Shown: piece after piece, positions 1-56,722 of the stretch
Layout of the letters: each line of letters opens with the position of its first letter
Position numbering within the stretch: position 1 is the first letter of the stretch
Source: Kiritimatiellia bacterium
GTDB lineage: Bacteria > Verrucomicrobiota > Kiritimatiellia > RFP12 > UBA1067
Direction of reading: 5' to 3'
DNA length: 56,722 nucleotides
NCBI GenBank assembly: GCA_045598785.1
Contig: JAZLMR010000068.1
Location: 1-56,722 of the forward strand
Translations under genes and position numbers: made by a program
Notes under the pieces: generated by a model
Seen by the model: only the letters and a program-made list of their open reading frames with translations
What the model was told of the DNA's origin: nothing
The model's database searches: none

Positions 1-132
1 GTCTTCGGCGGCATAAAGGACAATTATCCCAAGTATCTGCTGACAATGGACGATGTCTTCGTGCCGGATCACAATGGCGTCCGCACGCTGAATGTCATCG
101 ACTACCTTCTCGGCAAATGCGAATTGGATTAA
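1..132 (+). CDS. 3' end of an AAA/DUF4143-type ATP-binding protein gene (5' part lies outside the window)
   Basis: An open frame runs from the window edge to TAA at 130-132. The tail ...KDNYPKYLLTMDDVFVPDHNGVRTLNVIDYLL resembles the C-termini of COG1373-like stand-alone ATPases. It is followed by the same 23-nt repeat that follows the intact ATPase gene at 2283-3632. Confidence 0.45.
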   Translation, partial: VFGGIKDNYPKYLLTMDDVFVPDHNGVRTLNVIDYLLGKCELD

Positions 133-145
133 GTTGAGAACTGAA

Positions 146-168
146 TTTGAAAGGAAAAACGAAAATGA
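146..168 (+). repeat. Copy 1 of the exact 23-nt direct repeat TTTGAAAGGAAAAACGAAAATGA
   Basis: An identical 23-mer recurs at 3628-3650. Both copies lie at or just past the 3' end of an ATPase gene, in AT-rich sequence that stands out from the GC-rich surroundings. Confidence 0.9.
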
Positions 169-222
169 AGAGGGGCTCAGGGTCAGAGTTTATTGATGTA
201 GTAGCATTGATAGGTAAATTGC

Positions 223-799
223 ATGAGCTACTCTATTAGTGATACTATGTCAACCGGTGCCGACGGTGACGACAATTGCGCTGACACGGTGGTGCACGGC
301 GCAATCCGCACGGCGGAGACCGAGAAGCCGGTTGCCGAGGCCCTTGCCATCAAGGACGGCAAGTTCGTCTACGTCGGTGACGCGGCTGGCGTGGCGGCGT
401 ACATCCAAGATGGTGTCACCAAGGTTGTCGACCACCGCGGTAAGGGCATGGTGATGCCAGGTTGCACCGATGGCCACGCGCACTATATCTTGCCCATCAC
501 CCTGGCCAACATGAAGGGTGGGGTCCTGTTCGGACATGAAGACGGCAAGGCGGAGATCCTGCGGAAGCTGGACGCGGCTGCACGTGCCGCGAAGGAGTCC
601 GGGAAGAAGAGCCTGCGTCGCCGGCATGACCTGGCACATTGGCCTTGAGGAAGGTGTGAAGGCCTTTTTGACCTTCTTTGATGAAGACTACCTCGCCGAC
701 CAGGACGTGTTTGACTGCCCAGTGACCGACATCCGCAAGACCAAGGTGGTCTCAACTTGGTTTGAGGGAAGCGAGGTCTATTCCCGCAACGCGAAGTGA
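223..799 (+). pseudogene. Decayed amidohydrolase (YtcJ/amidohydrolase_3-like) gene with large internal deletions and a frameshift
   Basis: ORF 223-648 encodes ADTVVHGAIRTAETEKPVAEALAIKDGKFVYVGD...GKGMVMPGCTDGHAHY. ORF 518-799, in another frame, encodes AGMTWH...ADQDVFDCPVTDIRKTKVVSTWFEG. These match the N-terminal, mid and C-terminal parts of the amidohydrolase module of the 28417-33312 protein (about 80 percent nucleotide identity by eye). Roughly 0.9 kb and 0.3 kb are missing. Confidence 0.75.
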
Positions 800-897
800 T
801 TTGGGTTGCTGAACGCAGGCTTTCCTTTTCACAAGCAGCAATTTCACCAAACGGGTGAAAATCAAGATTGCCAAATTATGATCCATATCTATCCAAA

Positions 898-921
898 CCT
901 CTGTGCCTCTGTGTCTCTGTG
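898..921. repeat. Short tandem repeat (YCTCTGTG) x3
   Basis: cctctgtg cctctgtg tctctgtg read directly, within an AT-rich non-coding stretch. Confidence 0.9.
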
Positions 922-1113
922 TTTAAATATCGGCGAGCTGGCAGGATTTAACTGCCGAATTTAGGTTTGGCGGCCCAGCGTTAATCCCGTAGCCCTCCGC
1001 CAAGCGGAAATCTCAATCGTACTGCCGACCGTAGCCGACATTGCGCTGCAAAACCGAGAAGGAAGAATTCGGCCGCGCGGTTGAAGGGCGCAGGTAAAGC
1101 GCCTTGAAGGCCA

Positions 1114-1566
1114 GTGGCGGCGCGTCCGCTGACGGACTATAACGGCAATACCGTTTCGATTGCGTTTACGGGCGACATCCCCGACGGCGCGGAGGTTTCG
1201 GCGAAGGTGACGATCGGCGGAGTAGATTACACGAAGGACGTCACCCTCGAGCAAGGCACGTTCAAGGTCGACGAGGATGCGGAGTGGATCGCGGAATCCG
1301 CCGCGTCGTTCGAGTCGACCGGCGCGTGGTCGGGAGACCAGGCCGAGGTCTCCGGCGGGGTGATCGCCGTCTCCAACGCGCTCTTCACCGCGGCGAAGGC
1401 GGCGCCGGAGGACGCGGCGACCGGATATGTCGCCAAGGACGTGACCGGCTTGCAGATCAAATTCGGCCCGCACACTACTGTCGCGCAGTATTATTCCGAG
1501 ATTGAGGCGGTCGAATCCGCGAGTCCTGTCGCACCGGTTCAGGGTACGGTCTTCACGATCGAGTGA
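1114..1566 (+). CDS. Hypothetical protein, possibly the C-terminal remnant of a larger surface protein
   Basis: 150-aa ORF with a GTG start and GC-rich third codon positions. No recognisable motif and no convincing SD sequence. It lies among truncated genes. Confidence 0.3.
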   Translation: MAARPLTDYNGNTVSIAFTGDIPDGAEVSAKVTIGGVDYTKDVTLEQGTFKVDEDAEWIAESAASFESTGAWSGDQAEVSGGVIAVSNALFTAAKAAPEDAATGYVAKDVTGLQIKFGPHTTVAQYYSEIEAVESASPVAPVQGTVFTIE

Positions 1567-1592
1567 CGGATAACTTATAGGGGGACGACAAA

Positions 1593-2177
1593 ATGAATGC
1601 GAAGATGCTGATGTTCGCCCTGGTCGCCGCGTGCACCGGTGTCGTGACGGCGGGTGTTCATTATGATTCGATCCGTCCCGGACAGGAATGGCTCGATACC
1701 GAAGGGCGTCCGATCCAGGCGCACGGCGGCTCGATCATTGCGGTTGACGACGTCTACTACTGGTACGGCGAGAACAAGGAGCATACCTGCGGGACGAACG
1801 ACGTCTGGCACTGGGGCGTGAACCTGTATTCGTCCAAGGACCTGATGAACTGGAAGTTCGAGGGTAATGTCATTCCGCCGGATCTCACGGACGAGAAGTC
1901 GCCGCTCAATCCGCATTCGCAGATGGACCGTCCGCATATCCTCTACAATGCCGCGACGAAGAAGTTCGTCTGCTGGCTCAAGATCATGTCGCGCGAGGAC
2001 TACCTGCTGCAGACCGAGATGGTGCTGACGGCCGATTCACTGAAGGGTCCGTGGACGATCGTCCGCACGGGGTTCCGTCCCTGCGGGATGAGCGGCGGTG
2101 ATTTCGACCTCGTCAAGGCGTACGACGGCAAGGCGAATAGAGGCGGGGCCTGGCCCCACAGATTCTGGGGCGTGTAA
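1593..2177 (+). pseudogene. 3'-truncated glycoside hydrolase family 43-like gene (signal peptide plus the first ~175 aa of the beta-propeller)
   Basis: Signal peptide MNAKMLMFALVAACTG, then HGGSIIAVDDVYYWYGENKE...YSSKDLMNWKFEG...DRPHILYN, typical of the GH43 N-terminal blades. Homology stops after GDFDLVKAYDGKA and the frame ends 15 codons later. The break coincides with the palindromic element at 2143-2158. Confidence 0.6.
2143..2158. repeat. Variant copy GCGGGGCCTGGCCCCA of the palindromic element
   Basis: It differs from GCGGGGACTGTCCCCA at two positions (A>C and T>G) that pair with each other in the hairpin, so the 6+6 inverted repeat is preserved. It lies exactly where the GH43 homology ends. 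Confidence 0.8.
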
Positions 2178-2196
2178 TGTGTGCGATGGGATGTTC

Positions 2197-2250
2197 TTTC
2201 GGTTGAATTATGTGTGCAGAATTGAATTGTTTCGGTTGAAAAATGTGTCT
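2197..2250 (+). repeat. Two 21-nt direct repeats, TTTCGGTTGAAWWATGTGTNY, spaced 33 bp start to start
   Basis: tttcggttgaattatgtgtgc (2197-2217) and tttcggttgaaaaatgtgtct (2230-2250). They lie immediately upstream of the ATPase promoter. A third ATGTGTGC occurs at 2177-2184. Confidence 0.8.
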
Positions 2251-2256
2251 CGTGGG

Positions 2257-2265
2257 TGCTATAAT
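2257..2265 (+). promoter_or_regulatory. Extended -10 promoter element TGCTATAAT
   Basis: TGnTATAAT lies 17 nt upstream of ATG 2283, with the SD sequence GAGGAGG at 2274-2280. Confidence 0.6.
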
Positions 2266-2282
2266 ATTCGCCGAGGAGGCAT

Positions 2283-3632
2283 ATGCAGAGACGAGTATTA
2301 GGTGATATTGAGTCGTGGAATGCGAAAAATAAGCGCAAACCACTGGTTCTCATGGGAGCACGGCAGGTCGGCAAGACCTGGCTGATGGAGGAATTTGCCA
2401 AACGGGCCTATCCGGGTGATACGGTTACGGTGAATTTTATGGAGGATGATCCGATCCGTGAGAGTTTTGAGCGTGCGAATCTTGATCCCGTCATCCTTAT
2501 TGGACTTCTTCAGGCACGAAGCGGCAAGCGCATCATTCCCGGCAAGACGCTGCTTGTACTTGATGAGATTCAGGAATCGCCCCGTGCACTCACTTCGCTC
2601 AAGTTCTTCAATGAGAAAATGCCCGAGCTGGCCGTGATGGCCGCAGGGTCGCTTCTCGGACTGAGTCTGCGCCGCGAACGGGGAAAGCGCAGTCCGGAGC
2701 GCCGCGGATCGTTTCCCGTCGGCAAGGTCGAGTTCCTCGATGTCCGTCCGATGACGTTCGCCGAGTTCTTGGAGGCACGCGGGGAGAGCGTGAAACTCGA
2801 GGAACTTGCGTCGGGCCGCTGGGATGTCGTCGACCTCATCCATGACGAGCTTGTCGGGCTGCTCAAGGACTACTATCTTGTCGGCGGCATGCCGGAGGCG
2901 GTTCAGACCTTCGTCGATACAGGCGATTACCATGAGACGCGCAGGGTGCAGAAGCGCATTCTGCGGGCCTACGACAAGGATTTCGTCAAACACGCCGAGC
3001 CGACCTTGCTCGGGCGCATCCGCCTTCTGTGGAAGAACATTCCCGCCCAGCTGGCGAAGGAGAACGCGAAGTTCGTCTACAAGGTGCTGAAGGAGGGCGC
3101 GCGCGGACGGGATTACGAGGAGTCCCTGCAGTGGCTGGACGACGCGGGCATGATCACGCAGCTGTTCCGCGCCAATCCGCCGCGTCTGCCGCTCAGGTCC
3201 TACGAGGATTTCTCCGCGTTTAAGCTGTTCATGCACGACGTCGGGCTTCTGGGGGCGATGAGTGACCTGCCGCCCTCGGCCGTCCTCGAGGGCAACGCCG
3301 TGTTCACGAACTTCAAGGGGGCGCTGACCGAGCAGTATGTCCTGCAGGAACTTCTCGCGGCGGGGGCGTCCCCGGCCTACTGGTCCTCGGAACGGGGAGA
3401 TGCGGAAGTTGATTTCCTGCTGCAGGGGGCGGACGCGGTCTATCCGGTCGAGGCCAAGGCGGAGCGCAATCTCAAGGCCAAGAGCCTCAAGACCTACCGG
3501 GAGTTCTTCAGCCCGCCGCGCTGCTATCGCACGTCGCTCGAGCGGCATCACGTCGGGAAGCTGACGGAGGACGTGCCGCTTTACGCGGTCGGCAGGATCG
3601 TCGCAGAAACTGGAAGCGAGCGTTTGTTTTGA
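2283..3632 (+). CDS. Stand-alone AAA ATPase with DUF4143-like C-terminal region (COG1373-like)
   Basis: Walker A LMGARQVGKTW and Walker B LLVLDEIQ. Length (449 aa) and overall layout are typical of this family. A good SD sequence and promoter lie upstream. Confidence 0.85.
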   Translation: MQRRVLGDIESWNAKNKRKPLVLMGARQVGKTWLMEEFAKRAYPGDTVTVNFMEDDPIRESFERANLDPVILIGLLQARSGKRIIPGKTLLVLDEIQESPRALTSLKFFNEKMPELAVMAAGSLLGLSLRRERGKRSPERRGSFPVGKVEFLDVRPMTFAEFLEARGESVKLEELASGRWDVVDLIHDELVGLLKDYYLVGGMPEAVQTFVDTGDYHETRRVQKRILRAYDKDFVKHAEPTLLGRIRLLWKNIPAQLAKENAKFVYKVLKEGARGRDYEESLQWLDDAGMITQLFRANPPRLPLRSYEDFSAFKLFMHDVGLLGAMSDLPPSAVLEGNAVFTNFKGALTEQYVLQELLAAGASPAYWSSERGDAEVDFLLQGADAVYPVEAKAERNLKAKSLKTYREFFSPPRCYRTSLERHHVGKLTEDVPLYAVGRIVAETGSERLF

Positions 3633-3650
3633 AAGGAAAAACGAAAATGA
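3628..3650 (+). repeat. Copy 2 of the exact 23-nt direct repeat TTTGAAAGGAAAAACGAAAATGA
   Basis: Identical to 146-168. Here the repeat contains the TGA stop codon of the ATPase gene. Confidence 0.9.
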
Positions 3651-3671
3651 TGAAAAAGGAAAAGTGAAAAA

Positions 3672-3998
3672 GTGCGGATGTCCTTACTTCTTGCTTTTTC
3701 ACTATTACTTTTTACTTCCGCCGCGCGGGCGGCGGTGATTGACGTAACGTCGGGGAACTTCGAGAGCTGCCGTGCGCTCAAGGACGGTAACACCTATCGG
3801 TTCGTCGAGAGTGTCACTTTCGCCGCGCCAGCGACCGAGAGCGCAATGGCGGTGGCGGACGGTGCGACCGTTACGCTGAACATCGCGGCTGGCGTGACCG
3901 TTTCGCTGCGCGGTGGTGACGCAGTTGGCACGACCGGCGCGGGCGCGGGCATCGAGGTTCCTGCGAGCGCGAATTGCTGTGGGGACAGTCCCATCTGA
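3672..3998 (+). CDS. Truncated secreted repeat protein (signal peptide plus the start of a beta-helix/Pmp-like passenger)
   Basis: Signal peptide MSLLLAFSLLLFTSAARA (ATG at 3678), then ...ATVTLNIAAGVTVSLRGGDAVGTTGAGAGIEV, typical of the N-termini of large surface proteins. The frame stops abruptly inside the palindromic element at 3977-3993. Confidence 0.45.
   Translation: MRMSLLLAFSLLLFTSAARAAVIDVTSGNFESCRALKDGNTYRFVESVTFAAPATESAMAVADGATVTLNIAAGVTVSLRGGDAVGTTGAGAGIEVPASANCCGDSPI
3683..3719 (-). repeat. AT-rich purine-run element (minus orientation) related to 35142-35180
   Basis: The reverse complement, GGAAGTAAAAAGTAATAGTGAAAAAGCAAGAAGTAAG, aligns with queA GGAAGAAGTAAAAAGTAAAAGTGAAGAAGTAAGAAGTGG with few mismatches. 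With the purine run at about 3650-3674 it forms an imperfect inverted repeat (AGTGAAAAAG / CTTTTTCACT). Confidence 0.7.
3977..3993. repeat. Palindromic element copy in inverted flank orientation, CTGTGGGGACAGTCCCA
   Basis: The reverse complement, TGGGACTGTCCCCACAG, contains GGGACTGTCCCCA of the core. It lies at the junction between the truncated secreted-protein ORF and unrelated sequence. Confidence 0.7.
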
Positions 3999-4076
3999 AT
4001 TACTTGCCTTTGATTTTGGGTGATGGCGGTTGAGCGAATGTGTTTGAATCTGGTGGTTGCGCTCTTGTTGAAAGGC

Positions 4077-4319
4077 AACTCGGAATGCCTGCGCCGCTGC
4101 GGCATCATCGACGGCAAGGGCAAGGTTCTCATCGGCAAGATCGACGGTGGCGTTCTCGAACTCGACGGGAAGGGCTGCCCGACCGGATTCGTCGACGAGC
4201 GCGTCACGGGGTATCTGACGCGCATGGGCGGAATCGACGCGGACGAGATTGTCGACGACAAGCTGGCGGAGACCTATGAGGTGGAGCCCTGGCAGAAGGA
4301 CATCGGCAGGCAGATCTAA
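4077..4319 (+). pseudogene. Second amidohydrolase fragment (middle part of the module)
   Basis: It encodes ECLRRCGIIDGKGKVLIGKIDGGVLELDGKGCPTGFVDERVTGYLTRMGGIDADEIVDDKLAE then TYEVEPWQ. These match the 28417-33312 protein at about nt 31547-31745 and 31886-31930, which is a part missing from the fragment at 223-799. Confidence 0.7.
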
Positions 4320-4362
4320 AAATCTAAAAATTTTGCGCTTCCTGCATTCGTTGGTCAATCTA

Positions 4363-4371
4363 TGGTATAAT
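4363..4371 (+). promoter_or_regulatory. Extended -10 promoter element TGGTATAAT for the hydrogenase operon
   Basis: TGnTATAAT is followed by the SD sequence AAGGAG (4383-4388) and ATG 4397. Confidence 0.6.
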
Positions 4372-4396
4372 TTAGCCTTAATAAGGAGACTGAATT

Positions 4397-6208
4397 ATGG
4401 ATATGAATCAAGCTAGCGCGGCCTCGAAAAAAGTCGCGGAGCTTTATGCCGATGTCGTGCGCCGCGCCGGCTCGTCGCCGTTTGGCAGTTGCCCGGTGGA
4501 ACTCACTGCCGCTTTCATTCGCCTGTGCCTCGCCCAAAGCTGCGGTAAATGCGTTCCCTGCCGCGTCGGGCTGGATCGGCTGGCGGGCATCATTGAGCGT
4601 ATCCTCGCCCGGGAGGCGGGTGAAGACGAGCTGGCGCTCCTGGAAAATCTGGCCCGTTCGATTTACGATTCCGCCGACTGCGCCATCGGGTTCGAGGCCG
4701 CCAAGCTGGTGCTGGACGGGATGACGGCGTTTCGCGACGACTATCTCGCCCATGTCCGCACGGGCGTGTGCACGACGAACTTCGCCAGCGTGCCGTGCGC
4801 CACCGGCTGCCCGGCGCATGTCAACATCCCCGGCTACATCGCCTGCATCGGCGCCGGTCGCTATGCCGACGCCGTGCGCGTCATCCGCGAGGACAATCCC
4901 TTTCCTTCGGTCTGCGGGCTCATTTGCGAGCATCCGTGCGAGCGCTATTGCCGTCGCAATACGGTCGACGACGCCATCAACATCCGCGGGCTCAAGCGCT
5001 ATGCGGTCGAGAAGTCGGGTTCGGTGCCCGCGCCAGCGCCGGCGCCGCGGAACGGCAAGCGCGTCGGCATTGTCGGCGGCGGCCCCGCCGGGCTTACGGC
5101 CGCCTATTTCCTGGCGCTCAAGGGCTTCGAGGTCACCGTCTATGAAAAGCGGCGCTCGCTGGGTGGCATGCTTCGCTACGGTATTCCCGCCTATCGGCTG
5201 CCCGACCAGAATCTCGACTGGGACATTGACGTCATCCTCTCGACCGGGGTCAAGGTGGTCTACGGCCAGGAGGTCGGCAAGGACATTGCCTTTGAAGGCT
5301 TTCGCAAGCAATTTGACGCGGTCTACATTTCCATCGGCGCGCATGGCGCCAAAAAGCTGCGGATCGAGGGCGAGAATGCGAAGGGCGTCCTTTCGGCCGT
5401 CGAGTTGCTCGGGGCGGTCGGCGAAGGCGAGCGGCCGGATTTCTCCGGCAAGCGCGTGGTCGTGGTCGGCGGCGGCAATGTCGCGATGGATGCGACGCGC
5501 ACTTCGCGGCGGCTGGGCGCCAAGTCGGTCACTTGCGTCTATCGCCGGCGAGTCGTCGATATGACGGCGCTCCCTGACGAGATCGCGGGAGCCGAGGCCG
5601 AAGGCTGCGAGATCGTGCCGCTGATGGCGCCGGTCAAGGTGGCGGTCGAAAACGATCAGGTCGTCGGGCTGGTGGTCAAGCCGCAGCTCCCCGGGGCGGT
5701 CAAGGACGGGCGTCCGGCGCCGGTTGATGCGGCCGAGCCGGAAACGACGATTCCGTGCGACATCGTAGTCGTTGCCATCGGCCAGGACATCGATTCGAAA
5801 GCGTTCGCAGAATATGGTATTGAGGTCAAACGCGGGGCGCTGGTCGCCAATGCCGCGGGCGAAGTCCGCAAGGCGGGCGAGAAGCTCGCGGGGGTCTTTA
5901 CCGGCGGCGACTGCTGGAGCGGTCCGGCGACGGTCATCCGCGCCATCGACGCCGGCAAGGTCGCGGCGGAGAACGTCGCCGAGTTCTGCGGCTGCAATCT
6001 GCCGCTCGCGAAGACGGTGGAGATTCCAGCGGCGCCGGCGGGCCAGCGGCTGCATTGGGGTCGCGTCAACATGACGGAACGTCCGGCTGCGGAACGGGCG
6101 CAGGACTTTGACTTGATGGAGAAGTGCCTGACGGACGAGGAGGCGCAGCAGGAGTGCAGCCGGTGCCTCCGTTGCGACCATTGCGGCAAAGGGGCGTTTC
6201 GGCGCTGA
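4397..6208 (+). CDS. NAD(P)H-dependent oxidoreductase: NuoF-type Fe-S domain + GltD-like (glutamate synthase small subunit-like) + C-terminal Cys cluster; probable diaphorase partner of the hydrogenase
   Basis: SCGKCVPCRVG (NuoF C-terminal 4Fe-4S motif). CEHPCERYC. GIVGGGPAGLTAAYFLALKGFEVTVYEKRRSLGGMLRYGIPAYRLP (GltD-type dinucleotide fold). A second GGGNVAMD fold. CSRCLRCDHCG at the C-terminus. Confidence 0.85.
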   Translation: MDMNQASAASKKVAELYADVVRRAGSSPFGSCPVELTAAFIRLCLAQSCGKCVPCRVGLDRLAGIIERILAREAGEDELALLENLARSIYDSADCAIGFEAAKLVLDGMTAFRDDYLAHVRTGVCTTNFASVPCATGCPAHVNIPGYIACIGAGRYADAVRVIREDNPFPSVCGLICEHPCERYCRRNTVDDAINIRGLKRYAVEKSGSVPAPAPAPRNGKRVGIVGGGPAGLTAAYFLALKGFEVTVYEKRRSLGGMLRYGIPAYRLPDQNLDWDIDVILSTGVKVVYGQEVGKDIAFEGFRKQFDAVYISIGAHGAKKLRIEGENAKGVLSAVELLGAVGEGERPDFSGKRVVVVGGGNVAMDATRTSRRLGAKSVTCVYRRRVVDMTALPDEIAGAEAEGCEIVPLMAPVKVAVENDQVVGLVVKPQLPGAVKDGRPAPVDAAEPETTIPCDIVVVAIGQDIDSKAFAEYGIEVKRGALVANAAGEVRKAGEKLAGVFTGGDCWSGPATVIRAIDAGKVAAENVAEFCGCNLPLAKTVEIPAAPAGQRLHWGRVNMTERPAAERAQDFDLMEKCLTDEEAQQECSRCLRCDHCGKGAFRR

Positions 6209-6229
6209 GTCGGGAAGAGGAGGATACAG

Positions 6230-7948
6230 ATGAAGATTACGATTAACGGCAAGGCGATTGAAGTTCCGGCGGGGACGACGATTCTCAACGCGGCGCGGCA
6301 GCACGGGATCATGATTCCCACGCTTTGCTACTGGGAAAAGCTCAACGAGGTTGCGGCTTGTCGCATCTGCGTCGTCGAGGTGAAGGGCAAGGATCGGCTG
6401 GTCGCGGCCTGCAACACCGAAGTCGAGGAGGGCATGGAAGTGCTCGTCAACTCGCAACGGGTGCTGGCGGCGCGCAAGCACAACCTGGCGCTGATCCTCT
6501 CGGGGCACGATTGCCATTGCCCGACCTGCGCCCGCAACGGCAACTGCGCCTTGCAGACGCTGGCGCGCAACTTCAATCTGCTGGAGCAGCCGTTTGCGAC
6601 GCGCCTGGCCAAGAACGCGATGCCGAAGACGCTGCCGCTCGTCCGCACCGATTCGAAGTGCGTGACCTGCCTCAGGTGCGTTAATGTCTGCGACCGCATC
6701 CAGGGCATGAAGGTGTGGGATCTCGTCAATCTCGGCGCGCATGCGCAGGTGGCGGTAGCCGGCGGCAAGTCGCTGACGGACGTCAACTGCACGTTCTGCG
6801 GCCAGTGCATCACCCACTGTCCGGTCGGGGCGCTTCGCGAACGCGACGATACCGAGCGGCTGCTCGCGGCGATTCACGATCCCGAGGTCACGGTGGTGCT
6901 GCAGGTTGCGCCGGCGGTGCGCGCGGCCTGGGGCGACGGGCTGGGGCTTTCGCCGACGATGGCGACTGAAAAGCGCATGGCGGCGGTCTTCAAGCAGCTG
7001 GGCGTCGACTATGTGTTCGACACCAATTTCACCGCCGACCTGACGATCATGGAGGAAGGCAGCGAATTCCTGAAGCTGCTGTCGGAGCCGGCGAAGTTCA
7101 AGCGGCCGCTCTTCACTTCCTGCTGCCCCGGCTGGGTGCGGTTTCTCAAGCTCGAGTATCCCGAGCTGGTGCCGCAGCTGTCGTCGGCCAAGTCGCCGCA
7201 GCAGATGTTCGGCGCAGTGACCAAGACTTATTTCGCCCAAAAGCTCGGAGTGGATCCGAAGCGGATTTTCTGCGTTTCGATCATGCCGTGCACGGCGAAG
7301 AAGTACGAGTGCGACGTCGAGGCGGTCAATTCGTCCGGCGCCGGCAAGGACGTGGACCTGGTGCTGACGACGCGCGAAGTCGACCGGCTGATCGCGAAGC
7401 TGAACATCAATGTCGCGCTGGTGCCCGAGGTGGAGTTCGATTCGCCGCTCGGGACCGGCAGCGGCGCGGGGGTCATCTTCGGCGCGACCGGCGGCGTGAT
7501 GGAGGCGGCGCTGCGGTCGGCTTATTTCCTCGTGGAGGGGAAGAATCCCGATCCCGACGCCTTCCGGGCGGTGCGGGGGCCGGACGGCCGCAAGGAAGTG
7601 ACGGTGACGCTCAAGGGCACGCCGGTCCGCGCGTGCGTGGCGAGCGGGCTGGCGAATGCCCGCAAGGTCGTCGAGGACATCTTGAGCGGCAAGGCGGTTT
7701 ACGATTTCGTCGAGATCATGGCGTGCCCCGGCGGCTGTGCCGGCGGCGGCGGCCAGCCGATCGTCGACGGCTGCGAACTGGCGGAAGAGCGCGGCGGCGA
7801 GCTTTATCGGCTGGACCGCGCCAACCGGCTGCGCTTCTCGCACGAGAATCCGGCGGTGCAGGCGCTCTATTCCGAATTCCTCGGCGCTCCGCTCAGCCAT
7901 AAGGCGCACGAGCTCCTGCATACCGATCAGACCCAGTGGAAGCTTTAA
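6230..7948 (+). CDS. hydA: [FeFe]-hydrogenase catalytic subunit with N-terminal 2Fe-2S and 4Fe-4S ferredoxin domains
   Basis: All three H-cluster motifs are present: FTSCCPGWVRF, IMPCTAKKYE and EIMACPGGCAGGGGQP. The N-terminal 2Fe-2S domain and CxxCxxCxxxC motifs are also present. Confidence 0.92.
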   Translation: MKITINGKAIEVPAGTTILNAARQHGIMIPTLCYWEKLNEVAACRICVVEVKGKDRLVAACNTEVEEGMEVLVNSQRVLAARKHNLALILSGHDCHCPTCARNGNCALQTLARNFNLLEQPFATRLAKNAMPKTLPLVRTDSKCVTCLRCVNVCDRIQGMKVWDLVNLGAHAQVAVAGGKSLTDVNCTFCGQCITHCPVGALRERDDTERLLAAIHDPEVTVVLQVAPAVRAAWGDGLGLSPTMATEKRMAAVFKQLGVDYVFDTNFTADLTIMEEGSEFLKLLSEPAKFKRPLFTSCCPGWVRFLKLEYPELVPQLSSAKSPQQMFGAVTKTYFAQKLGVDPKRIFCVSIMPCTAKKYECDVEAVNSSGAGKDVDLVLTTREVDRLIAKLNINVALVPEVEFDSPLGTGSGAGVIFGATGGVMEAALRSAYFLVEGKNPDPDAFRAVRGPDGRKEVTVTLKGTPVRACVASGLANARKVVEDILSGKAVYDFVEIMACPGGCAGGGGQPIVDGCELAEERGGELYRLDRANRLRFSHENPAVQALYSEFLGAPLSHKAHELLHTDQTQWKL

Positions 7949-7949
7949 G

Positions 7950-9368
7950 ATGAAAATCAATCGTTGGGTAGGCTTGGCGTTACTGGCGGCAGTCGGCTGC
8001 CAGACGGTTCATGACGCGCGTAAGGCGCAACGCGAGCTGGCGCCCCGGGGCGAGGACGCGGTCACGGCTTCGGCGCGGCTGGACTTGCGCGGGCGTTCGC
8101 TGGCGGATCTCGTCGGGTTTGCGATGACCAATCGTCCGGCGGTGGTGTCGGCGCGGCTGGCGGTTGCCGATGCGCGGCTGGCGCTCAAGGCGCTCAAGGC
8201 CGATGCGCCCGTCCTCAGCGACACGCCGTGGACGGCGCCCAAGCTGTCGGCCTCGATCGCCCATCGCGAGTCCAGCGAGGCGGTCAAGCTTGACGACGGC
8301 GACTGGCGCACGGCCGGCAATGCCTCGGGCGCGATCTCGCTCGAACTTTTGGTGTGGGACTTCGGCCGCTATAACGCGCGGGCGGGCGAACAGGCGGAGA
8401 AGGTGGTGGCCGCCGAGACGCAGCTGGCCGAGATCGGTTACACGGTCTTTGGCGAGGTGGCCTCGGCCTACTTCACGTTTCTGGAGCGGTGCTCGCTGCA
8501 GGAGGTCGCCGAGACCAATGTGGTGAATTACGCCGATCATCTCGCACGGGCGGAAGCGCGCGCCGGGGCCGGCGAAGCCTACAAGCTCGACGTGCTCAAG
8601 GCGCGGCTCGACCTGGCGCAGGCGCGGCAGGCGCTGGTCGCCGCCTCGAACCTGGTCGATACCGCCGGCGCGGCGCTGATGAACGCGCTCGGCGTCGAGG
8701 AGACGCGCGGCACCTGCGAGCAGGTGTTCGGACGGCGTCCGGTCGGCATGGACGGCGTTCGGCGCGGCTTTAGGCGCACGGACTTCACGGTGGACGAGGC
8801 GTTTCAGCTCGCCCGCACCAATGCGCCGGCGATCAAGGTCAACCGGGCGCAGCTGCGGGCGGCCTCGAAGGCGGTCGACTATGCGGTGGCGGATCTGCTG
8901 CCGTCGATTTCGGCTTCGGCCTCCTTCAGCTGGTCGGATCCGCTGTGGATGTGGAACTGGGGCGTCTCGGGCGTGCAGTCGCTCTTCCAGGGCTTCCGCA
9001 AGACCACGGCCGTCGACCGCGCGGTGGTGGCGATGAAGCGGGCCTCGGCGACGCTGGACCAGACCGAACAGGAGCTTTCGCTGGAGCTGGAGACGGCCAT
9101 CGCCAATCGCGACAATTCCGTTTCCGCGCTGTTGAGCGCCCAAGCTTCGCAGAAGAGCGCCAAGGAGAACCTGCAGCTGGTGCAGGAGCAGCTGACGCTC
9201 GGCGATGTCAGCCGCATCGAGCTTTCCGAGGCGATCTCCTCGCATTCGAAGGCCATCGGCGACTGCATTTCCGCGTTTTACGACGGGCAGCGGGCGGAGG
9301 CTCGGCTGTTTGCGCTCCTCGGTTCGGAGCCGATTTATCACGAAGAAATCATCAAGGAAGAAAAATGA
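7950..9368 (+). CDS. TolC-family outer membrane efflux protein (lipoprotein signal)
   Basis: MKINRWVGLALLAAVGC lipobox at the ATG 2 nt after the hydA stop. Two-repeat OEP-like coiled sequence. ATGA overlap with the next gene. The upstream extension of the ORF to 7737 overlaps hydA and was not used. Confidence 0.75.
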   Translation: MKINRWVGLALLAAVGCQTVHDARKAQRELAPRGEDAVTASARLDLRGRSLADLVGFAMTNRPAVVSARLAVADARLALKALKADAPVLSDTPWTAPKLSASIAHRESSEAVKLDDGDWRTAGNASGAISLELLVWDFGRYNARAGEQAEKVVAAETQLAEIGYTVFGEVASAYFTFLERCSLQEVAETNVVNYADHLARAEARAGAGEAYKLDVLKARLDLAQARQALVAASNLVDTAGAALMNALGVEETRGTCEQVFGRRPVGMDGVRRGFRRTDFTVDEAFQLARTNAPAIKVNRAQLRAASKAVDYAVADLLPSISASASFSWSDPLWMWNWGVSGVQSLFQGFRKTTAVDRAVVAMKRASATLDQTEQELSLELETAIANRDNSVSALLSAQASQKSAKENLQLVQEQLTLGDVSRIELSEAISSHSKAIGDCISAFYDGQRAEARLFALLGSEPIYHEEIIKEEK

Positions 9369-10612
9369 AGAAGTTAGCCTTAGGTCTGCTGGGTTCGGCT
9401 TTGGCGGCGGCGGTGCTGTCCGGGTGCGGCGAGGGAGCGCCGGGCTTCGGCGGCAAGGAGCTGCCGAAATATCGGCTGGCGCCGATTTCGCGCACCGACA
9501 TCGTCCGCACGGTCGAAGCTACCGGCACGATCCAGCCGGTCAACACCCCGAGCGGAATTCCGGTAGGCGCACAAGTCAACGGGCGCATCATCAAGATGTT
9601 CGTCGACTACAACTCGATGGTGACGAACGGTCAGGTGGTGGCGCTCATCGATCCGCAGGTCTACGAGGCGACCTATCGTAACGCGCTCGGTCAGCTGCAC
9701 GGCAATCAGGCGAACGTGAAGAAGTGCCAGGCGGCGCTGGTGCTGGCCGAAAAGACGCTGGTGCGCAAGCAGAAGCTGTTCGAGAAGAAGATGTGCTCCG
9801 AGGCCGATCTCGACAACGCCATCCAGGCGCGCGACTCGGCGGCGGCGAGCCTCGACAGCGCCAAGGCGTCGGTCGAGCAGAGCGAGGCGTCGGTCAGCAA
9901 GGCCCGCGCCGACCTCGACTATTGCACGATCCGTTCGCCGGTCAACGGCATTGTCCTGGCCCGCAAGGTCGAGGAGGGCGAGACGGTCGTCTCGTCGATG
10001 AACGCGGTGCCGGTCCTGACGATTGCCGAGGATCTGCGCACCATCTGGGTGCAGGCTACCATTCCCGAGTCGGATGTCGGCAACATCAAGGTCGGGCAGA
10101 CGGTGACCTTCACCGCCGACGCCTATCGCCGCAAGTTTACCGGCAGGGTGAAGCAGATCCGGCTGGCGGCCACCACCAGCAACAACGTCGTCACCTATCC
10201 GATCATCATCGAGGCGGAGAATCCGGACGAGATGCTGTTTCCGGGCATGACCGCCACGCTGTCGATTGAGACGGCCCGGGCGGACGAGGCGGTGGTGGTC
10301 AGTGCCGCGGCCTTCCGGTTCCGGCCGAAGGACGAGGACCGGGTCGCCGGCGAGGTGCCGCGCGGCCGCAAGCTGTGGTTCCTCAATGCGTCCGGCAAGC
10401 TGGAACCGGCCGTGGTGGAGCCGGGCATCAGCGACGGCGCCTTCTCGGAAATCAAGAACGGCGATCAGTTTGAGGGCCGCGAGGCGGTGATCGGCTACGA
10501 AACGCCGAAGACGCTCGCGCGCACCGCCGAGCAGGCCACCAATCCCTTCGCGCCCAAGCGCATGAAGCGCGGCACCAAGGGCACCGCTCCCGAACCGAAG
10601 AAACAGCCATGA
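9365..10612 (+). CDS. Efflux transporter periplasmic adaptor subunit (HlyD/MacA family)
   Basis: MKKLALGLLGSALAAAVLSGC lipobox. Barrel-sandwich/coiled-coil layout (GQVVALIDPQ..., ...DYCTIRSPVNGIVL...). Translationally coupled on both sides. Confidence 0.85.
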   Translation: MKKLALGLLGSALAAAVLSGCGEGAPGFGGKELPKYRLAPISRTDIVRTVEATGTIQPVNTPSGIPVGAQVNGRIIKMFVDYNSMVTNGQVVALIDPQVYEATYRNALGQLHGNQANVKKCQAALVLAEKTLVRKQKLFEKKMCSEADLDNAIQARDSAAASLDSAKASVEQSEASVSKARADLDYCTIRSPVNGIVLARKVEEGETVVSSMNAVPVLTIAEDLRTIWVQATIPESDVGNIKVGQTVTFTADAYRRKFTGRVKQIRLAATTSNNVVTYPIIIEAENPDEMLFPGMTATLSIETARADEAVVVSAAAFRFRPKDEDRVAGEVPRGRKLWFLNASGKLEPAVVEPGISDGAFSEIKNGDQFEGREAVIGYETPKTLARTAEQATNPFAPKRMKRGTKGTAPEPKKQP

Positions 10613-11838
10613 ACTTCGGCATGATCTTCAAGGTGGCCATCCTGGCCATCCTGCGCAACAAGACGCGCAGCTTCCTGACCTGCATCGGCATCATCGTCGG
10701 CATTGCGGCGGTGATTGCCGTGCTGGCGATCGGCAAGGGCGCCTCGGCGATGATGGTCAAGGAGATCTCCTCCATGGGCAACAATCTCATGATGATCTGG
10801 CCAGACTGGAACCGCCGCGGGCAGGTCCGCAGCGGCATGGGGGCCGGACAGACGATGACTGCGGCCGATGCCCGCGCCGTCGCCACCGAATTGTCGCATC
10901 TGGTCGCGGCCGTCTCCCCGTCGGTGAATGTTAACAGCCAGCTGATTCACGAGAACAAGAACTGGAGCACCCGGGTGAGCGGGGTTTCCTACGACTTCCC
11001 CGACATCCGCAACTGGCAGATCGGCGAAGGGCGTTTCTTCGAAGAGTCCGAACAGCGTGCCTATTCCCGGGTCTGCGTTATCGGCACGACGGTCAAGTCC
11101 AACCTCTTTGACGAGGATGCCGAGGTCGTCGGCAAGACCATCCGCATCGGGGCGATGCCGTTCAAGGTGATCGGCGTCCTGGAGTCGAAGGGCGCGACCG
11201 GCTGGGGGCAGGATCAGGACGACACGGTGATGGCTCCGTGGACCACGGTTTCGCGGGTGTTGCAGCGCTCGAAGTTCAAGTCCATCAACATGATGAACGT
11301 TTCGCTGCATTCGATGGACGACATTGACGAGGCCAAGCGCGAGATTACCGCGCTCCTCCGTCAGCGGCACAACCTTGCGGACTATCAGGACAATGACTTC
11401 GAGACGCGCGACACCACCGAAATCATGAACACGGTCGGCTCGGTCTCGGGGCTGATGACCGTGCTCCTGACGGCGGTGGCGGCGATTTCGCTCCTGGTCG
11501 GCGGCATCGGCATCATGAACATCATGCTGGTTTCGGTCACCGAGCGCATCAAGGAAATCGGCCTCAGAATGGCGATCGGCGCCTCGCCGGCCAACATCCT
11601 GATGCAGTTCATTTTGGAGGCGGTGGTGCTGTCGACGGTCGGCGGCGCCATCGGGGTGGCACTGGGAATCGGCGCGGCGCAGGCGATTGGCGAAATCAAC
11701 CATTGGCCGATCGAAATCGGAATCGCGAGCACCATCTATTCGTTCCTCTTCTCGGCGTTCGTCGGCATGTTCTTCGGCTTCTATCCTGCGTATCGTGCGT
11801 CGAAACTCAATCCGATTGATTGCTTGCGTTATGAATAG
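10609..11838 (+). CDS. ABC transporter permease, MacB/FtsX type (no fused ATPase domain)
   Basis: N-terminal TM helix ...RNKTRSFLTCIGIIVGIAAVIAV, a large periplasmic domain, and the C-terminal FtsX motif ERIKEIGLRMAIGA. Confidence 0.85.
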   Translation: MNFGMIFKVAILAILRNKTRSFLTCIGIIVGIAAVIAVLAIGKGASAMMVKEISSMGNNLMMIWPDWNRRGQVRSGMGAGQTMTAADARAVATELSHLVAAVSPSVNVNSQLIHENKNWSTRVSGVSYDFPDIRNWQIGEGRFFEESEQRAYSRVCVIGTTVKSNLFDEDAEVVGKTIRIGAMPFKVIGVLESKGATGWGQDQDDTVMAPWTTVSRVLQRSKFKSINMMNVSLHSMDDIDEAKREITALLRQRHNLADYQDNDFETRDTTEIMNTVGSVSGLMTVLLTAVAAISLLVGGIGIMNIMLVSVTERIKEIGLRMAIGASPANILMQFILEAVVLSTVGGAIGVALGIGAAQAIGEINHWPIEIGIASTIYSFLFSAFVGMFFGFYPAYRASKLNPIDCLRYE

Positions 11839-11870
11839 TCGACCTCGGGCAGTTGATTTGCGGAACTCTG

Positions 11871-11879
11871 TGATATAAT
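11871..11879 (+). promoter_or_regulatory. Extended -10 promoter element TGATATAAT, 9 nt upstream of the GH28 start codon
   Basis: TGnTATAAT. There is no SD sequence in the 9-nt gap (aacgaattt) before ATG 11889. Confidence 0.55.
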
Positions 11880-11888
11880 AACGAATTT

Positions 11889-13658
11889 ATGGACAAACGG
11901 TTGACATTGGCTTGGGGATGGGCGCTGGCGGCTTCGTTGGCGTGGGCGATGGAGTATCGGCAGGTGAAGGTCGAAGACGCGCCGTTTGCCATGCCGGCGA
12001 TTCCGGAATGCGTCTTTCCGGCGCGCGACTTTTCCATTGTGGATTTCGGCGCCCGGCCGGGAGTGAAGTGCACCGAGGCCTTGGCCCGGGCGATGGCGGC
12101 TTGCGAGGCGGCCGGCGGCGGGCGGGTGGTGGTGCCGGACGGCTCTTGGATTACCGGCGCCATCCGTTTCCGCTCGAACTGCAACTTGCACCTGGCGGCG
12201 GGCGCAATCATTGAATTTACCGACGATCCCGCCGACTACCCGGTGGTGCATACGACTTGGGAAGGCGTCGAATGCCTGAATCTTTCGCCGCTGGTCTTCG
12301 CCTACGAGGTCGAGAACATCGCGATCACCGGCCAGGGGCTTTTTCGGCCGAAGATGGATCGCTGGCGCTCCTGGTTCACGCGGCCGCCGGCGCATCTTTA
12401 TGCCACCGAATGCCTCTATCACTGGTGCTCGACCAATGCGCCGATGGCCGCCCGCGACGTGACCGCGATCAAGGGTTCCAACGTTCGGCCGCATCTCATT
12501 CAGATCAACCGGGCGAAGAACGTGCTGCTGGACGGCTTCCGCATTAAGGAGTCGCCGTTCTGGATGATTCATCTCTATCATAGCGAAAACTGCATCGTCC
12601 GCAATCTTGACACTTGCGCCCACGGGCACAACAACGACGGCGTCGATGTCGACATGACGAAGAACGTGCTGATTGAAAAGTGCCGTTTCGACCAGGGTGA
12701 CGACGGCATCTGCCTCAAGGCGGGCCGGAACGCCGATGCCTGGCGGCTTAACCGTCCGACGGAGAACGTGGTCGTCCGCGACTGCGACCTGGTGCGCTCC
12801 CATTCGCTCCTGGGAATCGGTTCGGAATTGTCCGGCGGCATCCGCAACGTCTGGATGACGCGGTGCAAGGTGCAGTCTACCGGCGGCGCCGTCCGCATCA
12901 AGACCAACCGCCGCCGCGGCGGTTTTGTCGAGAATATCTACCTTGACCACTGTCAGGCCGGCGACCTCACCTGGGTGTTCGGGCTGGGAACGGACGTGCT
13001 CTTTCAATGGAAGGCGTTTCCCGATTACGAGCTGCGCTATACGCGCATTCGCAACATCAACATCTCCGACTTGACTTGCGACGAGGTGCGGGTGGCCTTT
13101 GACGTGCAGGGCGACCGCCATCTGCCGGTCGAAGGCCTGCATTTCCGCAATATTTCCATCAATCGCGTCGGCAAGGCCTTCAGCGACATCAAGAACTGCT
13201 CGGACATTACCTTTGACAACGTTCGGCTGGCGCCGGCAGATCCGGACTACCGGCCGCCGGAAGTCGAGCTGATGCCGATCGACGATCGGTTTGACAGTCT
13301 TTCGCCGGCCCACGCGGCGGCGGTGAAGTTCCTTAACGATCCGAAGCTCAAGACCTTGGGCGACGGGCGCTATGAGCTCGGCGGCGGGGCGTTTGCGGAA
13401 ATCGGCATGTGGACTTGCCGCAATTTCAACCGCGACGTCGAGTTCAAGGACGAGCCCGACTATGACACTTTCGTCGCTTATCTCGATCCGCTTGAAGGCG
13501 AGCGCTTCTTTGTCGGCAAATACGCCAAGGAAATGAGCGTCTGGGGCGACTATTACATTTTCTTCCCGGCGGGGCTTCGCCGTGCCGAGCAGCTGACTAA
13601 TCGCGATGATTACGAGGCGCGGCGGATTACGGTGAAGGTGCCGGTGGCGAAGAAGTGA
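11889..13658 (+). CDS. Glycoside hydrolase family 28 (polygalacturonase/rhamnogalacturonase-like), secreted
   Basis: GH28 motifs GHNNDGVDVD, QGDDGICLKAG, SLLGIGSE and VRIKTN, plus a signal peptide. Confidence 0.85.
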   Translation: MDKRLTLAWGWALAASLAWAMEYRQVKVEDAPFAMPAIPECVFPARDFSIVDFGARPGVKCTEALARAMAACEAAGGGRVVVPDGSWITGAIRFRSNCNLHLAAGAIIEFTDDPADYPVVHTTWEGVECLNLSPLVFAYEVENIAITGQGLFRPKMDRWRSWFTRPPAHLYATECLYHWCSTNAPMAARDVTAIKGSNVRPHLIQINRAKNVLLDGFRIKESPFWMIHLYHSENCIVRNLDTCAHGHNNDGVDVDMTKNVLIEKCRFDQGDDGICLKAGRNADAWRLNRPTENVVVRDCDLVRSHSLLGIGSELSGGIRNVWMTRCKVQSTGGAVRIKTNRRRGGFVENIYLDHCQAGDLTWVFGLGTDVLFQWKAFPDYELRYTRIRNINISDLTCDEVRVAFDVQGDRHLPVEGLHFRNISINRVGKAFSDIKNCSDITFDNVRLAPADPDYRPPEVELMPIDDRFDSLSPAHAAAVKFLNDPKLKTLGDGRYELGGGAFAEIGMWTCRNFNRDVEFKDEPDYDTFVAYLDPLEGERFFVGKYAKEMSVWGDYYIFFPAGLRRAEQLTNRDDYEARRITVKVPVAKK

Positions 13659-13688
13659 CAGGGCCAAGTGCAAGTGAAAGGAAAGACT

Positions 13689-16628
13689 ATGATCAGGCGA
13701 ATGACATTGTGGGCGGTGGCGCTCGTGGCGACGACGCTGGTGGCGCGCGAACCGAATTACGACGAGTCCAAGATCGCTCCCTACACGCTGGAAGATCCGC
13801 TGACTTTTGTCAATGGGAAGAAGGTGACCAATTGGGACGAGTGGAAGGCGCGGCGGGCGGAAATCGTCCGGATTTTCGAAAAGGAGATGTTCGGGCGCAC
13901 GCCGCCGAAGCCGGAAGCGGTGGTGGCCGAGCTTCTGGAAGAGGGGCCGACGCTCAAGGGCCTGGCCATCCGCCGTCAGTATCGCGTGTGGTACAAGCGC
14001 GACAAGACCGGGCCGCATCTGGACTGGCTGGTCATTCTCCCCAACCGCATCAAGGGCATCGAGCCGAAAGTGGAGAACGGCCGCGTCGTCTGCGAGAACG
14101 AGACCAAGGTGCCGGTCATCCTGTTCCTCAACTACCGCGGCAATCAGCATGTCGTCACCGACCCCGAGGTGTTCAAGTGCACGGGCTGGAGCCGCAACGA
14201 CAAGCCGCATGTGGTCGATCACGTGATTCAGGAGTCCAGCCGCGGCGAGCTGCGTCGGTGCGATTCGACGACGCCGTTTCCGATTGAGACGATTATTGCC
14301 CGCGGCTATGCGGTCATGACCGCCTGCTACTGCGACATTTCGCCCGACGTCGAGGTGCGCAAGGGCGATCCGGAGGAGCTTGCCTACACCGGTGTCTTCG
14401 AGCTGTGGCCGCGCGATCCGAACGCCGACGACAACATTACCGCGATCGGCGCCTGGGCGTGGTCGCTGTCGCGGGGCCTGGATCTTGCCGAGCAGATTCC
14501 CGAGATCGATTCGACCCGGTCGGTCGCCACCGGCTGCTCGCGGCTCGCGAAGACGCCGCTCCTGGCGGCCTCCCGCGACGAGCGTTTTGCGGTTTGCGTC
14601 CCGTGTCAGACCGGCGGCGGCGGCGCGCCGCTCGCCAAGCGCGACTTCGGCGAGAATGTTTCGACCGAGATGCGGGCGTTTCCGCATTGGTATTGCAAGG
14701 CCTATGCCAAATACATTGACAACGAGCAGGCGATGAAGTTCGACCAGCACCTGCTGCTGGCGTCGATCGCCCCGCGCGGGCTGCTGGTGCAGGGCTTCCC
14801 CTCGAATTGGTTCGACACCAAGGGCGAATATCTCGCCTGCGTCGCGGCTTCGCCGGTCTGGGAGCTTCGGGATTCCTTCCGGGGCTTGCCCAAGACGGGC
14901 TTCCCGGCGGAATACTCGACGGCGGCGATCGGCGATCGGCTCGGGTATGTCCGGCGCGGCGGCGAACACGGCATTTCCGGCAGCGACTGGCTGTGGACGA
15001 TGGACTTCGCCGATCAGATCTTCAAGGAGCGGCCGGTGATGAGCATCAAGGGCTTCACGCAGACGGTGAAGATGCTGGAGGGCGAACAGTGGTGGGGCGT
15101 GGCGAATTATTTCGCCAAGGAAATGCCGTTTACCGCCCAAAGCAAGTGCATCATTGACCTGACGGTCAACGGCTACGCCAACCAGTATGCGTCGCTGCTG
15201 ATTTCCGATCGGGGCCGCGAGATCTGGTGCGACCGCCAGTGCCGCTTTGAAATTGCCGATGGCGAAATCAAGGTGATTTCCTCCTCGGGCGCGCCGGTCG
15301 AGGTCGTCGAAGCGGGAAAGAATCTCCGCGAGGCGTTTCTCCATGCGTCGAAGCATCACTTCCCGCCGAGCGGCAAGACGCCCGACCTGGCGTTCATCCG
15401 TTCGCCGCAGTACAACACCTGGATCGAGCTGACCTATAATCAGAACGAGAAGGACATCCTGGCCTATGCGCAGTCGATGCTGGACAACGGGCTGCCGCCC
15501 GGGGTCTTTATGATCGACAACACCTGGCAGCAGAATTACGGCACCTGGGAGTTCGAGTCTTCGCGCTTCAAGGATCCGAAGGGCATGGTCGAAAAGCTCC
15601 ATCAGCAGGGCTTTAAGGTGATGCTCTGGGTGTGCCCGTGGATTTCGATGGATACCGAACCTTACCGGCAGCTTTATACCGGCAAGACCTGGGAAGGCAA
15701 GAAGGTGCCGATCGGCGGCTTCCTCAATCTTGCGCCGGCCGGGCTCGGCGAGCGTGGCGATCCCGCGGCGGTGCAGTGGTGGAACGGCAAGTCGGCCCTG
15801 CTGGACTTCACCCACCCCAATGCCAATCGCTGGTTCACGGAACAGCTCGACCGGTTGGTGAAGGACTATGGCGTCGACGGCTTCAAGCTGGACGGCGGGT
15901 CGCTCCTCTATTACACCCGCGGCTATCATTGCTTCGACAAGTCGGTGCCGAGCGGCGATCAGGCCAACGGCTACCTTAAGTATGCGCTCAAGTATCCGGT
16001 CTGCGAATATCGCCACGCCTGGAAGAACGGCGGGCAGCCGATCGTGATGCGCCTTCACGACAAGAACCACAAGTGGAGCGAAGTCCAGGCGCTCATTCCG
16101 GCGATGATCGCGGGCGGATTGCTCGGCCATTCCTTCATGTGCCCGGACATGGTCGGCGGCGGCAACTGGGTGACTTTCCTGCCGGGGCAGCCGTTTGAAG
16201 AGGAAATGTTCGTCCGCTCGGCGCAGGTGCATGCGCTGTGCGGGCAGATGCAGTTCTCGGCTTCGCCGTGGCGCGTGCTTTCCAAGGCAAACCAGCAGAT
16301 CATCCGCGACCTGGTGAAGATGCGCCAGGAGAAGTTCGCCGAGAAGTTCGTCGCGCTCGCCCGGGAGTGCGGGCATACCGGCGAGCCGATGATCCGCAAC
16401 CTCGAATACATGTTCCCCGGCTGCGGCTACGGTAGCATTCAGGACGAGTTCATGATGGGCGACTTCCTTTTGGTGGCGCCGCAGGTTGAAAAGGGCAAGG
16501 CTACGCGCGAGGTGGTCATTCCGGCCGGCAACTGGAAGGCCGATGACGGTTCGCTCGTCAAGGGACCGTGCAAGCTCGTGGTCAAGACGCCGCTTTCGCG
16601 GTTGCCGTACTTTGAGAAGCAGCCGTGA
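13689..16628 (+). CDS. Fusion protein: carbohydrate esterase family 15 (glucuronoyl esterase-like) + glycoside hydrolase family 31-like TIM barrel
   Basis: The N-terminal half carries the CE15 nucleophile motif TGCSRLAKT and QTGGGGAP. The C-terminal half carries FMIDNTWQ, KVMLWVCPWIS, GVDGFKLDGG and SFMCPDMVGGG, typical of GH31. It is one uninterrupted frame. The start was chosen at the ATG after the SD-like AAAGGAAAG. Confidence 0.72.
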   Translation: MIRRMTLWAVALVATTLVAREPNYDESKIAPYTLEDPLTFVNGKKVTNWDEWKARRAEIVRIFEKEMFGRTPPKPEAVVAELLEEGPTLKGLAIRRQYRVWYKRDKTGPHLDWLVILPNRIKGIEPKVENGRVVCENETKVPVILFLNYRGNQHVVTDPEVFKCTGWSRNDKPHVVDHVIQESSRGELRRCDSTTPFPIETIIARGYAVMTACYCDISPDVEVRKGDPEELAYTGVFELWPRDPNADDNITAIGAWAWSLSRGLDLAEQIPEIDSTRSVATGCSRLAKTPLLAASRDERFAVCVPCQTGGGGAPLAKRDFGENVSTEMRAFPHWYCKAYAKYIDNEQAMKFDQHLLLASIAPRGLLVQGFPSNWFDTKGEYLACVAASPVWELRDSFRGLPKTGFPAEYSTAAIGDRLGYVRRGGEHGISGSDWLWTMDFADQIFKERPVMSIKGFTQTVKMLEGEQWWGVANYFAKEMPFTAQSKCIIDLTVNGYANQYASLLISDRGREIWCDRQCRFEIADGEIKVISSSGAPVEVVEAGKNLREAFLHASKHHFPPSGKTPDLAFIRSPQYNTWIELTYNQNEKDILAYAQSMLDNGLPPGVFMIDNTWQQNYGTWEFESSRFKDPKGMVEKLHQQGFKVMLWVCPWISMDTEPYRQLYTGKTWEGKKVPIGGFLNLAPAGLGERGDPAAVQWWNGKSALLDFTHPNANRWFTEQLDRLVKDYGVDGFKLDGGSLLYYTRGYHCFDKSVPSGDQANGYLKYALKYPVCEYRHAWKNGGQPIVMRLHDKNHKWSEVQALIPAMIAGGLLGHSFMCPDMVGGGNWVTFLPGQPFEEEMFVRSAQVHALCGQMQFSASPWRVLSKANQQIIRDLVKMRQEKFAEKFVALARECGHTGEPMIRNLEYMFPGCGYGSIQDEFMMGDFLLVAPQVEKGKATREVVIPAGNWKADDGSLVKGPCKLVVKTPLSRLPYFEKQP

Positions 16629-18061
16629 GCCGCGTTCGCATTTCCATTCTGACCGGATTGACGCTGGCGCTCTCCCTAGCAGCGCCGGCGCTAGAGCTGG
16701 ACGCACCTTTCGGCCGCTTTGCGATTGCCGAACCTGCCATTCCCGATCGGGAATTCGTCATCACCGAGTTCGGGGCGAGGCCGGATGGTTCCGATTCGTC
16801 CGCGGCGTTTGCCGCCGCCTTTGCGGCGGCGTCGGCCGCCGGCGGCGGGCGGGTGCTGGTGCCGGGCGGCGTCTGGACCGTCGGGGCGATTCACCTTAAG
16901 TCCAATTGCGAATTGCACCTTGACGAAGGCGCGGTCCTGGACTTTCTCGACGATCCGGCCAAGTATCCGGTCGTTGACACGACTTGGGAGGGGCTTGAGT
17001 GCCGCAACTATTCGCCGCTCGTCTACGCCTACGGCTGCACCAACCTTGCCATTGTCGGCAAGGGGCAGCTCCGGCCGCGGATGGCCTTTTGGCGCACTTG
17101 GTTCGGTCGGCCCGAGTCGCATATCGCCGCGACTGGCGAACTTTATCACTGGGGGGCGACGAACGCGACGCTGGCGGCGCGCGACCTGACGAGGCTGCCG
17201 GCTGCGCACATGCGGCCGCACCTCCTGCAGCTCAACCGCTGCGCCCGGATCCGGCTGGAGGGCTTCCGCATCCGCGAGTCGCCGTTTTGGACGGTGCATC
17301 TCTATCATTCTCAGGACGTGGTCGTCCGCGCGCTCGACATCTACGCCCACGGGCACAACAACGACGGCATCGACGTCGACATGACCCAGAACGTGCTGAT
17401 CGAGAACTGCCGTTTCGATCAGGGCGACGACGGCGTCTGTCTCAAGGCGGGCCGGAACGCCGATGCCTGGCGGCTTAACCGGCCGACGGCAAACGTCGTT
17501 GTCCGCAACTGCGATTATGTTCACGCCGGTTCGCTTTTGGGAATCGGCTCGGAACTCTCCGGCGGCGTCCGCAACGTGTGGTTGCACGACTGTCGCATTT
17601 CCTCGCCGAACAACTGCGTGCGCATCAAGACGAATCGCCGGCGCGGCGGTTTCGTGGAAAACGTCTGGGTGGAGAACTGCGAGATCGGCGTCATTCGCGA
17701 GGCGCTCTTCAACATCAAGACCAAATACTATTATCAGTATGCGGTCTTTCCGGACTACGAGTTCCGCTGGACCCCCATCCGCAACATTCATCTTCGCAAC
17801 CTGAAGGCCCAATGCGCCGACTGGATGTTTGACATTGCCGCTGATGAAAAGTGCCCGGCGGAAGACCTCTTTTTCGAGCGGCTGTCGATCGGCGCGGTGC
17901 GATTGGGGATGTCGAAGATCGAAAATGCGCGCGGCGTCACGATGAATCAGGTGACTTTAGGCAAAGACCGACCGGTGCCGCCGGTAGAACTGAAGGACTG
18001 GATTCCCACGGGGGCGCCGGATCAGGCCGACGCCGTGCCGGACTCGGAGCATAAACTATGA
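16625..18061 (+). CDS. Glycoside hydrolase family 28, paralog of 11889-13658
   Basis: GHNNDGIDVD, QGDDGVCLKAG, SLLGIGSE and VRIKTN, plus a signal peptide. Overlaps the previous stop codon. Confidence 0.85.
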   Translation: MSRVRISILTGLTLALSLAAPALELDAPFGRFAIAEPAIPDREFVITEFGARPDGSDSSAAFAAAFAAASAAGGGRVLVPGGVWTVGAIHLKSNCELHLDEGAVLDFLDDPAKYPVVDTTWEGLECRNYSPLVYAYGCTNLAIVGKGQLRPRMAFWRTWFGRPESHIAATGELYHWGATNATLAARDLTRLPAAHMRPHLLQLNRCARIRLEGFRIRESPFWTVHLYHSQDVVVRALDIYAHGHNNDGIDVDMTQNVLIENCRFDQGDDGVCLKAGRNADAWRLNRPTANVVVRNCDYVHAGSLLGIGSELSGGVRNVWLHDCRISSPNNCVRIKTNRRRGGFVENVWVENCEIGVIREALFNIKTKYYYQYAVFPDYEFRWTPIRNIHLRNLKAQCADWMFDIAADEKCPAEDLFFERLSIGAVRLGMSKIENARGVTMNQVTLGKDRPVPPVELKDWIPTGAPDQADAVPDSEHKL

Positions 18062-20910
18062 AAAAATCGTTGGAGTTGATTTTCGTCTCGGCCATGGCGT
18101 TGACGCTGACGGGCGCCGAGCAGGAGTATGGCGAGCGCGAGGAGCGGGTCTATTCGCACTGCTGCTATCAGTCCAAGTTTCTGGACGGCGCCTGGGAGAT
18201 GGCCTACAGTCCTTATGACTGGACGCTGAAAAGCCTGCCGAAATTCCAGGGCGCGGTGGTTACCAACGCGATTCCCGGCTACTGGGAAGATATGATTCCG
18301 GCGTTTCGGCAGGCGGGCATCCAGGACGAGTTCCGGATTCACCCGCGCTACGAGGTGCAGCAGTATCCCATCACCGGTTCGGCGATGGATACGACTTTCC
18401 CGAACCTTACTGGCACCTTCTTCTACCGGCGCAAGGTCACGCTGCAGCGCACGCGGGGCGCGGTGCTGGCTTTTGAAGGCGTCCGCAACCAAGTGTCGGT
18501 CTGGGTCAACGGAGCGTTTGTGGCCCGGCACGAGGGCTATTCCACGCCGTTTGAGCTTCCGGTTCCCGAGGAGGTGCTGACCCGGGGCGAGAATGAAATC
18601 GTGCTCGCGGTTTCCAACGGCCCCGTGCTGGGCTATTGCGATCATGTGATCGGGCTTACCAGCCGCGCAACCTTCGGCGGCACCGGCGGGGTGAACGGGC
18701 ATCTGGAGCTCAGGTTCGTCGGCAATTCGCTGGGCGACGTCTATGTGACGACGGCGGCCGACTTGAAGACCTTTACCATCCACACTTCCGGCCGGGTGCC
18801 GTTCGAATACGAGATTCGCGACGGCGAGCGCACCCTCGCCCAGGGCTGCGGCATTGGCGCAGTCACCCTGTCCGCCCGCGGCTATGAATTCTGGTCGCCG
18901 GAACATCCGCGGCGCTATACGCTGCGCCTCAAGACGCCGGAGGGCAGTTACGGCCAGCGCTTCGGCCTGCGCCGGCTGACGGCCGAGGGCGAGCGGCTCA
19001 AGCTGAACGGCGAGTTCGTTTATCTGCGCGGCGTCACCGAGCACTGCTACTTCCCGAAGACCATGCATTTGCCGCGGGATCTCGGCTACTACCGCATGAT
19101 CACGAAAAAGCGCAAGGAACTCGGCTTCAACTTCGTGCGTTTCCATACTTTCGTGCCGCCAGTCGAATATCTGGAGGCGACGGATGAGCTCGGGATGCTC
19201 GTCCATCTCGAAAGCCCCAATTTCACCACGCTCCACGAATATGCGGAAATCATCGCCTTCGCGCGCCGCCATCCGTCGGTCGTCATCTACTGCACCGGCA
19301 ACGAGACGCGCATCGACCGGCTGGCCGAGGCCTATCTTGAGCAGGTGGCGGCCATGGTGCATTCGCAGACCGATTCGCTCTTTTCGCCGATGAGCGCCTT
19401 GCGCGGGCTTGAGTATGCGCTGATGCCGGGGCTCGATCCGGTGGTCAACGAGCCGTTCAAGCACAACGCCGAGCGGTTTGCGCGGGTGGCGAAGTATACG
19501 GATCTCTTCACTTCCTATCAGCTGTCCATGACCAGTTACGACACGCTGACCAACGGTACGGCGGAAGTGATCGACCGGCATGGCGACGCCTACTGCGGCA
19601 AGCCGCGGCTCGCGCATGAGATCTGCATTGACGGCAGTTATGCCGATCTCAAGCTGGAGCAGGACTATCCGCCGGATTCGCCGATGCTCAAAGTCGGCAT
19701 GTTCTCCGGCGTTCGCCAGCAGCTGAAGGAGAAGGGCCTCTTGGACCGGGCCGACACCTATTTCCGCAACTCCTCGGAATGGATGCGCCGCATCCGCAAG
19801 CATGCGTTCGAGAAGCTGCGGCTTTCGCGGCGGACCGTCGGCTACGACTTCCTCGGCGACATCAACACCCACTGGCATACCTTCGGATATTCGGTCGGGA
19901 TGATGGACGAGTTCTATCGGCTCAAGCCCGGCGAGACGGTCGAGAACGTGCGGCGGTACAATTCGGCGGCCGTCCTCCTCGCCGATCTCGGCAACGAGTT
20001 CAACCTGGTGGCGGGCACGACCAAGCGGGTGGTCTTTACGCTTTCCAACTATTCGGGCGTGACGGCGGATTCGGAGCTTCAGGTCTCGCTCGTCGGCGAA
20101 GACGGGCAAAGCGTCTTTGACGCGGAACTCGATTCGCCGATGATTGCGAACGGCACGGTGGCGGCGCTGGGCGAAGTGGCGGTCAAGCTGCCGAAAGCGG
20201 CCACGGTGAAGAAATATCTTCTCCGCGCCAGCATGGAAGTCGGCGAGACGCGCGTGGCCAACGAATGGGAAATCTATGCCTATCCTCCGGAAACGGCGGT
20301 CGAGGCGCCGGCCAGCGTCAAGGTCGTGAATGCGATTGCCGCCGCCGATTTGCAGGCGAGGCTGCAGGCCGGCGAGCGGGTGATGATCGTCGGTGCGGGG
20401 CCGTTCAAGGCGCAGGAGACCTCGTTCCAGATTGCCCTGGCGGGGCGTTGCAGCGGCAATTATGCGACCGTCATCCGCCCGGGGCATCCGATTTTCGCCC
20501 AGCTTCCCCATGACGGCTATTGCGGCTGGCAATTCCGGCACCTGCTCGACGGCGGGCAGGCGATTCAGCTGGAGCGCGGCGTTGCCTTCGATCCGATCGT
20601 CGACATTGCCTCGTCGGTCAAGTGCGTGATTCGGCAGGCGATGATGTTCGAATATTCGGTCGGGCCGGGCAAGCTGCTGGTCTGCGGGTTCAATTTCGTC
20701 CCGGGCGATCCCGCGTCGGTGTGGCTTTGGAACCGGCTTTGCGAATATGTCGCGGGGGATCAGTTCCAGCCGGCGTCGGCGGTGACGGCCGAGGAGCTGC
20801 AGGCGGCCATCGACGCGCCGCTCGTGACCGGGGCGGTGGACACCAACCGCGCCAAGAACGACAACGATCCGTCGTCGGCGGTGCGGGCCGAGGCGCTGGC
20901 GCAGCCGTAA
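18058..20910 (+). CDS. Glycoside hydrolase family 2-like protein (950 aa)
   Basis: Sugar-binding domain FEGVRNQVSVWVNGAFVARHEGYSTPFELPV. TIM-barrel signatures LRGVTEH, GFNFVRFHTFVPP, TDELGMLV and YCTGNE. Confidence 0.7.
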   Translation: MKKSLELIFVSAMALTLTGAEQEYGEREERVYSHCCYQSKFLDGAWEMAYSPYDWTLKSLPKFQGAVVTNAIPGYWEDMIPAFRQAGIQDEFRIHPRYEVQQYPITGSAMDTTFPNLTGTFFYRRKVTLQRTRGAVLAFEGVRNQVSVWVNGAFVARHEGYSTPFELPVPEEVLTRGENEIVLAVSNGPVLGYCDHVIGLTSRATFGGTGGVNGHLELRFVGNSLGDVYVTTAADLKTFTIHTSGRVPFEYEIRDGERTLAQGCGIGAVTLSARGYEFWSPEHPRRYTLRLKTPEGSYGQRFGLRRLTAEGERLKLNGEFVYLRGVTEHCYFPKTMHLPRDLGYYRMITKKRKELGFNFVRFHTFVPPVEYLEATDELGMLVHLESPNFTTLHEYAEIIAFARRHPSVVIYCTGNETRIDRLAEAYLEQVAAMVHSQTDSLFSPMSALRGLEYALMPGLDPVVNEPFKHNAERFARVAKYTDLFTSYQLSMTSYDTLTNGTAEVIDRHGDAYCGKPRLAHEICIDGSYADLKLEQDYPPDSPMLKVGMFSGVRQQLKEKGLLDRADTYFRNSSEWMRRIRKHAFEKLRLSRRTVGYDFLGDINTHWHTFGYSVGMMDEFYRLKPGETVENVRRYNSAAVLLADLGNEFNLVAGTTKRVVFTLSNYSGVTADSELQVSLVGEDGQSVFDAELDSPMIANGTVAALGEVAVKLPKAATVKKYLLRASMEVGETRVANEWEIYAYPPETAVEAPASVKVVNAIAAADLQARLQAGERVMIVGAGPFKAQETSFQIALAGRCSGNYATVIRPGHPIFAQLPHDGYCGWQFRHLLDGGQAIQLERGVAFDPIVDIASSVKCVIRQAMMFEYSVGPGKLLVCGFNFVPGDPASVWLWNRLCEYVAGDQFQPASAVTAEELQAAIDAPLVTGAVDTNRAKNDNDPSSAVRAEALAQP

Positions 20911-20946
20911 CTTCAACCGCTTATCTAAATCCAAAGGAGAAAAACC

Positions 20947-22233
20947 ATGAACATGAAAACCGTAGCGCTGGCGTTGGGCGCCAGTATGATGGTCGCGGGC
21001 AATGCCGCCGGGCAGGAATGCCTGAAACTGAAGCCGTTTCCCAATCTGCAGCCGGCGCGGGCGGTTTCTGCTGGTCCGCACGACCACTTCCTCGCCAATT
21101 ACTTTGCCATCAATGCCTGGAGCCCCGACAACCGCTATCTGCTGACGTTGGAGACCGATCTCAAGAATCGGATGCCCGACGGCGAGCCGTGCACGCTCGG
21201 GCTCATCGACCTTGAGGACGGCAACAAGTTCATTCCGGTGACCACCACCCGCACCTGGAACTTCCAGGAGGCGGCGATGGCGCATTGGCTGCCCTGGGCC
21301 AAAGACACCTTCGTCTTCAACGACCTGCGCGACGGCAAGTTCGCTGCAGTCGTCATGAACTGGAAGACCAAGGAGGAGCGCGTCCTCGGCGGCTACCCGG
21401 TGTCGGCCGTTTCCGAAGACGGCGAGTGGGCGATTTCCATCAACTACTCGCGCCTTTTCTGCACTCGCCCCGACTACGGCTACGCGGGCGAAGGCCAGGA
21501 CGCGCGCCGCGGGACGGTGTTTCCCGAGGACGACGGGCTCTTTCGCGTCAACTTGCGCACGGGCGAGGCGAAGCTGATCGTCTCCACGGCGGCGGTCAAG
21601 TCGATGGTGCCCGATCCGGGTCCGGTCGGCATGAGCTATCTCTGCCACACCGTCATCTCCAAGGACTTCAAGCGCATCTACTTCCTTTCGCGTTCGGTCT
21701 CCAAGTCGGTCGAAGGCCAGAAGGAGTTCAAGGGCGTCAATTGGGAGACGACGGCCTTCACCTGCAATGCCGACGGCACCGACATCCGCCGCTGCTTTCC
21801 CGACGGCTGGGGCAGCTCGCATTTCAACTGGAAGCCGAATCTCTCCGAGCGCGACGCGCGCACGATGATCGTGACCGCCAAGTGGCTCAACCGGGTCTAC
21901 ACGCACGTCGAGTTCACGGTCGGCGAAGAGGATTACCCGAAGCAGATCGGCGGCGCGGAGATGAGCTTCGACGGCCACTGCATCTACACTCCCGACGGCG
22001 AGTTCATCTCCGGCGACGGCTATTTCGACGAGCAGGGCTATCGCCATTGGAAGATGGTGCGCCTGGCCGACCAGAAGATCAAGGATCTCGGCGCCTGGTG
22101 GACGCCGGAGGTGTATCGCGACATTTACTGCCGCTGCGACCTGCACCCGCGGTGGCGGCCCGACGGCAAGCAGCTCGGCTTCAATTCGGTGCACGAAGGT
22201 TCGCGTCAGGTTTATGTGATGGATGTGAAATAA
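20947..22233 (+). CDS. Oligogalacturonide lyase-like (PL22-like) beta-propeller protein, secreted
   Basis: Signal peptide. Overall propeller pattern. The C-terminal CDLHPRWRPDGKQLGFNSVHEGSRQVYVMDV resembles the conserved end of Ogl-type lyases. The assignment is tentative. Confidence 0.5.
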   Translation: MNMKTVALALGASMMVAGNAAGQECLKLKPFPNLQPARAVSAGPHDHFLANYFAINAWSPDNRYLLTLETDLKNRMPDGEPCTLGLIDLEDGNKFIPVTTTRTWNFQEAAMAHWLPWAKDTFVFNDLRDGKFAAVVMNWKTKEERVLGGYPVSAVSEDGEWAISINYSRLFCTRPDYGYAGEGQDARRGTVFPEDDGLFRVNLRTGEAKLIVSTAAVKSMVPDPGPVGMSYLCHTVISKDFKRIYFLSRSVSKSVEGQKEFKGVNWETTAFTCNADGTDIRRCFPDGWGSSHFNWKPNLSERDARTMIVTAKWLNRVYTHVEFTVGEEDYPKQIGGAEMSFDGHCIYTPDGEFISGDGYFDEQGYRHWKMVRLADQKIKDLGAWWTPEVYRDIYCRCDLHPRWRPDGKQLGFNSVHEGSRQVYVMDVK

Positions 22234-22234
22234 G

Positions 22235-24124
22235 ATGAAAAAGACCAATGAATTCAAGGCTGAGATCGCCGAAATGCTCGATCTCGTCGTCAACTCGCTT
22301 TATTCAAAAAAGGAAATTTTTCTTCGCGAGCTCATCTCCAACGCTTCCGACGCCATCGACCGGGCCAAGTTCCTGGGCCTGACCGACAAGGCGATCGTCG
22401 CCGACAATCCCGAATGGAAGATCGAGATTGCCGTCGACAAGACCGCCAAGACGATGATGGTCGCCGACAACGGCTCCGGCATGGACGCGGGCGAACTGGA
22501 GCAGAATCTCGGCACCATCGCCTCGTCCGGCACCAAGAAGTTCCGGGAAATGCTCAAGGAAAAGGGCGGCGAGTCGCTGCCGGAGCTGATCGGTCAGTTC
22601 GGCGTCGGCTTCTATGCGGCGTTCATGGTGGCCGACAAGGTTCGCGTCGTCACCAAGAGGCGCGGCACCGACCAGGCGTATCAGTGGGAAAGCGACATGT
22701 CGGGCTCGTACACGATCGAGGATGCCGAGCGCGACGGCTACGGCACTTCGATCATGCTGCATTTCCGCGATGACCAGGCGGAGTATCTTGACCAGTGGCG
22801 CGTTTCGGAGCTGGTGCGGAAGTATTCCGACTTCATCGCCTATCCGATAACCTTCCGGCAGCTCGACCTTCCCAAGGACGAAAAGGAAGAGGACCGCAAG
22901 CGTCGCGAGGAAAACGAGGCGAAGCCGCTCAACACCCGGGTGGCGCTCTGGAAGCGGGCCAAGAAGGACGTCAAGGACGAGGAGTACGCCGAGTTCTACA
23001 AGCATCTGACCCACGACTGGGAAGGGCCGTTTGAGACGATTCCGTTCGCCGGCGAGGGGCAGGTGGAGTTCAAGGCGCTGCTGTTCCTGCCCAAGAAGGC
23101 GACGATGGAGCTCTTCATGCCCAATCAGAAGCGCGGGCTGTCGCTCTATGTCCGCAACGTCTTCATCGGCGACGACATCGAGATGCTGCTGCCGAGCTGG
23201 CTTCGGTTCGTGAAGGGCGTGGTCGACAGCTCCGACCTGCCGCTCAACGTCTCGCGGGAGATGCTGCAGGACGACGCTATCATCGCCAAGATCAAGACGG
23301 CCGTCACCAAGAAGGTGCTTTCGACGCTGGAAGACCTCAAGAAGAAGGATCCGAAGCGCTACGATGAGTTCTATGCCGCGTTCGGCACCGTGCTCAAGGA
23401 GGGCGTGCATGTCGATTGGGAGCATGCCGACCGCATCAAGAAGCTGATCAAGTATCCGACCGCCCGGGGCGAAGCCGGCCAGCTGATGTTCCTGGAGGAC
23501 TATGTCAAGGACATGGCCGCCGACCAGAAGGACATCTATTATTTCGTCTGCGAACGCGAAGCCGACGCCCGCAAGGCGCCGCAGCTGGAGGCGGCCCGCC
23601 GTCACGGGTGCGACGTGCTGCTGTTCTGCGATCCGGTTGACGAGTATCTCACCGAGTCGCTGCGCGAGTTCGACGGCAAGAAGTTCGTCGATGTCGCCAA
23701 GGGCGAGGTGCAGTTCGGCTCCGAAGCCGAGCAGAAAGCGGAGAAGGAGTCGCTGGACAAGACTGCCGCCGAGCTGAAGCCGTTCTTGGACGCGGTCAAG
23801 CAGCAGCTGGAGGCGCAGGTGGCCGAAGTGCGGCTTTCGTCGCGGCTTACGGATTCGCCTTGCTGTCTGGTGGCGAAGGAGAACTCCCTGCCGCCGTCGA
23901 TGGTACGGATGATGCGCGCGATGAAGCAGGAGGTGCCGGACGAGAAGCGCGTTCTCGAGCTTAACGCCGCGCATCCGCTCATCGCCAAGGTCCGGGGGCT
24001 GGAAGGCGACGCACTCAAAGACGCAGTTTCGCTCCTTTATGACGCGGCGCTCATCGCCGAAGGTTCGCCGGTGGCGGACGGCGCGCGCTTTACGAAACTC
24101 CTGGCGGAGCTAATGCTCAAGTGA
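22235..24124 (+). CDS. htpG: Molecular chaperone HtpG (Hsp90)
   Basis: FLRELISNASDAIDR, GQFGVGFYAAF, 629 aa, colinear with HtpG throughout. Confidence 0.95.
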   Translation: MKKTNEFKAEIAEMLDLVVNSLYSKKEIFLRELISNASDAIDRAKFLGLTDKAIVADNPEWKIEIAVDKTAKTMMVADNGSGMDAGELEQNLGTIASSGTKKFREMLKEKGGESLPELIGQFGVGFYAAFMVADKVRVVTKRRGTDQAYQWESDMSGSYTIEDAERDGYGTSIMLHFRDDQAEYLDQWRVSELVRKYSDFIAYPITFRQLDLPKDEKEEDRKRREENEAKPLNTRVALWKRAKKDVKDEEYAEFYKHLTHDWEGPFETIPFAGEGQVEFKALLFLPKKATMELFMPNQKRGLSLYVRNVFIGDDIEMLLPSWLRFVKGVVDSSDLPLNVSREMLQDDAIIAKIKTAVTKKVLSTLEDLKKKDPKRYDEFYAAFGTVLKEGVHVDWEHADRIKKLIKYPTARGEAGQLMFLEDYVKDMAADQKDIYYFVCEREADARKAPQLEAARRHGCDVLLFCDPVDEYLTESLREFDGKKFVDVAKGEVQFGSEAEQKAEKESLDKTAAELKPFLDAVKQQLEAQVAEVRLSSRLTDSPCCLVAKENSLPPSMVRMMRAMKQEVPDEKRVLELNAAHPLIAKVRGLEGDALKDAVSLLYDAALIAEGSPVADGARFTKLLAELMLK

Positions 24125-24942
24125 TCGTCGACGTCCATTCTCATGACTTCGCCCGTTCGATTGCCGTGCGGGCGATGTCGGGAATGTGTCGAATGACCGA
24201 GGGCGTGCTGTGGTCGACTGGCGACGGCACGCTCGCCAATCATCTGGATCAGATCGAACGCGCCGGCGTTGACTGCGCCGTCACCTGCCCGATCGCCACC
24301 AAACCCGGGCACTGGCGAATCATCTTCGACCGGGCCCGCCGCATCCTTCGCGGCGAATGCGGCGACCGGGCCCGTGCGCGGATCGTGCCGTTCGCCTCGG
24401 TGCATCCGGACGATCCCGAACTGGAGGCGCACCTCCGGGTCATTGCCGAGGGCGGCATCCGCGGGGTCAAGTTCCATCCGTATTATCAGGACTTCGCCTT
24501 GACGGAAGCGCGTTCGCGGCGGATGTTCGACATCGTTGCCGATCTCGGGCTGGTGGTGCAGTGCCATGCCGGCGGCGACATCTGCTGGCGGGAGTCGACC
24601 GGGCGTTGCGGTCCGCGGGAGATTGAGTCGTTGGTCAAGCGATGCCGGCGGCTTAAGTTCATCGCCGCGCATTTGGGCGGGTGCTTCCGGCAGCCGGCGC
24701 ACGAAGCCGACCGGCTGATGGACTGCGGTGTCTACACGGACACGTCGGTTCTGCATGCGCGGTGGCACTACGACGAGGAGATGCGGCTCTTGAGGTCCTG
24801 GCCGCGGGAATTGATCATGTTCGGCACCGATTTTCCCTGGACGCATTATCCCGAGGCGATTCGCTGGGTCAAGTCCGTGCGCGAGCAGCGGGATTGGGAG
24901 GATCTGTTCGGAGGCAATGCATGTCGGTTGCTGGGCCTTTGA
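24121..24942 (+). CDS. Metal-dependent amidohydrolase (amidohydrolase_2/TIM-barrel hydrolase family)
   Basis: N-terminal IVDVHSHD metal-binding motif, FHPYYQDF, AAHLGG. The GTG start overlaps the htpG stop codon. Confidence 0.65.
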   Translation: MIVDVHSHDFARSIAVRAMSGMCRMTEGVLWSTGDGTLANHLDQIERAGVDCAVTCPIATKPGHWRIIFDRARRILRGECGDRARARIVPFASVHPDDPELEAHLRVIAEGGIRGVKFHPYYQDFALTEARSRRMFDIVADLGLVVQCHAGGDICWRESTGRCGPREIESLVKRCRRLKFIAAHLGGCFRQPAHEADRLMDCGVYTDTSVLHARWHYDEEMRLLRSWPRELIMFGTDFPWTHYPEAIRWVKSVREQRDWEDLFGGNACRLLGL

Positions 24943-26054
24943 CCAAGGACGCGATTCGCGATCGAATGCGCACATTGCGGCGGGCGGTGAAGCCGGCTCG
25001 GCGCGAGCTGGTGTCGCGGCAATTGTGCGAGCGGCTGTTGCTGAAGACTCTTGGCGCGAAACGGGTGTGCTGCTATCGCGCGCTTAAGACCGAAATCGAC
25101 TTGGCGGAATTCATCGCCCGCTCGCCGGCGGAAATCGTCTTTCCCGAAAAGGTCGGCGATGGCTATCAGGTCGAAAGCCCGGAGACGGTCGACGTCTGGA
25201 TCTGCCCGGGGCTGGCGTTCACTCGTGCCGGCGATCGCGTGGGGTTTGGCGGTGGCTGGTACGACCGCTTTCTGGCGGCGGCTAAGCCGACTGCCCGCAA
25301 GTTGGGCGTTGCGTATCGCTTTCAGCTCGTGGACGAGTTGCCGTGCGCGGCGCACGACATACGGCTGGACGAGATGGTCGTGGAAGGGGTTTCGCTGGAC
25401 TATGAGCGCGGTGAGGGGCCGCTGGTGATGGGCATTGACGAGGCGGGGCGCGGTCCGCTCGTCGGCGGCGTTTATGCGGCGGCGGTATCGGTGCCGCTTG
25501 ATCGCGCCGCCGAACTGGCCGCGAACGAATGGCGGGCGATCAACGATTCTAAGCAGCTGTCGGAGAAGAAGCGCTTTCAGCTCGCGGAAGTCATCAAAGC
25601 TACGGCCGGATGCACTTGGGCGATCGCTTCGGCGAGCCCGCAGGAAATTGACGCGCTCAACATCCTCAAGGCGACGCATTTGGCGATGCGACGGGCGGCG
25701 GAGTCGCTGGCGGGCCAGTTGGCGGCGGGGACTGTCCCCATGGCGGCGGGGACTGTCCCCAAGATTCTAGTGGATGGGCTGGCGGTGCCGACTTTGCCGT
25801 ATCCGGCGAAAAATGTGATCAAGGGCGATGCGCAGTCGCTGTTCATCGCGGCCGCGTCCATCTTGGCGAAAACGGCCCGTGACGAAGATTGCTTTCGTTT
25901 GGAACGCGAATATCCGGGTTATGGCTTTGCCAAGCATAAGGGCTATCCGACGCCCGAGCATCTGGCCGCCTTGGCCAAATTGGGGCCTTGTCCCGAGCAT
26001 CGGCGGAGTTTTGGCCCGGTAAGTCAGCCGGAATTCAAATGGACAGGAGCCTAG
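24921..26054 (+). CDS. rnhB: Fusion protein: 5-formyltetrahydrofolate cyclo-ligase (N-terminal ~165 aa) + ribonuclease HII
   Basis: 5-FCL motif GLAFTRAGDRVGFGGGWYDRFL. The same frame then continues into MGIDEAGRGPLVGGV, DSKQLS, KGDA...AAASILAK and HRRSFGPV of RNase HII. There is no stop codon between the modules. Confidence 0.8.
   Translation: MSVAGPLTKDAIRDRMRTLRRAVKPARRELVSRQLCERLLLKTLGAKRVCCYRALKTEIDLAEFIARSPAEIVFPEKVGDGYQVESPETVDVWICPGLAFTRAGDRVGFGGGWYDRFLAAAKPTARKLGVAYRFQLVDELPCAAHDIRLDEMVVEGVSLDYERGEGPLVMGIDEAGRGPLVGGVYAAAVSVPLDRAAELAANEWRAINDSKQLSEKKRFQLAEVIKATAGCTWAIASASPQEIDALNILKATHLAMRRAAESLAGQLAAGTVPMAAGTVPKILVDGLAVPTLPYPAKNVIKGDAQSLFIAAASILAKTARDEDCFRLEREYPGYGFAKHKGYPTPEHLAALAKLGPCPEHRRSFGPVSQPEFKWTGA
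25720..25761 (+). repeat. Perfect 21-bp tandem duplication (TGGCGGCGGGGACTGTCCCCA x2) containing two palindromic cores, inside rnhB
   Basis: Read directly. It encodes AAGTVPM AAGTVPK in a loop that is about 12-14 aa shorter in E. coli RNase HII (between the ...AVAGL helix and the VLIDG strand). Confidence 0.95.
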
Positions 26055-26060
26055 ACGGAG

Positions 26061-26786
26061 ATGGCCATAAACTGTCAAGTCATGGGAATTGTCAATGTCA
26101 CGCCAGATTCTTTTTCGGATGGCGGCAAGTATTTCCGGCCGGAAGAGGCGGTGCGGCGGGCCCATAACCTGGCGAAAGCGGGGGCGGATATCATCGACTT
26201 GGGCGCGGAATCAACGCGGCCAGGGGCCACTCCGATCACTTGGGAGGAGGAGTGGGCGCGGCTGGAGCCGGTTTTGCGGGGACTGTCCCCATCGGTTTTG
26301 CGGGGACTGTCCCCAAGGTTGAGCGTTGACACCTACCATCCCGAAACGGCCGAGCGCGCCTTGGCGATGGGCGTCAAGATGATCAATTGCGTTTATGCGG
26401 AGTCAGTTCCGCAAATTGCGGAATTGTGCGGAAAATTTAAGGTAGACGCCGTTTTTCCTTCAACTTACGCGGATTTTGCGGGGACTGTCCCCACGATTTA
26501 CTTAGATCCGATGATTGGCTTTGGCACCACTCGCGAGGAGGATTTGGCGCGGCTTAAGTCAATTCCTGAGCTTGCCAAGCGAGGTCCGGTATTGGTAGGT
26601 GCGAGTCGCAAGCGTATCGTGCAGAAGCTTTCGGGAGTCAAGGCGACGGGCAAACTGCTGGGCGGCAATCTTGCGCTGGTCGTTTGGGCCGCCTTGCACG
26701 GAGCATCCATCGTTCGGGTTCACGATGTCGCCGAGACCGTCCAGGCGCTGAAAGTGGCATCGGTCTTGGAATCGGAGGGCGCTTAA
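26061..26786 (+). CDS. folP: Dihydropteroate synthase (short form, 241 aa)
   Basis: GIVNVTPDSFSDGG, DLGAESTRPG, SVDT, DPMIGFG, GASRKR, VRVHD. It carries three copies of the palindromic element. Confidence 0.85.
   Translation: MAINCQVMGIVNVTPDSFSDGGKYFRPEEAVRRAHNLAKAGADIIDLGAESTRPGATPITWEEEWARLEPVLRGLSPSVLRGLSPRLSVDTYHPETAERALAMGVKMINCVYAESVPQIAELCGKFKVDAVFPSTYADFAGTVPTIYLDPMIGFGTTREEDLARLKSIPELAKRGPVLVGASRKRIVQKLSGVKATGKLLGGNLALVVWAALHGASIVRVHDVAETVQALKVASVLESEGA
26271..26318 (+). repeat. 24-bp tandem duplication (GTTTTGCGGGGACTGTCCCCAWSG x2) with two palindromic cores, inside folP
   Basis: 22/24 nt are identical between the units. It encodes VLRGLSPS VLRGLSPR just upstream of the conserved SVDT strand. 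Confidence 0.95.
26474..26493 (+). repeat. Fifth in-frame copy, TTTTGCGGGGACTGTCCCCA, inside folP, read in a different frame
   Basis: It encodes FAGTVPT. The reading frame relative to the element is the same as in rnhB but differs from the two upstream folP copies (RGLSP). Confidence 0.95.
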
Positions 26787-27254
26787 ATGGACTTTGTGGC
26801 GTTAGACTTTGAAACTACTGGCTATGAGCTCGGCGGCGTCAACGAGCCGTGGCAGCTGGGTCTCGCCGTCGTACGCGATGACCGGATCGTCGAAACGCGC
26901 GAATGGTTCTTTACGACTTCGGTGCCGATGCCGGGGCTCAAGGCGGCGGTGCCGTTTATGACGCAGTGGGAGGAGTTTTTCCCGTATTTGGCCGGTCAGC
27001 GTCTCGTGGCGCATAATCTTGCCTGCGAGAAGACGATTCTTACGCGAGTGGCGCCGCTTACCCGGTGGGGGCCATGGGTGGACACCCTGAAACTGGCCAA
27101 GGCGCGCTACCCGAGGCTGCCCAGTTACAAGTTAGGGGATCTTTGCGAGACTTTCGGCTGCGTCCCGCAGTTAGACGGGCGCACCTGGCATGATGCGCTT
27201 TATGATGCCGTCGCCTGTGCCGAACTGGCGATGCGGCTTTCAATTGGACTATGA
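26787..27254 (+). CDS. DEDDh 3'-5' exonuclease domain protein (DnaQ/epsilon-like)
   Basis: ALDFETTG (ExoI), AHNLACEK (ExoII-like), HDALYDAVACAEL (ExoIII, H-x4-D). Confidence 0.7.
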   Translation: MDFVALDFETTGYELGGVNEPWQLGLAVVRDDRIVETREWFFTTSVPMPGLKAAVPFMTQWEEFFPYLAGQRLVAHNLACEKTILTRVAPLTRWGPWVDTLKLAKARYPRLPSYKLGDLCETFGCVPQLDGRTWHDALYDAVACAELAMRLSIGL

Positions 27255-28348
27255 AGCGTCAACTGGAATTGTTTTGGGAGCTCTTTAAGATTTCGCTGCT
27301 GGTAATCGGCGGCGGCTATGCGATCATCGCGGCGGCGGAGGCGACCTTTTCCCGCAAGGGCTGGACGGAGGACGGCGAGCTCGTCGAACGGCTGCCGGTT
27401 TTTCAGATGATTCCCGGTTTGATTGCCGCGCATACCGCCGTCTATGTCGGCAACAAGGTCGCGGGTTTTCGGGGCGCCGTCATTGGGCTTACGGCCATCG
27501 CCTTGCCGTCGGTGGTCATCTTTACGCTGGTGTCCGTTTTCTACCGGCAGCTGCCGCTGATCAACGAATGGGTGACAGCCGCGTTTGTCGGCTTGCGTGC
27601 CTCGATGACCGGCATCATTGCCGCCACGATCGTCCGCAGCTGGCAGAAAGCCGAGAAGGACTGCTTCTTTTTCGGTTTGCTGACGGTGGGCCTGGCGGCC
27701 GTTGGCGTTTTCGAAGTGTCGATTCCGCTCGTGTTGGCAGGATGCATGGGCCTGGGGCTCATGCGGGAATTTGGCGGCGGTCGCGATCAGGCCGGGACGC
27801 GGCGATTTAATGCCAGCTGGTTGCCGCTGGTGCTCTTTCTCAAGTACGGGGCGTTGGGCTTTGGCGGCGGCTTCGTGCTGGTGCCGATGTATTTGCAGGA
27901 TTTCGTCGGGCCGACGGCGGCCTATTTGCAGCTGGAGGAGACGGAGTTTGCCAATGTGATGGCGCTTTCGCAGATGACGCCGGGGCCGGTCGGCATCAAT
28001 TGCGCGACTTTTTTCGGCTATAATCTGGCTGGCTGTCCAGGGGCGCTCGTGGCTTCGCTCGCGCTTTTGCTGCCGGGGGCGGTGCTGGCGATGCTGGCGT
28101 TTCGTTCGCTGGCGCGATTCCAAGACAGTCGGGTGGTGAAAGGCCTCTTCGCCGGCATCCGTCCCGCCTCGATTGCGCTGATGTCGGTGGCGCTGGTGGC
28201 CTTCGCCCGTTGCTCGTTTTCCGAATGGCTGGCCTGGCCGCTGGCGGTCGCGACCGGCTATTTGGCCTATTCGCGGCGGCTCGGGGTGGTGACGATAATC
28301 CTCTTGTCGGCGCTGGTGGCGGTGCTCGGCCACCTCGTTTTTCCTTGA
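27251..28348 (+). CDS. chrA: Chromate transporter family protein (duplicated CHR domains)
   Basis: Two CHR halves: LLVIGGGYAII... and LKYGALGFGGGFVLVPM...QMTPGPVGIN. Polytopic hydrophobic profile. Confidence 0.8.
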   Translation: MKRQLELFWELFKISLLVIGGGYAIIAAAEATFSRKGWTEDGELVERLPVFQMIPGLIAAHTAVYVGNKVAGFRGAVIGLTAIALPSVVIFTLVSVFYRQLPLINEWVTAAFVGLRASMTGIIAATIVRSWQKAEKDCFFFGLLTVGLAAVGVFEVSIPLVLAGCMGLGLMREFGGGRDQAGTRRFNASWLPLVLFLKYGALGFGGGFVLVPMYLQDFVGPTAAYLQLEETEFANVMALSQMTPGPVGINCATFFGYNLAGCPGALVASLALLLPGAVLAMLAFRSLARFQDSRVVKGLFAGIRPASIALMSVALVAFARCSFSEWLAWPLAVATGYLAYSRRLGVVTIILLSALVAVLGHLVFP

Positions 28349-28385
28349 ATGTCCCGAGCGTCATCGCCTATGTCTACGCCGGTTT

Positions 28386-28394
28386 TGATATAAT
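28386..28394 (+). promoter_or_regulatory. Extended -10 promoter element TGATATAAT for the giant gene
   Basis: TGnTATAAT, then the SD sequence AAGGAG (28403-28408) and ATG 28417. Confidence 0.6.
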
Positions 28395-28416
28395 GTGACG
28401 ACAAGGAGAAGTTGAG

Positions 28417-31400
28417 ATGAAGCAACTGATGACGGCAGTGGCGGGTATGGTGTTGGCGCTTGGTGCCTTTTCGGCGTTTGCCGGGGAGCCTGGTCCGCGT
28501 CTTGTGCCGGACTACGACCGCAACGGGGTGATCGACGAGGCCGATTGTATACGGGCTGCCGCGAACGAGCCGTTCACCATCTGGCTCAATGACGACGATG
28601 ATGCCGCAGGCGCGGAAGTGGACGAAGGCAAGGGAGATGTCAACACCGACCTGCATGACGTTCCCGGAGGGAATGATGAGAAGGACTGCGAGGACGACAA
28701 GGTCAACGGACGCTGCGACCTCCTTGATTTCTTCCCCGTGCTCGTGGATGTGACTGGTGTGGACGATTGGGCGAATTACACCTGGAAGCTGAGTTCGGAG
28801 TCCGTTAACGTCGTATTCACCAGGTTGAATCCGAATTTTGCGGGCGACTTTCACACGAAGACCGTTCAGGGCTGGGATGTCGAGTCGCCGCTTTATCAGG
28901 CAGCGGTCTCGAAGCTTGCGAATGGTGATGTCGTACTGCCAGATGGTTTTTTCACATGCGAGAACCACTATGGCAGGGGAGTTCTTTTGGTCGAAGGCGC
29001 CGCGTTTGCGAACGCCGGCGGCATCACGCTTCGCGGCGAGAAGGAGTCCGGCGACCACGTCGAGGTGACGCTGGACCTTCGTGTCAAGAATGTGGAGGAC
29101 ATGTACGGGTGGATGAATTTGAGGGATCAGGGATCAGAAGGGGATCGGTTAGCGCCACGACGCGAGGACGCGTCGGGTACGATGTTGGACAACCGGCACT
29201 TTGTGCTTGTTCACGGTTACAACACGAACCACGAGGAGGCGAGGGGCAACGCCGCGGAGTTCTACAAGAAACTCTGGCAGTCCGGCTCGGACGCGATGTT
29301 CACCGCGGTCGAGTGGAACGGCAACCAGTCGCAGATTAAGTTCGATGAACTTGGCGTCAACTTCACGCCGAACTACTTTGTGAACGTCGCGAACGCCTTG
29401 GCGGCGGCGAAGCCGTTCGCGGAAGCGTGCAAACGGCTGTCGGGCGAGAAGATCCTCGTCGGGCACTCCCTCGGCAACGTGCTGATTTCGTCCGCCATCA
29501 AGGATCATGGCCTCGACTACACGAAGTTCGTAATGCTCAACGCGGAGATCGCTGGGAAGGATTTTGCTGCGGACGGGCGCTTCGCCAAGCTGCCGCGGAC
29601 GATCAACTGCTATTCGCCCTCCGATTCGTTTTTGGAGGAATCCGAATTTGATGTCGAGCATTGCGACGACAGCCGTGAGTTTCTCGCCGCTTTTTGTCAA
29701 GAAGCCGGATTTTGGTCGCTGAACGCGAAGATCAAGACGAGCGGGAAGGCGGTGGGCTGGGTCAATGAGTTCATCATCAACCGCCTTGAGCTGGCCGAGG
29801 CAGAAGCGATTACGCCCGAACAACTCGCGTACGCCGGCGTGATCGAGATGCCCGCTGCGGGCGCGAATCCGGTCGCGACGCTGGAGAACGTGAATATGGA
29901 GGACTTCATTGGCGAGAATTGGCCGGTTGTCGAGGAGGGAACGGGGAATGGAGAACAGGGAATAGCGGATCGGGAGAAGGAGTGGCAGCACTCGACTTTT
30001 AGGGAGGTCGCGTTCTACCACACCTCGAAGTTTTACGCTTCGCTGGCCGCGGTCGGCAAGCCGCGCGTCATCATCGACACGGACCTCGGCTCAAGCATAG
30101 ACGACCTCTTCACGATTGATCTTGCGGCGCGGATGCACAAGGCGGGCAAGCTCGACCTGATGGCGGTGATGATGGACCGTCCTGACGGGAGCAATGCATC
30201 CGACGATCCGCACGGGAGGGGCGAGTTCCTGAAGTTCGCCGACCGCTACCTCGCTTCGCTTGGACTTGGAGACCTGCCGATCGGGGTGTCGACGCCACTG
30301 ACAGAAGATCGCCTGCCACAGCATGTGTTCAATCCCTATTGGACGCTCATCTACTCGAACAACCTGACGAGTGTCGGTCTGATGCTGCCGACGAATCGCA
30401 CGGACGAGCAGATTGGCGCCCTTACGAACGCGGTCGTTCTCTACCGGCGGCTCCTCGAGGACGCGCAGCCTAAGTCGGTCGTCATCTGCTCGCTCGGCTT
30501 CCTCAACAACCTGAAGGCGTTGATGGAGTCGGGCCTGAATTACGGGGACGATGGCATTCAGTCCACGGGCAAGGAACTCATCGCGGCGAAGGTGAAGGAG
30601 TTGCGCATCATGGCCGGATGCTTCGATCCGTCCACCGCGCCGGACGGCAAGGATGGCGCCGAATATAACGCGGCAGGTGATCCTGCGGGAACGAAGAAGG
30701 TCTTCGAGGAATGGCCGACGCCGGTTGTCGTCAGCACATGGGAGGTGGGACTGAATCTGTGGTACGATCCGAAGGACGTCCTGGCAGACTTCCCGCCCGG
30801 CACGCTAGATCCGGTTGTTCGCGCCGTCTACACGTATTGGCCTGATCGGGCGGCGGACGGCATCAACCGTCTCTGGGACGTGATGACGGTGCTGCCGCTT
30901 TTTGAGGGCGAGGCGCTGGCGCCGTTGTCGGAGATGGGCGGAATTTCGGTGGATGAGAAGGGCGTGACGACATTCACGCCCGATCCGTCCAGCAACCGCT
31001 GCTACCAGGTCGCGTCGAGCATGGACGCGACGGCGGTGATGGAGCGGATTCGGACGCTCTGCCGGACGGGCAATCCGTCGGCAGACACGGTGGTGTACGG
31101 GACGATCCGCACCGCCGAGACGGGGAATCCGGTCGCCGAGGCCATCGCCGTCAAGGACGGCAGGTACGTCTACGTCGGCGACGAGGCCGGTGCGGCGGCG
31201 TTCATTGAGGACGGCGTCACCAAGGTCGTCGACCACCGCGGCAAGGGTATGGTGATGCCCGGTTGCACCGACGGACATTCGCACTACACGATGCTTTTCG
31301 GTCTCGTCCACATGAAGGGTGGCGTCAAGTTCGAGTACACAGACGACAAGGCGATGGTCCTGCAAAAACTGAAGGCGGCTTCGCAGGCGGCGAAAGATGC

Positions 31401-33312
31401 TGGGAAGCAGACCCTCTTTTCCATTGGTTGGAACTACTACACCTTCCGGATGGGCGAAGGACTGACCTTGGAGGAGCTGGACGCGGCTACGCTCGGGGTG
31501 TCTGCGGTTCTCTTCGATTCTAACGGTCACAGCGCTTACTGCAATACGGAATGTCTGAAGCGCTGCGGCATCATCGACGGCGCGGGAAACGTGCTGATCA
31601 CGAAGATTGACGGCGGTCTTCTGGAACTGGACGGCAACGGATACCCCACCGGATTCGTGCAAGAGCGCGTCTCGGGGTATCTGACGCGTATGGGTGGAAT
31701 CATCGCGGACGAGAACATCGATGACAAGGTGGCGGAATCCGTCGTGCGTGAGTCCCAGGAGCTTTTGCTGTCCACGGGTTATACTATCGCGCTGGAAGGA
31801 TGGAGCAACCAGTTGCATCCAAGCAAGTTCTATGAAGCCGCGCATCGGTTGGACACCAATGGGGAGTTTAAGATCGTATTCCCCATGACCTACGAAGTGG
31901 AGCCGTGGCAGACGAACATGACCAGCGAGATCGACCATCTCGCCTCGCTTAAGGAGACGTACGGGACGCGACACGTGCTGCCGAGCTATCTGAAGATCTT
32001 TATGGACGGCTGCGTGGAAACCAAGACCGGCGCGATGGTTGATCCATACCAGGACACGGATCACACCGTTTACAAGAGTTTCTGGGCCACGAACCGCCTC
32101 GCGGACATCACCAGGGCGTGCAACGCCAAGGGACTGACCGTACACACCCACACCATGGGCGATGCCGCCATCCGGGATGTGACTGACGCCTATATCCAGG
32201 GCGGCGACGGCACGCATCGCAATTGCCTGGTGCATCTCCGCAACGTGCGTCCGGAAGATTTCCAGCGTTTCGCCGAGAACAACATCGCCTGCACCGCCGG
32301 TATGACCTGGCATGTGATCAACGGGGGAGGGTCTGATGAACATATGGTGGGTTTCCTGGATGAGAAATATATCAAGCACGCCTACCCGATGAAGTCCTTC
32401 TTCGACGCCGGTGTCAAGGTCTCCAGTCATACGGACTTCCCGGCAAACGGCGGCTGTCCGCAGGATCCGTTCGGGATCATGCAAGTCGCCGTCACCGGAT
32501 TGATTCCAAACCCTCCGGATGGCATGACGCCGTTCGACACGGACGAGCTGATCACGCGCGAGCAGGCGTTCCAGGCGCTGACGCTGAACGGAGCGTGGCA
32601 GATGGGCCTCGAAAACGAGCGCGGCAGCATCAAGGTCGGCAAGTGGGCGGACTTCGTGCTCGCCGACCAGGACGTGTTCGAATGCGAGACGTCCGACATC
32701 GGCAAGACCAAGGTCGTCTCCACCTGGTTTGAGGGGGAGAAGGTCTTTGAGGCGTCTGAGTCGGTGTCGGTCAAGCCGGGTGAGCAGATTGTTCGCGACA
32801 CGGCCGAGGAGGCGTCGAACGTCATGAAGCGGGCCGTGTTCACCCCGAGCGCAAAGGTCGCGGAGGAGTTGGGTGGCGAAGGGTCGACGGTGTTGCAAAC
32901 ATATTGCAATATGTTCACGCTGGACGTCGTGCCGACCTCGGACGGCAAATGGGCGGTTGCGGCGTTTCTCTTGCCGCCGGACTGGACGAACGTCGTCAAG
33001 TCGGCTCAGGCGGCGACGTTGCAGATTCCGGTGGCGGAGCTTGCGGCGTATCCGTATGGCGAACCGCTGAAAAACGTGCCGCTCACGAACTGCGTGCCGG
33101 GCTTCTACTATTCGCTTTATGACGGGACGGCCGTGACGAACCTCAAGGCGGATCTCAACTCGGACAACTGCAATCTTCTCTGCGGTCCGGGTGCGACGGT
33201 GACGATCCCCGTGGTGCCGCATAACCCTGCGTCGGGCTTCTACTCCATCGGGGTGCTTGAGGCCCCGGTAGTCGTCCCCGGCAAAACCGAAACCGCCACA
33301 ATGGCGGAGTAG
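28417..33312 (+). CDS. 1631-aa secreted multi-enzyme fusion. Approximate modules: signal peptide (aa 1-23); Ca-binding PAD_M-like domain (aa 30-240); DUF900/lipase-like alpha/beta hydrolase (aa 259-420); nucleoside hydrolase (IUNH)-like domain (aa 549-880); amidohydrolase_3 (YtcJ-like) (aa 890-1444); unknown C-terminal ~185 aa
   Basis: Signal peptide MKQLMTAVAGMVLALGAFSAFA. WLNDDDD...DCEDDKVNGRCDLLDFFPV resembles the PAD4 middle-domain stretch VNCDRD...DCEDDEVLDSEDLQDM. FVLVHGYNTNHEEA plus VGHSLGN give a serine hydrolase nucleophile elbow. VIIDTDLGSSIDD is an IUNH-type Asp cluster with a 2-residue longer spacer. MPGCTDGHSHY...AGMTWH...SSHTDFP...VVSTWFEG is amidohydrolase_3. By eye, the third codon positions are less GC-rich than in the neighbouring genes. 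Confidence 0.75.
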   Translation: MKQLMTAVAGMVLALGAFSAFAGEPGPRLVPDYDRNGVIDEADCIRAAANEPFTIWLNDDDDAAGAEVDEGKGDVNTDLHDVPGGNDEKDCEDDKVNGRCDLLDFFPVLVDVTGVDDWANYTWKLSSESVNVVFTRLNPNFAGDFHTKTVQGWDVESPLYQAAVSKLANGDVVLPDGFFTCENHYGRGVLLVEGAAFANAGGITLRGEKESGDHVEVTLDLRVKNVEDMYGWMNLRDQGSEGDRLAPRREDASGTMLDNRHFVLVHGYNTNHEEARGNAAEFYKKLWQSGSDAMFTAVEWNGNQSQIKFDELGVNFTPNYFVNVANALAAAKPFAEACKRLSGEKILVGHSLGNVLISSAIKDHGLDYTKFVMLNAEIAGKDFAADGRFAKLPRTINCYSPSDSFLEESEFDVEHCDDSREFLAAFCQEAGFWSLNAKIKTSGKAVGWVNEFIINRLELAEAEAITPEQLAYAGVIEMPAAGANPVATLENVNMEDFIGENWPVVEEGTGNGEQGIADREKEWQHSTFREVAFYHTSKFYASLAAVGKPRVIIDTDLGSSIDDLFTIDLAARMHKAGKLDLMAVMMDRPDGSNASDDPHGRGEFLKFADRYLASLGLGDLPIGVSTPLTEDRLPQHVFNPYWTLIYSNNLTSVGLMLPTNRTDEQIGALTNAVVLYRRLLEDAQPKSVVICSLGFLNNLKALMESGLNYGDDGIQSTGKELIAAKVKELRIMAGCFDPSTAPDGKDGAEYNAAGDPAGTKKVFEEWPTPVVVSTWEVGLNLWYDPKDVLADFPPGTLDPVVRAVYTYWPDRAADGINRLWDVMTVLPLFEGEALAPLSEMGGISVDEKGVTTFTPDPSSNRCYQVASSMDATAVMERIRTLCRTGNPSADTVVYGTIRTAETGNPVAEAIAVKDGRYVYVGDEAGAAAFIEDGVTKVVDHRGKGMVMPGCTDGHSHYTMLFGLVHMKGGVKFEYTDDKAMVLQKLKAASQAAKDAGKQTLFSIGWNYYTFRMGEGLTLEELDAATLGVSAVLFDSNGHSAYCNTECLKRCGIIDGAGNVLITKIDGGLLELDGNGYPTGFVQERVSGYLTRMGGIIADENIDDKVAESVVRESQELLLSTGYTIALEGWSNQLHPSKFYEAAHRLDTNGEFKIVFPMTYEVEPWQTNMTSEIDHLASLKETYGTRHVLPSYLKIFMDGCVETKTGAMVDPYQDTDHTVYKSFWATNRLADITRACNAKGLTVHTHTMGDAAIRDVTDAYIQGGDGTHRNCLVHLRNVRPEDFQRFAENNIACTAGMTWHVINGGGSDEHMVGFLDEKYIKHAYPMKSFFDAGVKVSSHTDFPANGGCPQDPFGIMQVAVTGLIPNPPDGMTPFDTDELITREQAFQALTLNGAWQMGLENERGSIKVGKWADFVLADQDVFECETSDIGKTKVVSTWFEGEKVFEASESVSVKPGEQIVRDTAEEASNVMKRAVFTPSAKVAEELGGEGSTVLQTYCNMFTLDVVPTSDGKWAVAAFLLPPDWTNVVKSAQAATLQIPVAELAAYPYGEPLKNVPLTNCVPGFYYSLYDGTAVTNLKADLNSDNCNLLCGPGATVTIPVVPHNPASGFYSIGVLEAPVVVPGKTETATMAE

Positions 33313-33324
33313 TATGGTCAAGGC

Positions 33325-34251
33325 ATGAAAACCGGCGGCAGTAAGAATGCGCCCGTTATGGCCGTTCGCGAAGATCCAATCGTCTATGTCGACGGAGTGG
33401 AGCGCCGAACCATTGACCTTAGGCCGTACGGGGTCGATGCCATTCCGCTGGTTGGCATCAGCAACTACCGCATGGTTCGGGGCGGCACCGAATACCATGT
33501 TCATCCCGGCTGCGTCGAGGTGTGCCTGTGTCTGCGCGGCAATTTGCGCTTTGAGGCCGACGGCCAGCAATATCCGTTCCTGCCGGGGCGCGTATTCGTC
33601 TCCAACTGCAATGAGCCGCATCGGATGCGCTCGAATCCCAAGGGACTCGCGCTTTATCGGCTGCTCTTTGCCTTGCCGTCGCCCGGCAAGGCGGTTCTGG
33701 GGCTTACGCTGGCCGAAACCCAGTGGCTGGTCCGTTCGTTGACGCATTTTCCCGTGCGGCTTTTCCCCGCTTCGCCGCGGGTGAAGAGCGGCTTCGCTCA
33801 GGTGCTGTCCATCTATGACGAGAAGCCCAAGGGCGTGGACGGCCGGTTGCGTCTGCGGACTTCGGTGATCGAGCTTTTGCTGGCGATCATCGAGTCGCCG
33901 CAGCTGCCGCCGGAGCAGGACGTGCGCCCTCAGCCCAAGGTCCGGGAAATCGTGGCGCGGATGCAGGCGAGCCCGGAGCGAGAGTATCCGGTTGAGTCGC
34001 TGGCGGCCGAGGCGGCGTTGTCGACGGTGGCGTTCAACGAGGCGTTCAAGCGCGCCACGGGCTTGCCGCCGCATGCCTTCCTGCTTGGTTGTCGGCTTGA
34101 AAATTCGCGGCAGGAGCTGGAGCGGGGCAAGGTCTCGGTCGCGACGGTGGCCCTGAAGTTCGGCTTTTGTTCGGCGCGGCATTTTTCCACGGCCTTCAAG
34201 CGCATGTTCGGCGTTTGTCCGAGCAAAGTTGCGGGCGAAGGTGTGGTATAA
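33325..34251 (+). CDS. AraC-family transcriptional regulator (cupin sensor + HTH)
   Basis: N-terminal cupin-like domain (YHVHPGCVEV). The C-terminal part has the two AraC HTH units ...VALKFGFCSARHFSTAFKRMFGVCPS. Confidence 0.8.
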   Translation: MKTGGSKNAPVMAVREDPIVYVDGVERRTIDLRPYGVDAIPLVGISNYRMVRGGTEYHVHPGCVEVCLCLRGNLRFEADGQQYPFLPGRVFVSNCNEPHRMRSNPKGLALYRLLFALPSPGKAVLGLTLAETQWLVRSLTHFPVRLFPASPRVKSGFAQVLSIYDEKPKGVDGRLRLRTSVIELLLAIIESPQLPPEQDVRPQPKVREIVARMQASPEREYPVESLAAEAALSTVAFNEAFKRATGLPPHAFLLGCRLENSRQELERGKVSVATVALKFGFCSARHFSTAFKRMFGVCPSKVAGEGVV

Positions 34252-34252
34252 T
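34244..34252 (+). promoter_or_regulatory. Extended -10 promoter element TGGTATAAT, 8 nt upstream of the queA ATG (overlaps the araC-family gene stop codon)
   Basis: TGnTATAAT. The 8-nt gap acctgcct has no SD sequence before ATG 34261. Confidence 0.55.
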
Positions 34253-34260
34253 ACCTGCCT

Positions 34261-35412
34261 ATGAAAACGCGGCAGTTTTGGTATCCGCTCCCGGAGCGGC
34301 TCATCGCCCAGCACCCGGTGGAACGGCGGGGCACGGAGAAGATGATGGTGCTTCATCGCGACACCGGGATGATCGAGCATCGCCATATCGCGGACATCGT
34401 CGAATACCTTACGCCTGACGATCTGCTGGTCGTCAACGACACCAAGGTCTTCCCGGCGCGGCTGATCGGCGAATGGCCCGATACCCACGGGGCGGTGGAA
34501 GTGCTGCTCGTCAATGCCGCGCCCATGGACGGCGGCTTTGCCGAGGATCCCGCGGCGGCCCGGCCGTCGATGTCGACGGCGGGGTTGCGGTGGAACGTGA
34601 TCGTTGGCTCGGGGCGCAAGTGCCGCGAAGGGCAGGAGGCCGTCTTCGGGCCGAATCGCGAGCTTAAGGTGCGGCTCCTGAAGCCGCTTTCGGGCATTGG
34701 CATGTGGCAGGTGGAGTTCGTCTGCGAGCGGCCGCTCATGGAGCTCCTCGACGAGTTCGGCCATACGCCGGTGCCGCCGTATGTGAAGCGCGAGGGAACT
34801 GCCGAGGAGGAACGCGCGGACCGTGAGCGCTATCAGACCATTTACGCGCGCGAAGTCGGTTCGGTGGCCGCGCCGACGGCCGGGCTTCACTTTACGCCGG
34901 AGATCTTCGCCGCGTTGGAAGCCAAGGGCGTGAGGCGCGTGGCGGTGACGCTCCACGTTGGCCCCGGGACCTTCCGCCCGGTCAAGACCGAGAACATCGA
35001 AGACCATCAGATGGATTTCGAGGCCTTTTCAGTCTCGCCGGAGGCGGCTGCGGCCATCAACGACTGCAAGGCCCGCGGCGGGCGCGTCTTCTGCGTCGGC
35101 TCGACGAGCGTTCGGACGCTGGAGTCCGTCGCGGCAGGAGTGGAAGAAGTAAAAAGTAAAAGTGAAGAAGTAAGAAGTGGGGAGACCAAAGTTGTGGTTC
35201 CGGGCGAGGGCGCGAGCAACATCTTCATCTACCCGCCTTACCGGTTCCGGGTCTGCGACGCGATGCTGACCAATTTCCACCTGCCGCAGTCCACGCTGCT
35301 GATGATGATTTCGGCGCTCGCCGGCCGCGAGCCCGTCCTCTGCGCGTATGCGCTGGCAGTGCGCGCCGAGTACCGCTTCTTCTCCTACGGCGATTGCATG
35401 TTGATTGTCTGA
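34261..35412 (+). CDS. queA: S-adenosylmethionine:tRNA ribosyltransferase-isomerase
   Basis: LPERLIAQHP, VNDTKVFPARL, AAPTAGLHFT, VGSTSVRTLES, TNFHLPQSTLLMMISA, YRFFSYGDCMLI. Confidence 0.95.
   Translation: MKTRQFWYPLPERLIAQHPVERRGTEKMMVLHRDTGMIEHRHIADIVEYLTPDDLLVVNDTKVFPARLIGEWPDTHGAVEVLLVNAAPMDGGFAEDPAAARPSMSTAGLRWNVIVGSGRKCREGQEAVFGPNRELKVRLLKPLSGIGMWQVEFVCERPLMELLDEFGHTPVPPYVKREGTAEEERADRERYQTIYAREVGSVAAPTAGLHFTPEIFAALEAKGVRRVAVTLHVGPGTFRPVKTENIEDHQMDFEAFSVSPEAAAAINDCKARGGRVFCVGSTSVRTLESVAAGVEEVKSKSEEVRSGETKVVVPGEGASNIFIYPPYRFRVCDAMLTNFHLPQSTLLMMISALAGREPVLCAYALAVRAEYRFFSYGDCMLIV
35142..35180 (+). repeat. AT-rich purine-run element inside queA (encodes EEVKSKSEEVRSG in a variable loop)
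   Basis: GGAAGAAGTAAAAAGTAAAAGTGAAGAAGTAAGAAGTGG stands out against the GC-rich gene. It is related to the reverse complement of 3683-3719. Confidence 0.7.
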
Positions 35413-35414
35413 TT

Positions 35415-35423
35415 TGTTATAAT
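35415..35423 (+). promoter_or_regulatory. Extended -10 promoter element TGTTATAAT, 6 nt upstream of the PAS-protein ATG
   Basis: TGnTATAAT. The 6-nt gap ccgcct precedes ATG 35430 and contains no SD sequence. Confidence 0.55.
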
Positions 35424-35429
35424 CCGCCT

Positions 35430-36143
35430 ATGCCTTTATTCGTTCCCAAAGATCGGCGTTCGCTTTTTCGTCAGTTTCTGGCGGGAATGTACGACGCGGT
35501 CGTGATAACCGATCCCAACGGCTATATTCTCGAGATCAATCCTCGGGCGGTGGAGTATTTCGGCTACGATCCGGAAGCGGTGCTGGACCAGCCGGTTTCG
35601 CTGTTCGTGCCGGGGCTCAGGCAGGAGGTCGTCCAGCGCATTCGCAAGGGCCTCGACTGCGATCGCCATGTGGTCGTGGACGCCAATGGCAGGAGTCGCG
35701 ACGGGCGCAAGATCGCCTGCGAGGTGACGGTGTCGTCGATCGACCTCATGAATCCCGGCGATCTCATCTTCACGATTCGGAATGTCGAGCGTCGCCGTGA
35801 ATACATGAATCAGTTTCGGCTCAAGGCTAACGCGTTTCAGCTGTCGCAGTCGGCGCTCTTCGGGTGCGATGCCGAAGGGCATATCCTGGAGGCGAATCCC
35901 GCGTTTCTGGAGATGTTCGGGCTACCCGATCTCGAAGCGGCGCGTCAGCATCAGTTTGCCGACTTCATGAACGACGATCCGCTGCCGGAGAATTTCCGCC
36001 GGGCGCTTGCGGGCGAAACCACGACGGTCGGCATCGTCGCCGAGGGCGACGATGGCGATCAGGATGAACTGGAAATCGTGCTCGCGCCCAATTTAAGCGG
36101 CCGCCGCATCGTCGGGGTCGTCGGGAGTCTGAAGAAGATCTGA
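35430..36143 (+). CDS. Tandem PAS-domain protein without a recognisable output domain
   Basis: Two PAS-like units (MYDAVVITDPNGYILEINPRAVEYFGY... and SALFGCDAEGHILEANPAFLEMFG...). Confidence 0.65.
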   Translation: MPLFVPKDRRSLFRQFLAGMYDAVVITDPNGYILEINPRAVEYFGYDPEAVLDQPVSLFVPGLRQEVVQRIRKGLDCDRHVVVDANGRSRDGRKIACEVTVSSIDLMNPGDLIFTIRNVERRREYMNQFRLKANAFQLSQSALFGCDAEGHILEANPAFLEMFGLPDLEAARQHQFADFMNDDPLPENFRRALAGETTTVGIVAEGDDGDQDELEIVLAPNLSGRRIVGVVGSLKKI

Positions 36144-36144
36144 T

Positions 36145-37059
36145 ATGCGACGTGCGCCTCAACATGCCGCCGGCATCATGCAGATGTGTGTCGGCAAGCC
36201 GGATGTCAAACTGCTGCAGGATTTCCTGTCGGCGAAGTTTTCGCTTTCCCGGCGGACGGCCAAGGCGATGATTGACGGGCGCAGCGTCTGGGTCAACCGC
36301 AAGTGCGTGTGGATCGCGCGTTACGAGCTCAAGACCGGCGATCTCGTCGAGATTCCCGAGCGTGTGGTCAAGGGCGCGCAGGCGCAGTCACGGGGCGGGA
36401 ATACGACGGCGGGCGGCGAAGCGGCGCCGGCGAAGCGCCATGTGCGGGTGCTGTGGCAGAATGACAACTATCTCGTCTGCGACAAGCCCGCCGGGTATGT
36501 GAGCTGCGACGACCCGAAGTCGGTGGAGACGATCTTGCGCGAGCAGGAGAAGATCCCCACGCTGGAGGCGGTGCATCGGCTCGATCGGGATACGACTGGG
36601 TGCCTGATGTTCGCCAAGAATCACGCCGCGCTGCTGGCGGCGATTGAGATTTTCAAGACGCACAAGGTCTCCAAGACCTATCATGCGCTGGTGTCGGGGA
36701 GGCTGCAGTACGCCCATCGGGTGATCAATGCCGAACTGGACGGGCAGCCGGCCGTTTCCCGGGTCGCGCGCGAAGCCTGGACGGATGACATGTCCTTTTT
36801 GCGGGTGCGCATCGAGACGGGCCGCACCAATCAGATCCGCCGGCATCTTGCGCAGATTCGGCATCCGATTGTCGGCGATCGCGTGTTCGGGCTCAAGAAC
36901 CTTCGCGACCCGCGGTTCATGCGGGTGCCGCGGCAGCTATTGCACGCCTCGACCTTGATTCTGCCCGATCCGATGGACTTGCATGTCGAGATCAAGGTGC
37001 ATTCGCCGCTGCCGGCCGATTTCCGTGCGGCCTTGCGCCTTTTCGGCATGGGCAAGTAG
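36145..37059 (+). CDS. RluA-family pseudouridine synthase with N-terminal S4-like domain
   Basis: Catalytic motif HRLDRDTTGCLMFAK. KTYHALV. TGRTNQIRRHLA. S4-like LSRRTAKAMIDGRSVWVN. The start could instead be a downstream ATG (36178/36184). Confidence 0.85.
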   Translation: MRRAPQHAAGIMQMCVGKPDVKLLQDFLSAKFSLSRRTAKAMIDGRSVWVNRKCVWIARYELKTGDLVEIPERVVKGAQAQSRGGNTTAGGEAAPAKRHVRVLWQNDNYLVCDKPAGYVSCDDPKSVETILREQEKIPTLEAVHRLDRDTTGCLMFAKNHAALLAAIEIFKTHKVSKTYHALVSGRLQYAHRVINAELDGQPAVSRVAREAWTDDMSFLRVRIETGRTNQIRRHLAQIRHPIVGDRVFGLKNLRDPRFMRVPRQLLHASTLILPDPMDLHVEIKVHSPLPADFRAALRLFGMGK

Positions 37060-37123
37060 CAGGGCTGACTCGGCGGGCGGCGGCGAAGACGGGCGCGGCC
37101 TTTTGCGAGCCGGCGGTGGGAAC

Positions 37124-38770
37124 ATGAAAAGATGCAGAATCTGCGGGGCGGAGAATACCGAGGCGGCAACCCATTGTTGCGGTTGCGGAATCGGTTTTTC
37201 AGTTCCGCCCGCCGCGCCGGCTAAGTTGTCCCGAAGGCGGAAACCGCTGACGCTGGCGGTGGTGGCGACGGCGGTGCTGGTGATTGCGCTGGCGGTTGCG
37301 GTCGGCCACGGGCGGCAGGCTGCGGTTTTGCCGCGGAAACCGGTCGTCCGCCCGCTGCCGATTGAAAGCGAGCAACGTCTGTCGGCGGCGCCGATGGCAT
37401 CCGCGGCGGCCGAAGTCCCGTCCGCGGTGACGCCGGCGGAGCCTGCGCCGTCGCCGGAGGCGAAGCGGCCCCAGGAGTCACTGCTGGAGTTGCATCCGGA
37501 GCTCAATCGTTTCATTCCGCTTAAGCGCACGGTCGCGGAGGATGATCGACAGGCGCTGCGCCTGCCGCCCTACGATCTGGGAAGGGAGTTCGCGAATCAT
37601 CCCGAGGCCTGGCAGGTGGACTGGGAGGAGTTCCAGCGGCGGCATCCGGGCATCTGGTATTCGACGGACGGCGACCGACGCCGTTCGATTCGGAGTGACG
37701 GCGTGACTTTCTTCGGCTATGTGATCTGTGAGAATCTGCTGGAGTTCGATGCCACCGGGCTGGTGCGGATTCAGGTGTCGGTCTTCAACAAGGGGGTGGC
37801 GGGGTCGGTGCTTTCCGAGGGTGGCGCCCGCGAGGTGGTCGACCGCGTCACTTCGCAGCTTGAAGCGCGGCGGCTGCAGGTGGCGGTGGCCGCCGAAGAC
37901 GGCAAGTCGGTGACTCGCTACGAATGGCTGGGCGCGCCGCCGTTCGTTCGTGCCGTCATGGGGGAAAGCGTGATTGACGGGGAGAACTGTGCGGAGTATC
38001 TCAACTTTACCCTGGAATTGGCGGAAAGCGAGCCGCTGTCGGTGCCGCGGGATCTGCGGAGCAATCGCTGCCGGCAGGGCGGCGACGTCTACCTGAAGGG
38101 GATTCCGATGGTGAACCAGGGGCAGACGGGTTATTGCGTGCCGGCGACGATTTCGCGCTTGCTCGGCTATTACGGCATTGACGCGGACATGCATGAGCTG
38201 GCGCTGGTGATGGAGACCGAGTGCGGCGGCGGCACCCTGGTGGGCGGGGATTTTCCGACGCTGGACAAGATTGCCGCGGCGACGGGGCTTACGCGGACCG
38301 ACTACCGGAATTTCGAGGTCTTCAATGCGGAATATTTCGAGCGCTACAATGCGGCGGCGCGGGCAGCTGGCGGCAAGGAGCTGCTGGTCGAGGATTTTAC
38401 CGCAGTCGAAAATCATGACGGCGAGCAGGTGCGTGTCCGACATTACGACTGGATGGCCGAGGAGCTGGATCCGGAAATTCAGCGGCAGAGTCGCGATTAC
38501 GATCAGGCGGGTTATGCCAGGTTCCGCGCGGGCATTGTCGAGTCGATTGAATGCGGCTGTCCGCTTCTCTGGTCGGTGGATCGGCTGTTTCCCTGGGATC
38601 GGTCGGATGGTTGGGCGGGCGGCGGGCACATGCGGCTCATAGTCGGCTACAATTCGGCGCGCGACGAGGTGCTTTACTCCGACAGCTGGGGCAGCGGCAA
38701 CGAGCTTAAGCGCGCTTCGATGTCGGAGGCCTGGAGCGTGACAGATTTCCTGTCCTGTCTCAAGCCGTAA
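37124..38770 (+). CDS. Membrane-anchored protein: N-terminal zinc ribbon, one TM helix, C-terminal papain-like cysteine peptidase fold
   Basis: MKRCRICGAENTEAATHCCGCG zinc ribbon. TM helix LTLAVVATAVLVIALAVAV. C-terminal NQGQTGYCVPAT (Gln/Cys), GGHMRLIVGYN (His) and YSDSWGSG, comparable to the papain GHA..VGY / NSWG signatures. Confidence 0.6.
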   Translation: MKRCRICGAENTEAATHCCGCGIGFSVPPAAPAKLSRRRKPLTLAVVATAVLVIALAVAVGHGRQAAVLPRKPVVRPLPIESEQRLSAAPMASAAAEVPSAVTPAEPAPSPEAKRPQESLLELHPELNRFIPLKRTVAEDDRQALRLPPYDLGREFANHPEAWQVDWEEFQRRHPGIWYSTDGDRRRSIRSDGVTFFGYVICENLLEFDATGLVRIQVSVFNKGVAGSVLSEGGAREVVDRVTSQLEARRLQVAVAAEDGKSVTRYEWLGAPPFVRAVMGESVIDGENCAEYLNFTLELAESEPLSVPRDLRSNRCRQGGDVYLKGIPMVNQGQTGYCVPATISRLLGYYGIDADMHELALVMETECGGGTLVGGDFPTLDKIAAATGLTRTDYRNFEVFNAEYFERYNAAARAAGGKELLVEDFTAVENHDGEQVRVRHYDWMAEELDPEIQRQSRDYDQAGYARFRAGIVESIECGCPLLWSVDRLFPWDRSDGWAGGGHMRLIVGYNSARDEVLYSDSWGSGNELKRASMSEAWSVTDFLSCLKP

Positions 38771-38901
38771 GTGGTTGGATGTCGCATCTCTCGCGGCCGT
38801 CGGTCGTCGCTAGTCGCTTTTCGCTAAGGCGCTATTCCTAAGCCTCTCCGGCGCGGAGCAGTTAGGAGGGCGGCGATTCTTGACGTGCCGCCGCGCGGTT
38901 T

Positions 38902-38910
38902 TGGTATAAT
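38902..38910 (+). promoter_or_regulatory. Extended -10 promoter element TGGTATAAT (with TTGACG at 38880-38885), 11 nt upstream of the S1-protein ATG
   Basis: TGnTATAAT. The gap atcggccagtt has no SD sequence before ATG 38922. Confidence 0.55.
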
Positions 38911-38921
38911 ATCGGCCAGTT

Positions 38922-39722
38922 ATGAATAACGAGACATTTGATTTTGAGGCGCTGCTGGACAATCAGTTCAAGGGGATCCGACGCGGGTATAAGTTCGGCA
39001 AGTCGTTTAACGAAGACAAGTCGCTGGTGCGTCCGCAGCGGCCGGCGGTTGCCGTCGGTTCCGACGACAACGCCACCATCAAGGCGGCCTGGGATGCCGG
39101 CGAGGCGATTTCGGGGCTGGTCGAAAAGGAAGTGAAGGGCGGCTTTGAGGTGACGGTGGCCGGTCAGCGCGCGTTTTGCCCCGTCAGCCAGATCGACCGC
39201 TTCAAGAAGGAGGCTTCCGAATATCTCGGGCGCAAGTTTGACTTCATCGTCACCGAGTATTCGACGGACGAGCGCGGGCTCAACGTGGTGGTTTCCCGTC
39301 GGGCGCTGCAGGAGGTCGAAGCCGAGGCGATGAAGGAGGCCATGCTTGCGCAGCTTAATGAGGGCGAGACGCTCAACGGCACGGTCACGCGGGTTATGGA
39401 TTTCGGAGCTTTCGTCGACCTCGGAGGAATCGAAGGACTGATTCCGGCGCGGGAAGTCGCGTGGGAGCGGGTTGACGATCTCAACACGGTGCTCAAGTCC
39501 GGCGACGGCGTGACCGTGAAGATTCTGCGCATCGACCGCGAGGAAGGCAAGCTTACGCTGTCGCGCAAGGAGTGCATCGCCCGCGTCTTCAAGCGCTCGC
39601 CCGAAGACGAAGCGGCGGCCAAGTCGGCGGCCGAGGTCGCCGAATGGATGAAGGCGAATGCCGAGAAGAACGCCAACGTCGGTTCGATGGCCGCGGCCTT
39701 TGACGGCCTGAAACTCGGATGA
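38922..39722 (+). CDS. S1 RNA-binding domain protein (two S1 domains)
   Basis: GEAISGLVEKEVKGGFEVTVAGQRAFCPVSQI and GETLNGTVTRVMDFGAFVDLGGIEGLIPAREVAWERV...VKILRIDREEGKLTLSRKE. Confidence 0.8.
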   Translation: MNNETFDFEALLDNQFKGIRRGYKFGKSFNEDKSLVRPQRPAVAVGSDDNATIKAAWDAGEAISGLVEKEVKGGFEVTVAGQRAFCPVSQIDRFKKEASEYLGRKFDFIVTEYSTDERGLNVVVSRRALQEVEAEAMKEAMLAQLNEGETLNGTVTRVMDFGAFVDLGGIEGLIPAREVAWERVDDLNTVLKSGDGVTVKILRIDREEGKLTLSRKECIARVFKRSPEDEAAAKSAAEVAEWMKANAEKNANVGSMAAAFDGLKLG

Positions 39723-40036
39723 AAACGCCGGCCGACAAGCTGATTCACTTCAGTTTCGACTCGCACCCGACCAAACGGCTGGAGGAGCGCTGGTCAGCGA
39801 AACTGACTTTTCCGCCCGGGTCGACGGCGACCACCGTGCTGCCGATTGAAATCGTCGACGGCAACGGCGTTCCGGTTAGGGCGGCGACCTTTGAATTTGC
39901 GGGGCAGCGGCTGCCGGTCAAGGACGGCCAGGCCTCAATTGTCTATGCCGATTTCATCCGCGGCAAGCACGAGGTCGCGCTGTGGCTTTATCGGGAGGGG
40001 ATGCCGCCGATTCCCGGCGGGCTGACTTTTAAGTGA
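39719..40036 (+). CDS. Hypothetical small protein (105 aa), translationally coupled on both sides
   Basis: ATGA overlap with the S1 gene and TGATG overlap with the next gene. Coding-like codon usage. No motif recognised. Confidence 0.5.
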   Translation: MKTPADKLIHFSFDSHPTKRLEERWSAKLTFPPGSTATTVLPIEIVDGNGVPVRAATFEFAGQRLPVKDGQASIVYADFIRGKHEVALWLYREGMPPIPGGLTFK

Positions 40037-40617
40037 TGGAAAAACTGCCTGACAGCGAATGGCTCGAACATCTCAAGGCCGGCGACGACCTCGGGTGGCG
40101 GCAGGTCTGGGAGCGGGTGATCGCGCCGGAAGCGCGGTCGCTCCGGTCGGCCGAGCTGATGAAACGCTATTCGCTTACCGACGGCGACTTGATGGGCATG
40201 CTCTATGAAGAGATGCTCTCGCGGGGCAAGTTGGTGCTTTTCCGCGGTGAAGGCAGTCTCGAAGGGTGGCTCAAGCGCTATGTGCGCGGGTTTGTGCTCA
40301 ATGCCAATCCGAACAAGCACGGCGAGATCTCGATCGAAGGCGCCCACACCGACGAGAGCGGCGAAGCGGAGGCAATGGAGCTGCCGCAGCGCGACGTCGA
40401 GGTGGTGCGCAGCGAGGTGTGGCGGATGACGCTCTGGTGCTTCCGCAAGCTGTGGAATGAGGATCCGGTGCGCTGCTATGTGCATTTGCTGAAGACGCGC
40501 TTCTTCCTGAAGAGCGACGAGATCAAGGAATTCCTCGACGAGTCTTCGGCGGCGAATGTCGATCAGATCTTTTCTCGCAGCGTCAAGTTCATGCGTGAGC
40601 TGGCCTCGCGCTTTTAA
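40036..40617 (+). CDS. Divergent sigma-70/ECF-like factor (regions 2 and 4 like)
   Basis: WLEHLKAGDDLGWRQVWERV...LFRGEGSLEGWLKRYVRGFVLN fits the ECF region-2 pattern. The C-terminal SDEIKEFLDESSAANVDQIFSRSVKFMREL is region-4-like. Similarity is weak. Confidence 0.45.
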   Translation: MEKLPDSEWLEHLKAGDDLGWRQVWERVIAPEARSLRSAELMKRYSLTDGDLMGMLYEEMLSRGKLVLFRGEGSLEGWLKRYVRGFVLNANPNKHGEISIEGAHTDESGEAEAMELPQRDVEVVRSEVWRMTLWCFRKLWNEDPVRCYVHLLKTRFFLKSDEIKEFLDESSAANVDQIFSRSVKFMRELASRF

Positions 40618-40629
40618 GGAGTCAGGCGA

Positions 40630-41550
40630 ATGAAGTACAAATCGATTCTGGAGACCGTCGGCGGCACACCGTTGGTCGAGGCTTCGTCGCGGTTGAACCC
40701 GACGGCGGCGAAGTTGTATTTGAAAGTCGAGTCGTTCAATCCCGGCGGCAGTGCCAAGGACCGGGTGGCGATTGCGATGCTGGCGGCGGCAGAAGCCGAC
40801 GGCCGGCTGCGCCCGGGCGGCACGGTCATCGAGCCGACGAGCGGCAATACCGGCATCGGGCTCGCGCAGGCCTGCGCGGTGCGGGGGTATCGGATGATTC
40901 TGGTCATGCCCGACACGATGAGCGTCGAGCGCATCAAGCTGGCGCGGGCCTACGGGGCCGAGGTGGTGCTGACGCCGGGGGCGGAGGGCATGGCGGGGTC
41001 GATTGCCAAGGCGGAGGAACTGAAGGCGTCGATTGCCGGCGCGATGATCGCTGGGCAGTTCGTGAACCCGGCCAATGCCGCGGCGCACGAGCGGACGACC
41101 GGGCCGGAAATCTGGCAGGACCTCGAAGGCCGGGTCGATGCGTTCGTCGCCGGGGTTGGCACGGGCGGCACGCTGACTGGCGTCGGCCGTTATCTGCGCG
41201 CGCAGAATCCTGCCGTCGGAATTTATGCGGTGGAGCCGGCGGCAAGCCCGCTGCTGTCGAAGGGCGTGGCGGGGCCGCATCAGTTGCAGGGCATCGGCGC
41301 GAATTTCGTCCCCGAGGTTCTGGACCGTTCGCTGATAACCGAAGTGCTGACGGTCAGCGACGACGAAGCCGGCAAGTTCGCGCGGCGGCTCGGCGCGGTG
41401 GAAGGCATTCTTGCCGGCATCTCTTCCGGCGCGGCGGTGGCGGCGGCGCTTCGGCTGGCGGCGCGGCCCGAATTCGCCGGCAAGCACATCGTGGCGCTGT
41501 TGCCGGATACTGGCGAGCGCTACCTGTCGACTTGGCTGTTCGCAGACTGA
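40630..41550 (+). CDS. cysK: Cysteine synthase A (O-acetylserine sulfhydrylase)
   Basis: ETVGGTPLV, NPGGSAKDRVA (PLP lysine), TSGNTGIGLA, GVGTGGTLTG. Confidence 0.9.
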   Translation: MKYKSILETVGGTPLVEASSRLNPTAAKLYLKVESFNPGGSAKDRVAIAMLAAAEADGRLRPGGTVIEPTSGNTGIGLAQACAVRGYRMILVMPDTMSVERIKLARAYGAEVVLTPGAEGMAGSIAKAEELKASIAGAMIAGQFVNPANAAAHERTTGPEIWQDLEGRVDAFVAGVGTGGTLTGVGRYLRAQNPAVGIYAVEPAASPLLSKGVAGPHQLQGIGANFVPEVLDRSLITEVLTVSDDEAGKFARRLGAVEGILAGISSGAAVAAALRLAARPEFAGKHIVALLPDTGERYLSTWLFAD

Positions 41551-41558
41551 CGAACACG

Positions 41559-42527
41559 ATGCGCAAGGTCGCGGTAGGCATTTCCGGGGGCGTGGATTCG
41601 GCGGTGGCCGTGCGGTTGCTGCAGGAGCGCGGCCTGGGCGGCGAACCTTGCGAAGTGGTGGGCGTGACGATGACGCTCGGGCGCGCGGACGAGGCGCAGT
41701 CGGTCGCGGAGGCGCGGCGGGCGGCGGCCCGGCTCGGCGTCCGGCTGGAGCTGGTGGACCTGGCCGACGAATGGCGCCGACGGGTGACGCAGGACTTGCG
41801 CGACACCTACTTGCGGGGACAGACTCCGAATCCCTGCGTCCGCTGCAACGAGTTCGTCAAGTTCGGTCAATTGCCGCGCTATGCCTTTTCGCAGCTGGGC
41901 TGCGACTTGTTTGCGACCGGACACTATGCGAGGCTGGAGCGGAGCGACGGCCGGGTGCGGCTGCTTCGCGCGCGTGACCGCACCAAGGACCAGAGCTATT
42001 TCCTCTATCGCGTCGACCCGGAGATTTTGGCGCGGACGGTGCTGCCGCTCGGCGAGCTGACGAAGGCGGAGGTGCGCGAATACGCGCGGCAGCAGCAGCT
42101 GGAGGTCGCCGACCAGGGCGACAGCCAGGATTTCTGCGGCGGGGAGGTGCGCGCGTTCGTCGGCGCCGAACCGCGCGAAGGCAACATCGTCACCCGCGAC
42201 GGCAAGGTGCTGGGCAGGCATTCGGGCATCTGGAACTATACGGTCGGCAAGCGCAAGGGGCTCGGAATCGGCGGCGGAATCCCGTATTACGTCGTGGAAC
42301 TGCGCGCGGCCAGCAACGAAGTGGTGGTGGCGTTTCGCGAGGAGGCGATCTGCCGCGAATTGCGATTGGTCGAGACCGTCGGTCGCATCGACCTTTCGCT
42401 GCCGGTCAAGGTGCGCAGCGCCGGCGAGCCGCGACTGCTGGCGGACGGCGTGCTCGGGGTGGCGCCCGGGCAGAGCGCGGTATTCTATGACGGTGACGAA
42501 ATCGTCGGCGGCGGCATCATCGCCTAG
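41559..42527 (+). CDS. mnmA: tRNA 2-thiouridine(34) synthase MnmA
   Basis: PP-loop VAVGISGGVDSAVA, NPCVRCNEFVKF, DQSYFLY, and the C-terminal beta-barrel region. Confidence 0.9.
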   Translation: MRKVAVGISGGVDSAVAVRLLQERGLGGEPCEVVGVTMTLGRADEAQSVAEARRAAARLGVRLELVDLADEWRRRVTQDLRDTYLRGQTPNPCVRCNEFVKFGQLPRYAFSQLGCDLFATGHYARLERSDGRVRLLRARDRTKDQSYFLYRVDPEILARTVLPLGELTKAEVREYARQQQLEVADQGDSQDFCGGEVRAFVGAEPREGNIVTRDGKVLGRHSGIWNYTVGKRKGLGIGGGIPYYVVELRAASNEVVVAFREEAICRELRLVETVGRIDLSLPVKVRSAGEPRLLADGVLGVAPGQSAVFYDGDEIVGGGIIA

Positions 42528-42557
42528 GTGGCAGCTAAGAAAGGGAGTGAAGGCAAA

Positions 42558-43403
42558 ATGTTTGACTTGGCGAAGAAAAAGGCGTTTGTCTGCGATTTGG
42601 ACGGGACGCTCTTCATGGGCGCAAAGCCGATTCCGAGCGCGGTGAAGTTCGTGATCGAGAATACGCGCTCCGGGCGCTTTAAGTTCTTTTATCTTACCAA
42701 CAACACTTCCAAGTGCCCGGAGGAGTATCTGAAAAAGATCGCCGGCGCGGAGATTCCGGTCGCTCCCGAGCAGATCTTGACGCCGCTCATCACCCTTGAA
42801 GCCTACATCCGCGAGCGAGGGTATAAGTCGGTTTACCTGATTGCCACGGAGAAGGTGCGCGCGCATATGGCGGAACGGCTGCGGGACGCGAAGGTCCGCT
42901 TCGAATATGACCCCGAGGCGAACGAGCTGATTGCGCTTGCCTACGACCGCGAAATCACCTACGAGAAACTGGCGAACGCCACTCGGCTTTGGAATATGCG
43001 CAACGTGCCGGCGAGTCCGATGTGCCCGGTGCGGACGCGCAACACCCGGCCGGTCGATTTCGTCGGCACCCACCCCGACAACTGCTGTCCGAGCGAGATG
43101 GGACCAATCCCAGACATGGGCGCGCTCATGAAGCTCCTGGAGCTCACTAACGGCATGAAGCCGACTCACGTGTTCGGCAAGCCCTCGCCGTCGCTGCTTC
43201 AGCCCGTGCTGGCCGAGTTTCGCCCGGAGGAGATAGCCGTCGTCGGCGACCGGCTTTATACCGACAAGGCGATTGCCGACAATGCCGGCGTCGACTTCGT
43301 CTGCGTCCTTTCCGGCGAGACGACGCCAGAGGATCTTAAAAGCTACGTCGGCAAGCCGCCGGCGATCGTCGTGGAGACTTTTGATCGAGTGGCGCAGGCC
43401 TGA
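42558..43403 (+). CDS. HAD-IIA family hydrolase (NagD-like)
   Basis: FVCDLDGTLF, YLTNNTS, GKPSP, VVGDRLYTDK. There is an Arg/Pro-rich insertion of about 20 aa before the cap/core junction. Confidence 0.7.
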   Translation: MFDLAKKKAFVCDLDGTLFMGAKPIPSAVKFVIENTRSGRFKFFYLTNNTSKCPEEYLKKIAGAEIPVAPEQILTPLITLEAYIRERGYKSVYLIATEKVRAHMAERLRDAKVRFEYDPEANELIALAYDREITYEKLANATRLWNMRNVPASPMCPVRTRNTRPVDFVGTHPDNCCPSEMGPIPDMGALMKLLELTNGMKPTHVFGKPSPSLLQPVLAEFRPEEIAVVGDRLYTDKAIADNAGVDFVCVLSGETTPEDLKSYVGKPPAIVVETFDRVAQA

Positions 43404-43415
43404 AAGGGGACGGGC

Positions 43416-44414
43416 GTGGAGCCGGGCAAGCCAATTTCGGTCGTCTATGCTACCGACGAGAACTACGTCAAGCTGACGGCGGTATCGATGGTGTCGCTCC
43501 TCAAGGCGAATCCCGGCACCACCGTGTATTTGCTGACGGATCGGGTAAGCGCTTCGTCGCTGGCGCTCCTTCGCGAGCGGGCCGAGCGGTTCGGCGGCAC
43601 CTTGCAGGCGGTGCCGGTCGAGGCGCAGCTGAAGCAGGTGAGCGAAATCGGAGCCGGGCGCTATGTCGCCTACGCGGCCTATGCGCGGCTCTTTTTGCCA
43701 GCGCTGTTGCCGGCGACGGTGGAGCGCGTCGTGTATCTGGACAGCGACACGCTGGTGACGGGTTCGCTGGCGCCGCTCGCCTCGCTGGACTTGAAGGGCA
43801 AGGCCTTTGCCATTGGCTACGATTGTCTGGGGGCGGCTTACAAGCAGCTGGTGGGGCTCAAGCCCAGTGACCCCTATTACAATTCCGGCGTCTTGGTGAT
43901 GGATTTGCGGGAATGGCGCCGGCGGCGCTGCGCGGAGCGGATTTTCGAGCACATGCGCAAGGTTCGCTGCGATTACCTGATGGGCGATCAGGACTATTTC
44001 TCAGTCGTGTTGGCGGAAGATGCGGCGGTGCTGCCGCCGGCCTATAATTTCCTTACGCATTTTCAGCTCTTCAAGACGCAGCGGATGGCGTTACTGGCGA
44101 CCAAGCTGCGGCCCGAGTGCTGGTATTCGCGCGAAGCGTACGCCGAAGCGCAGCGGCAGCCGGTCATCCGGCATTTTCTCGGGCATACGCTCGGGCGGCC
44201 GTGGTATCGTCAGTCGCGCAATCCGTTGCGGCCGCGGTATGTGCAAGCGGCGGCAGAAGCGGGGGTGAGCGAAGTTGCTGAGCAGTCGCGACCGCTGGAG
44301 TTCTGCTATCGGGTGCAGGAGCGTTGCTGGCGCTGGCTGCCGCAGTCGCTGTTTGCGCTCGCCTGCCGCGCGATGTACACCTATTTCTTCTGGCGTAGCT
44401 ACGGCGTGTGGTGA
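43416..44414 (+). CDS. Glycosyltransferase family 8 (LPS/glycogenin-like retaining GT)
   Basis: VVYATDENYV, YARLFLPALLP, the DxD motif YLDSDTLV, YYNSGVLVMDL. GTG start. Confidence 0.8.
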   Translation: MEPGKPISVVYATDENYVKLTAVSMVSLLKANPGTTVYLLTDRVSASSLALLRERAERFGGTLQAVPVEAQLKQVSEIGAGRYVAYAAYARLFLPALLPATVERVVYLDSDTLVTGSLAPLASLDLKGKAFAIGYDCLGAAYKQLVGLKPSDPYYNSGVLVMDLREWRRRRCAERIFEHMRKVRCDYLMGDQDYFSVVLAEDAAVLPPAYNFLTHFQLFKTQRMALLATKLRPECWYSREAYAEAQRQPVIRHFLGHTLGRPWYRQSRNPLRPRYVQAAAEAGVSEVAEQSRPLEFCYRVQERCWRWLPQSLFALACRAMYTYFFWRSYGVW

Positions 44415-44430
44415 ACCCAGCCGCGATTTT

Positions 44431-44439
44431 TGGTATAAT
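44431..44439 (+). promoter_or_regulatory. Extended -10 promoter element TGGTATAAT for rpiB::glyA
   Basis: TGnTATAAT, then the SD sequence AAGGAG (44457-44462) and ATG 44468. Confidence 0.6.
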
Positions 44440-44467
44440 ATCCGAACATTTTCACCAAGGAGAAATT

Positions 44468-46147
44468 ATGCGAATTGCAATCGGTTCCGATCATGGCGGA
44501 TTTGAGATGAAAACGGCATTAATGAAGTCGTTTTCCGGCGAATACACTTTCATCGACAAGGGCACGGATTCCCGCGCCAGCTGTGATTACGCCGACTACG
44601 CCATCGAAGTGGCGAAGGCGGTGGCGATGGGGCAGGCGGATTTCGGCGTCTTGATCTGCCGTAGCGGCATCGGCATGGCGATGACCGCCAACCGCTTTCA
44701 GAACGTTCGCGCGGCGATCTGCGGCACCACCGAGCAGGCGACGGTGACGCGCCAGCACAACGACGCCAACGTGCTCTGCCTCGGCGCGGATCTCGTCTCC
44801 CTGGATTACGCCCGCGAGATCTTCAAGACCTTCGTCACCACGCCGGTCGACAACGACGAGCGTCACCAGCGGCGGCGCTGGAAGCTCGAACGCTCCGAGC
44901 GGCTTTCCGACTGCTCGGGCCTGATGCGCGACGACCCGGATATCTTTGCCGCCATCGAGGCGCAGACGAAGCAGGAGGACGCCGAAATCAACTTGATTGC
45001 GTCGGAGAACACCTCTTCGCGCGCCTGTCGTGAGGCGGCGGGTTCGGTGCTGATGAACAAGTATGCCGAGGGCTATCCGGGCAAGCGCTGGTATTCGGGC
45101 TGCCTGCCGGTCGATGCGGCCGAGACGATTGCCTGTCAGCGCGCCTGCCAGCTCTTCGGCGCCGAGCACGCCAATGTCCAGCCGCACTGCGGCAGCGCGG
45201 CCAACATGGCGGTCTATTTTGCCACCATCAAGCCGGGCGACACCATCATGTCGCTGTCGCTCGACCAGGGCGGCCACCTGTCGCACGGCTCGCCGGTCAA
45301 TTTCTCCGGCAAGATCTACAACATCGTGCCGTATACGGTCGATCCCAAGACTGAGATGCTTGACTATGACGCCATAGAGCGGCAGGCGCTCGAGGTGAAG
45401 CCGAAAATCCTCCTGACCGGCGCTTCGGCCTATCCGCGCAAACTGGACTTTCGGCGCATTCGCGAAATTTGCGACCGGGTCGGGTGCATCATGATGGTCG
45501 ACATGGCGCACATCGCGGGGCTGGTGGCCGGCGGTGCGCACGAATCTCCCGTGCCGTATGCGGACTTCGTGACTACCACGACCCACAAGACGCTGGGCGG
45601 GCCGCGCGGCGGCATGGTGCTCTGCAAGGAGAAGTGGGCGAAGGCGCTCGACAGCGCCGTTTTCCCGGGTATGCAGGGCGGGCCGCTGGAAAACATCATC
45701 GCGGCGAAGGCGGTCATGCTGCGCGAATGGATGAGTCCGGCCAAGAAGGGCTATGCGCAGCAGGTCGTCAAGAACTGCGCGGTGATGTGCAAGACCATTC
45801 AGGATCGTGGCTATCGGATCGTCTCGGGCGGCACCGACAATCACCTCTTCCTGGTTGACGTCAAGGCCACCAAGGGCATTACCGGCAAGGAGGCGGCAGC
45901 GGCGCTGGATGCGGCCGGCATCATCGTCAACAAGAACACGATTCCGTTTGACACCGAATCGCCGTTTCGCACCTCGGGCATCCGCGTGGGCACCGCTTCG
46001 GCGACAACCCGCGGGATGAAGGAGCCGGAAATGATCAAGATCGGCACTTGGATCGCCGATGTCCTCGACAATATCGCCGACACCTCCGTTCAGGCCCGGG
46101 TGAAGCAACAGGCGGCCGAATTGGTGGCGGGCTTCCCGGTTCCGTAA
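44468..46147 (+). CDS. glyA: Fusion protein: ribose-5-phosphate isomerase B (aa ~1-150) + serine hydroxymethyltransferase
   Basis: RpiB: IAIGSDHGG, CRSGIGMAMTANR, ERHQRR. The same frame continues into SHMT: LIASENTSS, NKYAEGYPGKRWYSGC, TTTHKTLGGPRGG. There is no stop codon between them. Confidence 0.88.
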   Translation: MRIAIGSDHGGFEMKTALMKSFSGEYTFIDKGTDSRASCDYADYAIEVAKAVAMGQADFGVLICRSGIGMAMTANRFQNVRAAICGTTEQATVTRQHNDANVLCLGADLVSLDYAREIFKTFVTTPVDNDERHQRRRWKLERSERLSDCSGLMRDDPDIFAAIEAQTKQEDAEINLIASENTSSRACREAAGSVLMNKYAEGYPGKRWYSGCLPVDAAETIACQRACQLFGAEHANVQPHCGSAANMAVYFATIKPGDTIMSLSLDQGGHLSHGSPVNFSGKIYNIVPYTVDPKTEMLDYDAIERQALEVKPKILLTGASAYPRKLDFRRIREICDRVGCIMMVDMAHIAGLVAGGAHESPVPYADFVTTTTHKTLGGPRGGMVLCKEKWAKALDSAVFPGMQGGPLENIIAAKAVMLREWMSPAKKGYAQQVVKNCAVMCKTIQDRGYRIVSGGTDNHLFLVDVKATKGITGKEAAAALDAAGIIVNKNTIPFDTESPFRTSGIRVGTASATTRGMKEPEMIKIGTWIADVLDNIADTSVQARVKQQAAELVAGFPVP

Positions 46148-46176
46148 TCACAGAGTGGGCTTAAGGGTTTTCCCGT

Positions 46177-46614
46177 ATGATGGCAACACGCAGACAGGCC
46201 CGCGAATGGGCCATTCAGATGCTTACGGCGGCCGAGCTGAATCCGCCGGACGATGTCGCTTCGTTCATGGCTGACTACTGGCAGCTGCTGGCCGAACTTG
46301 ACGAGACGGACGGTGGCGGGGCAATCAAGCCGGGCAAGTTGCGGCAGTTCGCGGAAGACCGGGTCACCGGGGTGCTCGCGTCGCTCAAGGAGCTTGACGC
46401 GATTCTGGTGCCCTTGCTCGACCATTGGGATCTGTACCGCTTGGGCACAGTCGAACGGACGGTGCTGCGCATGGGCATCTGGGAAATGAAGAACACCGAT
46501 GTGCCCAAGGCGGTCGCCATCAACGAGGCGATTGACCTGGCCAATTGGTTTTCGTCGCCGAAGTCGCGCCCGATCGTCAATGGCGTGCTCGACAAATTCG
46601 CGAAGAGTCTGTAA
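46177..46614 (+). CDS. nusB: Transcription antitermination factor NusB
   Basis: RRQAREWAIQMLT..., ...RLGTVERTVLRMGIWEM..., AINEAIDLA, NGVLD. Confidence 0.85.
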   Translation: MMATRRQAREWAIQMLTAAELNPPDDVASFMADYWQLLAELDETDGGGAIKPGKLRQFAEDRVTGVLASLKELDAILVPLLDHWDLYRLGTVERTVLRMGIWEMKNTDVPKAVAINEAIDLANWFSSPKSRPIVNGVLDKFAKSL

Positions 46615-47601
46615 TTGAAAGCCTGCGTCCAACCCGACGATTATATGCTGCGGGCGCTGGCGCTCGCTCGTCGGGGAGAAGGCCACACCCGCCCGAATCC
46701 GCCGGTCGGCGCCGTCATCGTGCTTGACGGCCAGATTGTCGGCGAGGGCTGGCATCGGCGGGCCGGTCATGACCATGCCGAAGTGGCCGCCATCAAGTCG
46801 GCGCAACGGCGGGGCTGGGACAAACTTCAGGGGGCGACGCTTTGGGTCACGCTGGAGCCGTGTTCGCGCCCCGGGCGTGTCGGTGCCTGCACCGACGCCA
46901 TCATCGCTTCGGGGGTTTCCGAAGTGGTGTACGCAGTGGCCGATCCCAATCCGACAAATCACGGTCGCGCCCGGCGCATTTTGGCCAAGCACGGCATCCG
47001 CTGCCGGCAGCTCGCCGTCGCCAATCCGGCGCGTCAGCAGGCCGAAGAACTGCTGCGGCCGTTTGCGAAACATATCATTACCGGACTTCCCTATGTGACC
47101 GTCAAGCTGGCGATGACGCTTGATGGCCGAATTTGCGACATGAGCGGCGATGCGAAGTGGATTTCTTCCGCCGCCGCCCGCCGGCAGACCGGCAAGTTGC
47201 GCGAGCGCGTCGATGCGATTATGGTGGGAGCGGAAACGGTGCGGCGCGACAATCCCTCGCTATTGTCGCATGGCCGCGCCAATCCCGATCTGCTGCGCGT
47301 CGTCGTCAGCAGTAGCGGCAAGTTGCCGAAGTCGGCGCAGGTCTTTACCGACGGCAAGAATCCGACGGCAGTATTTCCCGATGCGGAACTGGCGATTCGC
47401 GAATTAGGCAAGCTCGGGGCCTTGCATGTGCTTTGTGAAGGCGGGCTCAAATTGGCGACGGCCCTGGCCAAGGCGGGACTCGTCGACGAATGGCTGACCG
47501 TGCTCGTCCCCAAGGTGCTTGGCGAACGCCCCATTGGCGAGGCTACGACGATACCTCGGTTCCGCTTACTTCCGGATGGCGATTTGCTATACTATCCTTA
47601 A
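46615..47601 (+). CDS. ribD: Bifunctional riboflavin biosynthesis protein RibD (deaminase + reductase)
   Basis: NPPVGAVIV, HAEVAAI, TLEPCS..GRVGACTDAI, then the reductase domain ...VTVKLAMTLDGR.... The start is either TTG 46615 or ATG 46645. Confidence 0.85.
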   Translation: MKACVQPDDYMLRALALARRGEGHTRPNPPVGAVIVLDGQIVGEGWHRRAGHDHAEVAAIKSAQRRGWDKLQGATLWVTLEPCSRPGRVGACTDAIIASGVSEVVYAVADPNPTNHGRARRILAKHGIRCRQLAVANPARQQAEELLRPFAKHIITGLPYVTVKLAMTLDGRICDMSGDAKWISSAAARRQTGKLRERVDAIMVGAETVRRDNPSLLSHGRANPDLLRVVVSSSGKLPKSAQVFTDGKNPTAVFPDAELAIRELGKLGALHVLCEGGLKLATALAKAGLVDEWLTVLVPKVLGERPIGEATTIPRFRLLPDGDLLYYP

Positions 47602-47625
47602 ATTTAGTTTAACCGCTTTCATTTG

Positions 47626-48258
47626 ATGTTTACAGGTCTCATTCAGCGTATTGGCACGGTAAAGCGCATCAGCCGCGGCGCCGGGCTCGTTTTGGAGATT
47701 GCGGCCGACCAGCCGTGGCCGCAGCCGATGGCGGCCGGGGAATCGGTGGCGGTCAACGGCGTTTGCCTGACCGTCGTCAAATGCGAGGGTTCGCGGTTTA
47801 CGGCCGACGTGCTACGGGAAACCGAGTCGCGCACGGGACTGGGCGAACTAGTGCCCGGCGCCAAAGTCAATCTCGAACGGGCGCTTCGTGCGGGCGAGGC
47901 GATGGGCGGGCATATCGTTCAGGGGCATGTGGATTGCCGCGGCAAGATCATCGAAAAAACGGCCAAGGGTCGCGATTTCCGGCTGACGGTGGAATGCGGA
48001 AGGGTGCTGGCCGCGCAGTCGGTGCTCAAAGGCTCGATTACCATTGACGGCGTTTCGCTCACGATTTCCGCGCTGGGTGACAGCCGAATTTCGGTAGATG
48101 TAATTCCCACGACGGCGACGAGCACCACGCTGGGGCGACTGAAGCCGGGCGATCAGGTCAATCTCGAAGGCGATGTCCTCGGCAAATATGTCGCCAAGCT
48201 GATGCCGCCGGCGAGCCGCCTCCGCGTCGAGGACCTGCAAAGGGCGGGCTTCATTTGA
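47626..48258 (+). CDS. ribE: Riboflavin synthase (alpha chain)
   Basis: MFTGLIQRIGTV, VNGVCLTV, a duplicated lumazine-binding repeat with GSITIDGVSLT. Confidence 0.9.
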   Translation: MFTGLIQRIGTVKRISRGAGLVLEIAADQPWPQPMAAGESVAVNGVCLTVVKCEGSRFTADVLRETESRTGLGELVPGAKVNLERALRAGEAMGGHIVQGHVDCRGKIIEKTAKGRDFRLTVECGRVLAAQSVLKGSITIDGVSLTISALGDSRISVDVIPTTATSTTLGRLKPGDQVNLEGDVLGKYVAKLMPPASRLRVEDLQRAGFI

Positions 48259-48264
48259 TATAAT
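48256..48264 (+). promoter_or_regulatory. Extended -10 promoter element TGATATAAT (the TGA is the ribE stop codon), 8 nt upstream of the hisB ATG
   Basis: TGnTATAAT. The gap tatcttat has no SD sequence before ATG 48273. Confidence 0.5.
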
Positions 48265-48272
48265 TATCTTAT

Positions 48273-48857
48273 ATGAGAACGGCAACCATTGAACGCAACA
48301 CCAAGGAGACGCAAATCACGCTTTCCTTGAATCTGGACGGAACGGGCGGCGGCACCATCGACACCGGCATCGGATTTTTCGATCACATGCTGGAGCTTTT
48401 GAAAAAGCATGCGCTGATCGACTTGTCGGTCAAGGCCGTCGGCGACCTTAAGGTGGACTATCATCACACGGTCGAGGACGTCGGGCTGGTGCTGGGCAAG
48501 GCGCTCGACGAGGCGTTGGGCGACCGCAAGGGCATTGTCCGCTATGGCTTTGCCTCGATTCCGATGGACGAGGCGCTGTGCGAGACTTCGCTGGATCTCG
48601 GCGGTCGGCCGTTCCTGGTGATGATTTCGCCAATGAAGCACCTGATGGTTCGCGACTTTGAAGTGAAGCTGCTCGAAGAATTTTTCCGCGCAGTCTCGGT
48701 GGAAAGCCGCGCCAATCTGCATCTGCGCCAAATCTACGGCGACGAGCCGCATCACGTGTGCGAAGGGCTGTTCAAAAGCTTTGCGCGGGCGCTCCGGCAG
48801 GCCAAGGCGATTGACCCCAATGAGAAGGGGGTGCCCAGTTCCAAGGGCGTGATATGA
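48273..48857 (+). CDS. hisB: Imidazoleglycerol-phosphate dehydratase
   Basis: RNTKETQI, GIGFFDHMLELL, DYHHTVEDVGL, EPHHVCEGLFK. Confidence 0.92.
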   Translation: MRTATIERNTKETQITLSLNLDGTGGGTIDTGIGFFDHMLELLKKHALIDLSVKAVGDLKVDYHHTVEDVGLVLGKALDEALGDRKGIVRYGFASIPMDEALCETSLDLGGRPFLVMISPMKHLMVRDFEVKLLEEFFRAVSVESRANLHLRQIYGDEPHHVCEGLFKSFARALRQAKAIDPNEKGVPSSKGVI

Positions 48858-49579
48858 TAATCTTACCGGCAATTGACTTAAAGGGCGGCAAGTGCGTGCG
48901 GCTTCGTCAGGGGCGCGCCGACGAGGTTACGGTTTATGGCGACGATCCGGCCGCGCAAGCTCGCGACTGGGCCGAGCAGGGCGGTCGGGAGCTGCATGTC
49001 GTCGACTTGGACGGCGCGTTCGACGGCGAGCCGCGGCATGCGGAGGTGATTCGCGAGATCATTGCCGCGTTCGGCGGTCCGGTGGAAGTCGGCGGCGGAC
49101 TGCGCACTCCCGAAGCGCTGGCGGCGGTAATCGAAGCCGGCGCGACTCGGGCGATCATCGGCAGCGCCGCGCTGGAAAATCCCTCGTTGCTCGCCAAGGC
49201 CGTCGAACTTTACGGCGAGCGCATTGCCGTCGGCATTGATGCGCGCAACGGCTTCGTGCAGACCAAAGGCTGGGTGGAGACGACGACGGTGCAGGCGACC
49301 GAGCTTGCCAAGGCGGTGGCGGCCGCCGGGGTCCAGACGATCATCTACACCGACACTGCGACCGACGGCATGCTGGGCGGGCCCAATCTTACGCAAATGG
49401 CGGCGATCTGCGACGCGGCGCCCACTTGCCAGATCACGGCCTCCGGCGGCGTGTCGACGCCATTTGACATCGCCAACCTCAAGGCGCTGGAGCGGCCCAA
49501 TCTGCGCGCCGCCATCGTCGGCAAGGCGCTTTACGACGGCCGCACCACGTTGCGGGAAATGAATCTCGCGGCGATCTGA
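48854..49579 (+). CDS. hisA: 1-(5-phosphoribosyl)-5-[(5-phosphoribosylamino)methylideneamino]imidazole-4-carboxamide isomerase
   Basis: IILPAIDLKGGKCVRLRQG, VVDLDGA, VGGGLRT, TDTATDGML, ASGGVS. Confidence 0.9.
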   Translation: MIILPAIDLKGGKCVRLRQGRADEVTVYGDDPAAQARDWAEQGGRELHVVDLDGAFDGEPRHAEVIREIIAAFGGPVEVGGGLRTPEALAAVIEAGATRAIIGSAALENPSLLAKAVELYGERIAVGIDARNGFVQTKGWVETTTVQATELAKAVAAAGVQTIIYTDTATDGMLGGPNLTQMAAICDAAPTCQITASGGVSTPFDIANLKALERPNLRAAIVGKALYDGRTTLREMNLAAI

Positions 49580-49592
49580 TTTGCGAACTTCC

Positions 49593-50816
49593 ATGGCTGA
49601 CATCAGGGTTTTAGAGAGCGGGCTTCGCGTGGCAATGGTTCCCTGCGAAGCCGAGAGCGTGGCAGTGGGAGTTTTCGTGGCCAATGGCTCGCGGAATGAA
49701 AGTCGTCAGCAGGGCGGCATCTCCCATTTCATCGAGCACATGCTCTTCAAGGGCACGACCACCCGTTCGCCGCTGGACATTTCCCGGGCCATCGAGGGCC
49801 GTGGCGGCAACTTCAATGCCTGCACCAGCGAAGAGTCGACGTGCTATTATGTTCATCTGCCCAGCGAATACCTGGGCGAAGCCGTCGACATCCTCAGCGA
49901 CATGTACTTGCGCGCCGCCTTGCCGAGCGATGAATTCGAACGGGAAAAGGAAGTCGTCATCGAGGAAATCAAGATGTATGACGACGAGCCGGATTCCGTC
50001 GCGATGGAGAATCTGCAGCGCAACTTGTTCGTCGGCAACCCGCTGGGAAGACCGGTCGCCGGCAGCGAAAGGACTTTGCGGCCGCTTAAGCCCGACGACC
50101 TGCGCGCTTATCTTGCCGCGCATTATCGCGCCGACAACACGATCGTCGTCATCGTCGGCGACTTTGAGAGCGAGGCGGCGCTGAAGCTGGTGCGCCGTGC
50201 GTTTCCACTAAAGCGCCAGGTCCGTCGCGCCCGCGCCGCGGCGGCGGGGTTTGCCGATCCGCGGCCGGAGCAGACCGTCGCTCGCGACATCAAGCAGGCG
50301 CAGCTGGCGCTCGGCTACCGCACGTTCGGAATTACCGATTCGCGCAAGTACGCGGCCACGGTAATGGACGCCGTCTTGGGGCGCGGCATGAGTTCGCGGC
50401 TCTTCCAGGAAGTGCGCGAAAAGCGAGGGCTTTCCTACGACATCGCCTCGCGCATGCAGTTCTTCCGCGACGCGGGAATGTTCACGGTGACCGCCGGGCT
50501 CCATCCCGGCAAGCGCGAGGCGGCGCTGAAGACGATCGACCGCGAACTCAAGCGCATTTCCGAGAAGCGCGTGGGGGCCGGGGAGCTGAAGCGCACGAAG
50601 GATTTTCTCATCGGCAACTTCCGGCTGTCGCATGAAAAGGTGACCTCGAAGATGTTTTTCTACGGCTCGACCCTGCTCTCCTTCGGCCGACTGGTCATGC
50701 CCGCCGAACAGGTCGAAGCCATTCGCCGGGTGACGGCTGACGAGGTGCTCTCGGTCGCCCGGGAAATCCTACGGCCTGAAAGGCGTTCCGTCAGCTGGGT
50801 GCTGCCGAAAGCGTGA
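49593..50816 (+). CDS. M16-family zinc peptidase (pitrilysin/insulinase-like)
   Basis: Inverted zinc motif HFIEHMLFKGT, a downstream EE..E region, about 408 aa. Confidence 0.8.
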   Translation: MADIRVLESGLRVAMVPCEAESVAVGVFVANGSRNESRQQGGISHFIEHMLFKGTTTRSPLDISRAIEGRGGNFNACTSEESTCYYVHLPSEYLGEAVDILSDMYLRAALPSDEFEREKEVVIEEIKMYDDEPDSVAMENLQRNLFVGNPLGRPVAGSERTLRPLKPDDLRAYLAAHYRADNTIVVIVGDFESEAALKLVRRAFPLKRQVRRARAAAAGFADPRPEQTVARDIKQAQLALGYRTFGITDSRKYAATVMDAVLGRGMSSRLFQEVREKRGLSYDIASRMQFFRDAGMFTVTAGLHPGKREAALKTIDRELKRISEKRVGAGELKRTKDFLIGNFRLSHEKVTSKMFFYGSTLLSFGRLVMPAEQVEAIRRVTADEVLSVAREILRPERRSVSWVLPKA

Positions 50817-50842
50817 AACTGAAATCAAAGGAGCAAGAGTTT

Positions 50843-52771
50843 ATGAAGAAAGCCATGAATGTAGTGGAGAAGATTCTCGCCGCGCATCTGGTCGAGGGCA
50901 ATCCCGCGACGGATGCGGAAATCGGCATTCGCATCGACCAGACGCTGACCCAGGACGCGACGGGCACGATGGCCTATCTGCAGTTCGAGTCCATGGGCGT
51001 CAAGCATATCCGCAATGACCTGGCGGTATCGTATGTCGATCATAATACCGTCCAGATCGGCTTTGAGAACGCCGACGACCACGACTTCCTCGCCTCGATC
51101 GCCCAGAAGTACGGCATCATCTATTCGAAGGCCGGTAACGGCATTTGCCATCAGCTGCATCTCGAGCGCTTCGGCAAGCCCGGCACGACCTTGCTCGGGT
51201 CGGATTCGCATACGCCGACCGGCGGCGGCATCGGCCAGATCGCCATCGGCGCCGGCGGCATTGACATTGCGGTGGCGATGGCGGGCGGTGCGTTTCACAT
51301 CCCGACGCCCAAGGTGCGCGCGATCTATCTCAAGAACCGGCTGCGCAAAGGCGTCAGCGCCAAGGACGTGATCCTCAAGGTGCTGGAGAAATACGGCACC
51401 AAGGGCAATGTCGGCTGGATCTTCGAGTATTGCGGCCCGGGGGTGGCGACGCTGGACGTGCCGAGCCGCGCCACCATCACCAACATGGGCGCCGAGCTCG
51501 GGGTGACGACCAGCGTCTTTCCGTCCGATCAGGTCACGCGGCAGTTCCTGGCCGCCCAGGGCCGAGCGCGCGACTTCAAGAAGATTGTTGCCGATGCCGG
51601 CAGCGAGTATGACGATGCCTTTGAAATCGACCTGGCGAAGCTGGAGCCGCTGATGGCCGCGCCGCATTCGCCGGGCAACATCGTCACCGTCAAGTCGATG
51701 CGCGGCACCAAAGTCAATCAGATTCTGATCGGTTCGTGCACCAATTCCTCTTATCGCGACATTCGCACGGTGGCCCTGTATCTCAAGGGCAAGCATGTGG
51801 CCGACGACGTGGAAGTCGGCATCGCGTGCGGCTCGCGGCAGGTGATGGGCATGTTGGCCAAGGACGGTTCGCTCGCAATTTTGCATGCGGCCGGGTGCCG
51901 GATGCTGGAGAACGCCTGCGGCTTTTGCATCGGCGCGCACATGTCGCCGCGCACGGGCGCGATTTCGCTGCGGACCAACAACCGCAATTTCGAAGGCCGC
52001 AGCGGCACCAAGTCCGCGCAGGTCTACCTGGTCTCGCCGGAAACGGCGGCGGCTTCGGCGCTGACCGGCAAGGTGGAGCTGCCGACCCGCAAGCCGGTGG
52101 CGGCGGTAAGGAGCCCCGCGCGGTTCCCGATCGACGATGCGATGTTCCTCTATCGCCAGAGCGCCGGCAAGGGGGTGGCCAAGACCGAGATCATCCGCGG
52201 CCCCAACATTGCGGTGGTGCCGAAGGGGGTGGCGCTGGCGGAAAACCTTTCGGCGATCGCGGCCATCAAGGTCGGCGACAAGATCACCACCGATCACATC
52301 ATGCCCGCCGGCGCGCGGCTCAAGTATCGCTCAAACATTCCCGAATACGCGAAGTTCGTGTTCGAGCCGTGCGATCCCAAGTTTCATGATCGCTGTCAGG
52401 CGAATCAGGCGAAGCGGCTTGCGAACGTCATCGTCGCCGGCGAGTCCTATGGTCAGGGCAGTTCGCGCGAGCACGCCGCATTGTGCCCGATGTATCTGGG
52501 CGTGAAGGCGGTGATCGCCAAATCCATCGAGCGCATTCATCGCGCCAATCTCATCAACTTCGGCATCGTGCCGTTCAGCTTTGAGAATCCCAAGGACTAT
52601 GACCGGCTTGTCGCCGGCGACCGACTGGAGCTTAACGGCATTCGCGCTGCCGTCGCTGGCGACGGGGTCTTGAAGATCAAGGCGCCGCGGGGCACGATTA
52701 CCGTCAAGACCACGCTTTCCGAACGCGAAAAGCACTTGTTGCTTTGCGGCGGGCTGCTGGCCAGTCTTTAA
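50843..52771 (+). CDS. Aconitase-family hydratase (about 640-aa short form, likely aconitate hydratase)
   Basis: DQTLTQDATG, GSDSHTPTGG, GSCTNSS, NRNFEGR, and the swivel domain GESYGQGSSREHAA. SD sequence AAAGGAG upstream. Confidence 0.85.
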   Translation: MKKAMNVVEKILAAHLVEGNPATDAEIGIRIDQTLTQDATGTMAYLQFESMGVKHIRNDLAVSYVDHNTVQIGFENADDHDFLASIAQKYGIIYSKAGNGICHQLHLERFGKPGTTLLGSDSHTPTGGGIGQIAIGAGGIDIAVAMAGGAFHIPTPKVRAIYLKNRLRKGVSAKDVILKVLEKYGTKGNVGWIFEYCGPGVATLDVPSRATITNMGAELGVTTSVFPSDQVTRQFLAAQGRARDFKKIVADAGSEYDDAFEIDLAKLEPLMAAPHSPGNIVTVKSMRGTKVNQILIGSCTNSSYRDIRTVALYLKGKHVADDVEVGIACGSRQVMGMLAKDGSLAILHAAGCRMLENACGFCIGAHMSPRTGAISLRTNNRNFEGRSGTKSAQVYLVSPETAAASALTGKVELPTRKPVAAVRSPARFPIDDAMFLYRQSAGKGVAKTEIIRGPNIAVVPKGVALAENLSAIAAIKVGDKITTDHIMPAGARLKYRSNIPEYAKFVFEPCDPKFHDRCQANQAKRLANVIVAGESYGQGSSREHAALCPMYLGVKAVIAKSIERIHRANLINFGIVPFSFENPKDYDRLVAGDRLELNGIRAAVAGDGVLKIKAPRGTITVKTTLSEREKHLLLCGGLLASL

Positions 52772-52799
52772 GGTTCAATGCTTAATTGAGGTAAATCTG

Positions 52800-54122
52800 A
52801 TGAAGTACATTTCGCAGCAGAAGTATTGCACCGAATACATGCGCTATCTGGGCATCGCCAAGACCGCTCGGCGCAGTTATGCGGAAAGCATCCGGCTTTT
52901 GAAGGCCAAGGGCTTCAAGGACTTGGCCAGCTTCAAGACCCTCAAGGCCGGCGACAAGGTCTTTCGCGGCTATCAGGACCGCACGCTGATGGCGGCAGTC
53001 ATCGGCAAGCAGAAGATCTCCGAAGCGGGCATCAAGGTTGTCGGCGGCCACACCGATGCGCCGCGGCTCGATCTCAAGCCGAAACCACTTTACGAGAAGG
53101 GGGGCTCGGTCTATTTCGACTGTCACATCTATGGCGGCATCAAGAAATACCAGTGGCTCACCTTGCCGCTGGCGCTTTACGGAACCATCGTCCGCAAGGA
53201 CGGATCGAAGGTGCAGGTAGAGGTGGGCGATCGTCCCGGTGACCCGATCTTCATGATTTCCGACATTCTACCGCACCTTAGCAAGGATCAGGAAAAGAAG
53301 CCGGTCAATGAATTCTTTCCGGCGGAAGACCTGGATGTCGTCTGCTGGACTTCGGATGCGAAGCCGAAGGATGCGCTCGTAAAATATCTTAAGGCGACTT
53401 ACCATGTTGACGAGGATGACTTGCTGAGCGCAGAGTTGGAAATCGTGCCCGCCGGGATGCCGCGCTATGTCGGCTTTGACCGATCGCTGATTGCCGGCTA
53501 CGGCCACGACGACCGCGTTTGCTCGTTTGCCGGGCTTCAGGCGCTCTTGGACGCTTCGGGGGAAGTGCCGGCGCAGACGGCCTCCATCCTGATGTGCGAC
53601 AAGGAGGAAATCGGCTCGATGGGCGCGACCGGCATGCAAAGCTCGTTCTTCGAGAACACAGTGGCCGAACTGATTGAGCGACAGGAAAAGTCAGCGCGCG
53701 ACATTATGGTCCGAAGGGCGCTGGAGAAGTCCTCGACGCTTTCGGCGGATGTGACGGCGATTGCCGATCCGCATTTCCCCGATGTGGACTCGACCGGCAA
53801 TTCGGCGGCTTTTCACAAAGGGCCTTGCGCATCCAAATACACCGGCGGCACCTCCAAGGGCGGGGCCAGCGACTGTTCGCCGGAATTCGTCGCCAAGATC
53901 CGCAAGATTATGGCCGACGGCAAAGTCACCTGGCAGATGGCCGAACTCGGGAAGATGGAAAAGGGCGGCGGCGGCACGATTTCTCAATACATGGCGCGCT
54001 TCGGCATGGATGTCCTCGACATGGGCACCGGGTTGTGGAACATGCACGCTCCCTGGGAACTAGCCAGCGCCTTTGACTGCTGGCAGACATATTGCGCCTA
54101 CAGCGCCTACCTTCGCAGCTGA
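52800..54122 (+). CDS. M18-family aminopeptidase (aspartyl aminopeptidase-like)
   Basis: VGGHTDAPRLDLKP, YGGIKKYQWLTLPL, GHDDRVCSF, EEIGSMGA, MHAPWE. Confidence 0.85.
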   Translation: MKYISQQKYCTEYMRYLGIAKTARRSYAESIRLLKAKGFKDLASFKTLKAGDKVFRGYQDRTLMAAVIGKQKISEAGIKVVGGHTDAPRLDLKPKPLYEKGGSVYFDCHIYGGIKKYQWLTLPLALYGTIVRKDGSKVQVEVGDRPGDPIFMISDILPHLSKDQEKKPVNEFFPAEDLDVVCWTSDAKPKDALVKYLKATYHVDEDDLLSAELEIVPAGMPRYVGFDRSLIAGYGHDDRVCSFAGLQALLDASGEVPAQTASILMCDKEEIGSMGATGMQSSFFENTVAELIERQEKSARDIMVRRALEKSSTLSADVTAIADPHFPDVDSTGNSAAFHKGPCASKYTGGTSKGGASDCSPEFVAKIRKIMADGKVTWQMAELGKMEKGGGGTISQYMARFGMDVLDMGTGLWNMHAPWELASAFDCWQTYCAYSAYLRS

Positions 54123-54176
54123 GTGTCCATAAAATATGGGAAAGAGGTCTTTTCCACCAATCGCACCCGCGATCTC

Positions 54177-54206
54177 AAACCGCCGCGCAATTGAGCGGCG
54201 GTTTTG
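54177..54206 (+). terminator. Rho-independent terminator closing the long + strand gene array
   Basis: Perfect 7-bp GC stem CCGCCGC / GCGGCGG (54180-54186 / 54195-54201) with loop GCAATTGA, followed by TTTT. It is preceded by an A-run, so it could act in both directions. Confidence 0.75.
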
Positions 54207-54213
54207 CTATAAT
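54205..54213 (+). promoter_or_regulatory. Extended -10 promoter element TGCTATAAT directly abutting the terminator
   Basis: TGnTATAAT. The nearest credible + strand start codon is about 350 nt downstream. Confidence 0.5.
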
Positions 54214-54219
54214 ACTCCC

Positions 54220-54565
54220 ATCTCGCGGAAAGGTTACGGCGGTCGCGAAGGTGCGGCCTGCGCTTCGCGACAGGCTATGTCGTAGCGTAGCAGCTTAATT
54301 CGACCCGTCACCCCACGCGGGATGACATAAGAACGCGTAACCACGCGGACTTGCTCGTTCGACTGAAACGACCAATTTCATCACCTGAACGAATATGTCC
54401 TGCGAGGGGTACGCCATAGCCGAACACTCGGCTGGGCGTGTCTTCTTGCATCCATGTTTTCAGGTAAGGGCTTTGGTCGGCCTCAGTCGAGAGCACGGGT
54501 GAGGGGAGGCACGCCCGCTCTATTCATCCGACAATCCGCCGTGAAATGGGTTGGATGGGGAGCGG
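54220..54565 (+). ncRNA. Candidate structured non-coding RNA or long 5' leader (unclassified)
   Basis: Stop codons occur in all + frames. A perfect 9-bp hairpin lies at 54242-54271 (GTCGCGAAG/CTTCGCGAC). A nested stem-loop lies at 54411-54439 (ACGCC..AGCCGA acac TCGGCT..GGCGT). CCACGCGG is repeated at 54313 and 54341. CATCCA (54449) and TGGATG (54552) are long-range complementary. No known RNA family could be matched by eye. Confidence 0.3.
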
Positions 54566-55147
54566 ATGGCCGAGAATCTGGAAACGCCGAAGATCATCGA
54601 CAACGTGAGTTGCCGATTGGGCGATGACATTTCCGGGTTCCTTGGCGCGGATGCCTGTGTGTATGTGGCGTCCAGCGGGTTTTCGCTTTCAGCGTTTGAG
54701 CATCTTGCCGATGAGCTGGAGTCGGTCAGGGAGATGTTGAACCTGCGCATCCACAACCCGTGCATCTTCCGCGTGACGGACGAGGAGGGCGGGCCAATTG
54801 AGACGGCGATCTATCCGAAGGTATCAGGCGGCGTCTTGTATGGGGACAGCGCGGTTTTTCGCTATGCGAGGAGGAACCCGTCCATAGATGAACGGGCACA
54901 ATGGCCGTCGGGCGTGACGACGCTCGAGTCGCTGCTTATTCATCTTGCCGCGGAGCTGGCGGGGATGTCGGTGAGACCGGGCGAGCCGCTTAAGCTGTTC
55001 GATGAGCGCCATTATGCGGTGGAGTCGCTCCGGGCGGAACTCGCGGACGTCGAGAAGAAACTTTCAAAGGAAAAGCAACTCAATCGCAAGTACGAGCTTG
55101 CGAAGAGCAAACAGCGTGTTTTGGCAAAACTGGAGGCGGCAAAGTGA
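54566..55147 (+). CDS. Hypothetical protein; the N-terminus resembles the start of PLD-nuclease/helicase fusion proteins and the C-terminus is a coiled coil; possibly a chimeric remnant
   Basis: AENLETPKIIDNVSCRLGDDISGFLGADACVYVASSGFSLSAFEHLADEL matches the ..IDN...L...L......dia.gyf..sGf..l pattern of PLD-like N-terminal modules. However, no HxK motif or helicase domain follows. SD-like GGGGAG lies before the ATG. Confidence 0.4.
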   Translation: MAENLETPKIIDNVSCRLGDDISGFLGADACVYVASSGFSLSAFEHLADELESVREMLNLRIHNPCIFRVTDEEGGPIETAIYPKVSGGVLYGDSAVFRYARRNPSIDERAQWPSGVTTLESLLIHLAAELAGMSVRPGEPLKLFDERHYAVESLRAELADVEKKLSKEKQLNRKYELAKSKQRVLAKLEAAK

Positions 55148-55158
55148 AAACGTTGCGT

Positions 55159-56265
55159 TCAGTTTTTCAGGAGCCAGGCACCGAAGAACGGATTGGAGAG
55201 TCTGTATCCGCCTTCGTGGGCGTAAAGGACATCCAATTCGACCATGCGGAGGATCGATTTGCGGACGCTGCCCGCGTTGGCGACACCGGTTTGGCGGAGG
55301 AAGTCTTTGGAAAGCGTCTGTCGTCCGCCGAGGCGGGCAATGCCGCGCAAAACGCGCATCTGAATGGCTGTAAGACTGGCGACAATTGGCGTGTATGCCT
55401 TCGACTCGCGCGCAAAGACGAGCTCCAGCGCAATGGGAATGTCAGATTCAGAAATAACCGTGCCATTTTCCGTCGAAGCCCAAAGGGCGTCGCAGAGTTC
55501 CTGGACGTCACCGGATACGCGGTCGGCAATGTCCAGAATGCGGTCGAGGATTTCGTCGGAGACGGTGCGTCCTCCCGTCTTGAAACGGCGGGCGAGGAAG
55601 GCCTTGAAGTCTACATCGTCGATCCGGTCGATGTCAAAGAGGGCGGCAGATTTGTAGAAGGGGCTGCGGGAGCTGGAGAACATTGCGCTCATTTCATTTC
55701 TGACGCTGCCGAGAAAGATGTAGGGCGTGTTGGACTGGAACTGGATCTTGCTGCGCATTGTCGAGAGGATGCCTTGTGCGTTCTCGACATTAAGCATATC
55801 CTGAAACTCGTCGAAGACGACGCAGAGCTTGCTGCTGCGGGCATGGTACGCCACCATGTCCAGGACGTCTTCAAGGGAGTCCGGCGCAGATGTGGCCTCG
55901 AAATCTACCGAGAGGGTCGGTGCTCCGGTGGCCGTATCGATCGTCAGCGTCGGTCTGAGGCGACGGAGCAAGTCGGCGGTCTTCGAGAGAAATCCCCTGC
56001 GACGGTCAAGGGCGGTCACGGCCGCCGTCACCTTGCGGCAGAAGTCGGCTACGGACTTGATGCCCATGAGGTCCACATAAAGGAGCTTTACGCCGCGCGT
56101 CTTGCGAACGGCCTCGCAGACAAGAGACGTCTTGCCCATCCGTCGCTCGCCTTGGACGACGACGTTCTGCCCGGATTCGACGAGACGTCGCAGTTCGCGT
56201 TCCAGCACGGGACGGGGACAGAAGAAGTCGCCGTTGACGATACATCCGTATTTGAATGGGTTCAT
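55159..56265 (-). CDS. Stand-alone AAA ATPase of the archaeal-ATPase/DEXX-box type with C-terminal winged-helix-like region
   Basis: FCPRP..E...L, Walker A VVQGERRMGKTSL, Walker B LCVVFDEFQ, C-terminal ...LRGIARLGG...VRKSILRMVELDVL. It is the only convincing minus-strand gene in the window. Confidence 0.8.
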   Translation of the reverse strand: MNPFKYGCIVNGDFFCPRPVLERELRRLVESGQNVVVQGERRMGKTSLVCEAVRKTRGVKLLYVDLMGIKSVADFCRKVTAAVTALDRRRGFLSKTADLLRRLRPTLTIDTATGAPTLSVDFEATSAPDSLEDVLDMVAYHARSSKLCVVFDEFQDMLNVENAQGILSTMRSKIQFQSNTPYIFLGSVRNEMSAMFSSSRSPFYKSAALFDIDRIDDVDFKAFLARRFKTGGRTVSDEILDRILDIADRVSGDVQELCDALWASTENGTVISESDIPIALELVFARESKAYTPIVASLTAIQMRVLRGIARLGGRQTLSKDFLRQTGVANAGSVRKSILRMVELDVLYAHEGGYRLSNPFFGAWLLKN

Positions 56266-56295
56266 CTGAATGACCTTTCTTGTGTTGCACCAAGT

Positions 56296-56324
56296 AGTAT
56301 AATACTATCTGGTATAATTTGCAA
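56296..56324. promoter_or_regulatory. Divergent, overlapping promoters in the 222-bp intergenic region
   Basis: Minus strand: TTGCAA (56324-56319), a 17-nt spacer and TATACT (56301-56296), then the SD sequence AGAAAGG before the ATPase ATG. Plus strand: TATAAT at 56298-56303 and TGGTATAAT at 56310-56318, facing the gene that starts at 56488. Confidence 0.5.
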
Positions 56325-56487
56325 GGGGGAAGGGGCTCGACTTGCTTTTCGTACTACGCTTGTGGTATCATTCACATCGGTTGAAGGTTTGCCGTGTGGC
56401 GGGTGACTGCGCGGTGTGTGAACAGGCGTTGACTGACTTCGGAAAACTGGGGAAGCCCCAAAAGGATTGAAGATGGGAAGTGAAAGC

Positions 56488-56722
56488 ATGCGGTCTGGGT
56501 TGCGACTCGTTGCGGGGTGTGTCGTTTTCGCAGCAGTCGGCCTCGATCGAACGGCTTCGGCCAAGACGGTCGAGATTGTGCCCGGCGGAGACATTGCCGC
56601 GGCGGTTGCGGAGGCGCTTTCGGACGAGACGCCGGCGATGGTCGTACTTGGAGCAGGCGAGTACACGCTTTCCGCCACCGTGACCATCGACCGTCCGCTC
56701 ACCGTGCGGGGCGTCAACCGGC
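56488..56722 (+). CDS. 5' part of a secreted right-handed beta-helix (pectate-lyase-fold-like) protein, running off the window
   Basis: The frame from ATG 56488 is open to the window end and encodes MRSGLRLVAGCVVFAAVGLDRTASA (signal peptide), then KTVEIVPGGDIAAAVAEALSDETPAMVVLGAGEYTLSATVTIDRPLTVRG. It is absent from the ORF track, presumably because it has no stop codon. Confidence 0.5.
   Translation, partial: MRSGLRLVAGCVVFAAVGLDRTASAKTVEIVPGGDIAAAVAEALSDETPAMVVLGAGEYTLSATVTIDRPLTVRGVNR

Follow-up and report, generated by a model that had tools for sequence, protein, structure and literature searches.

The closest described systems are the 'REPtrons', in which REP, BIME or REPIN sequences, short GC-rich imperfect palindromes present in tens of copies, bracket the gene for a Y1 HUH transposase, mostly as inverted pairs, and also form doublets and tandem arrays (PMC3333891, PMC3116915, PMC3479197). 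TnpA-REP is always REP-flanked and cleaves and strand-transfers single-stranded REP/BIME DNA (PMC3333891), a GTAG or CGTC tetranucleotide at the hairpin foot is conserved in REP/RAYT systems (PMC3333891, PMC3733652), and REPs serve as targets of insertion sequences (PMC1525189), as in the case of ISPpu9 (PMC8450116). Here we have analyzed the window, that is, the whole 56,722-nt contig JAZLMR010000068.1, to which all positions refer, together with its own assembly (G000), a MAG of 2.06 Mb in 111 contigs that is 85% complete. Our results identify the 13-nt palindrome of this Kiritimatiellia genus as a REP family whose transposase is of the RAYT type, and two of its copies, found at joins that break genes, appear to be examples of small hairpin repeats reshaping the genome of a gut bacterium. 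Shyamala et al. reportedly described in 1990 that REPs were the join points of chromosomal duplications; here, likewise, REPs lie at rearrangement joins.

Both palindromes noticed in a sequence-only reading of this DNA are present, GGGGCCTGGCCCC at 2145-2157 and GGGGACAGTCCCA at 3981-3993, and both belong to the genus-specific family GGGGNCWGNCCCC. The left REP unit (2135-2165) reads GAAT-agaggc-GGGGCCTGGCCCC-acag-ATTC, or with its flanks GAATAGAGGC-GGGGCCTGGCCCC-ACAGATTC, and the right REP unit (3971-4001) reads GAATTGCTGT-GGGGACAGTCCCA-TCTGAATT; neither is assigned to a strand. The right core matches the canonical core at 12 of 13 positions, and the left core occurs only once in the 2.06-Mb assembly. 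Seven matches to GGGGMCWGKCCCC with at most one mismatch are found in the window compared to 0.39 expected from shuffles. The canonical form GGGGACWGTCCCC has 34 copies in the assembly, plus variants, and between 0 and 66 in congeners; outside the genus, canonical copies are found in only two of 16 genomes (one and three copies), and reversed-pattern controls give 0-1. We estimate the family at roughly 45-65 members in the 2 Mb analyzed.

The identification as REPs comes from the congeners. In G009, a 287-aa ORF (G009:C236), bracketed by the CC/GG variant as an inverted pair, matches PF01797 (Y1_Tnp) with 39.9 bits at a cut-off of 23 and the NCBIfam family REP_Tyr_transpos with an E-value of 4e-20; against NF047646 (REP-associated tyrosine transposase) it scores 72.2 bits, short of the cut-off of 80, compared to only 21.6 bits for the IS200 model. 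Among PDB structures, E. coli TnpA-REP (4er8) matches it best, and the HUH and Y..NP motifs of the two align. Eleven homologs of this ORF from other genomes are bracketed by family members, ten of them on both sides, at distances of -22 to -440 and +19 to +131 nt. Since a gene for a RAYT-type Y1 transposase is thus enclosed by members of the family, for the most part in inverted orientation, we conclude that the palindromes are REP sequences. As in REPtrons, there are also REP doublets, such as the inverted doublet in G005:C40, and tandem arrays, and many members have a stem mismatch, of which the E. coli enzyme needs one.

The family differs from described REPtrons in several respects. The core is only 13 nt long, and by inspection neither GTAG nor CGTC was seen at the hairpin foot; instead, copies flanking RAYT genes have a common RCGAAAMC tail whereas the window copies have GAAT/ATTC arms. 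The transposase, 287 aa long, is present in multiple copies in some congeners, but no intact RAYT gene was found in the 85% complete assembly, the sole match being weak and containing a stop codon. Moreover, REPs in this genome normally lie in frame within genes rather than in extragenic DNA: the 11-nt core has 39 copies, each of them within an open frame 80 codons long or longer, most translated copies read through as GTVP, GDSP or GLSP in recognizable enzymes, and a few copies lie in promoter regions. With the REP/RAYT identity, the curious presence of in-frame copies within housekeeping genes becomes testable.

The left copy is tied to this family by its similarity to the REP flanking the G009 RAYT gene (18/19 identity), although alignment of its wider flanks to the G009 REPtron gave support for these 19 nt only (p ~0.03), and its 17-mer recurs in a G005 REP doublet. 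The inner flank CCCCACAG..ATTC that the two window copies were said to have in common is indeed present, with a 2-nt gap, and similar flanks recur at C97:8278 in the same genome, where the GAATT..TGT flank of the right REP is also found, and at G005:C40. The compensatory change proposed for the left copy is likewise real in that the A..T of the rnhB/folP form at positions 5 and 9 is here C..G, again a potential pair; alone, it does not prove selection for the hairpin because many common family members (GGGGTCTGTCCCC, GGGGACAGGCCCC) are unpaired at 5/9.

Both REPs were said to sit exactly at gene breaks, and the breaks are where they were placed, except that 'exactly' means a fixed spacing of 9 nt rather than zero distance. 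On the left, a GH43 gene (Pfam; 1593-2135, + strand) retains codons 1-181 only: it is 66% identical to its closest full-length relative, a congener protein of 384 aa, up to residue 181, and its last homologous codon (GCG, 2133-2135) ends 9 nt before the core. The C-terminal half of GH43 is absent from the whole assembly. On the right, a gene for a secreted beta-helix protein (3672-3971, +), recognized by homology to longer proteins of 589-4937 aa, retains codons 1-100 only; the alignments run to residues 100-101 at most, and the last homologous codon (GCG, 3969-3971) again ends 9 nt before the core. The two joins have GCGAAT in common, in register, with GCG|AAT 9 nt 5' of the core, and no REP was found at the corresponding sites in homologs of either gene.

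The 4.3-kb stretch around both palindromes is a patchwork of gene fragments in which the palindromes lie at joins of unrelated segments. The contig starts within the 3' end of a COG1373-type ATPase gene (ATPase 1; 1-131, +), whose C-terminus resembles that of a 425-aa Walker-A/B ATPase encoded upstream of a beta-helix gene in G038. A decayed amidohydrolase paralog is represented by fragments A and C (223-799, +), with 69% and 45% amino acid identity by tblastn to the intact copy at 31081-32748, and by fragment B (4050-4319, +; 77% amino acid identity to 31543-31740), which is out of order and has an internal deletion. Because the amidohydrolase A|C join, the internal deletions and B carry no REP, REPs cannot account for the whole mosaic. 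These REP-free joins, and the wide insertion of REPs in this genome, genes included, might suggest that the REPs are bystanders, inserted later or placed by chance in a decaying region undergoing ordinary illegitimate recombination; the left core could even be a chance GC hairpin, given a base-composition estimate of ~4-5 per genome for GGGGNCNGNCCCC with complementary 5/9. We consider this very unlikely: with so few family members in 2 Mb, two chance coincidences of breakpoints each 9 nt from a core, with GCGAAT in register, are hardly to be expected, and the matches of the left copy to the G009 and G005 REPs as well as the REP enrichment described below also speak against it. Highly improbable, in our assessment, is an assembly chimera in which short repeats led to the first 4.3 kb being pieced together out of several strains or loci. 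The MAG has 111 contigs and this contig end is rich in short dispersed repeats, but the common repeats, at 13-23 nt, fall below the usual size of a final k-mer, the fragments are paralogs that have diverged (45-80% identity) and not duplicates of sequence assembled elsewhere, and the composition is continuous.

Between the two REPs lies an ATPase gene (2283-3632, +) with AAA_14 and DUF4143 domains (Pfam E-values 6e-20 and 1e-34), DUF4143 being listed in the PD-(D/E)XK superfamily (PMC3424549). The protein matches the PADLOC profile PDLC04786 with an E-value of 2.1e-157, which places it in PDC-S01, a very common candidate phage-defense system (COG1373) with the same two-domain architecture; the present gene is by its sequence likewise a candidate only. 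Similarly to PDC-S01, the gene stands alone and brings along a promoter that carries repeats. Its control region (2166-2282, +) has three repeats with an ATGTGT core ~33 nt apart, namely direct repeats at 2197-2216 and 2230-2249 with a period of 33 and a degenerate third at 2174-2184, and a promoter, TTGAAA-18-TATAAT (2236-2265, 11/12). The same layout of three 33-nt repeats and TATAAT also precedes homologs in congeners and metagenomes. The gene, its operator repeats and its promoter constitute a portable unit that occurs in many contexts; nucleotide homology to the nearest relative covers 2196-3538 only, and in G002:C47 and RHMF01071570 direct repeats of 81-100 nt, consisting of the neighboring gene's 3' end, lie on either side of the unit. 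Attempts at locating the same junctions elsewhere gave little: in metagenomes, even the closest ATPases reach no more than 74% identity, exact-protein look-ups with the ATPase, the neighboring GltD-like protein and the L108 flank returned no alternative contigs, no close ortholog of the hydrogenase-linked gene or of the G018 LicD-like flank was found in congeners, and synteny comparison yielded no empty site, the congeners being too diverged.

REPs are associated with the boundaries of such units. In the zones from -300 to 0 of ~120 PDC-S01 loci, seven REP-like 13-mers are found in 32.9 kb compared to 13 in 407 kb elsewhere, an approximately sevenfold, if modest, enrichment immediately upstream of PDC-S01 genes, and only about two- to threefold over low-GC background; to our knowledge, a link between PDC-S01 and REP hairpins has not previously been described. 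A REP is 5-10 nt from the first operator in L151 and L042, and in L151 and L108 the GAAT-led REP unit begins directly after the upstream stop codon. The palindrome is not a general part of PDC-S01 cassettes, since only four of ~40 congener loci carry one within a few hundred nt; among the ATPase loci fetched from palindrome-rich congeners, only G018:C1 has a member within that distance, with degenerate ones at G016:C25 and G008:C46. REPs have also been found at the boundary of portable units and flanks as insertion-sequence targets (PMC1525189, PMC8450116); in contrast to those, what adjoins the REP here is just one defense-candidate gene without a transposase, and the joins truncate coding genes.

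The two REPs had been proposed to be either a recombination or deletion hotspot or the terminal inverted repeats of a non-autonomous 1.85-kb cassette (2143-3993). The block holds the proposed direct repeats, promoter, ATPase gene and AT-rich inverted repeat, but also the start of the beta-helix gene, comprising its leader and codons 1-100. Its supposed 22-25-nt terminal inverted repeats are copies of a genome-wide repeat with an extra flank match of only ~8 nt with a gap; outside the ends there is only GAAT, at chance level, as a target-site duplication; the block has no second copy, its junction regions being unique in the assembly; and no interrupted target resumes after it, a different gene fragment following instead. 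The cassette with terminal inverted repeats is therefore unsupported in the form proposed: its ends are generic, the block is composite, target duplication and a further copy are absent, and an operator-like remnant lies beyond the right end. What survives of the idea is the portable ATPase unit with REPs enriched at its 5' boundary and, as the search for other ATPase genes with flanking REPs revealed, four loci with a REP on both sides (the window, G018:C1, LXOW01256710 and G016:C25), inverted in two and direct in two. The hotspot alternative fits best, with palindromes of a REP/RAYT family at joins of unrelated segments.

This remnant (4012-4050, +), with the elements GATTTTGGG, GATGG, CGGTTGA, ATGTGT and GAAT, is colinear with 2162-2225. 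The motif CGGTTGA-N3-4-ATGTG occurs only three times in the genome, at 2200, 2233 and 4027. Support for the alignment is modest: of 3000 segments drawn at random from the genome, 15 score better (p ~0.005), and the p-value against shuffles is 0.056. A downstream operator copy is not a normal feature of these cassettes, as close homologs carry operators upstream only. Since the right REP is followed by decayed operator-like sequence, a module 'GCGAAT-REP-operator' is present twice in direct order, and the palindrome pair is therefore better read as a duplication, in direct order, of the 5' end of the ATPase unit. Altogether, we favor, with a probability of about one half, a model whereby the palindromes are join points of REP-mediated recombination or deletion that border a portable ATPase unit on its 5' side; on our best reading, they are scars left by recombination rather than the termini of a mobile 1.85-kb element. 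Each REP would be the 5' edge of a PDC-S01 control region, one intact (from 2166 onward) and one reduced to the remnant, with both REP units joined leftward at GCG|AAT to a gene minus its 3' part. REP units may already have been at the cassette boundary, as at other loci, and possibly within the GH43 and beta-helix genes as well. Recombination at or between REP hairpins, either by RAYT-catalyzed cleavage and strand transfer or by illegitimate or unequal REP-REP exchange, would then have deleted or duplicated the intervening DNA, leaving one REP per join. While the family identity, the breakpoints, the composite block and the REP enrichment are observed, the causal role of REPs in the joins and the choice of enzyme we infer.

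Alternatively, the ATPase unit or the whole block might be a REP-ended mobile cassette, mobilized in trans by a RAYT- or IS200-like enzyme or integrated at an att-like REP, in which case the REPs would be ends or a duplicated landing site and the GH43 and beta-helix genes would have been broken by insertion. That the same GCG|AAT-9 nt-REP edge is joined to two different broken genes is as for a defined element end, and the four double-flanked loci, the GAAT-led REPs directly after stop codons, the many unrelated contexts of the ATPase unit and the 81-100-nt direct repeats, an insertion signature, point the same way. We nevertheless find this unlikely: the 3' halves of the two broken genes do not resume after the block, which contains a foreign gene fragment and lacks copies elsewhere, REP orientation is inconsistent at the double-flanked loci, and in close homologs of this ATPase (73-74% identity) both ends of the unit are free of REPs. 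Nor do 'hybrid REP halves' prove site-specific crossover by attL/attR logic, as the halves are inconsistent across these four loci. PATEs (non-autonomous IS200/IS605 derivatives) and MITEs resemble the block in their hairpin-bearing ends, the lack of an internal transposase and a fixed join-hairpin distance; they differ in that the ends here are generic genome-wide REPs without further copies of the block, that the cargo includes a broken host gene and that no conserved target tetranucleotide is evident. Integron cassettes are also single-gene units bounded by imperfect palindromes, the attC sites, which recombine as folded single strands. In contrast, the unit here has its own promoter, its palindromes are 13 nt instead of 57-141 nt, and there is no array beside an integrase, the sites being spread genome-wide within genes.

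It is tempting to speculate, although we regard this as quite unlikely, that REP hairpins and single-gene PDC-S01 cassettes form a working partnership in which GAAT-led REPs serve as landing pads or ends for cassette movement or swap and the mover is RAYT or the ATPase-nuclease itself. If so, host genes would be broken and fused by the same process, given that the REPs of this lineage are found within genes too.

Finally, we note a purine-rich, exact 23-nt leader repeat, TTTGAAAGGAAAAACGAAAATGA, present at 146-168 and 3628-3650 (both +); a similar leader precedes a beta-helix gene in G038. Rfam gave no credible match in 1-4500, and an 8-nt duplication frameshifting the beta-helix start finds no support, as a MAFFT alignment with G038 is colinear without indels. 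The final ~7 codons and stop of the ATPase gene overlap the second leader copy, and the leader together with the signal-peptide codons makes up the AT-rich inverted repeat at 3653-3713 (+; -13.7 kcal/mol, z -5.6).

In the best-supported reading of this locus, two REPs, short hairpin repeats with a 13-nt palindromic core, mark places where recombination made a join, at the 5' edge of an ATPase gene unit. The window is an entire contig (C68), 56.7 kb long, and belongs to a metagenome-assembled genome of 2.06 Mb in 111 contigs with 62% GC. The left core, GGGGCCTGGCCCC (2145-2157), lies at the end of a truncated GH43 gene (1593-2177), whose product is 66% identical to the nearest congener protein, of 384 aa, as far as residue 181 (nt 2135); the remainder of the gene was not found anywhere in the assembly. 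The right core, GGGGACAGTCCCA (3981-3993), lies at the end of a secreted beta-helix ORF (3672-3998) that aligns with the N-termini of proteins of 589-4937 aa up to residue 100 (nt 3971) only. In both genes, the final homologous codon is GCG, which is followed by AAT, six bases, and the palindrome core; both breakpoints are exactly 9 nt from a core, with GCGAAT common to both and in register. The claim of the sequence-only reading that the palindromes sit at gene-truncation breakpoints is thus borne out. A degenerate pattern covering both palindromes and the rnhB/folP form has 7 sites in the window versus 0.39 expected. The canonical form, GGGGACWGTCCCC, is present in 34 copies across the genome, and the CC/GG form at 2145 is the sole copy genome-wide.

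The palindrome family brackets genes of the REP-associated Y1 transposase (RAYT) type, and its members are therefore REP sequences. A search of congeners for the CC/GG variant identified GGGGCCAGGCCCC and GGGGCCTGGCCCC as an inverted pair, 1050 nt apart, on either side of a 287-aa ORF (G009:C236). This ORF matches Pfam Y1_Tnp above cut-off, the NCBIfam model that fits it best is that for REP-associated tyrosine transposases, at 72 bits and so slightly short of the cut-off of 80, and its closest solved structure is E. coli TnpA-REP (4er8), with which both the HUH (HFHVIV) and Y..NP motifs align. Eleven RAYT homologues from other genomes are bracketed by family members, inverted in most; these lie at -22 to -440 and +19 to +131 nt, and ten of the homologues have them on both sides. 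Most homologues also have a copy within the ORF itself: those in G002, G019, G023, G005, G018, G003, and G007 (L174-L179, L182) each carry one copy of their own REP at a fixed internal position ~620 nt in. An inverted REP doublet is also present in G005:C40, and its right copy, GGGGCCTGGCCCCACAG, has a 17-nt identity to the left copy of the window. The motif is genus-specific and patchy, with 0-66 copies per congener, 0-1 copies for reversed-pattern controls, and occurrences outside the genus in only 2 of 16 genomes (1 and 3 copies). In contrast to textbook REPs, nearly all copies in this genome are in frame within genes, many of them for recognisable enzymes, and the assembly contains no intact RAYT. 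The compensatory pair at positions 5/9 noted earlier is real but does not show that this base pair is selected, as complementarity at these positions is lacking in many common variants, some of which flank RAYT genes; E. coli TnpA-REP requires a stem mismatch (PMC3333891). In some tandem REP arrays on other contigs (C10:21809-21864 and C99:4811-4877), spacers read AAAAATGTG or GAAAAATGCG and resemble the operator core of the ATPase promoters; the C99 array is in a divergent promoter region and adjoins a cysteine-desulfurase-like gene.

All the features described between the palindromes were found, namely the direct repeats, the promoter, the gene for the ATPase, and the AT-rich inverted repeat. 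The ATPase (2283-3632) is the PADLOC phage-defence candidate PDC-S01 (E 2e-157) and has two domains, AAA_14 and DUF4143, the latter placed in the PD-(D/E)XK nuclease superfamily (PMC3424549). Congeners have 0-13 PDC-S01 genes in unrelated contexts. At the homologue loci examined, the promoter array 5' of the gene comprises about three repeats (operators) at 33-nt spacing with AAAATGTG-like core ends. In L031, L042, L045, L062, L082-L086, L097, L108, and L151, the last of these direct repeats ends just before the -10 box; repeat bodies vary between lineages while the cores resemble AAAA(A/T)GTG in every lineage examined. For the nearest relatives (73-74% aa identity), nucleotide homology is confined to 2196-3538, which gives a portable unit of ~1.45 kb. 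On the left the unit adjoins the left REP unit, with the degenerate first repeat beginning ~5 nt past ...ACAGATTC. On the right it does not end at the palindrome; the last codons and stop of the ORF merge into an exact 23-nt purine-rich sequence (3628-3650), which recurs in direct orientation 3482 nt away at 146-168, after the incomplete ATPase gene that opens the contig. In G038, a purine-rich sequence of this type is the leader of a beta-helix gene set directly after a COG1373 ATPase. Because the unit runs into the beta-helix leader rather than the right palindrome, the 1.85-kb block 2143-3993 is composite, comprising the ATPase unit, the leader, and the first 100 codons of the resident beta-helix gene, and the proposal that it is a cassette with terminal inverted repeats is not supported as stated. 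The AT-rich hairpin (3653-3713; -13.7 kcal/mol, z -5.6) is the beta-helix leader paired with signal-peptide codons and may be a translational control element. A strong hairpin of this kind is also present at L079 1490-1570, and its nucleotide sequence is conserved in another genus.

Direct repeats of a neighbouring gene's 3' end lie on either side of PDC-S01 units of ~1.6 kb in L062 (G002:C47; 1370-1450 and 2948-3028, 81 nt, 95% identity), where the left repeat stops 8 nt short of the first operator, and in L097 (RHMF01071570; 1-100 and 1642-1741, 100 nt, 82% identity). Judged from these 81-100-nt repeats, which resemble insertion scars but are unusually long, PDC-S01 units do insert.

An operator-like remnant, CGGTTGAGCGAATGTG, sits 33 nt right of the right palindrome. 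The pattern CGGTTGA-N3-4-ATGTG has only three occurrences genome-wide, and the other two, at 2200 and 2233, are operators of the ATPase gene. The stretch 3970-4085 is colinear with 2136-2290 through the blocks GATTYTGGG, GATGG, CGGTTGA, ATGTGT, and GAAT, an alignment beaten by 15 of 3000 random genomic segments but by 168 of 3000 shuffles. A module GCGAAT-REP-operator is thereby present twice, 1836 nt apart. The palindromes do look like an inverted pair, as had been proposed, since the imperfect palindrome of each REP unit extends beyond the core (GAAT...ATTC), but the modules run in direct order. The identical breakpoints, the two direct-order modules, and the documented record of REP-type repeats as IS targets (PMC1525189) favor the alternative raised earlier, a recombination or deletion hotspot, and we infer a causal role of the REPs in the joins. 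In this model, REP units would lie at cassette boundaries and possibly also inside the GH43 and beta-helix genes, and exchange at or between hairpins would cause the DNA between them to be lost or duplicated, leaving one REP per join; exchange might proceed by RAYT cleavage and strand transfer, which reshuffles REP arrays in vitro (PMC3333891), or by illegitimate or unequal REP-REP recombination. No REP was found at the equivalent sites in GH43 or beta-helix homologues, so they could just as well have come in together with the segment to their right, and a mobile cassette is a rival, if less favored, reading. Neither a conspecific genome nor an empty site was found among the congener and metagenome loci compared, and there is a small probability that the arrangement is an assembly chimera.

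REP/RAYT repeats at rearrangement joins are already a known kind of arrangement. Among ~120 PDC-S01 loci (40 congener, 80 metagenome), REP-like 13-mers (≤1 mismatch from GGGGNCWGNCCCC) numbered 7 in 32.9 kb of upstream zones (300 nt 5' of the gene) versus 13 in 407 kb elsewhere in the same loci, five of the 13 being one array; their density in the window's own assembly is 0.031 per kb genome-wide, rising to 0.11 per kb where GC is low. A family member is present on both sides at four loci (the window, G018:C1, LXOW01256710, and G016:C25), with inconsistent orientation. The gap between REP and first operator is just 5-10 nt in L151 and G016:C25, and both L151 and L108 have a REP unit, led by GAAT, that starts directly after the stop codon of the upstream gene. 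A REP was not found at most of the ~120 loci, nor at any 73-74% homologue. REPs are not part of the PDC-S01 cassette, yet they are enriched at its 5' boundary, a modest link that is not known to have been described before.

The first 4.3 kb of the window is a mosaic. Pieces of an amidohydrolase paralogue, each carrying in-frame internal deletions when compared with the intact copy (31081-32748), lie out of order, A and C at 223-799 and B at 4050-4319, and a C-terminal fragment ORF occupies 1114-1566. No REP was found at the amidohydrolase or other remaining joins of this region, and the REP model leaves the broken, non-colinear paralogue unexplained. The 23-nt copies enclose the whole gene-fragment stretch and the second ATPase gene, and the sequence between them may be a single insertion or duplication. 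A dispersed repeat of ~105 nt (1022-1134), with roughly 30 genome copies at 80-95% identity and no Rfam match, could be a MITE or RNA element. Many copies are <1 kb from contig ends, and one (C49:5673-5775) has the stop codon of a gene immediately on one side and, on the other, the promoter of a further PDC-S01 ATPase gene. A second dispersed family (about 840-968), which contains CTCTGTGCCTCTGTGTCTCTGTG, has ~15 genome copies and short matches in several congeners. Finally, we note that the end of metagenome contig LXOW01256710.1 (L108 4431-4465) reads CTGTCTCTTATACACATCT, the Nextera adapter sequence, and is thus adapter contamination in a public contig.

Follow-up and report, generated by a model that had tools for sequence, protein, structure and literature searches.

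A short palindromic hairpin repeat in frame within folP and rnhB of Kiritimatiellia

Host genes and motif copies in the window

The window, a 56,722-nt stretch of Kiritimatiellia bacterium DNA (assembly GCA_045598785.1, contig JAZLMR010000068.1), carries a short palindromic motif within two plus-strand genes. One is an ORF that fuses 5-formyltetrahydrofolate cyclo-ligase to RNase HII (rnhB; 24921–26054), and the other is folP (26061–26786), which encodes a short dihydropteroate synthase (DHPS) of 241 aa and for which an AlphaFold model was included. The neighbors of rnhB are folate genes (MTHFS in the window, HPPK and FolB in the relative L206). As a sequence-only reading of this DNA had claimed, the 16-mer GCGGGGACTGTCCCCA occurs five times without mismatch within 774 bp (at 25725, 25746, 26276, 26300, and 26478, all on the plus strand), and the fifth copy indeed spans 26478–26493. 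The chance expectation at up to two mismatches is 0.05, and the observed count was reached in none of 100 shuffles. The five copies make up a 21-nt tandem pair, a 24-nt tandem pair, and one single copy. They are translated in two reading frames: the rnhB ORF contains AAGTVPMAAGTVPK, and folP contains VLRGLSPSVLRGLSPR and FAGTVPT, so the two frames reported earlier (GTVP and RGLSP) stand, as does the rule that units within coding DNA have lengths divisible by three.

The rnhB doublet (25720–25761, plus strand; cores at 25727–25739 and 25748–25760) consists of two identical 21-nt units, TGGCGGC-GGGGACTGTCCCC-A, translated as AAGTVP-MAAGTVP. Tandem Repeats Finder returned it as 2.0 copies of TGGCGGCGGGGACTGTCCCCA at 100% identity, which is the perfect duplication that had been described. 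It lies in a loop between THLAMRRA and LVDG. In folP, the loop-1 doublet (26269–26316, plus strand; cores at 26278–26290 and 26302–26314) contains two 24-nt units, CGGTTTTGC-GGGGACTGTCCCC-AT/AA, with the peptide VLRGLSP-SVLRGLSP, and occupies a class-wide site preceding the SVDTY strand. This tandem pair is real (26269–26315, 2.0 copies of CGGTTTTGCGGGGACTGTCCCCAT, 100% identity), but the register first given for it, 26271–26318, contains one mismatch (CAT vs. CAA). The loop-2 copy of folP, ATTTTGC-GGGGACTGTCCCC-A (26472–26493, plus strand; core at 26480–26492; peptide DFAGTVP), is single, has the same 5′ flank as the loop-1 copies, and occupies the class-wide site preceding the IYLDP strand; the 20-mer TTTTGCGGGGACTGTCCCCA is common to all three folP copies. 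There is no further perfect copy in the window, and the number of weaker matches (at 2145, 3981, 33198, and 41815) is not above chance. One of these, GGGGACAGTCCCA (3981–3993, plus strand), is a candidate decayed copy with one mismatch at the 3′ end of an ORF at 3672–3998, and it may have arisen by chance.

Across genomes, the unit can be described as a 13-nt core, GGGGA-[C/G]TG-TCCCC, preceded on its 5′ side by a short polar flank ((T)TGC in the lineage of the window) and followed on its 3′ side by A(CA). The core folds into a G/C stem of 5 bp closed by a loop of 3 nt, and because every copy is self-complementary, two neighboring copies pair into one 12-bp hairpin. The rnhB doublet forms such a stem at −26.1 kcal/mol as RNA and −13.8 kcal/mol as DNA, and doublets overall do so at about −26 (RNA) and −13.5 to −13.8 kcal/mol (DNA), with a spacer of 8–11 nt and with most pairs in direct orientation. 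The functional unit, presented initially as a 16-mer, is better seen as the doublet. Polar flanks are common to the copies of one genome: the consensus is TTTTGC-core-A in the window and in the relative L005, TCTGC-core-ACAT in L001, and cTTGC-GGGGAGTGTCCCC-ACAg in the relative RUG14528. Forms with a flank, a core, and a complementary flank also exist (e.g., CCCTTGC-core-GCAAGGG). We found no target-site duplication around the copies; the repeated flank belongs to the tandem unit itself. In the window, the copies run directly into A rather than into a U-tract, except for one weak terminator match that arises because the TTTT flank of the next copy comes directly after; we therefore rejected an intrinsic terminator as their identity. 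One copy in RUG14528 (locus L113, 4582) does fit the intrinsic terminator pattern of a G/C-rich hairpin with a U-tract directly behind it.

Conservation of the folP motif as DNA

The core is present class-wide in FolP orthologs of Kiritimatiellia, in the same surface loops and usually as two doublets, so the motif is not a local duplication artifact of the window. It occurs in all three frames and both orientations, at 0–7 copies per gene and in arrays of up to four 21-nt units, and one core yields the peptides GLSP, GTVP, GDCP, GQSP, GDSP, and GHSP. Most of 120 orthologs share a four-site layout, with RGLSP near residue 72 and G[ST]VP near residues 79, 134, and 141, and 28 of the 120 orthologs listed, mostly from one clade, are free of the motif. 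A third folP loop is occupied in L205, and in L206 EGTVP stands in place of AEPVP with the length unchanged. Comparison with the closest relative, L005 (89% amino acid identity, same sites), revealed changes in copy number: loop 2 carries a 24-nt tandem pair in L005 vs. one copy in the window, and the second loop-1 copy is degenerate in L005 and perfect in the window, where it matches its neighbor including the flank. The notion of five insertions must accordingly be revised. The folP sites are ancient and class-wide, and the recent events are tandem duplication or homogenization of 21- and 24-nt units.

In six lineages, 28 of 28 perfect copies fell within 8.7 kb of rnhB-folP coding sequence, and none occurred in 131.8 kb of flanking DNA. 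The motif does form a family beyond the locus, as had been proposed, but it appears not to be dispersed genome-wide in most lineages. As a negative control, we scanned 737 kb of metagenomic DHPS loci and found no motif copies; the FolP alignment used for that scan retrieved only generic DHPS genes (32–43% identity), because its back-translated patterns are universal DHPS motifs.

Across seven lineages with 63–79% shared amino acid identity, the third positions of fourfold degenerate codons were 83% identical (106/127) in motif codons vs. 40% (486/1,230) elsewhere in folP; therefore, the DNA is the conserved entity. Under the codon usage of the window’s genome, the probability of GGG ACT GTC CCC given GTVP is 0.0017, and the codons are non-preferred. 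The stem never covaries, even though a synonymous compensation (GGG to GGC with GTC to GTG) is available and both replacements are preferred codons. The motif is maintained as DNA and not as protein, in line with the earlier argument that the nucleotide sequence is what propagates. Decay can also be seen: in the P0046 lineage, all four copies have point changes (6/52 nt vs. 15% for the gene, approximately the background rate), and the copies in its sister and in one more distant relative are still perfect. At the protein level, G-x-V-P immediately ahead of the ISVDT and IYLDP strands is broadly retained, also in cases of a decayed DNA motif (GAVP, GPVP, and GSLP in P0046, P0020, and P0053), and the corresponding position of Thermus DHPS reads AGVP.

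Occurrence in rnhB and unrelated genes

Among 120 RnhB orthologs, only five carry the doublet; these represent three non-sister lineages, with differing frames and orientations, and thus independent appearances. The host loop is hypervariable across all orthologs, and its peptide is not conserved in any way. In L207, which is sister to L205, the DNA of this loop is unrelated, and a search for a clean pair of empty and filled rnhB sites was defeated by the variability of the loop, even between sisters at 89% identity. The insert had been taken to add ∼14 residues; the net gain relative to close relatives is 3–6.

One relative, RUG14528, carries the motif genome-wide, with 15 copies in seven 8-kb loci that include unrelated genes. 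Only in this relative are some copies also intergenic, and some of these lie just after stop codons, at the 3′ ends of genes. In its GH2 gene, the conserved peptide ELxGSVP is encoded by a canonical core plus flank, with no indel relative to orthologs, and EGSVP is conserved among those orthologs; like the L206 folP loop, these copies arose without a change in length. We found no transposase near the RUG14528 repeats, and the genes of ∼200 kb of Kiritimatiellia loci included no transposase or partner-protein candidate and no RAYT (HUH Y1) gene of the kind that is cognate to REP/REPIN elements and commonly has REPs on either side.

Relation to known repeats and candidate explanations

No described family or paper with the motif sequence in a bacterial context was found in the literature, as the sequence-only reading had anticipated, and Rfam gave no match at E ≤ 1 in 24500–27500 and nothing overlapping the motif in 19 other loci. 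In anatomy the motif is like REPs and REPINs. REPs are short, imperfectly palindromic sequences whose 5′ and 3′ flanks are distinct, an example of a core being the GI core of Pseudomonas fluorescens SBW25, GGGGGCTTGCCCCC; REPs also show flank-core-complementary-flank forms, and the REPIN doublet element is 89 bp long (PMC3337134). The Kiritimatiellia motif resembles them in its G/C-rich core, distinct flanks, doublets that fold into one hairpin, complementary-flank variants, long persistence by vertical descent, and, in one relative, copies at the 3′ ends of genes. It differs in lying in frame inside coding DNA rather than being predominantly extragenic, in spacers of 8–11 nt, in mostly direct rather than inverted doublets, and in an apparent restriction to rnhB-folP in most lineages, in contrast to the hundreds of dispersed copies of REPs. 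It also lacks the canonical 5′ GT[AG]G foot (PMC6006769), the 5′ flank being TTGC or CTGC or without conservation.

The likeness to Rickettsia palindromic elements (RPEs) that was suggested at the outset holds as an analogy only. RPEs, reportedly described by Ogata et al. in 2000, are Rickettsia-specific single insertions of ∼100–150 bp over many genes. Like RPEs (mentioned in PMC1779305), the motif is a palindromic repeat in frame in housekeeping genes, at protein surface positions, and propagated as DNA. Unlike them, its units are 21–24 nt with a 13-nt core, form doublets or arrays, concentrate in one gene, and sometimes cause no change in length. HIP1 of cyanobacteria and the DNA uptake sequences of Neisseriaceae and Pasteurellaceae occur about once per kilobase genome-wide. 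They share with the motif the character of short words in coding DNA in every frame, retention at orthologous positions, lineage-specific dialects, and a possible origin by substitution, but they do not form tandem 21- or 24-nt units, and the motif has zero copies in 131.8 kb outside rnhB-folP. MITEs have terminal inverted repeats, a target-site duplication, and lengths of 50–500 bp; this identity was rejected, since the copies have no such duplication and some involve no length change. Slippage, as in a VNTR, fits the two window arrays, which are head-to-tail unit copies at one site, and leaves unexplained the copies in other frames, orientations, loops, and genes as well as the synonymous sites frozen class-wide. 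Hairpin-forming inverted repeats are hot spots of template switching in replication (PMC7202029), and such quasipalindrome mutagenesis provides an obvious route by which copies could be duplicated, deleted, and corrected. It is, however, a mutational process without a conserved family and does not explain the invariant class-wide stem. On grounds of architecture or density, we rejected loxP/FRT-like 13-8-13 recombination sites, CRISPR, terminators, uptake sequences, restriction sites, and G-quadruplexes.

Among the matches listed in a 16-mer contig scan, the same core was also clustered between convergent genes in unrelated phyla. A universal element or recognition site was considered; each of three composition-matched control palindromes was commoner in viral contigs (at least 120 stretches vs. 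83). We therefore treat these clusters as independent families in a small sequence space, although their independence is not proven.

We tentatively favor, at slightly below an even chance, a REP-like hairpin repeat that propagates itself inside coding DNA and is filtered by the reading frame. Its long-term home would be two surface loops of folP in Kiritimatiellia, with copies gained and lost at the DNA level. Units of 21 or 24 nt would be added, removed, and homogenized in tandem by slipped-strand mispairing or by template switching between complementary copies, and short patches might occasionally be copied into a nearby tolerant loop, such as that of the window rnhB, with or without a change in length. 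Selection on the host protein would act as the filter, leaving those copies that lie in surface loops, keep periods divisible by three, and encode peptides the protein can tolerate (GTVP, GSVP, GLSP, GDCP, and similar). We infer this copying mechanism, which would need no benefit to the host. Several observations stand against self-propagation: dispersal would be expected, yet the copies are restricted to rnhB-folP in six lineages; the fixed frames and positions of the four-site folP layout look as though each site were conserved on its own, without turnover; copy-to-copy conversion alone does not slow drift, yet the stem is invariant; and the loci read contain no transposase or other candidate partner. 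The invariant stem together with the lineage-wide decay suggests a putative sequence-specific partner behind the motif.

In a serious rival, possible although on balance doubtful, the copies are host-selected cis-elements, either protein recognition sites or functional mRNA hairpins under purifying selection in a folate-gene cluster. Their effect might be on the pausing of transcription, on the stability or processing of the mRNA, or on folP regulation, and tandem gains and losses would then be side effects of hairpin instability. Confinement to one locus (28 copies vs. 0 in 132 kb of flanks), the stable four-site architecture, a stem without covariation as sequence-specific recognition predicts, the joint relaxation of all four sites in one lineage, which would fit the loss of a partner, and the folate genes flanking rnhB all agree with it. 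Against it are the approximately one-quarter of listed FolP orthologs without any copy, the freely variable copy number, spacing, frame, and orientation, the sporadic rnhB copies, and the spread over unrelated genes and intergenic 3′ ends in RUG14528; nor is there an Rfam match, a known candidate binding protein, or, save for one weak match, a U-tract terminator context in the window. That genome-wide expansion would instead suit a true nonautonomous transposable element, a REPIN-type doublet moved by a dedicated single-strand HUH (RAYT/IS200-like) or other transposase encoded elsewhere in the genome, with folP and rnhB as tolerated landing sites. REPIN-like flanks, doublets, and complementary-flank forms (PMC3337134), the independent arrival in the rnhB loop of three lineages, a decay compatible with loss of the enzyme, and the REP insertions in coding genes recorded for RAYT subclass 2.4 (PMC6006769) point the same way. 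We nevertheless consider it improbable given the ∼200 kb of loci free of transposases, the TTGC/CTGC flank where canonical REPs have GT[AG]G (PMC6006769), the copies without length change, which insertion would not lead one to expect, the zero copies outside rnhB-folP in six lineages, and spacers of 8–11 nt vs. the 89-bp REPIN element (PMC3337134).

If FolP and RnhB simply needed GTVP- or GLSP-type loops, the palindromic codons would be incidental and the tandem copies products of slippage. The G-x-V-P that outlasts the DNA motif, AGVP in Thermus, and EGSVP in GH2 favor this reading, and such selection could partially anchor folP sites B–D. As a full explanation it is contradicted, and very improbable: a single DNA word is read in three frames as three unrelated peptides and, on the reverse strand, as further versions, synonymous sites are frozen, the codons are non-preferred and unlikely for each GTVP, and the rnhB loop conserves no peptide. 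We give almost no credence to a sequencing or assembly artifact at short tandem repeats, a concern raised early on and pertinent insofar as the window is one metagenomic contig. Independent assemblies of different samples agree exactly in the copy patterns of their orthologous loci (L001 vs. L002, L003 vs. L004), which makes assembly error unlikely; the same copies recur at orthologous sites across samples and assemblers in L005, which shares the sites of the window, and in L089, L205, and L206; and reading frames are intact.

Beyond the self-propagating repeat that we favor, the palindromes are conceivably, though this is rather unlikely, recognition sites of an undiscovered Kiritimatiellia-wide partner, such as a domesticated HUH-type enzyme or a DNA- or RNA-binding regulator, so that folP would host either a replicator of ancient, vertical descent or a novel intragenic control element of folate synthesis. 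If some lineages had lost such a conserved partner, the concurrent decay of all their copies would be accounted for. Short palindromic repeats are usually regarded as extragenic, and this motif lies in frame, in all three frames, in an essential enzyme gene across a class, with frozen synonymous sites; such DNA-level persistence within essential genes is unusual and undescribed. The locus offers a compact natural system for the coevolution of repeat DNA and protein loops, for the copying and correction of hairpin repeats, and for their possible maintenance by a partner. Variable copy number alters FolP and RnhB length and can mislead gene calling, ortholog alignment, and assembly of Kiritimatiellia MAGs, and GTVP, GSVP, GLSP, and GDCP serve as signature peptides that flag the motif in protein data.

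Copies of the palindrome in the window

The 16-mer GCGGGGACTGTCCCCA occurs in the window as five exact copies on the + strand, starting at 25725, 25746, 26276, 26300, and 26478; with up to two mismatches, 0.05 matches would be expected by chance. Tandem Repeats Finder returned two copies of the 21-nt unit TGGCGGCGGGGACTGTCCCCA in rnhB (25720-25761) and two of the 24-nt unit CGGTTTTGCGGGGACTGTCCCCAT in folP (26269-26315), each array at 100% identity, and all three folP copies share the 20-mer TTTTGCGGGGACTGTCCCCA. The arrangement proposed in the sequence-only reading, two tandem pairs plus a single copy, is thus borne out, and ORF translation confirmed the peptides it had assigned to both genes; the copies write AAGTVPMAAGTVPK, VLRGLSPSVLRGLSPR, and FAGTVPT. 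Weaker matches elsewhere in the window were not above chance in number. At 3981-3993, GGGGACAGTCCCA, a one-mismatch core in the other strand sense within the final codons of ORF 3672-3998, may have decayed from a full copy or match by chance.

The first host gene lies in the ORF 24681..26054, called from 24921 as a 377-aa protein; the second, folP (26061..26786), encodes a 241-aa Pterin_bind protein, dihydropteroate synthase (DHPS). The called frame 24921-26054 carries 5-formyltetrahydrofolate cyclo-ligase (PF01812) and RNase HII (PF01351) with no stop between them, and in relatives rnhB stands alone behind varying upstream genes (HPPK, YggS-like, PNP_UDP, queuosine synthesis). Elsewhere, segments 280-779, 692-779, and 4075-4270 are 78-81% identical in DNA to 31081-31380, 32659-32746, and 31541-31736; they tie genes at the start of the window to the C-terminal amidohydrolase part of the 1631-aa ORF 28417-33312 (IU_nuc_hydro + Amidohydro_3) and are, judged by sequence, paralogous copies. 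Segments 12595-12963 and 17322-17690 (offset 4727 bp; 74-84% identical) are probably neighboring paralogous genes.

Loops that carry the motif in Kiritimatiellia

FolP homologues placed the source in Kiritimatiellia, and the rnhB-folP pair is syntenic in relatives. When 32 orthologues sharing 64-72% identity were aligned, along with one at 90%, FolP length variation was concentrated in two loops, filled by variable numbers of GLSP, GTVP, GSVP, GQSP, GDCP, GVSP, and GHSP. These peptides are exactly what GGGGACTGTCCCC and the variant GGGGAGTGTCCCC, which differs by one base, encode when both strands are read in all three frames. Among 120 proteins, the commonest architecture is four copies in two doublets: RGLSP near residue 72 with G[ST]VP near 79, ahead of the ISVDTY strand, and G[ST]VP near 134 and again near 141, ahead of the IYLDP strand. 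Copy number ranged from 0 to 7 per FolP (none in 28/120), and the control folP loci of other phyla (80 loci, 737 kb) held zero motif copies. The five insertions first proposed are therefore replaced by a resident, class-wide, doublet-forming folP hairpin repeat, recently duplicated here and spilled into the neighboring rnhB loop.

In the AlphaFold model of FolP (mean pLDDT 88), loop 1 falls where helix 61-80 ends, ahead of strand 86-90, and loop 2 joins strands 129-133 and 146-149. As alpha-to-beta or beta-to-beta connections, the two loops each lead into a barrel strand, and they would lie on the TIM-barrel face away from the catalytic loops. Compared with Thermus DHPS (2dqw), loop 1 is 5 residues longer, and ∼37 canonical residues are missing in the loop-2 region, between the strand preceding that loop and the one bearing DPxxGFG. 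The Kiritimatiellia enzyme (window 26061-26786 and orthologues) is a shortened DHPS of 234-277 aa. Since FolP AGTVPTIYLDP aligns with Thermus SAGVPQVVLDP, native AGVP codons (GCG GGG GTC CCC) could have been the proto-site of the motif.

Across 120 RnhB orthologues, a hypervariable loop separates THLAMRRA from LVDG; both its length (18-41 residues) and its sequence change. The motif was found in five, in each case as a doublet: GTVP...GTVP at a 21-nt period in the window, GTVP...GTVP at 24 nt in P0161, P0185, and P0214 (locus L206), and GDSP...GDCP, an inverted pair in frame 0 at 24 nt, in P0122 (locus L205). The three doublet lineages stand apart in a tree built with the loop left out, and in L207, the 89%-identical sister of L205, the DNA of the loop is unrelated. 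The doublet has therefore entered this loop on three or more occasions, unless its turnover is very rapid. An rnhB insert of ∼14 residues had been suggested earlier; the window loop is indeed longer than in close relatives, but by just 3-6 residues. In L207 (1-7000 and 11478-13800), rnhB-folP is flanked by defense/toxin-antitoxin-type genes (Abi_2, AbiEii, MazE/PIN, RhuM, YhcG).

Constraint on the DNA and turnover of copies

Seven more lineages (L001, L003, L005, L089, L205, L206, and L207) were read at the DNA level; in every one, the palindrome itself, in one orientation or the other, encodes the loop peptides. Across seven lineages with FolP amino-acid identity of 63-79%, four-fold degenerate third positions were 83% identical in motif codons (106/127) vs. 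40% outside (486/1230). Under this genome's codon usage, the probability of GTVP being written GGG ACT GTC CCC is 0.0017. Together with the use of all frames, these values uphold the earlier proposal that nucleotide sequence rather than peptide is maintained; the observation is real and its DNA-level interpretation is right. The variable base (C or G, position 6) sits in the loop of a hairpin with a 5-bp stem and a 3-nt loop. The GGGGA/TCCCC stem shows no covariation, although a fully synonymous compensatory pair exists (GGG→GGC with GTC→GTG). One copy by itself makes a weak hairpin (-7.9 kcal/mol as RNA, -4.1 as DNA); in a doublet, copy 1 pairs with copy 2 along one 12-bp stem (-26 kcal/mol as RNA, about -13.5 to -13.8 as DNA).

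The constraint is lineage-wide and losable, since all four folP copies in the P0046 lineage carry point changes (6/52 nt) at about the gene's background divergence of 15%, while all four are essentially perfect in its sister P0022 and in the more distant P0076. Between P0046 (L651 4769-5482) and P0022 (L652), three of four changes fall at A5 of the core, to three different bases, and may reflect the sole protein-tolerant codon (x of G-x-V-P).

L005, the nearest relative at 89% amino-acid identity, departs from the window in both folP loops: loop 2 has a 24-nt tandem pair vs. one copy in the window, and the second copy of loop 1 is degenerate in core and flank, whereas in the window it is identical to the first, flank included. 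Units are thus duplicated, lost, and homogenized on short time scales. Seven perfect copies are present in L205, where a third folP loop carries a doublet and three copies are read in frame 0 (GDSP), and in L206 consensus AEPVP is swapped for EGTVP at unchanged length.

Spread beyond the locus and relation to known repeats

In six lineages, 28/28 perfect copies lie inside 8.7 kb of rnhB-folP, and the flanking DNA (131.8 kb) has no perfect copy. The exception is RUG14528, a rumen MAG placed in Kiritimatiellae by GH2 homologues, with 15 copies in seven 8-kb loci among the matches listed (consensus cTTGC-core-ACAg). Its coding copies lie in a GH2 gene and a protein kinase gene; others directly follow stop codons, one of them as a long flank-core-complementary-flank hairpin and then a T-run. 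The GH2 copy sits on an ELxGSVP peptide also present in orthologues, with no indel, and so was written by substitution or conversion rather than insertion. At L099 (789-3076) of this MAG, two overlapping ORFs (789-1475 and 1418-3076) make up the Ser/Thr kinase gene that contains an in-frame doublet, owing to either a frameshift or an assembly error.

Rfam gave no family match, and in the literature we found neither the sequence in a bacterial context nor a Kiritimatiellia paper describing such repeats. The motif agrees with the REP/REPIN anatomy of Pseudomonas fluorescens SBW25 (PMC3337134): a short G/C palindrome between a polar 5' flank and a 3' flank, with hairpin doublets and flank-core-complementary-flank derivatives. 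It differs from REPs in not being extragenic, in lacking the GT[AG]G foot (PMC6006769), and, in the loci read, in not showing many dispersed copies. Rickettsia palindromic elements also sit in frame within genes, at five times the length; HIP1 and DNA uptake sequences resemble the motif in using all frames and arising by substitution, but they occur genome-wide.

We tentatively favor a self-propagating REP-like repeat filtered by reading frame, for which template switching at quasipalindromes (PMC7202029) would be a plausible copying process. Confinement of the copies to a single locus speaks against this reading, as does a frozen stem that does not covary. A cis-element selected by the host, with a putative partner, is a strong rival, if somewhat less probable. 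A true REPIN driven by its transposase seems unlikely, weaker than the cis-element; the doublet anatomy speaks for it, but no RAYT gene was seen in the Kiritimatiellia loci read.

A genome scan also found the core in doublets or arrays, among the matches listed, in Actinomycetes, Thermoleophilia, Conexibacter, gamma-proteobacterial and Planctomycetota MAGs, and some isolates. There it occupies the short intervals that separate convergent ORFs, where REPs or terminators classically lie. In viral contigs, each of three composition-matched control palindromes was commoner than the target (at least 120 stretches vs. 83), so the word is not generally enriched. We take the clusters in other phyla to be separate families that drew on the limited set of G/C-rich 13-mers, though this is not proven.

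Doublets or arrays of up to eight copies lie between convergent ORFs in L049 (4405-4705), L061 (4808-4955), L018 (2251-2346), L051, L086, L097, and L101; among the hosts are Solirubrobacteraceae and Conexibacter, along with one gamma-proteobacterial MAG and a number of MAGs from Actinomycetes. Several Actinomycetes MAGs share the conserved composite GACC-core-GGTTGAT-core-GCTTCTC. The dispersed ∼60-nt repeat CTCTTTCTTTGCGGTGTATATCGC-core-AAGCCGGGCAACCCCCTGAATGGT of CAZHCY01 (labeled Desulfovibrionales; L007, L012, L020, L045, and L096) looks like a different, longer repeat family. IMG/VR contig 3300032053_000406 (L239 and L270; 28 kb, classed viral, 64% G+C) carries six core copies, some with the common flank TCC-core-AAAACCGAT.

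What the first reader, a model, noticed from the sequence alone, without database searches (positions are those of the whole stretch)
28417..33312. 1631-aa secreted protein fusing four unrelated enzyme-type modules (PAD_M-like / DUF900 alpha-beta hydrolase / nucleoside-hydrolase-like / amidohydrolase_3)
A single uninterrupted frame with its own TGATATAAT promoter, AAGGAG SD sequence and signal peptide strings the modules together. They are: an acidic Ca-binding-like region (DCEDDKVNGRCDLLDFFPV, echoing the PAD4 middle-domain stretch DCEDDEVLDSEDLQDM); a serine hydrolase with HGYNTNHEEA and GHSLGN; an IUNH-like domain whose Asp cluster (DTDLGSSIDD) has a non-canonical spacing; a complete YtcJ-type amidohydrolase; and a ~185-aa tail with no recognisable motif. 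I know of no characterised protein with this architecture. The gene looks less GC-rich at third positions than its neighbours and is followed by an AraC regulator. It could be an extracellular multi-step degradative enzyme or a polymorphic-toxin-like effector.
Basis: partly seen in the sequence, partly recalled or inferred. Interest (0 to 1): 0.65.

Follow-up and report, generated by a model that had tools for sequence, protein, structure and literature searches.

The report
Shuffled multi-enzyme secreted protein, gut Kiritimatiellia
This is a real 1631-residue exported protein from a herbivore-gut Kiritimatiellia bacterium that strings three hydrolase modules between a calcium-binding domain resembling the front end of arginine deiminases and a lineage-specific C-terminal domain; it belongs to an uncharacterised family that swaps such modules freely, so it is interesting but not unique.

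Summary
Window 28417-33312 is one uninterrupted 1631-aa frame with an extended -10 promoter, a Shine-Dalgarno site and a Sec-type signal peptide.

It has five modules:
- an N-terminal acidic domain whose AlphaFold model matches only PAD3/PAD4 N-terminal domains (Foldseek E about 3e-6), although no HMM detects this;
- an alpha/beta serine hydrolase, DUF900/DUF676-like, below the Pfam cut-offs in this protein;
- a secreted-type IUNH-like domain, just above the Pfam cut-off;
- a YtcJ-type Amidohydro_3 domain with all metal ligands intact;
- a roughly 180-aa C-terminal domain with no Pfam match and no PDB fold match.

The architecture is not unique. About 20 close Kiritimatiellia proteins recombine these modules with other enzymes, and about 100 more carry the PAD-like domain plus hydrolase as one unit at their C-terminus. 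The amidohydrolase also occurs at 60-71% identity as a lipoprotein in Bacteroidales and as an SLH-anchored protein in Firmicutes. It is often next to, or fused with, a CBAH amidase and a carboxylesterase.

Best reading: a cell-surface, multi-activity hydrolase built by domain shuffling. A polymorphic toxin is not supported. The claimed GC3 anomaly is not real. Substrates are unknown.

The parts
28386..28394 (+). Extended -10 promoter element TGATATAAT
   Evidence: Read directly. TGNTATAAT occurs 11 times in the window, all on the + strand, against 0.13 expected, mostly about 17-34 nt upstream of ORF starts. The simple two-hexamer scan found no -35/-10 pair here.
28403..28408 (+). Shine-Dalgarno AAGGAG, 8 nt before the ATG
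   Evidence: Read directly.
28417..33312 (+). Coding sequence, 1631 aa plus stop codon
   Evidence: Colinear homologues come from independent assemblies.
28417..28482 (+). Sec-type signal peptide, residues 1-22, with cleavage inferred after AFA
   Evidence: Sequence. Close relatives start the same way. No signal-peptide predictor was available, so this is an inference.
28486..29136 (+). Acidic, probably Ca-binding, Ig-like domain pair resembling the PAD N-terminal and middle domains (residues 24-240)
   Evidence: AF2 model with pLDDT 88.5. The top 13 Foldseek PDB hits are all PAD3/PAD4: E 2.7e-6 to 6.9e-5, 182-228 aligned columns, TMq 0.37-0.47. D32, W56, N58, D60, D62, D101, D104, F105, P107 and E193 are each conserved in at least 97% of the 118 aligned sequences. 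HMM searches were negative.
29194..30060 (+). Alpha/beta serine hydrolase (residues 260-548): HG oxyanion motif 266-267, S351 in GHSLGN, D403, H525
   Evidence: Pfam DUF676 and DUF900 score below cut-off here, but DUF900 and Abhydrolase_6 match 12 of 18 relatives. S351 is conserved in 98% of 118 sequences, position 403 is always D or E, and H525 is invariant. This protein alone has A437 where the other 117 have E, and T441 where 115 have G. Its clade lacks two inserts, and its closest relatives P0002 and P0012 carry GHGLGN.
30061..31080 (+). IUNH-like (nucleoside-hydrolase fold) domain, residues 549-888: D554, D556, D562, D563, N751, D755, D821
   Evidence: Pfam PF01156 scores 34.8 bits against a cut-off of 34.2. 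There are 91 homologues, including stand-alone secreted forms, HAD fusions and annotated nucleoside hydrolases. The DTDxxxxxDD motif and the EYN and WD residues are conserved across the subfamily.
31081..32760 (+). YtcJ-type Amidohydro_3 metallo-amidohydrolase, residues 889-1448: H954, H956, K1193, H1245, H1273, D1340
   Evidence: Pfam E 2.8e-49. PDB 3icj matches at E 5e-15 with the ligand motifs aligned. All six ligands are invariant in 21 sequences. The module begins exactly where the stand-alone lipoproteins begin after their signal peptide, at ADTVVYGTIRTAE.
32761..33309 (+). Lineage-specific C-terminal domain, residues 1449-1631, ending ...SGFYSIGV plus a short tail
   Evidence: It appears in 106 representative clusters. 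In 86 of 97 scored hits it ends within 20 residues of the C-terminus, on cargoes of 200-2800 aa that carry diverse domains. The AF2 model has pLDDT 94.1 and no PDB fold match (best E 0.25). No Pfam or NCBIfam hit.
33325..34251 (+). AraC-family regulator (cupin sensor plus HTH_18), probably co-transcribed
   Evidence: The gap is 13 nt with no terminator-like site on the + strand and no TGNTATAAT before it. The next such motif is at 34244, before queA. The pairing is not conserved in relatives.

Best explanation
The gene encodes an exported, probably cell-surface-retained, multi-activity hydrolase of a plant-fibre-fermenting Kiritimatiellia bacterium from a herbivore (mostly equine) hindgut.

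Shown:
- It is one polypeptide with its own promoter.
- It consists of five modules whose boundaries coincide with the ends of stand-alone proteins found elsewhere.
- The amidohydrolase has a complete binuclear-metal ligand set.
- The IUNH-like domain keeps the acidic and Asn residues conserved throughout its secreted subfamily.
- The serine hydrolase keeps a Ser-Asp-His triad.
- The same modules are recombined in many relatives.

Inferred:
1. The protein is exported through Sec, and its signal peptide is cleaved after A22.
2. The PAD-like N-terminal domain binds Ca2+ through its invariant Asp/Asn cluster. It acts as a structural or regulatory partner of the serine hydrolase, with which it always travels as one unit.
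3. The three catalytic modules act largely independently outside the cytoplasm, on ester, N-glycosidic (ribosyl-type) and amide bonds of small gut-derived compounds.
4. The conserved C-terminal domain is this lineage's device for sorting or surface retention. It would play the role that a lipoprotein anchor plays for the same amidohydrolase in Bacteroidales, and that SLH domains play in Firmicutes.
5. The adjacent AraC regulator is co-transcribed and may sense a product or inducer.

The substrates are not known. The amidohydrolase recurs next to, or fused with, a CBAH-type linear-amide hydrolase and a type-B carboxylesterase. That points to amide- and ester-linked compounds rather than polysaccharides.
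For: - ORF, promoter, ribosome-binding site.
- Module map and recombination. A (residues 27-545) moves as a unit; B (551-890), C (889-1448) and D (1445-1628) occur in different combinations.
- Module A sits at the C-terminus of about 100 proteins with TSP3 repeats.
- Each module has extracytoplasmic stand-alone versions. IUNH-like proteins carry signal or lipoprotein leaders. The amidohydrolase occurs as lipoproteins of 578-593 aa whose GC content matches the host contig (0.31-0.58) in Bacteroidales, Bacilli and Clostridia. It also occurs as SLH or Cu_amine_oxidN1 fusions.
- Catalytic residues.
- PAD-like fold.
- The C-terminal domain is found on unrelated cargoes (FGE-sulfatase, BspA-type LRR, AP_endonuc_2, thioredoxin-like, IUNH, Amidohydro_3), almost always at the very end.
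- Rosetta-stone links. AH3|CBAH|COesterase are adjacent genes in Alistipes equi. AH3-CBAH fusions of about 935 aa are common. In Kiritimatiellia and Lentisphaeria loci, COesterase-AH3 lies in one ORF (L006, L018); CBAH-AH3 (L007, L008) and COesterase-CBAH-AH3 (L009, a 3392-aa ORF) are adjacent on the same strand within long ORFs.
- Genomic setting. Housekeeping genes flank it, with pectin and hemicellulose enzymes and an FeFe hydrogenase nearby.
- Taxonomy. The closest relatives come from Kiritimatiellia MAGs, and many hits are named after horses.
Against: - No activity, localisation or expression data exist for this protein. Public runs hold only related fragments at 90-99% identity, and their depth drops to zero in the flanks.
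- The serine hydrolase may be impaired. This protein is the only one of 118 with Ala at the otherwise invariant E437. Its clade has lost two inserts and several near-invariant residues. Its two closest relatives have lost the nucleophile Ser.
- The IUNH assignment is marginal by Pfam, and the Asp-cluster spacing is non-canonical.
- The sorting or anchoring role of the C-terminal domain rests only on position, on cargo diversity and on analogy. It has no similarity to any known sorting domain.
- Ca2+ binding by the N-terminal domain is inferred from fold and acidic residues only. TM-scores to PADs are moderate, 0.37-0.47.
Confidence: 0.6

Rival explanations
1. A dedicated multi-step enzyme. The three catalytic modules act in sequence on one compound that contains ester, N-ribosyl and amide bonds, and they were fused to channel intermediates.
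For: All three catalytic-type modules sit on one chain in the same order in P0002, P0003 and P0004. Fusions and operons linking the amidohydrolase with other small-molecule hydrolases recur across phyla. A co-transcribed AraC-type sensor suggests a defined inducer.
Against: Relatives omit the IUNH module (P0005, P0006), omit the amidohydrolase (P0008, P0012) or replace it with CBAH, AP_endonuc_2 or arylsulfotransferase modules. Two close relatives have lost the hydrolase nucleophile. The partners that recur with the amidohydrolase in other phyla are CBAH and COesterase, not IUNH.
Confidence: 0.15
2. Mainly a Ca-dependent surface scaffold or adhesin in which some enzyme folds are binding modules or pseudoenzymes. 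The alpha/beta hydrolase of this clade in particular would be inactive.
For: Module A is the C-terminal part of about 100 giant proteins rich in TSP3 repeats, Flg_new and LRR-type domains. In the window protein's clade the hydrolase lost two inserts. E437 and G441 are replaced here, and S351 is Gly in P0002 and P0012. Yet the core (residues 260-380) stays 85-86% identical between the window protein and P0002 or P0012, which suggests selection for something other than catalysis.
Against: The window protein itself keeps Ser351, Asp403, His525 and the HG motif. The amidohydrolase ligands are invariant. The IUNH acidic cluster is conserved.
Confidence: 0.15
3. A polymorphic-toxin-like effector: conserved delivery modules carrying exchangeable toxic enzyme domains aimed at competitors or host cells.
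For: The family combines a conserved N-terminal unit with variable downstream domains. Serine lipase-type domains are used as effectors in other systems (general knowledge, not tested here).
Against: The extreme C-terminus is conserved rather than variable. The variable modules belong to catabolic families and have stand-alone lipoprotein orthologues in gut commensals. No candidate immunity gene and no conserved neighbour was found at the six loci examined. Pfam found no RHS, T5SS, T6SS or T7SS-type delivery domain.
Confidence: 0.05
4. An assembly or gene-calling artefact that joins separate genes.
For: The window appears to be a metagenomic contig. Modules exist as separate genes in other organisms.
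Against: The same colinear junctions occur in independently assembled contigs from other samples: P0002/L001 over 1430 residues, P0003 and P0004. The frame is uninterrupted, and GC3 is similar across modules, 0.69-0.81.
Confidence: 0.02

Closest known systems
Peptidylarginine deiminases PAD3/PAD4 (N-terminal PAD_N plus PAD_M domains; PDB 7dan, 7d56, 8smk, 2dey)
   Same: The predicted fold of residues 24-240 matches these N-terminal Ig-like domains and, at E<=1e-4, nothing else in the PDB. It is rich in invariant Asp/Asn in WLNDDDD and DLLDFFPV motifs. From general knowledge, these recall the PAD Ca3-Ca5 region. Like PAD_M, it sits directly in front of a catalytic domain.
   Different: No PAD_C deiminase domain is present; the partner is an alpha/beta serine hydrolase. 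No PAD_N or PAD_M profile match was found. Sequence identity in the structural alignments is 12-16% and TM-scores are 0.37-0.47. Published surveys describe PAD_N and PAD_M only together with PAD_C (PMC8826395).
YtcJ-like Amidohydro_3 metal-dependent hydrolases (PF07969; PDB 3icj, 3igh, both uncharacterised)
   Same: Full-length profile match, E 2.8e-49. The HxH, Lys, His, His and Asp ligand motifs align with 3icj and are invariant in the subfamily.
   Different: It is embedded in a 1631-aa fusion rather than being a protein of about 550 aa. It belongs to a gut-specific extracellular subfamily at 60-72% identity across Kiritimatiellia, Bacteroidales, Firmicutes and Lentisphaeria. No NCBIfam equivalog matches. 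The substrate is unknown.
Inosine-uridine preferring nucleoside hydrolases (IUNH, PF01156)
   Same: It passes the Pfam cut-off. A graded series of homologues reaches annotated nucleoside hydrolases. The N-terminal Asp cluster, the EYN Asn and the WD Asp are conserved.
   Different: The motif is DTDxxxxxDD, not DXDXXXDD. The subfamily members aligned here begin with hydrophobic signal- or lipoprotein-type leaders. The best single-sequence PDB hit is insignificant, 5mj7 at E 0.19. Base-specificity residues cannot be assigned.
DUF900 / DUF676 / Abhydrolase_6 alpha/beta hydrolases
   Same: HG oxyanion motif, GHSLGN nucleophile elbow, an acid and a His in the canonical order. DUF900 and Abhydrolase_6 match 12 of 18 family members, with best E about 7e-7.
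   Different: The window protein is below every Pfam cut-off. A family profile finds nothing significant in the PDB. The domain is always preceded by the PAD-like domain and carries family-specific motifs (WxxQExxKG, IPAxSxAxG) that are partly lost here.
Cargo-independent C-terminal sorting or anchoring domains (T9SS CTD, SLH, PEP-CTERM)
   Same: The roughly 180-aa tail sits at the extreme C-terminus of proteins with unrelated passenger domains. It occupies the position that SLH domains occupy behind the same amidohydrolase in Firmicutes.
   Different: No sequence match to any such family and no PDB fold match. It is longer than a T9SS CTD, and no C-terminal hydrophobic segment or Arg-rich tail was seen in the sequences read. 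The role is inferred, not shown.

Membership tests
Amidohydro_3 (PF07969, YtcJ-like) | Profile match above the curated cut-off over the whole domain | tested here: met
   169.3 bits against a cut-off of 29.7, profile positions 2-472 of 472.
Amidohydro_3 (PF07969, YtcJ-like) | Binuclear metal ligands: HxH, bridging Lys, two His, Asp | tested here: met
   H954/H956, K1193, H1245, H1273 and D1340 align with the corresponding motifs of 3icj and are invariant in 21 homologues.
Amidohydro_3 (PF07969, YtcJ-like) | Amide or related C-N hydrolase activity, and the substrate | not testable with these tools
   No NCBIfam equivalog reaches its cut-off. The nearest solved structures are themselves uncharacterised.
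IUNH nucleoside hydrolase (PF01156) | Profile match above the curated cut-off | tested here: met
   34.8 bits against 34.2, profile positions 1-197 of 297 only. Homologues carry precomputed PF01156 hits.
IUNH nucleoside hydrolase (PF01156) | N-terminal DXDXXXDD Asp cluster | tested here: not met
   The sequence is D554-T-D556-LGSSI-D562-D563, two residues longer. The same spacing holds in all 26 aligned subfamily members, including annotated nucleoside hydrolases.
IUNH nucleoside hydrolase (PF01156) | Downstream Ca/ribose-binding Asn and Asp | tested here: inconclusive
   N751 (EYN) and D821 (WD) are invariant in alignment A2. Their equivalence to the canonical ligands is inferred, with no structure to support it.
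DUF900 / DUF676 alpha/beta hydrolase | Profile match above the curated cut-off | tested here: not met
   DUF676 scores 16.0-19.8 bits against 20.3; DUF900 scores 13.9 against 20.5. Twelve of 18 relatives match DUF900 at E down to 6.9e-7.
Alpha/beta serine hydrolase superfamily | Nucleophile elbow GxSxG, acid and His in order, oxyanion HG | tested here: met
   H266-G267, G349-H-S351-L-G353, D403 and H525. All are conserved in 118 sequences, with D or E at 403. The fold itself was not modelled.
Protein-arginine deiminase (PAD) | PAD_C catalytic domain | tested here: not met
   No PF03068 hit anywhere in the protein.
Protein-arginine deiminase (PAD) | PAD_N or PAD_M profile match | tested here: not met
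   No Pfam hit at E<=1. A family profile and the acidic stretch both find no PDB chain at E<=10.
Protein-arginine deiminase (PAD) | Fold of the N-terminal Ig-like domain pair | tested here: met
   The top 13 Foldseek hits are PAD3/PAD4, E 2.7e-6 to 6.9e-5, probability 1.0. The next hits are generic Ig domains at E >= 7e-4.
Polymorphic toxin system | Variable toxin domain at the extreme C-terminus | tested here: not met
   The C-terminal ~180 aa are the conserved part. The variation is internal.
Polymorphic toxin system | Adjacent cognate immunity gene | tested here: not met
   Downstream genes differ at every locus: AraC, then AAA_14/DUF4143, DHDPS, another giant protein, and an unknown gene.
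T9SS-type or other known C-terminal sorting domain | Profile or fold similarity to a known sorting domain | tested here: not met
   No Pfam or NCBIfam hit in residues 1449-1631. The best Foldseek PDB hit has E 0.25 and probability 0.09, despite a model pLDDT of 94.
T9SS-type or other known C-terminal sorting domain | Extreme C-terminal position on diverse cargo | tested here: met
   In 86 of 97 scored hits it ends within 20 residues of the C-terminus. Cargo domains are diverse.

The most novel reading that the evidence does not exclude
The PAD-like-plus-hydrolase unit and the ~180-aa C-terminal domain may define a Kiritimatiellia-specific system for displaying interchangeable enzymes on the cell surface. 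In that reading, the C-terminal domain is a new kind of sorting or anchoring signal with a fold absent from the PDB. The PAD-like domain would be a Ca2+ switch controlling a serine hydrolase. That would also make it the first PAD_N/PAD_M-type scaffold found without a deiminase, which bears on where the PAD regulatory domains came from.
Probability: 0.25. Interest if true: 0.65.

Novelty: new variant of a known kind. Interest (0 to 1): 0.45.

Why it matters
Kiritimatiellia are abundant but barely cultured members of herbivore hindguts, and their large secreted proteins are almost entirely unannotated. This gene gives a clean, compact example of three things.

1. A widespread unnamed module, a PAD-like Ca domain plus a serine hydrolase, seen here in at least 118 proteins.
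2. A confidently folded C-terminal domain with no structural relative. It is a candidate sorting or anchoring signal in a phylum whose protein export is poorly known.
3. An extracellular amidohydrolase shared at 60-72% identity across four phyla of gut bacteria and repeatedly linked to a CBAH amidase and a carboxylesterase. This suggests an unrecognised, ecologically important amide/ester substrate in the equine gut.

None of this changes a textbook picture yet. It offers well-defined constructs for biochemistry.

Tried and rejected
- PAD likeness by sequence. Pfam on the whole protein, a 32-sequence profile against PDB at E<=10 and the 87-aa acidic stretch alone all gave nothing. Only the fold search was positive.
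- Alpha/beta hydrolase profile against PDB. Only chance-level hits at E about 0.7, to NrdR, SABP2 and hydroxynitrile lyases.
- IUNH domain as a single sequence against PDB. Insignificant.
- C-terminal domain fold search. No match. Profile-profile comparison with the N-terminal domain shows they are unrelated.
- GC3 and composition as a sign of foreign origin. The gene is mid-range. Rejected.
- Public reads. The runs found hold only short contigs of relatives (90-99% identity) and nothing from the flanks. They say nothing about expression or frame integrity of this exact gene. One metatranscriptome contains family fragments.
- Conserved gene neighbourhood. None for the gene itself across six loci. 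The upstream AAA_14/DUF4143 gene seen at three loci is absent here.
- The two-hexamer sigma-70 scan found no promoter upstream. The extended -10 motif search did.
- Literature searches found nothing on this family. One search failed on syntax.
- Assembly chimera and polymorphic toxin readings were considered and rejected, as set out under the rival explanations.


Full report
**The observation**

Window 28417..33312 (+) is one ATG-to-stop frame of 1631 codons. Upstream lie TGATATAAT (28386-28394) and AAGGAG (28403-28408), the latter 8 nt before the ATG. A two-hexamer sigma-70 scan found nothing there. However, the extended -10 pattern TGNTATAAT occurs 11 times in the window, all on the + strand, against 0.13 expected from shuffles. 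Most copies with a listed ORF start nearby lie about 17-34 nt upstream of it. It is therefore the promoter type of this genome, and the gene has its own.

No such motif and no + strand terminator-like site lies in the 13 nt between the stop codon and the AraC-family gene at 33325-34251. The next motif is at 34244, before queA. AraC is therefore probably co-transcribed.

The N-terminus (MKQLMTAVAGMVLALGAFSAFA|GE) reads as a Sec signal peptide. This is by inspection only.

GC3 of the gene is 0.78.

**Organism and setting**

The neighbours are housekeeping genes: HtpG, an RNase HII fusion, a pterin-binding enzyme, a chromate transporter, QueA and a pseudouridine synthase. Further upstream are two GH28 enzymes, a GH31 fused to a CE15-like glucuronoyl esterase, a GH2 and an FeFe hydrogenase.

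The closest homologues come from Kiritimatiellia MAGs. Many related sequences come from genomes named after horses or horse faeces. The source is thus an anaerobic plant-fibre degrader from a herbivore hindgut.

**Anatomy**

BLASTP and phmmer mapping of 119 homologues onto the query gives five modules with sharp borders.

*Module A (residues about 24-548)* always moves as one unit. It follows a signal peptide in about 20 close relatives (54-71% identity). In about 100 proteins of 900-2800 aa, most with TSP3-type repeats, it forms the C-terminal ~580 residues.

- Its first half (24-240) has a set of residues conserved in at least 97% of 118 sequences: D32, W56, N58, D60, D62, D101, D104, F105, P107, E193.
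- No HMM links this half to anything.
- An AlphaFold model built from a 32-sequence alignment is confident (pLDDT 88.5). Its 13 best PDB matches are all PAD3 or PAD4: E 2.7e-6 to 6.9e-5, 182-228 aligned columns, TMq 0.37-0.47. Generic Ig domains follow only from E 7e-4.
It covers the PAD N-terminal Ig-like pair rather than PAD_M alone.
- Published surveys describe PAD_N and PAD_M only in front of the deiminase domain (PMC8826395). Here the partner is different.

*The second half of module A (260-548)* is an alpha/beta serine hydrolase.

- It has HG at 266-267, S351 in GHSLGN (nt 29467-29469), an acid at 403 (always D or E) and an invariant H525.
- In the window protein, DUF676 and DUF900 score just below their cut-offs. 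DUF900 and Abhydrolase_6 match 12 of 18 relatives.
- A family profile finds nothing significant in the PDB.
- The clade formed by the window protein, P0002 and P0012 lacks two inserts and differs at near-invariant P475, A476 and S478.
- The window protein is the only one of 118 with Ala at E437 and Thr at G441.
- P0002 and P0012 have Gly in place of the nucleophile Ser. Even so, the core (260-380) stays 85-86% identical between the window protein and each of them.
- The triad is intact here, but catalytic competence is uncertain.

*Module B (549-888)* is IUNH-like.

- Pfam scores 34.8 bits against a cut-off of 34.2.
- A dedicated search found 91 homologues: stand-alone proteins of 330-380 aa, HAD-IUNH fusions, and annotated nucleoside hydrolases. 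The stand-alone members aligned begin with signal- or lipoprotein-type leaders.
- The unusual DTDxxxxxDD spacing is shared by all 26 aligned members. N751 (EYN) and D821 (WD) are invariant.
- It is a member of a secreted IUNH subfamily whose substrate is unknown.

*Module C (889-1448)* is a complete YtcJ-type Amidohydro_3 domain.

- Pfam E is 2.8e-49, and PDB 3icj matches at E 5e-15.
- H954, H956, K1193, H1245, H1273 and D1340 are invariant in 21 sequences.
- This module occurs at 60-72% identity in other phyla. It is a lipoprotein of 578-593 aa in Bacteroidales and Bacilli, with GC content matching each host contig. It carries SLH or Cu_amine_oxidN1 domains in Firmicutes.
- Those proteins start, right after their signal peptide, with ADTVVYGTIRTAE. 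This is exactly where the module starts in the window protein.

*Module D (1449-1631)* is a conserved domain found in 106 representative clusters.

- In 86 of 97 scored hits it ends within 20 residues of the C-terminus.
- It follows unrelated cargo domains: FGE-sulfatase, BspA-type LRR, AP_endonuc_2, thioredoxin-like, IUNH and Amidohydro_3.
- Its model is very confident (pLDDT 94.1), yet it has no PDB match; the best hit has E 0.25. It has no Pfam or NCBIfam match.

**The family is combinatorial**

- P0002 is A+B+C with a different tail.
- P0003 and P0004 are A+B+linker+C+D.
- P0005 and P0006 are A+C.
- P0008 is A+B+D, and P0012 is A+B.
- P0007 and P0013 are A+B+linker+CBAH+D.
- P0010 and P0016 add an AP_endonuc_2 TIM barrel.
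- P0015 carries arylsulfotransferase domains.
- P0019 joins the first 112 residues of A directly to C.

Independent assemblies share the same junctions, so an assembly chimera is very unlikely.

**Functional links**

In Alistipes equi the stand-alone amidohydrolase is followed by a CBAH/AAT Ntn-hydrolase and a type-B carboxylesterase, with a GDSL lipase upstream.

- In other Bacteroidales, AH3 and CBAH are fused (about 935 aa) and followed by the esterase.
- In Kiritimatiellia and Lentisphaeria loci, COesterase-AH3 lies in one ORF (L006, L018). CBAH-AH3 (L007, L008) and COesterase-CBAH-AH3 (L009, a 3392-aa ORF) are adjacent on the same strand within long ORFs.

This recurring trio argues for amide- and ester-linked small substrates. 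It also shows that lineages fuse what others keep as operons.

**How it most likely works**

The best-supported picture has three steps:

1. Export through Sec.
2. Retention or sorting through the C-terminal domain. This is by analogy with the lipoprotein and SLH anchors of the same amidohydrolase in other phyla.
3. Largely independent action of an esterase-type, an N-glycosidase-type and an amidase-type module outside the cell.

The PAD-like domain would serve as a Ca-binding partner of the serine hydrolase.

What is shown: the modules, their residues, their recombination and their extracytoplasmic relatives. What is inferred: Ca binding, anchoring, the activities and the substrates.

A strict multi-step pathway is less likely because modules are dropped and swapped. 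A polymorphic toxin is unlikely for three reasons: the C-terminal tip is conserved, the variable parts are catabolic families, and no conserved partner gene exists.

A scaffold with partly dead enzymes remains a live alternative for the hydrolase module.

**Expression**

Public runs contain only short contigs of relatives (90-99% identity) over the conserved stretches, and nothing over the flanks. One metatranscriptome holds such fragments. This shows that family members are present in gut samples and perhaps transcribed. It says nothing certain about this gene.

**Verdict**

The feature is real and correctly delimited.

The architecture is uncharacterised but is one member of a shuffled family. 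It is a new variant of a known kind, the multi-domain extracellular hydrolase. Two of its parts are genuinely undescribed: the PAD-like-plus-hydrolase unit and the C-terminal domain. Interest is moderate.

Noticed in passing
window, 11 sites: 2257, 4363, 11871, 28386, 34244, 35415, 38902, 44431, 48256, 54205, 56310 (all + strand): The extended -10 motif TGNTATAAT is about 85-fold enriched (11 found, 0.13 expected). It is strictly co-oriented with the genes. Most copies with a listed ORF start nearby sit about 17-34 nt upstream of it, implying very short leaders. The same motif precedes family genes in the related loci L026 and L028.
   Followed up: partly
window 229-784 (+) and 4077-4316 (+): Remnants of a second Amidohydro_3 module of the same subfamily. 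An N-terminal piece (equivalent to residues 889-1000, 69% identity) runs into a frame-shifted C-terminal piece (about 1381-1444), with stop codons around. A separate middle piece (1043-1108, 77% identity) lies 3.3 kb away. This looks like a broken paralogue.
   Followed up: partly
window 2283-3632 (+); L027 2067-3350 and 9325-10620; L028 4079-5296; L029 4189-5463: An AAA_14/DUF4143 ATPase gene lies between the amidohydrolase remnants in the window. Such a gene also sits directly upstream (41-48 nt, same strand) of family members P0003, P0012 and P0013, and a second one sits downstream of P0003. This may be chance in genomes rich in these genes, or a link to the rearrangements that shuffle the family.
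   Followed up: partly
window 13668-16628 (+): Another fusion enzyme in the same genome: a CE15-like glucuronoyl esterase domain joined to a GH31 glycosidase (986 aa). It is flanked by two GH28 enzymes and a GH2, forming a pectin/hemicellulose cluster.
   Followed up: no
window 4397-7948 (+): An NADH-dependent FeFe hydrogenase pair: a flavoprotein-type subunit and the large catalytic subunit. This is consistent with a fermentative anaerobe.
   Followed up: no
L012 9944-14510; L014 4820-9368; L024 9953-14437; L009 5951-16129: The trio of amidohydrolase, CBAH/AAT Ntn-hydrolase and type-B carboxylesterase recurs in different forms. It appears as adjacent genes and as two-domain fusions in Bacteroidales. 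In Kiritimatiellia all three lie within one 3392-aa ORF.
   Followed up: partly
relatives P0007, P0010, P0013 (CBAH modules inside 2000-2400-aa proteins): Ntn-hydrolases of the CBAH family normally need a free N-terminal Cys. Internal CBAH modules in these giants (for example ...GGCSSVRVGNFHGRN...) would require self-cleavage. That cleavage would cut the fusion into an N-terminal fragment and a CBAH-plus-tail fragment.
   Followed up: no
P0127-P0141 (about 540 aa): The secreted IUNH-like subfamily also occurs fused to a HAD-type phosphatase domain, at 54-61% identity to the window module. This hints at phosphorylated ribosyl substrates for some members.
   Followed up: no
window 24681-26054 (+): The longest ORF here joins the C-terminal part of a 5-formyltetrahydrofolate cyclo-ligase domain to RNase HII, and it overlaps the preceding Amidohydro_2 ORF (24121-24942). 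It is probably two genes with a mis-chosen start rather than a true fusion.
   Followed up: no
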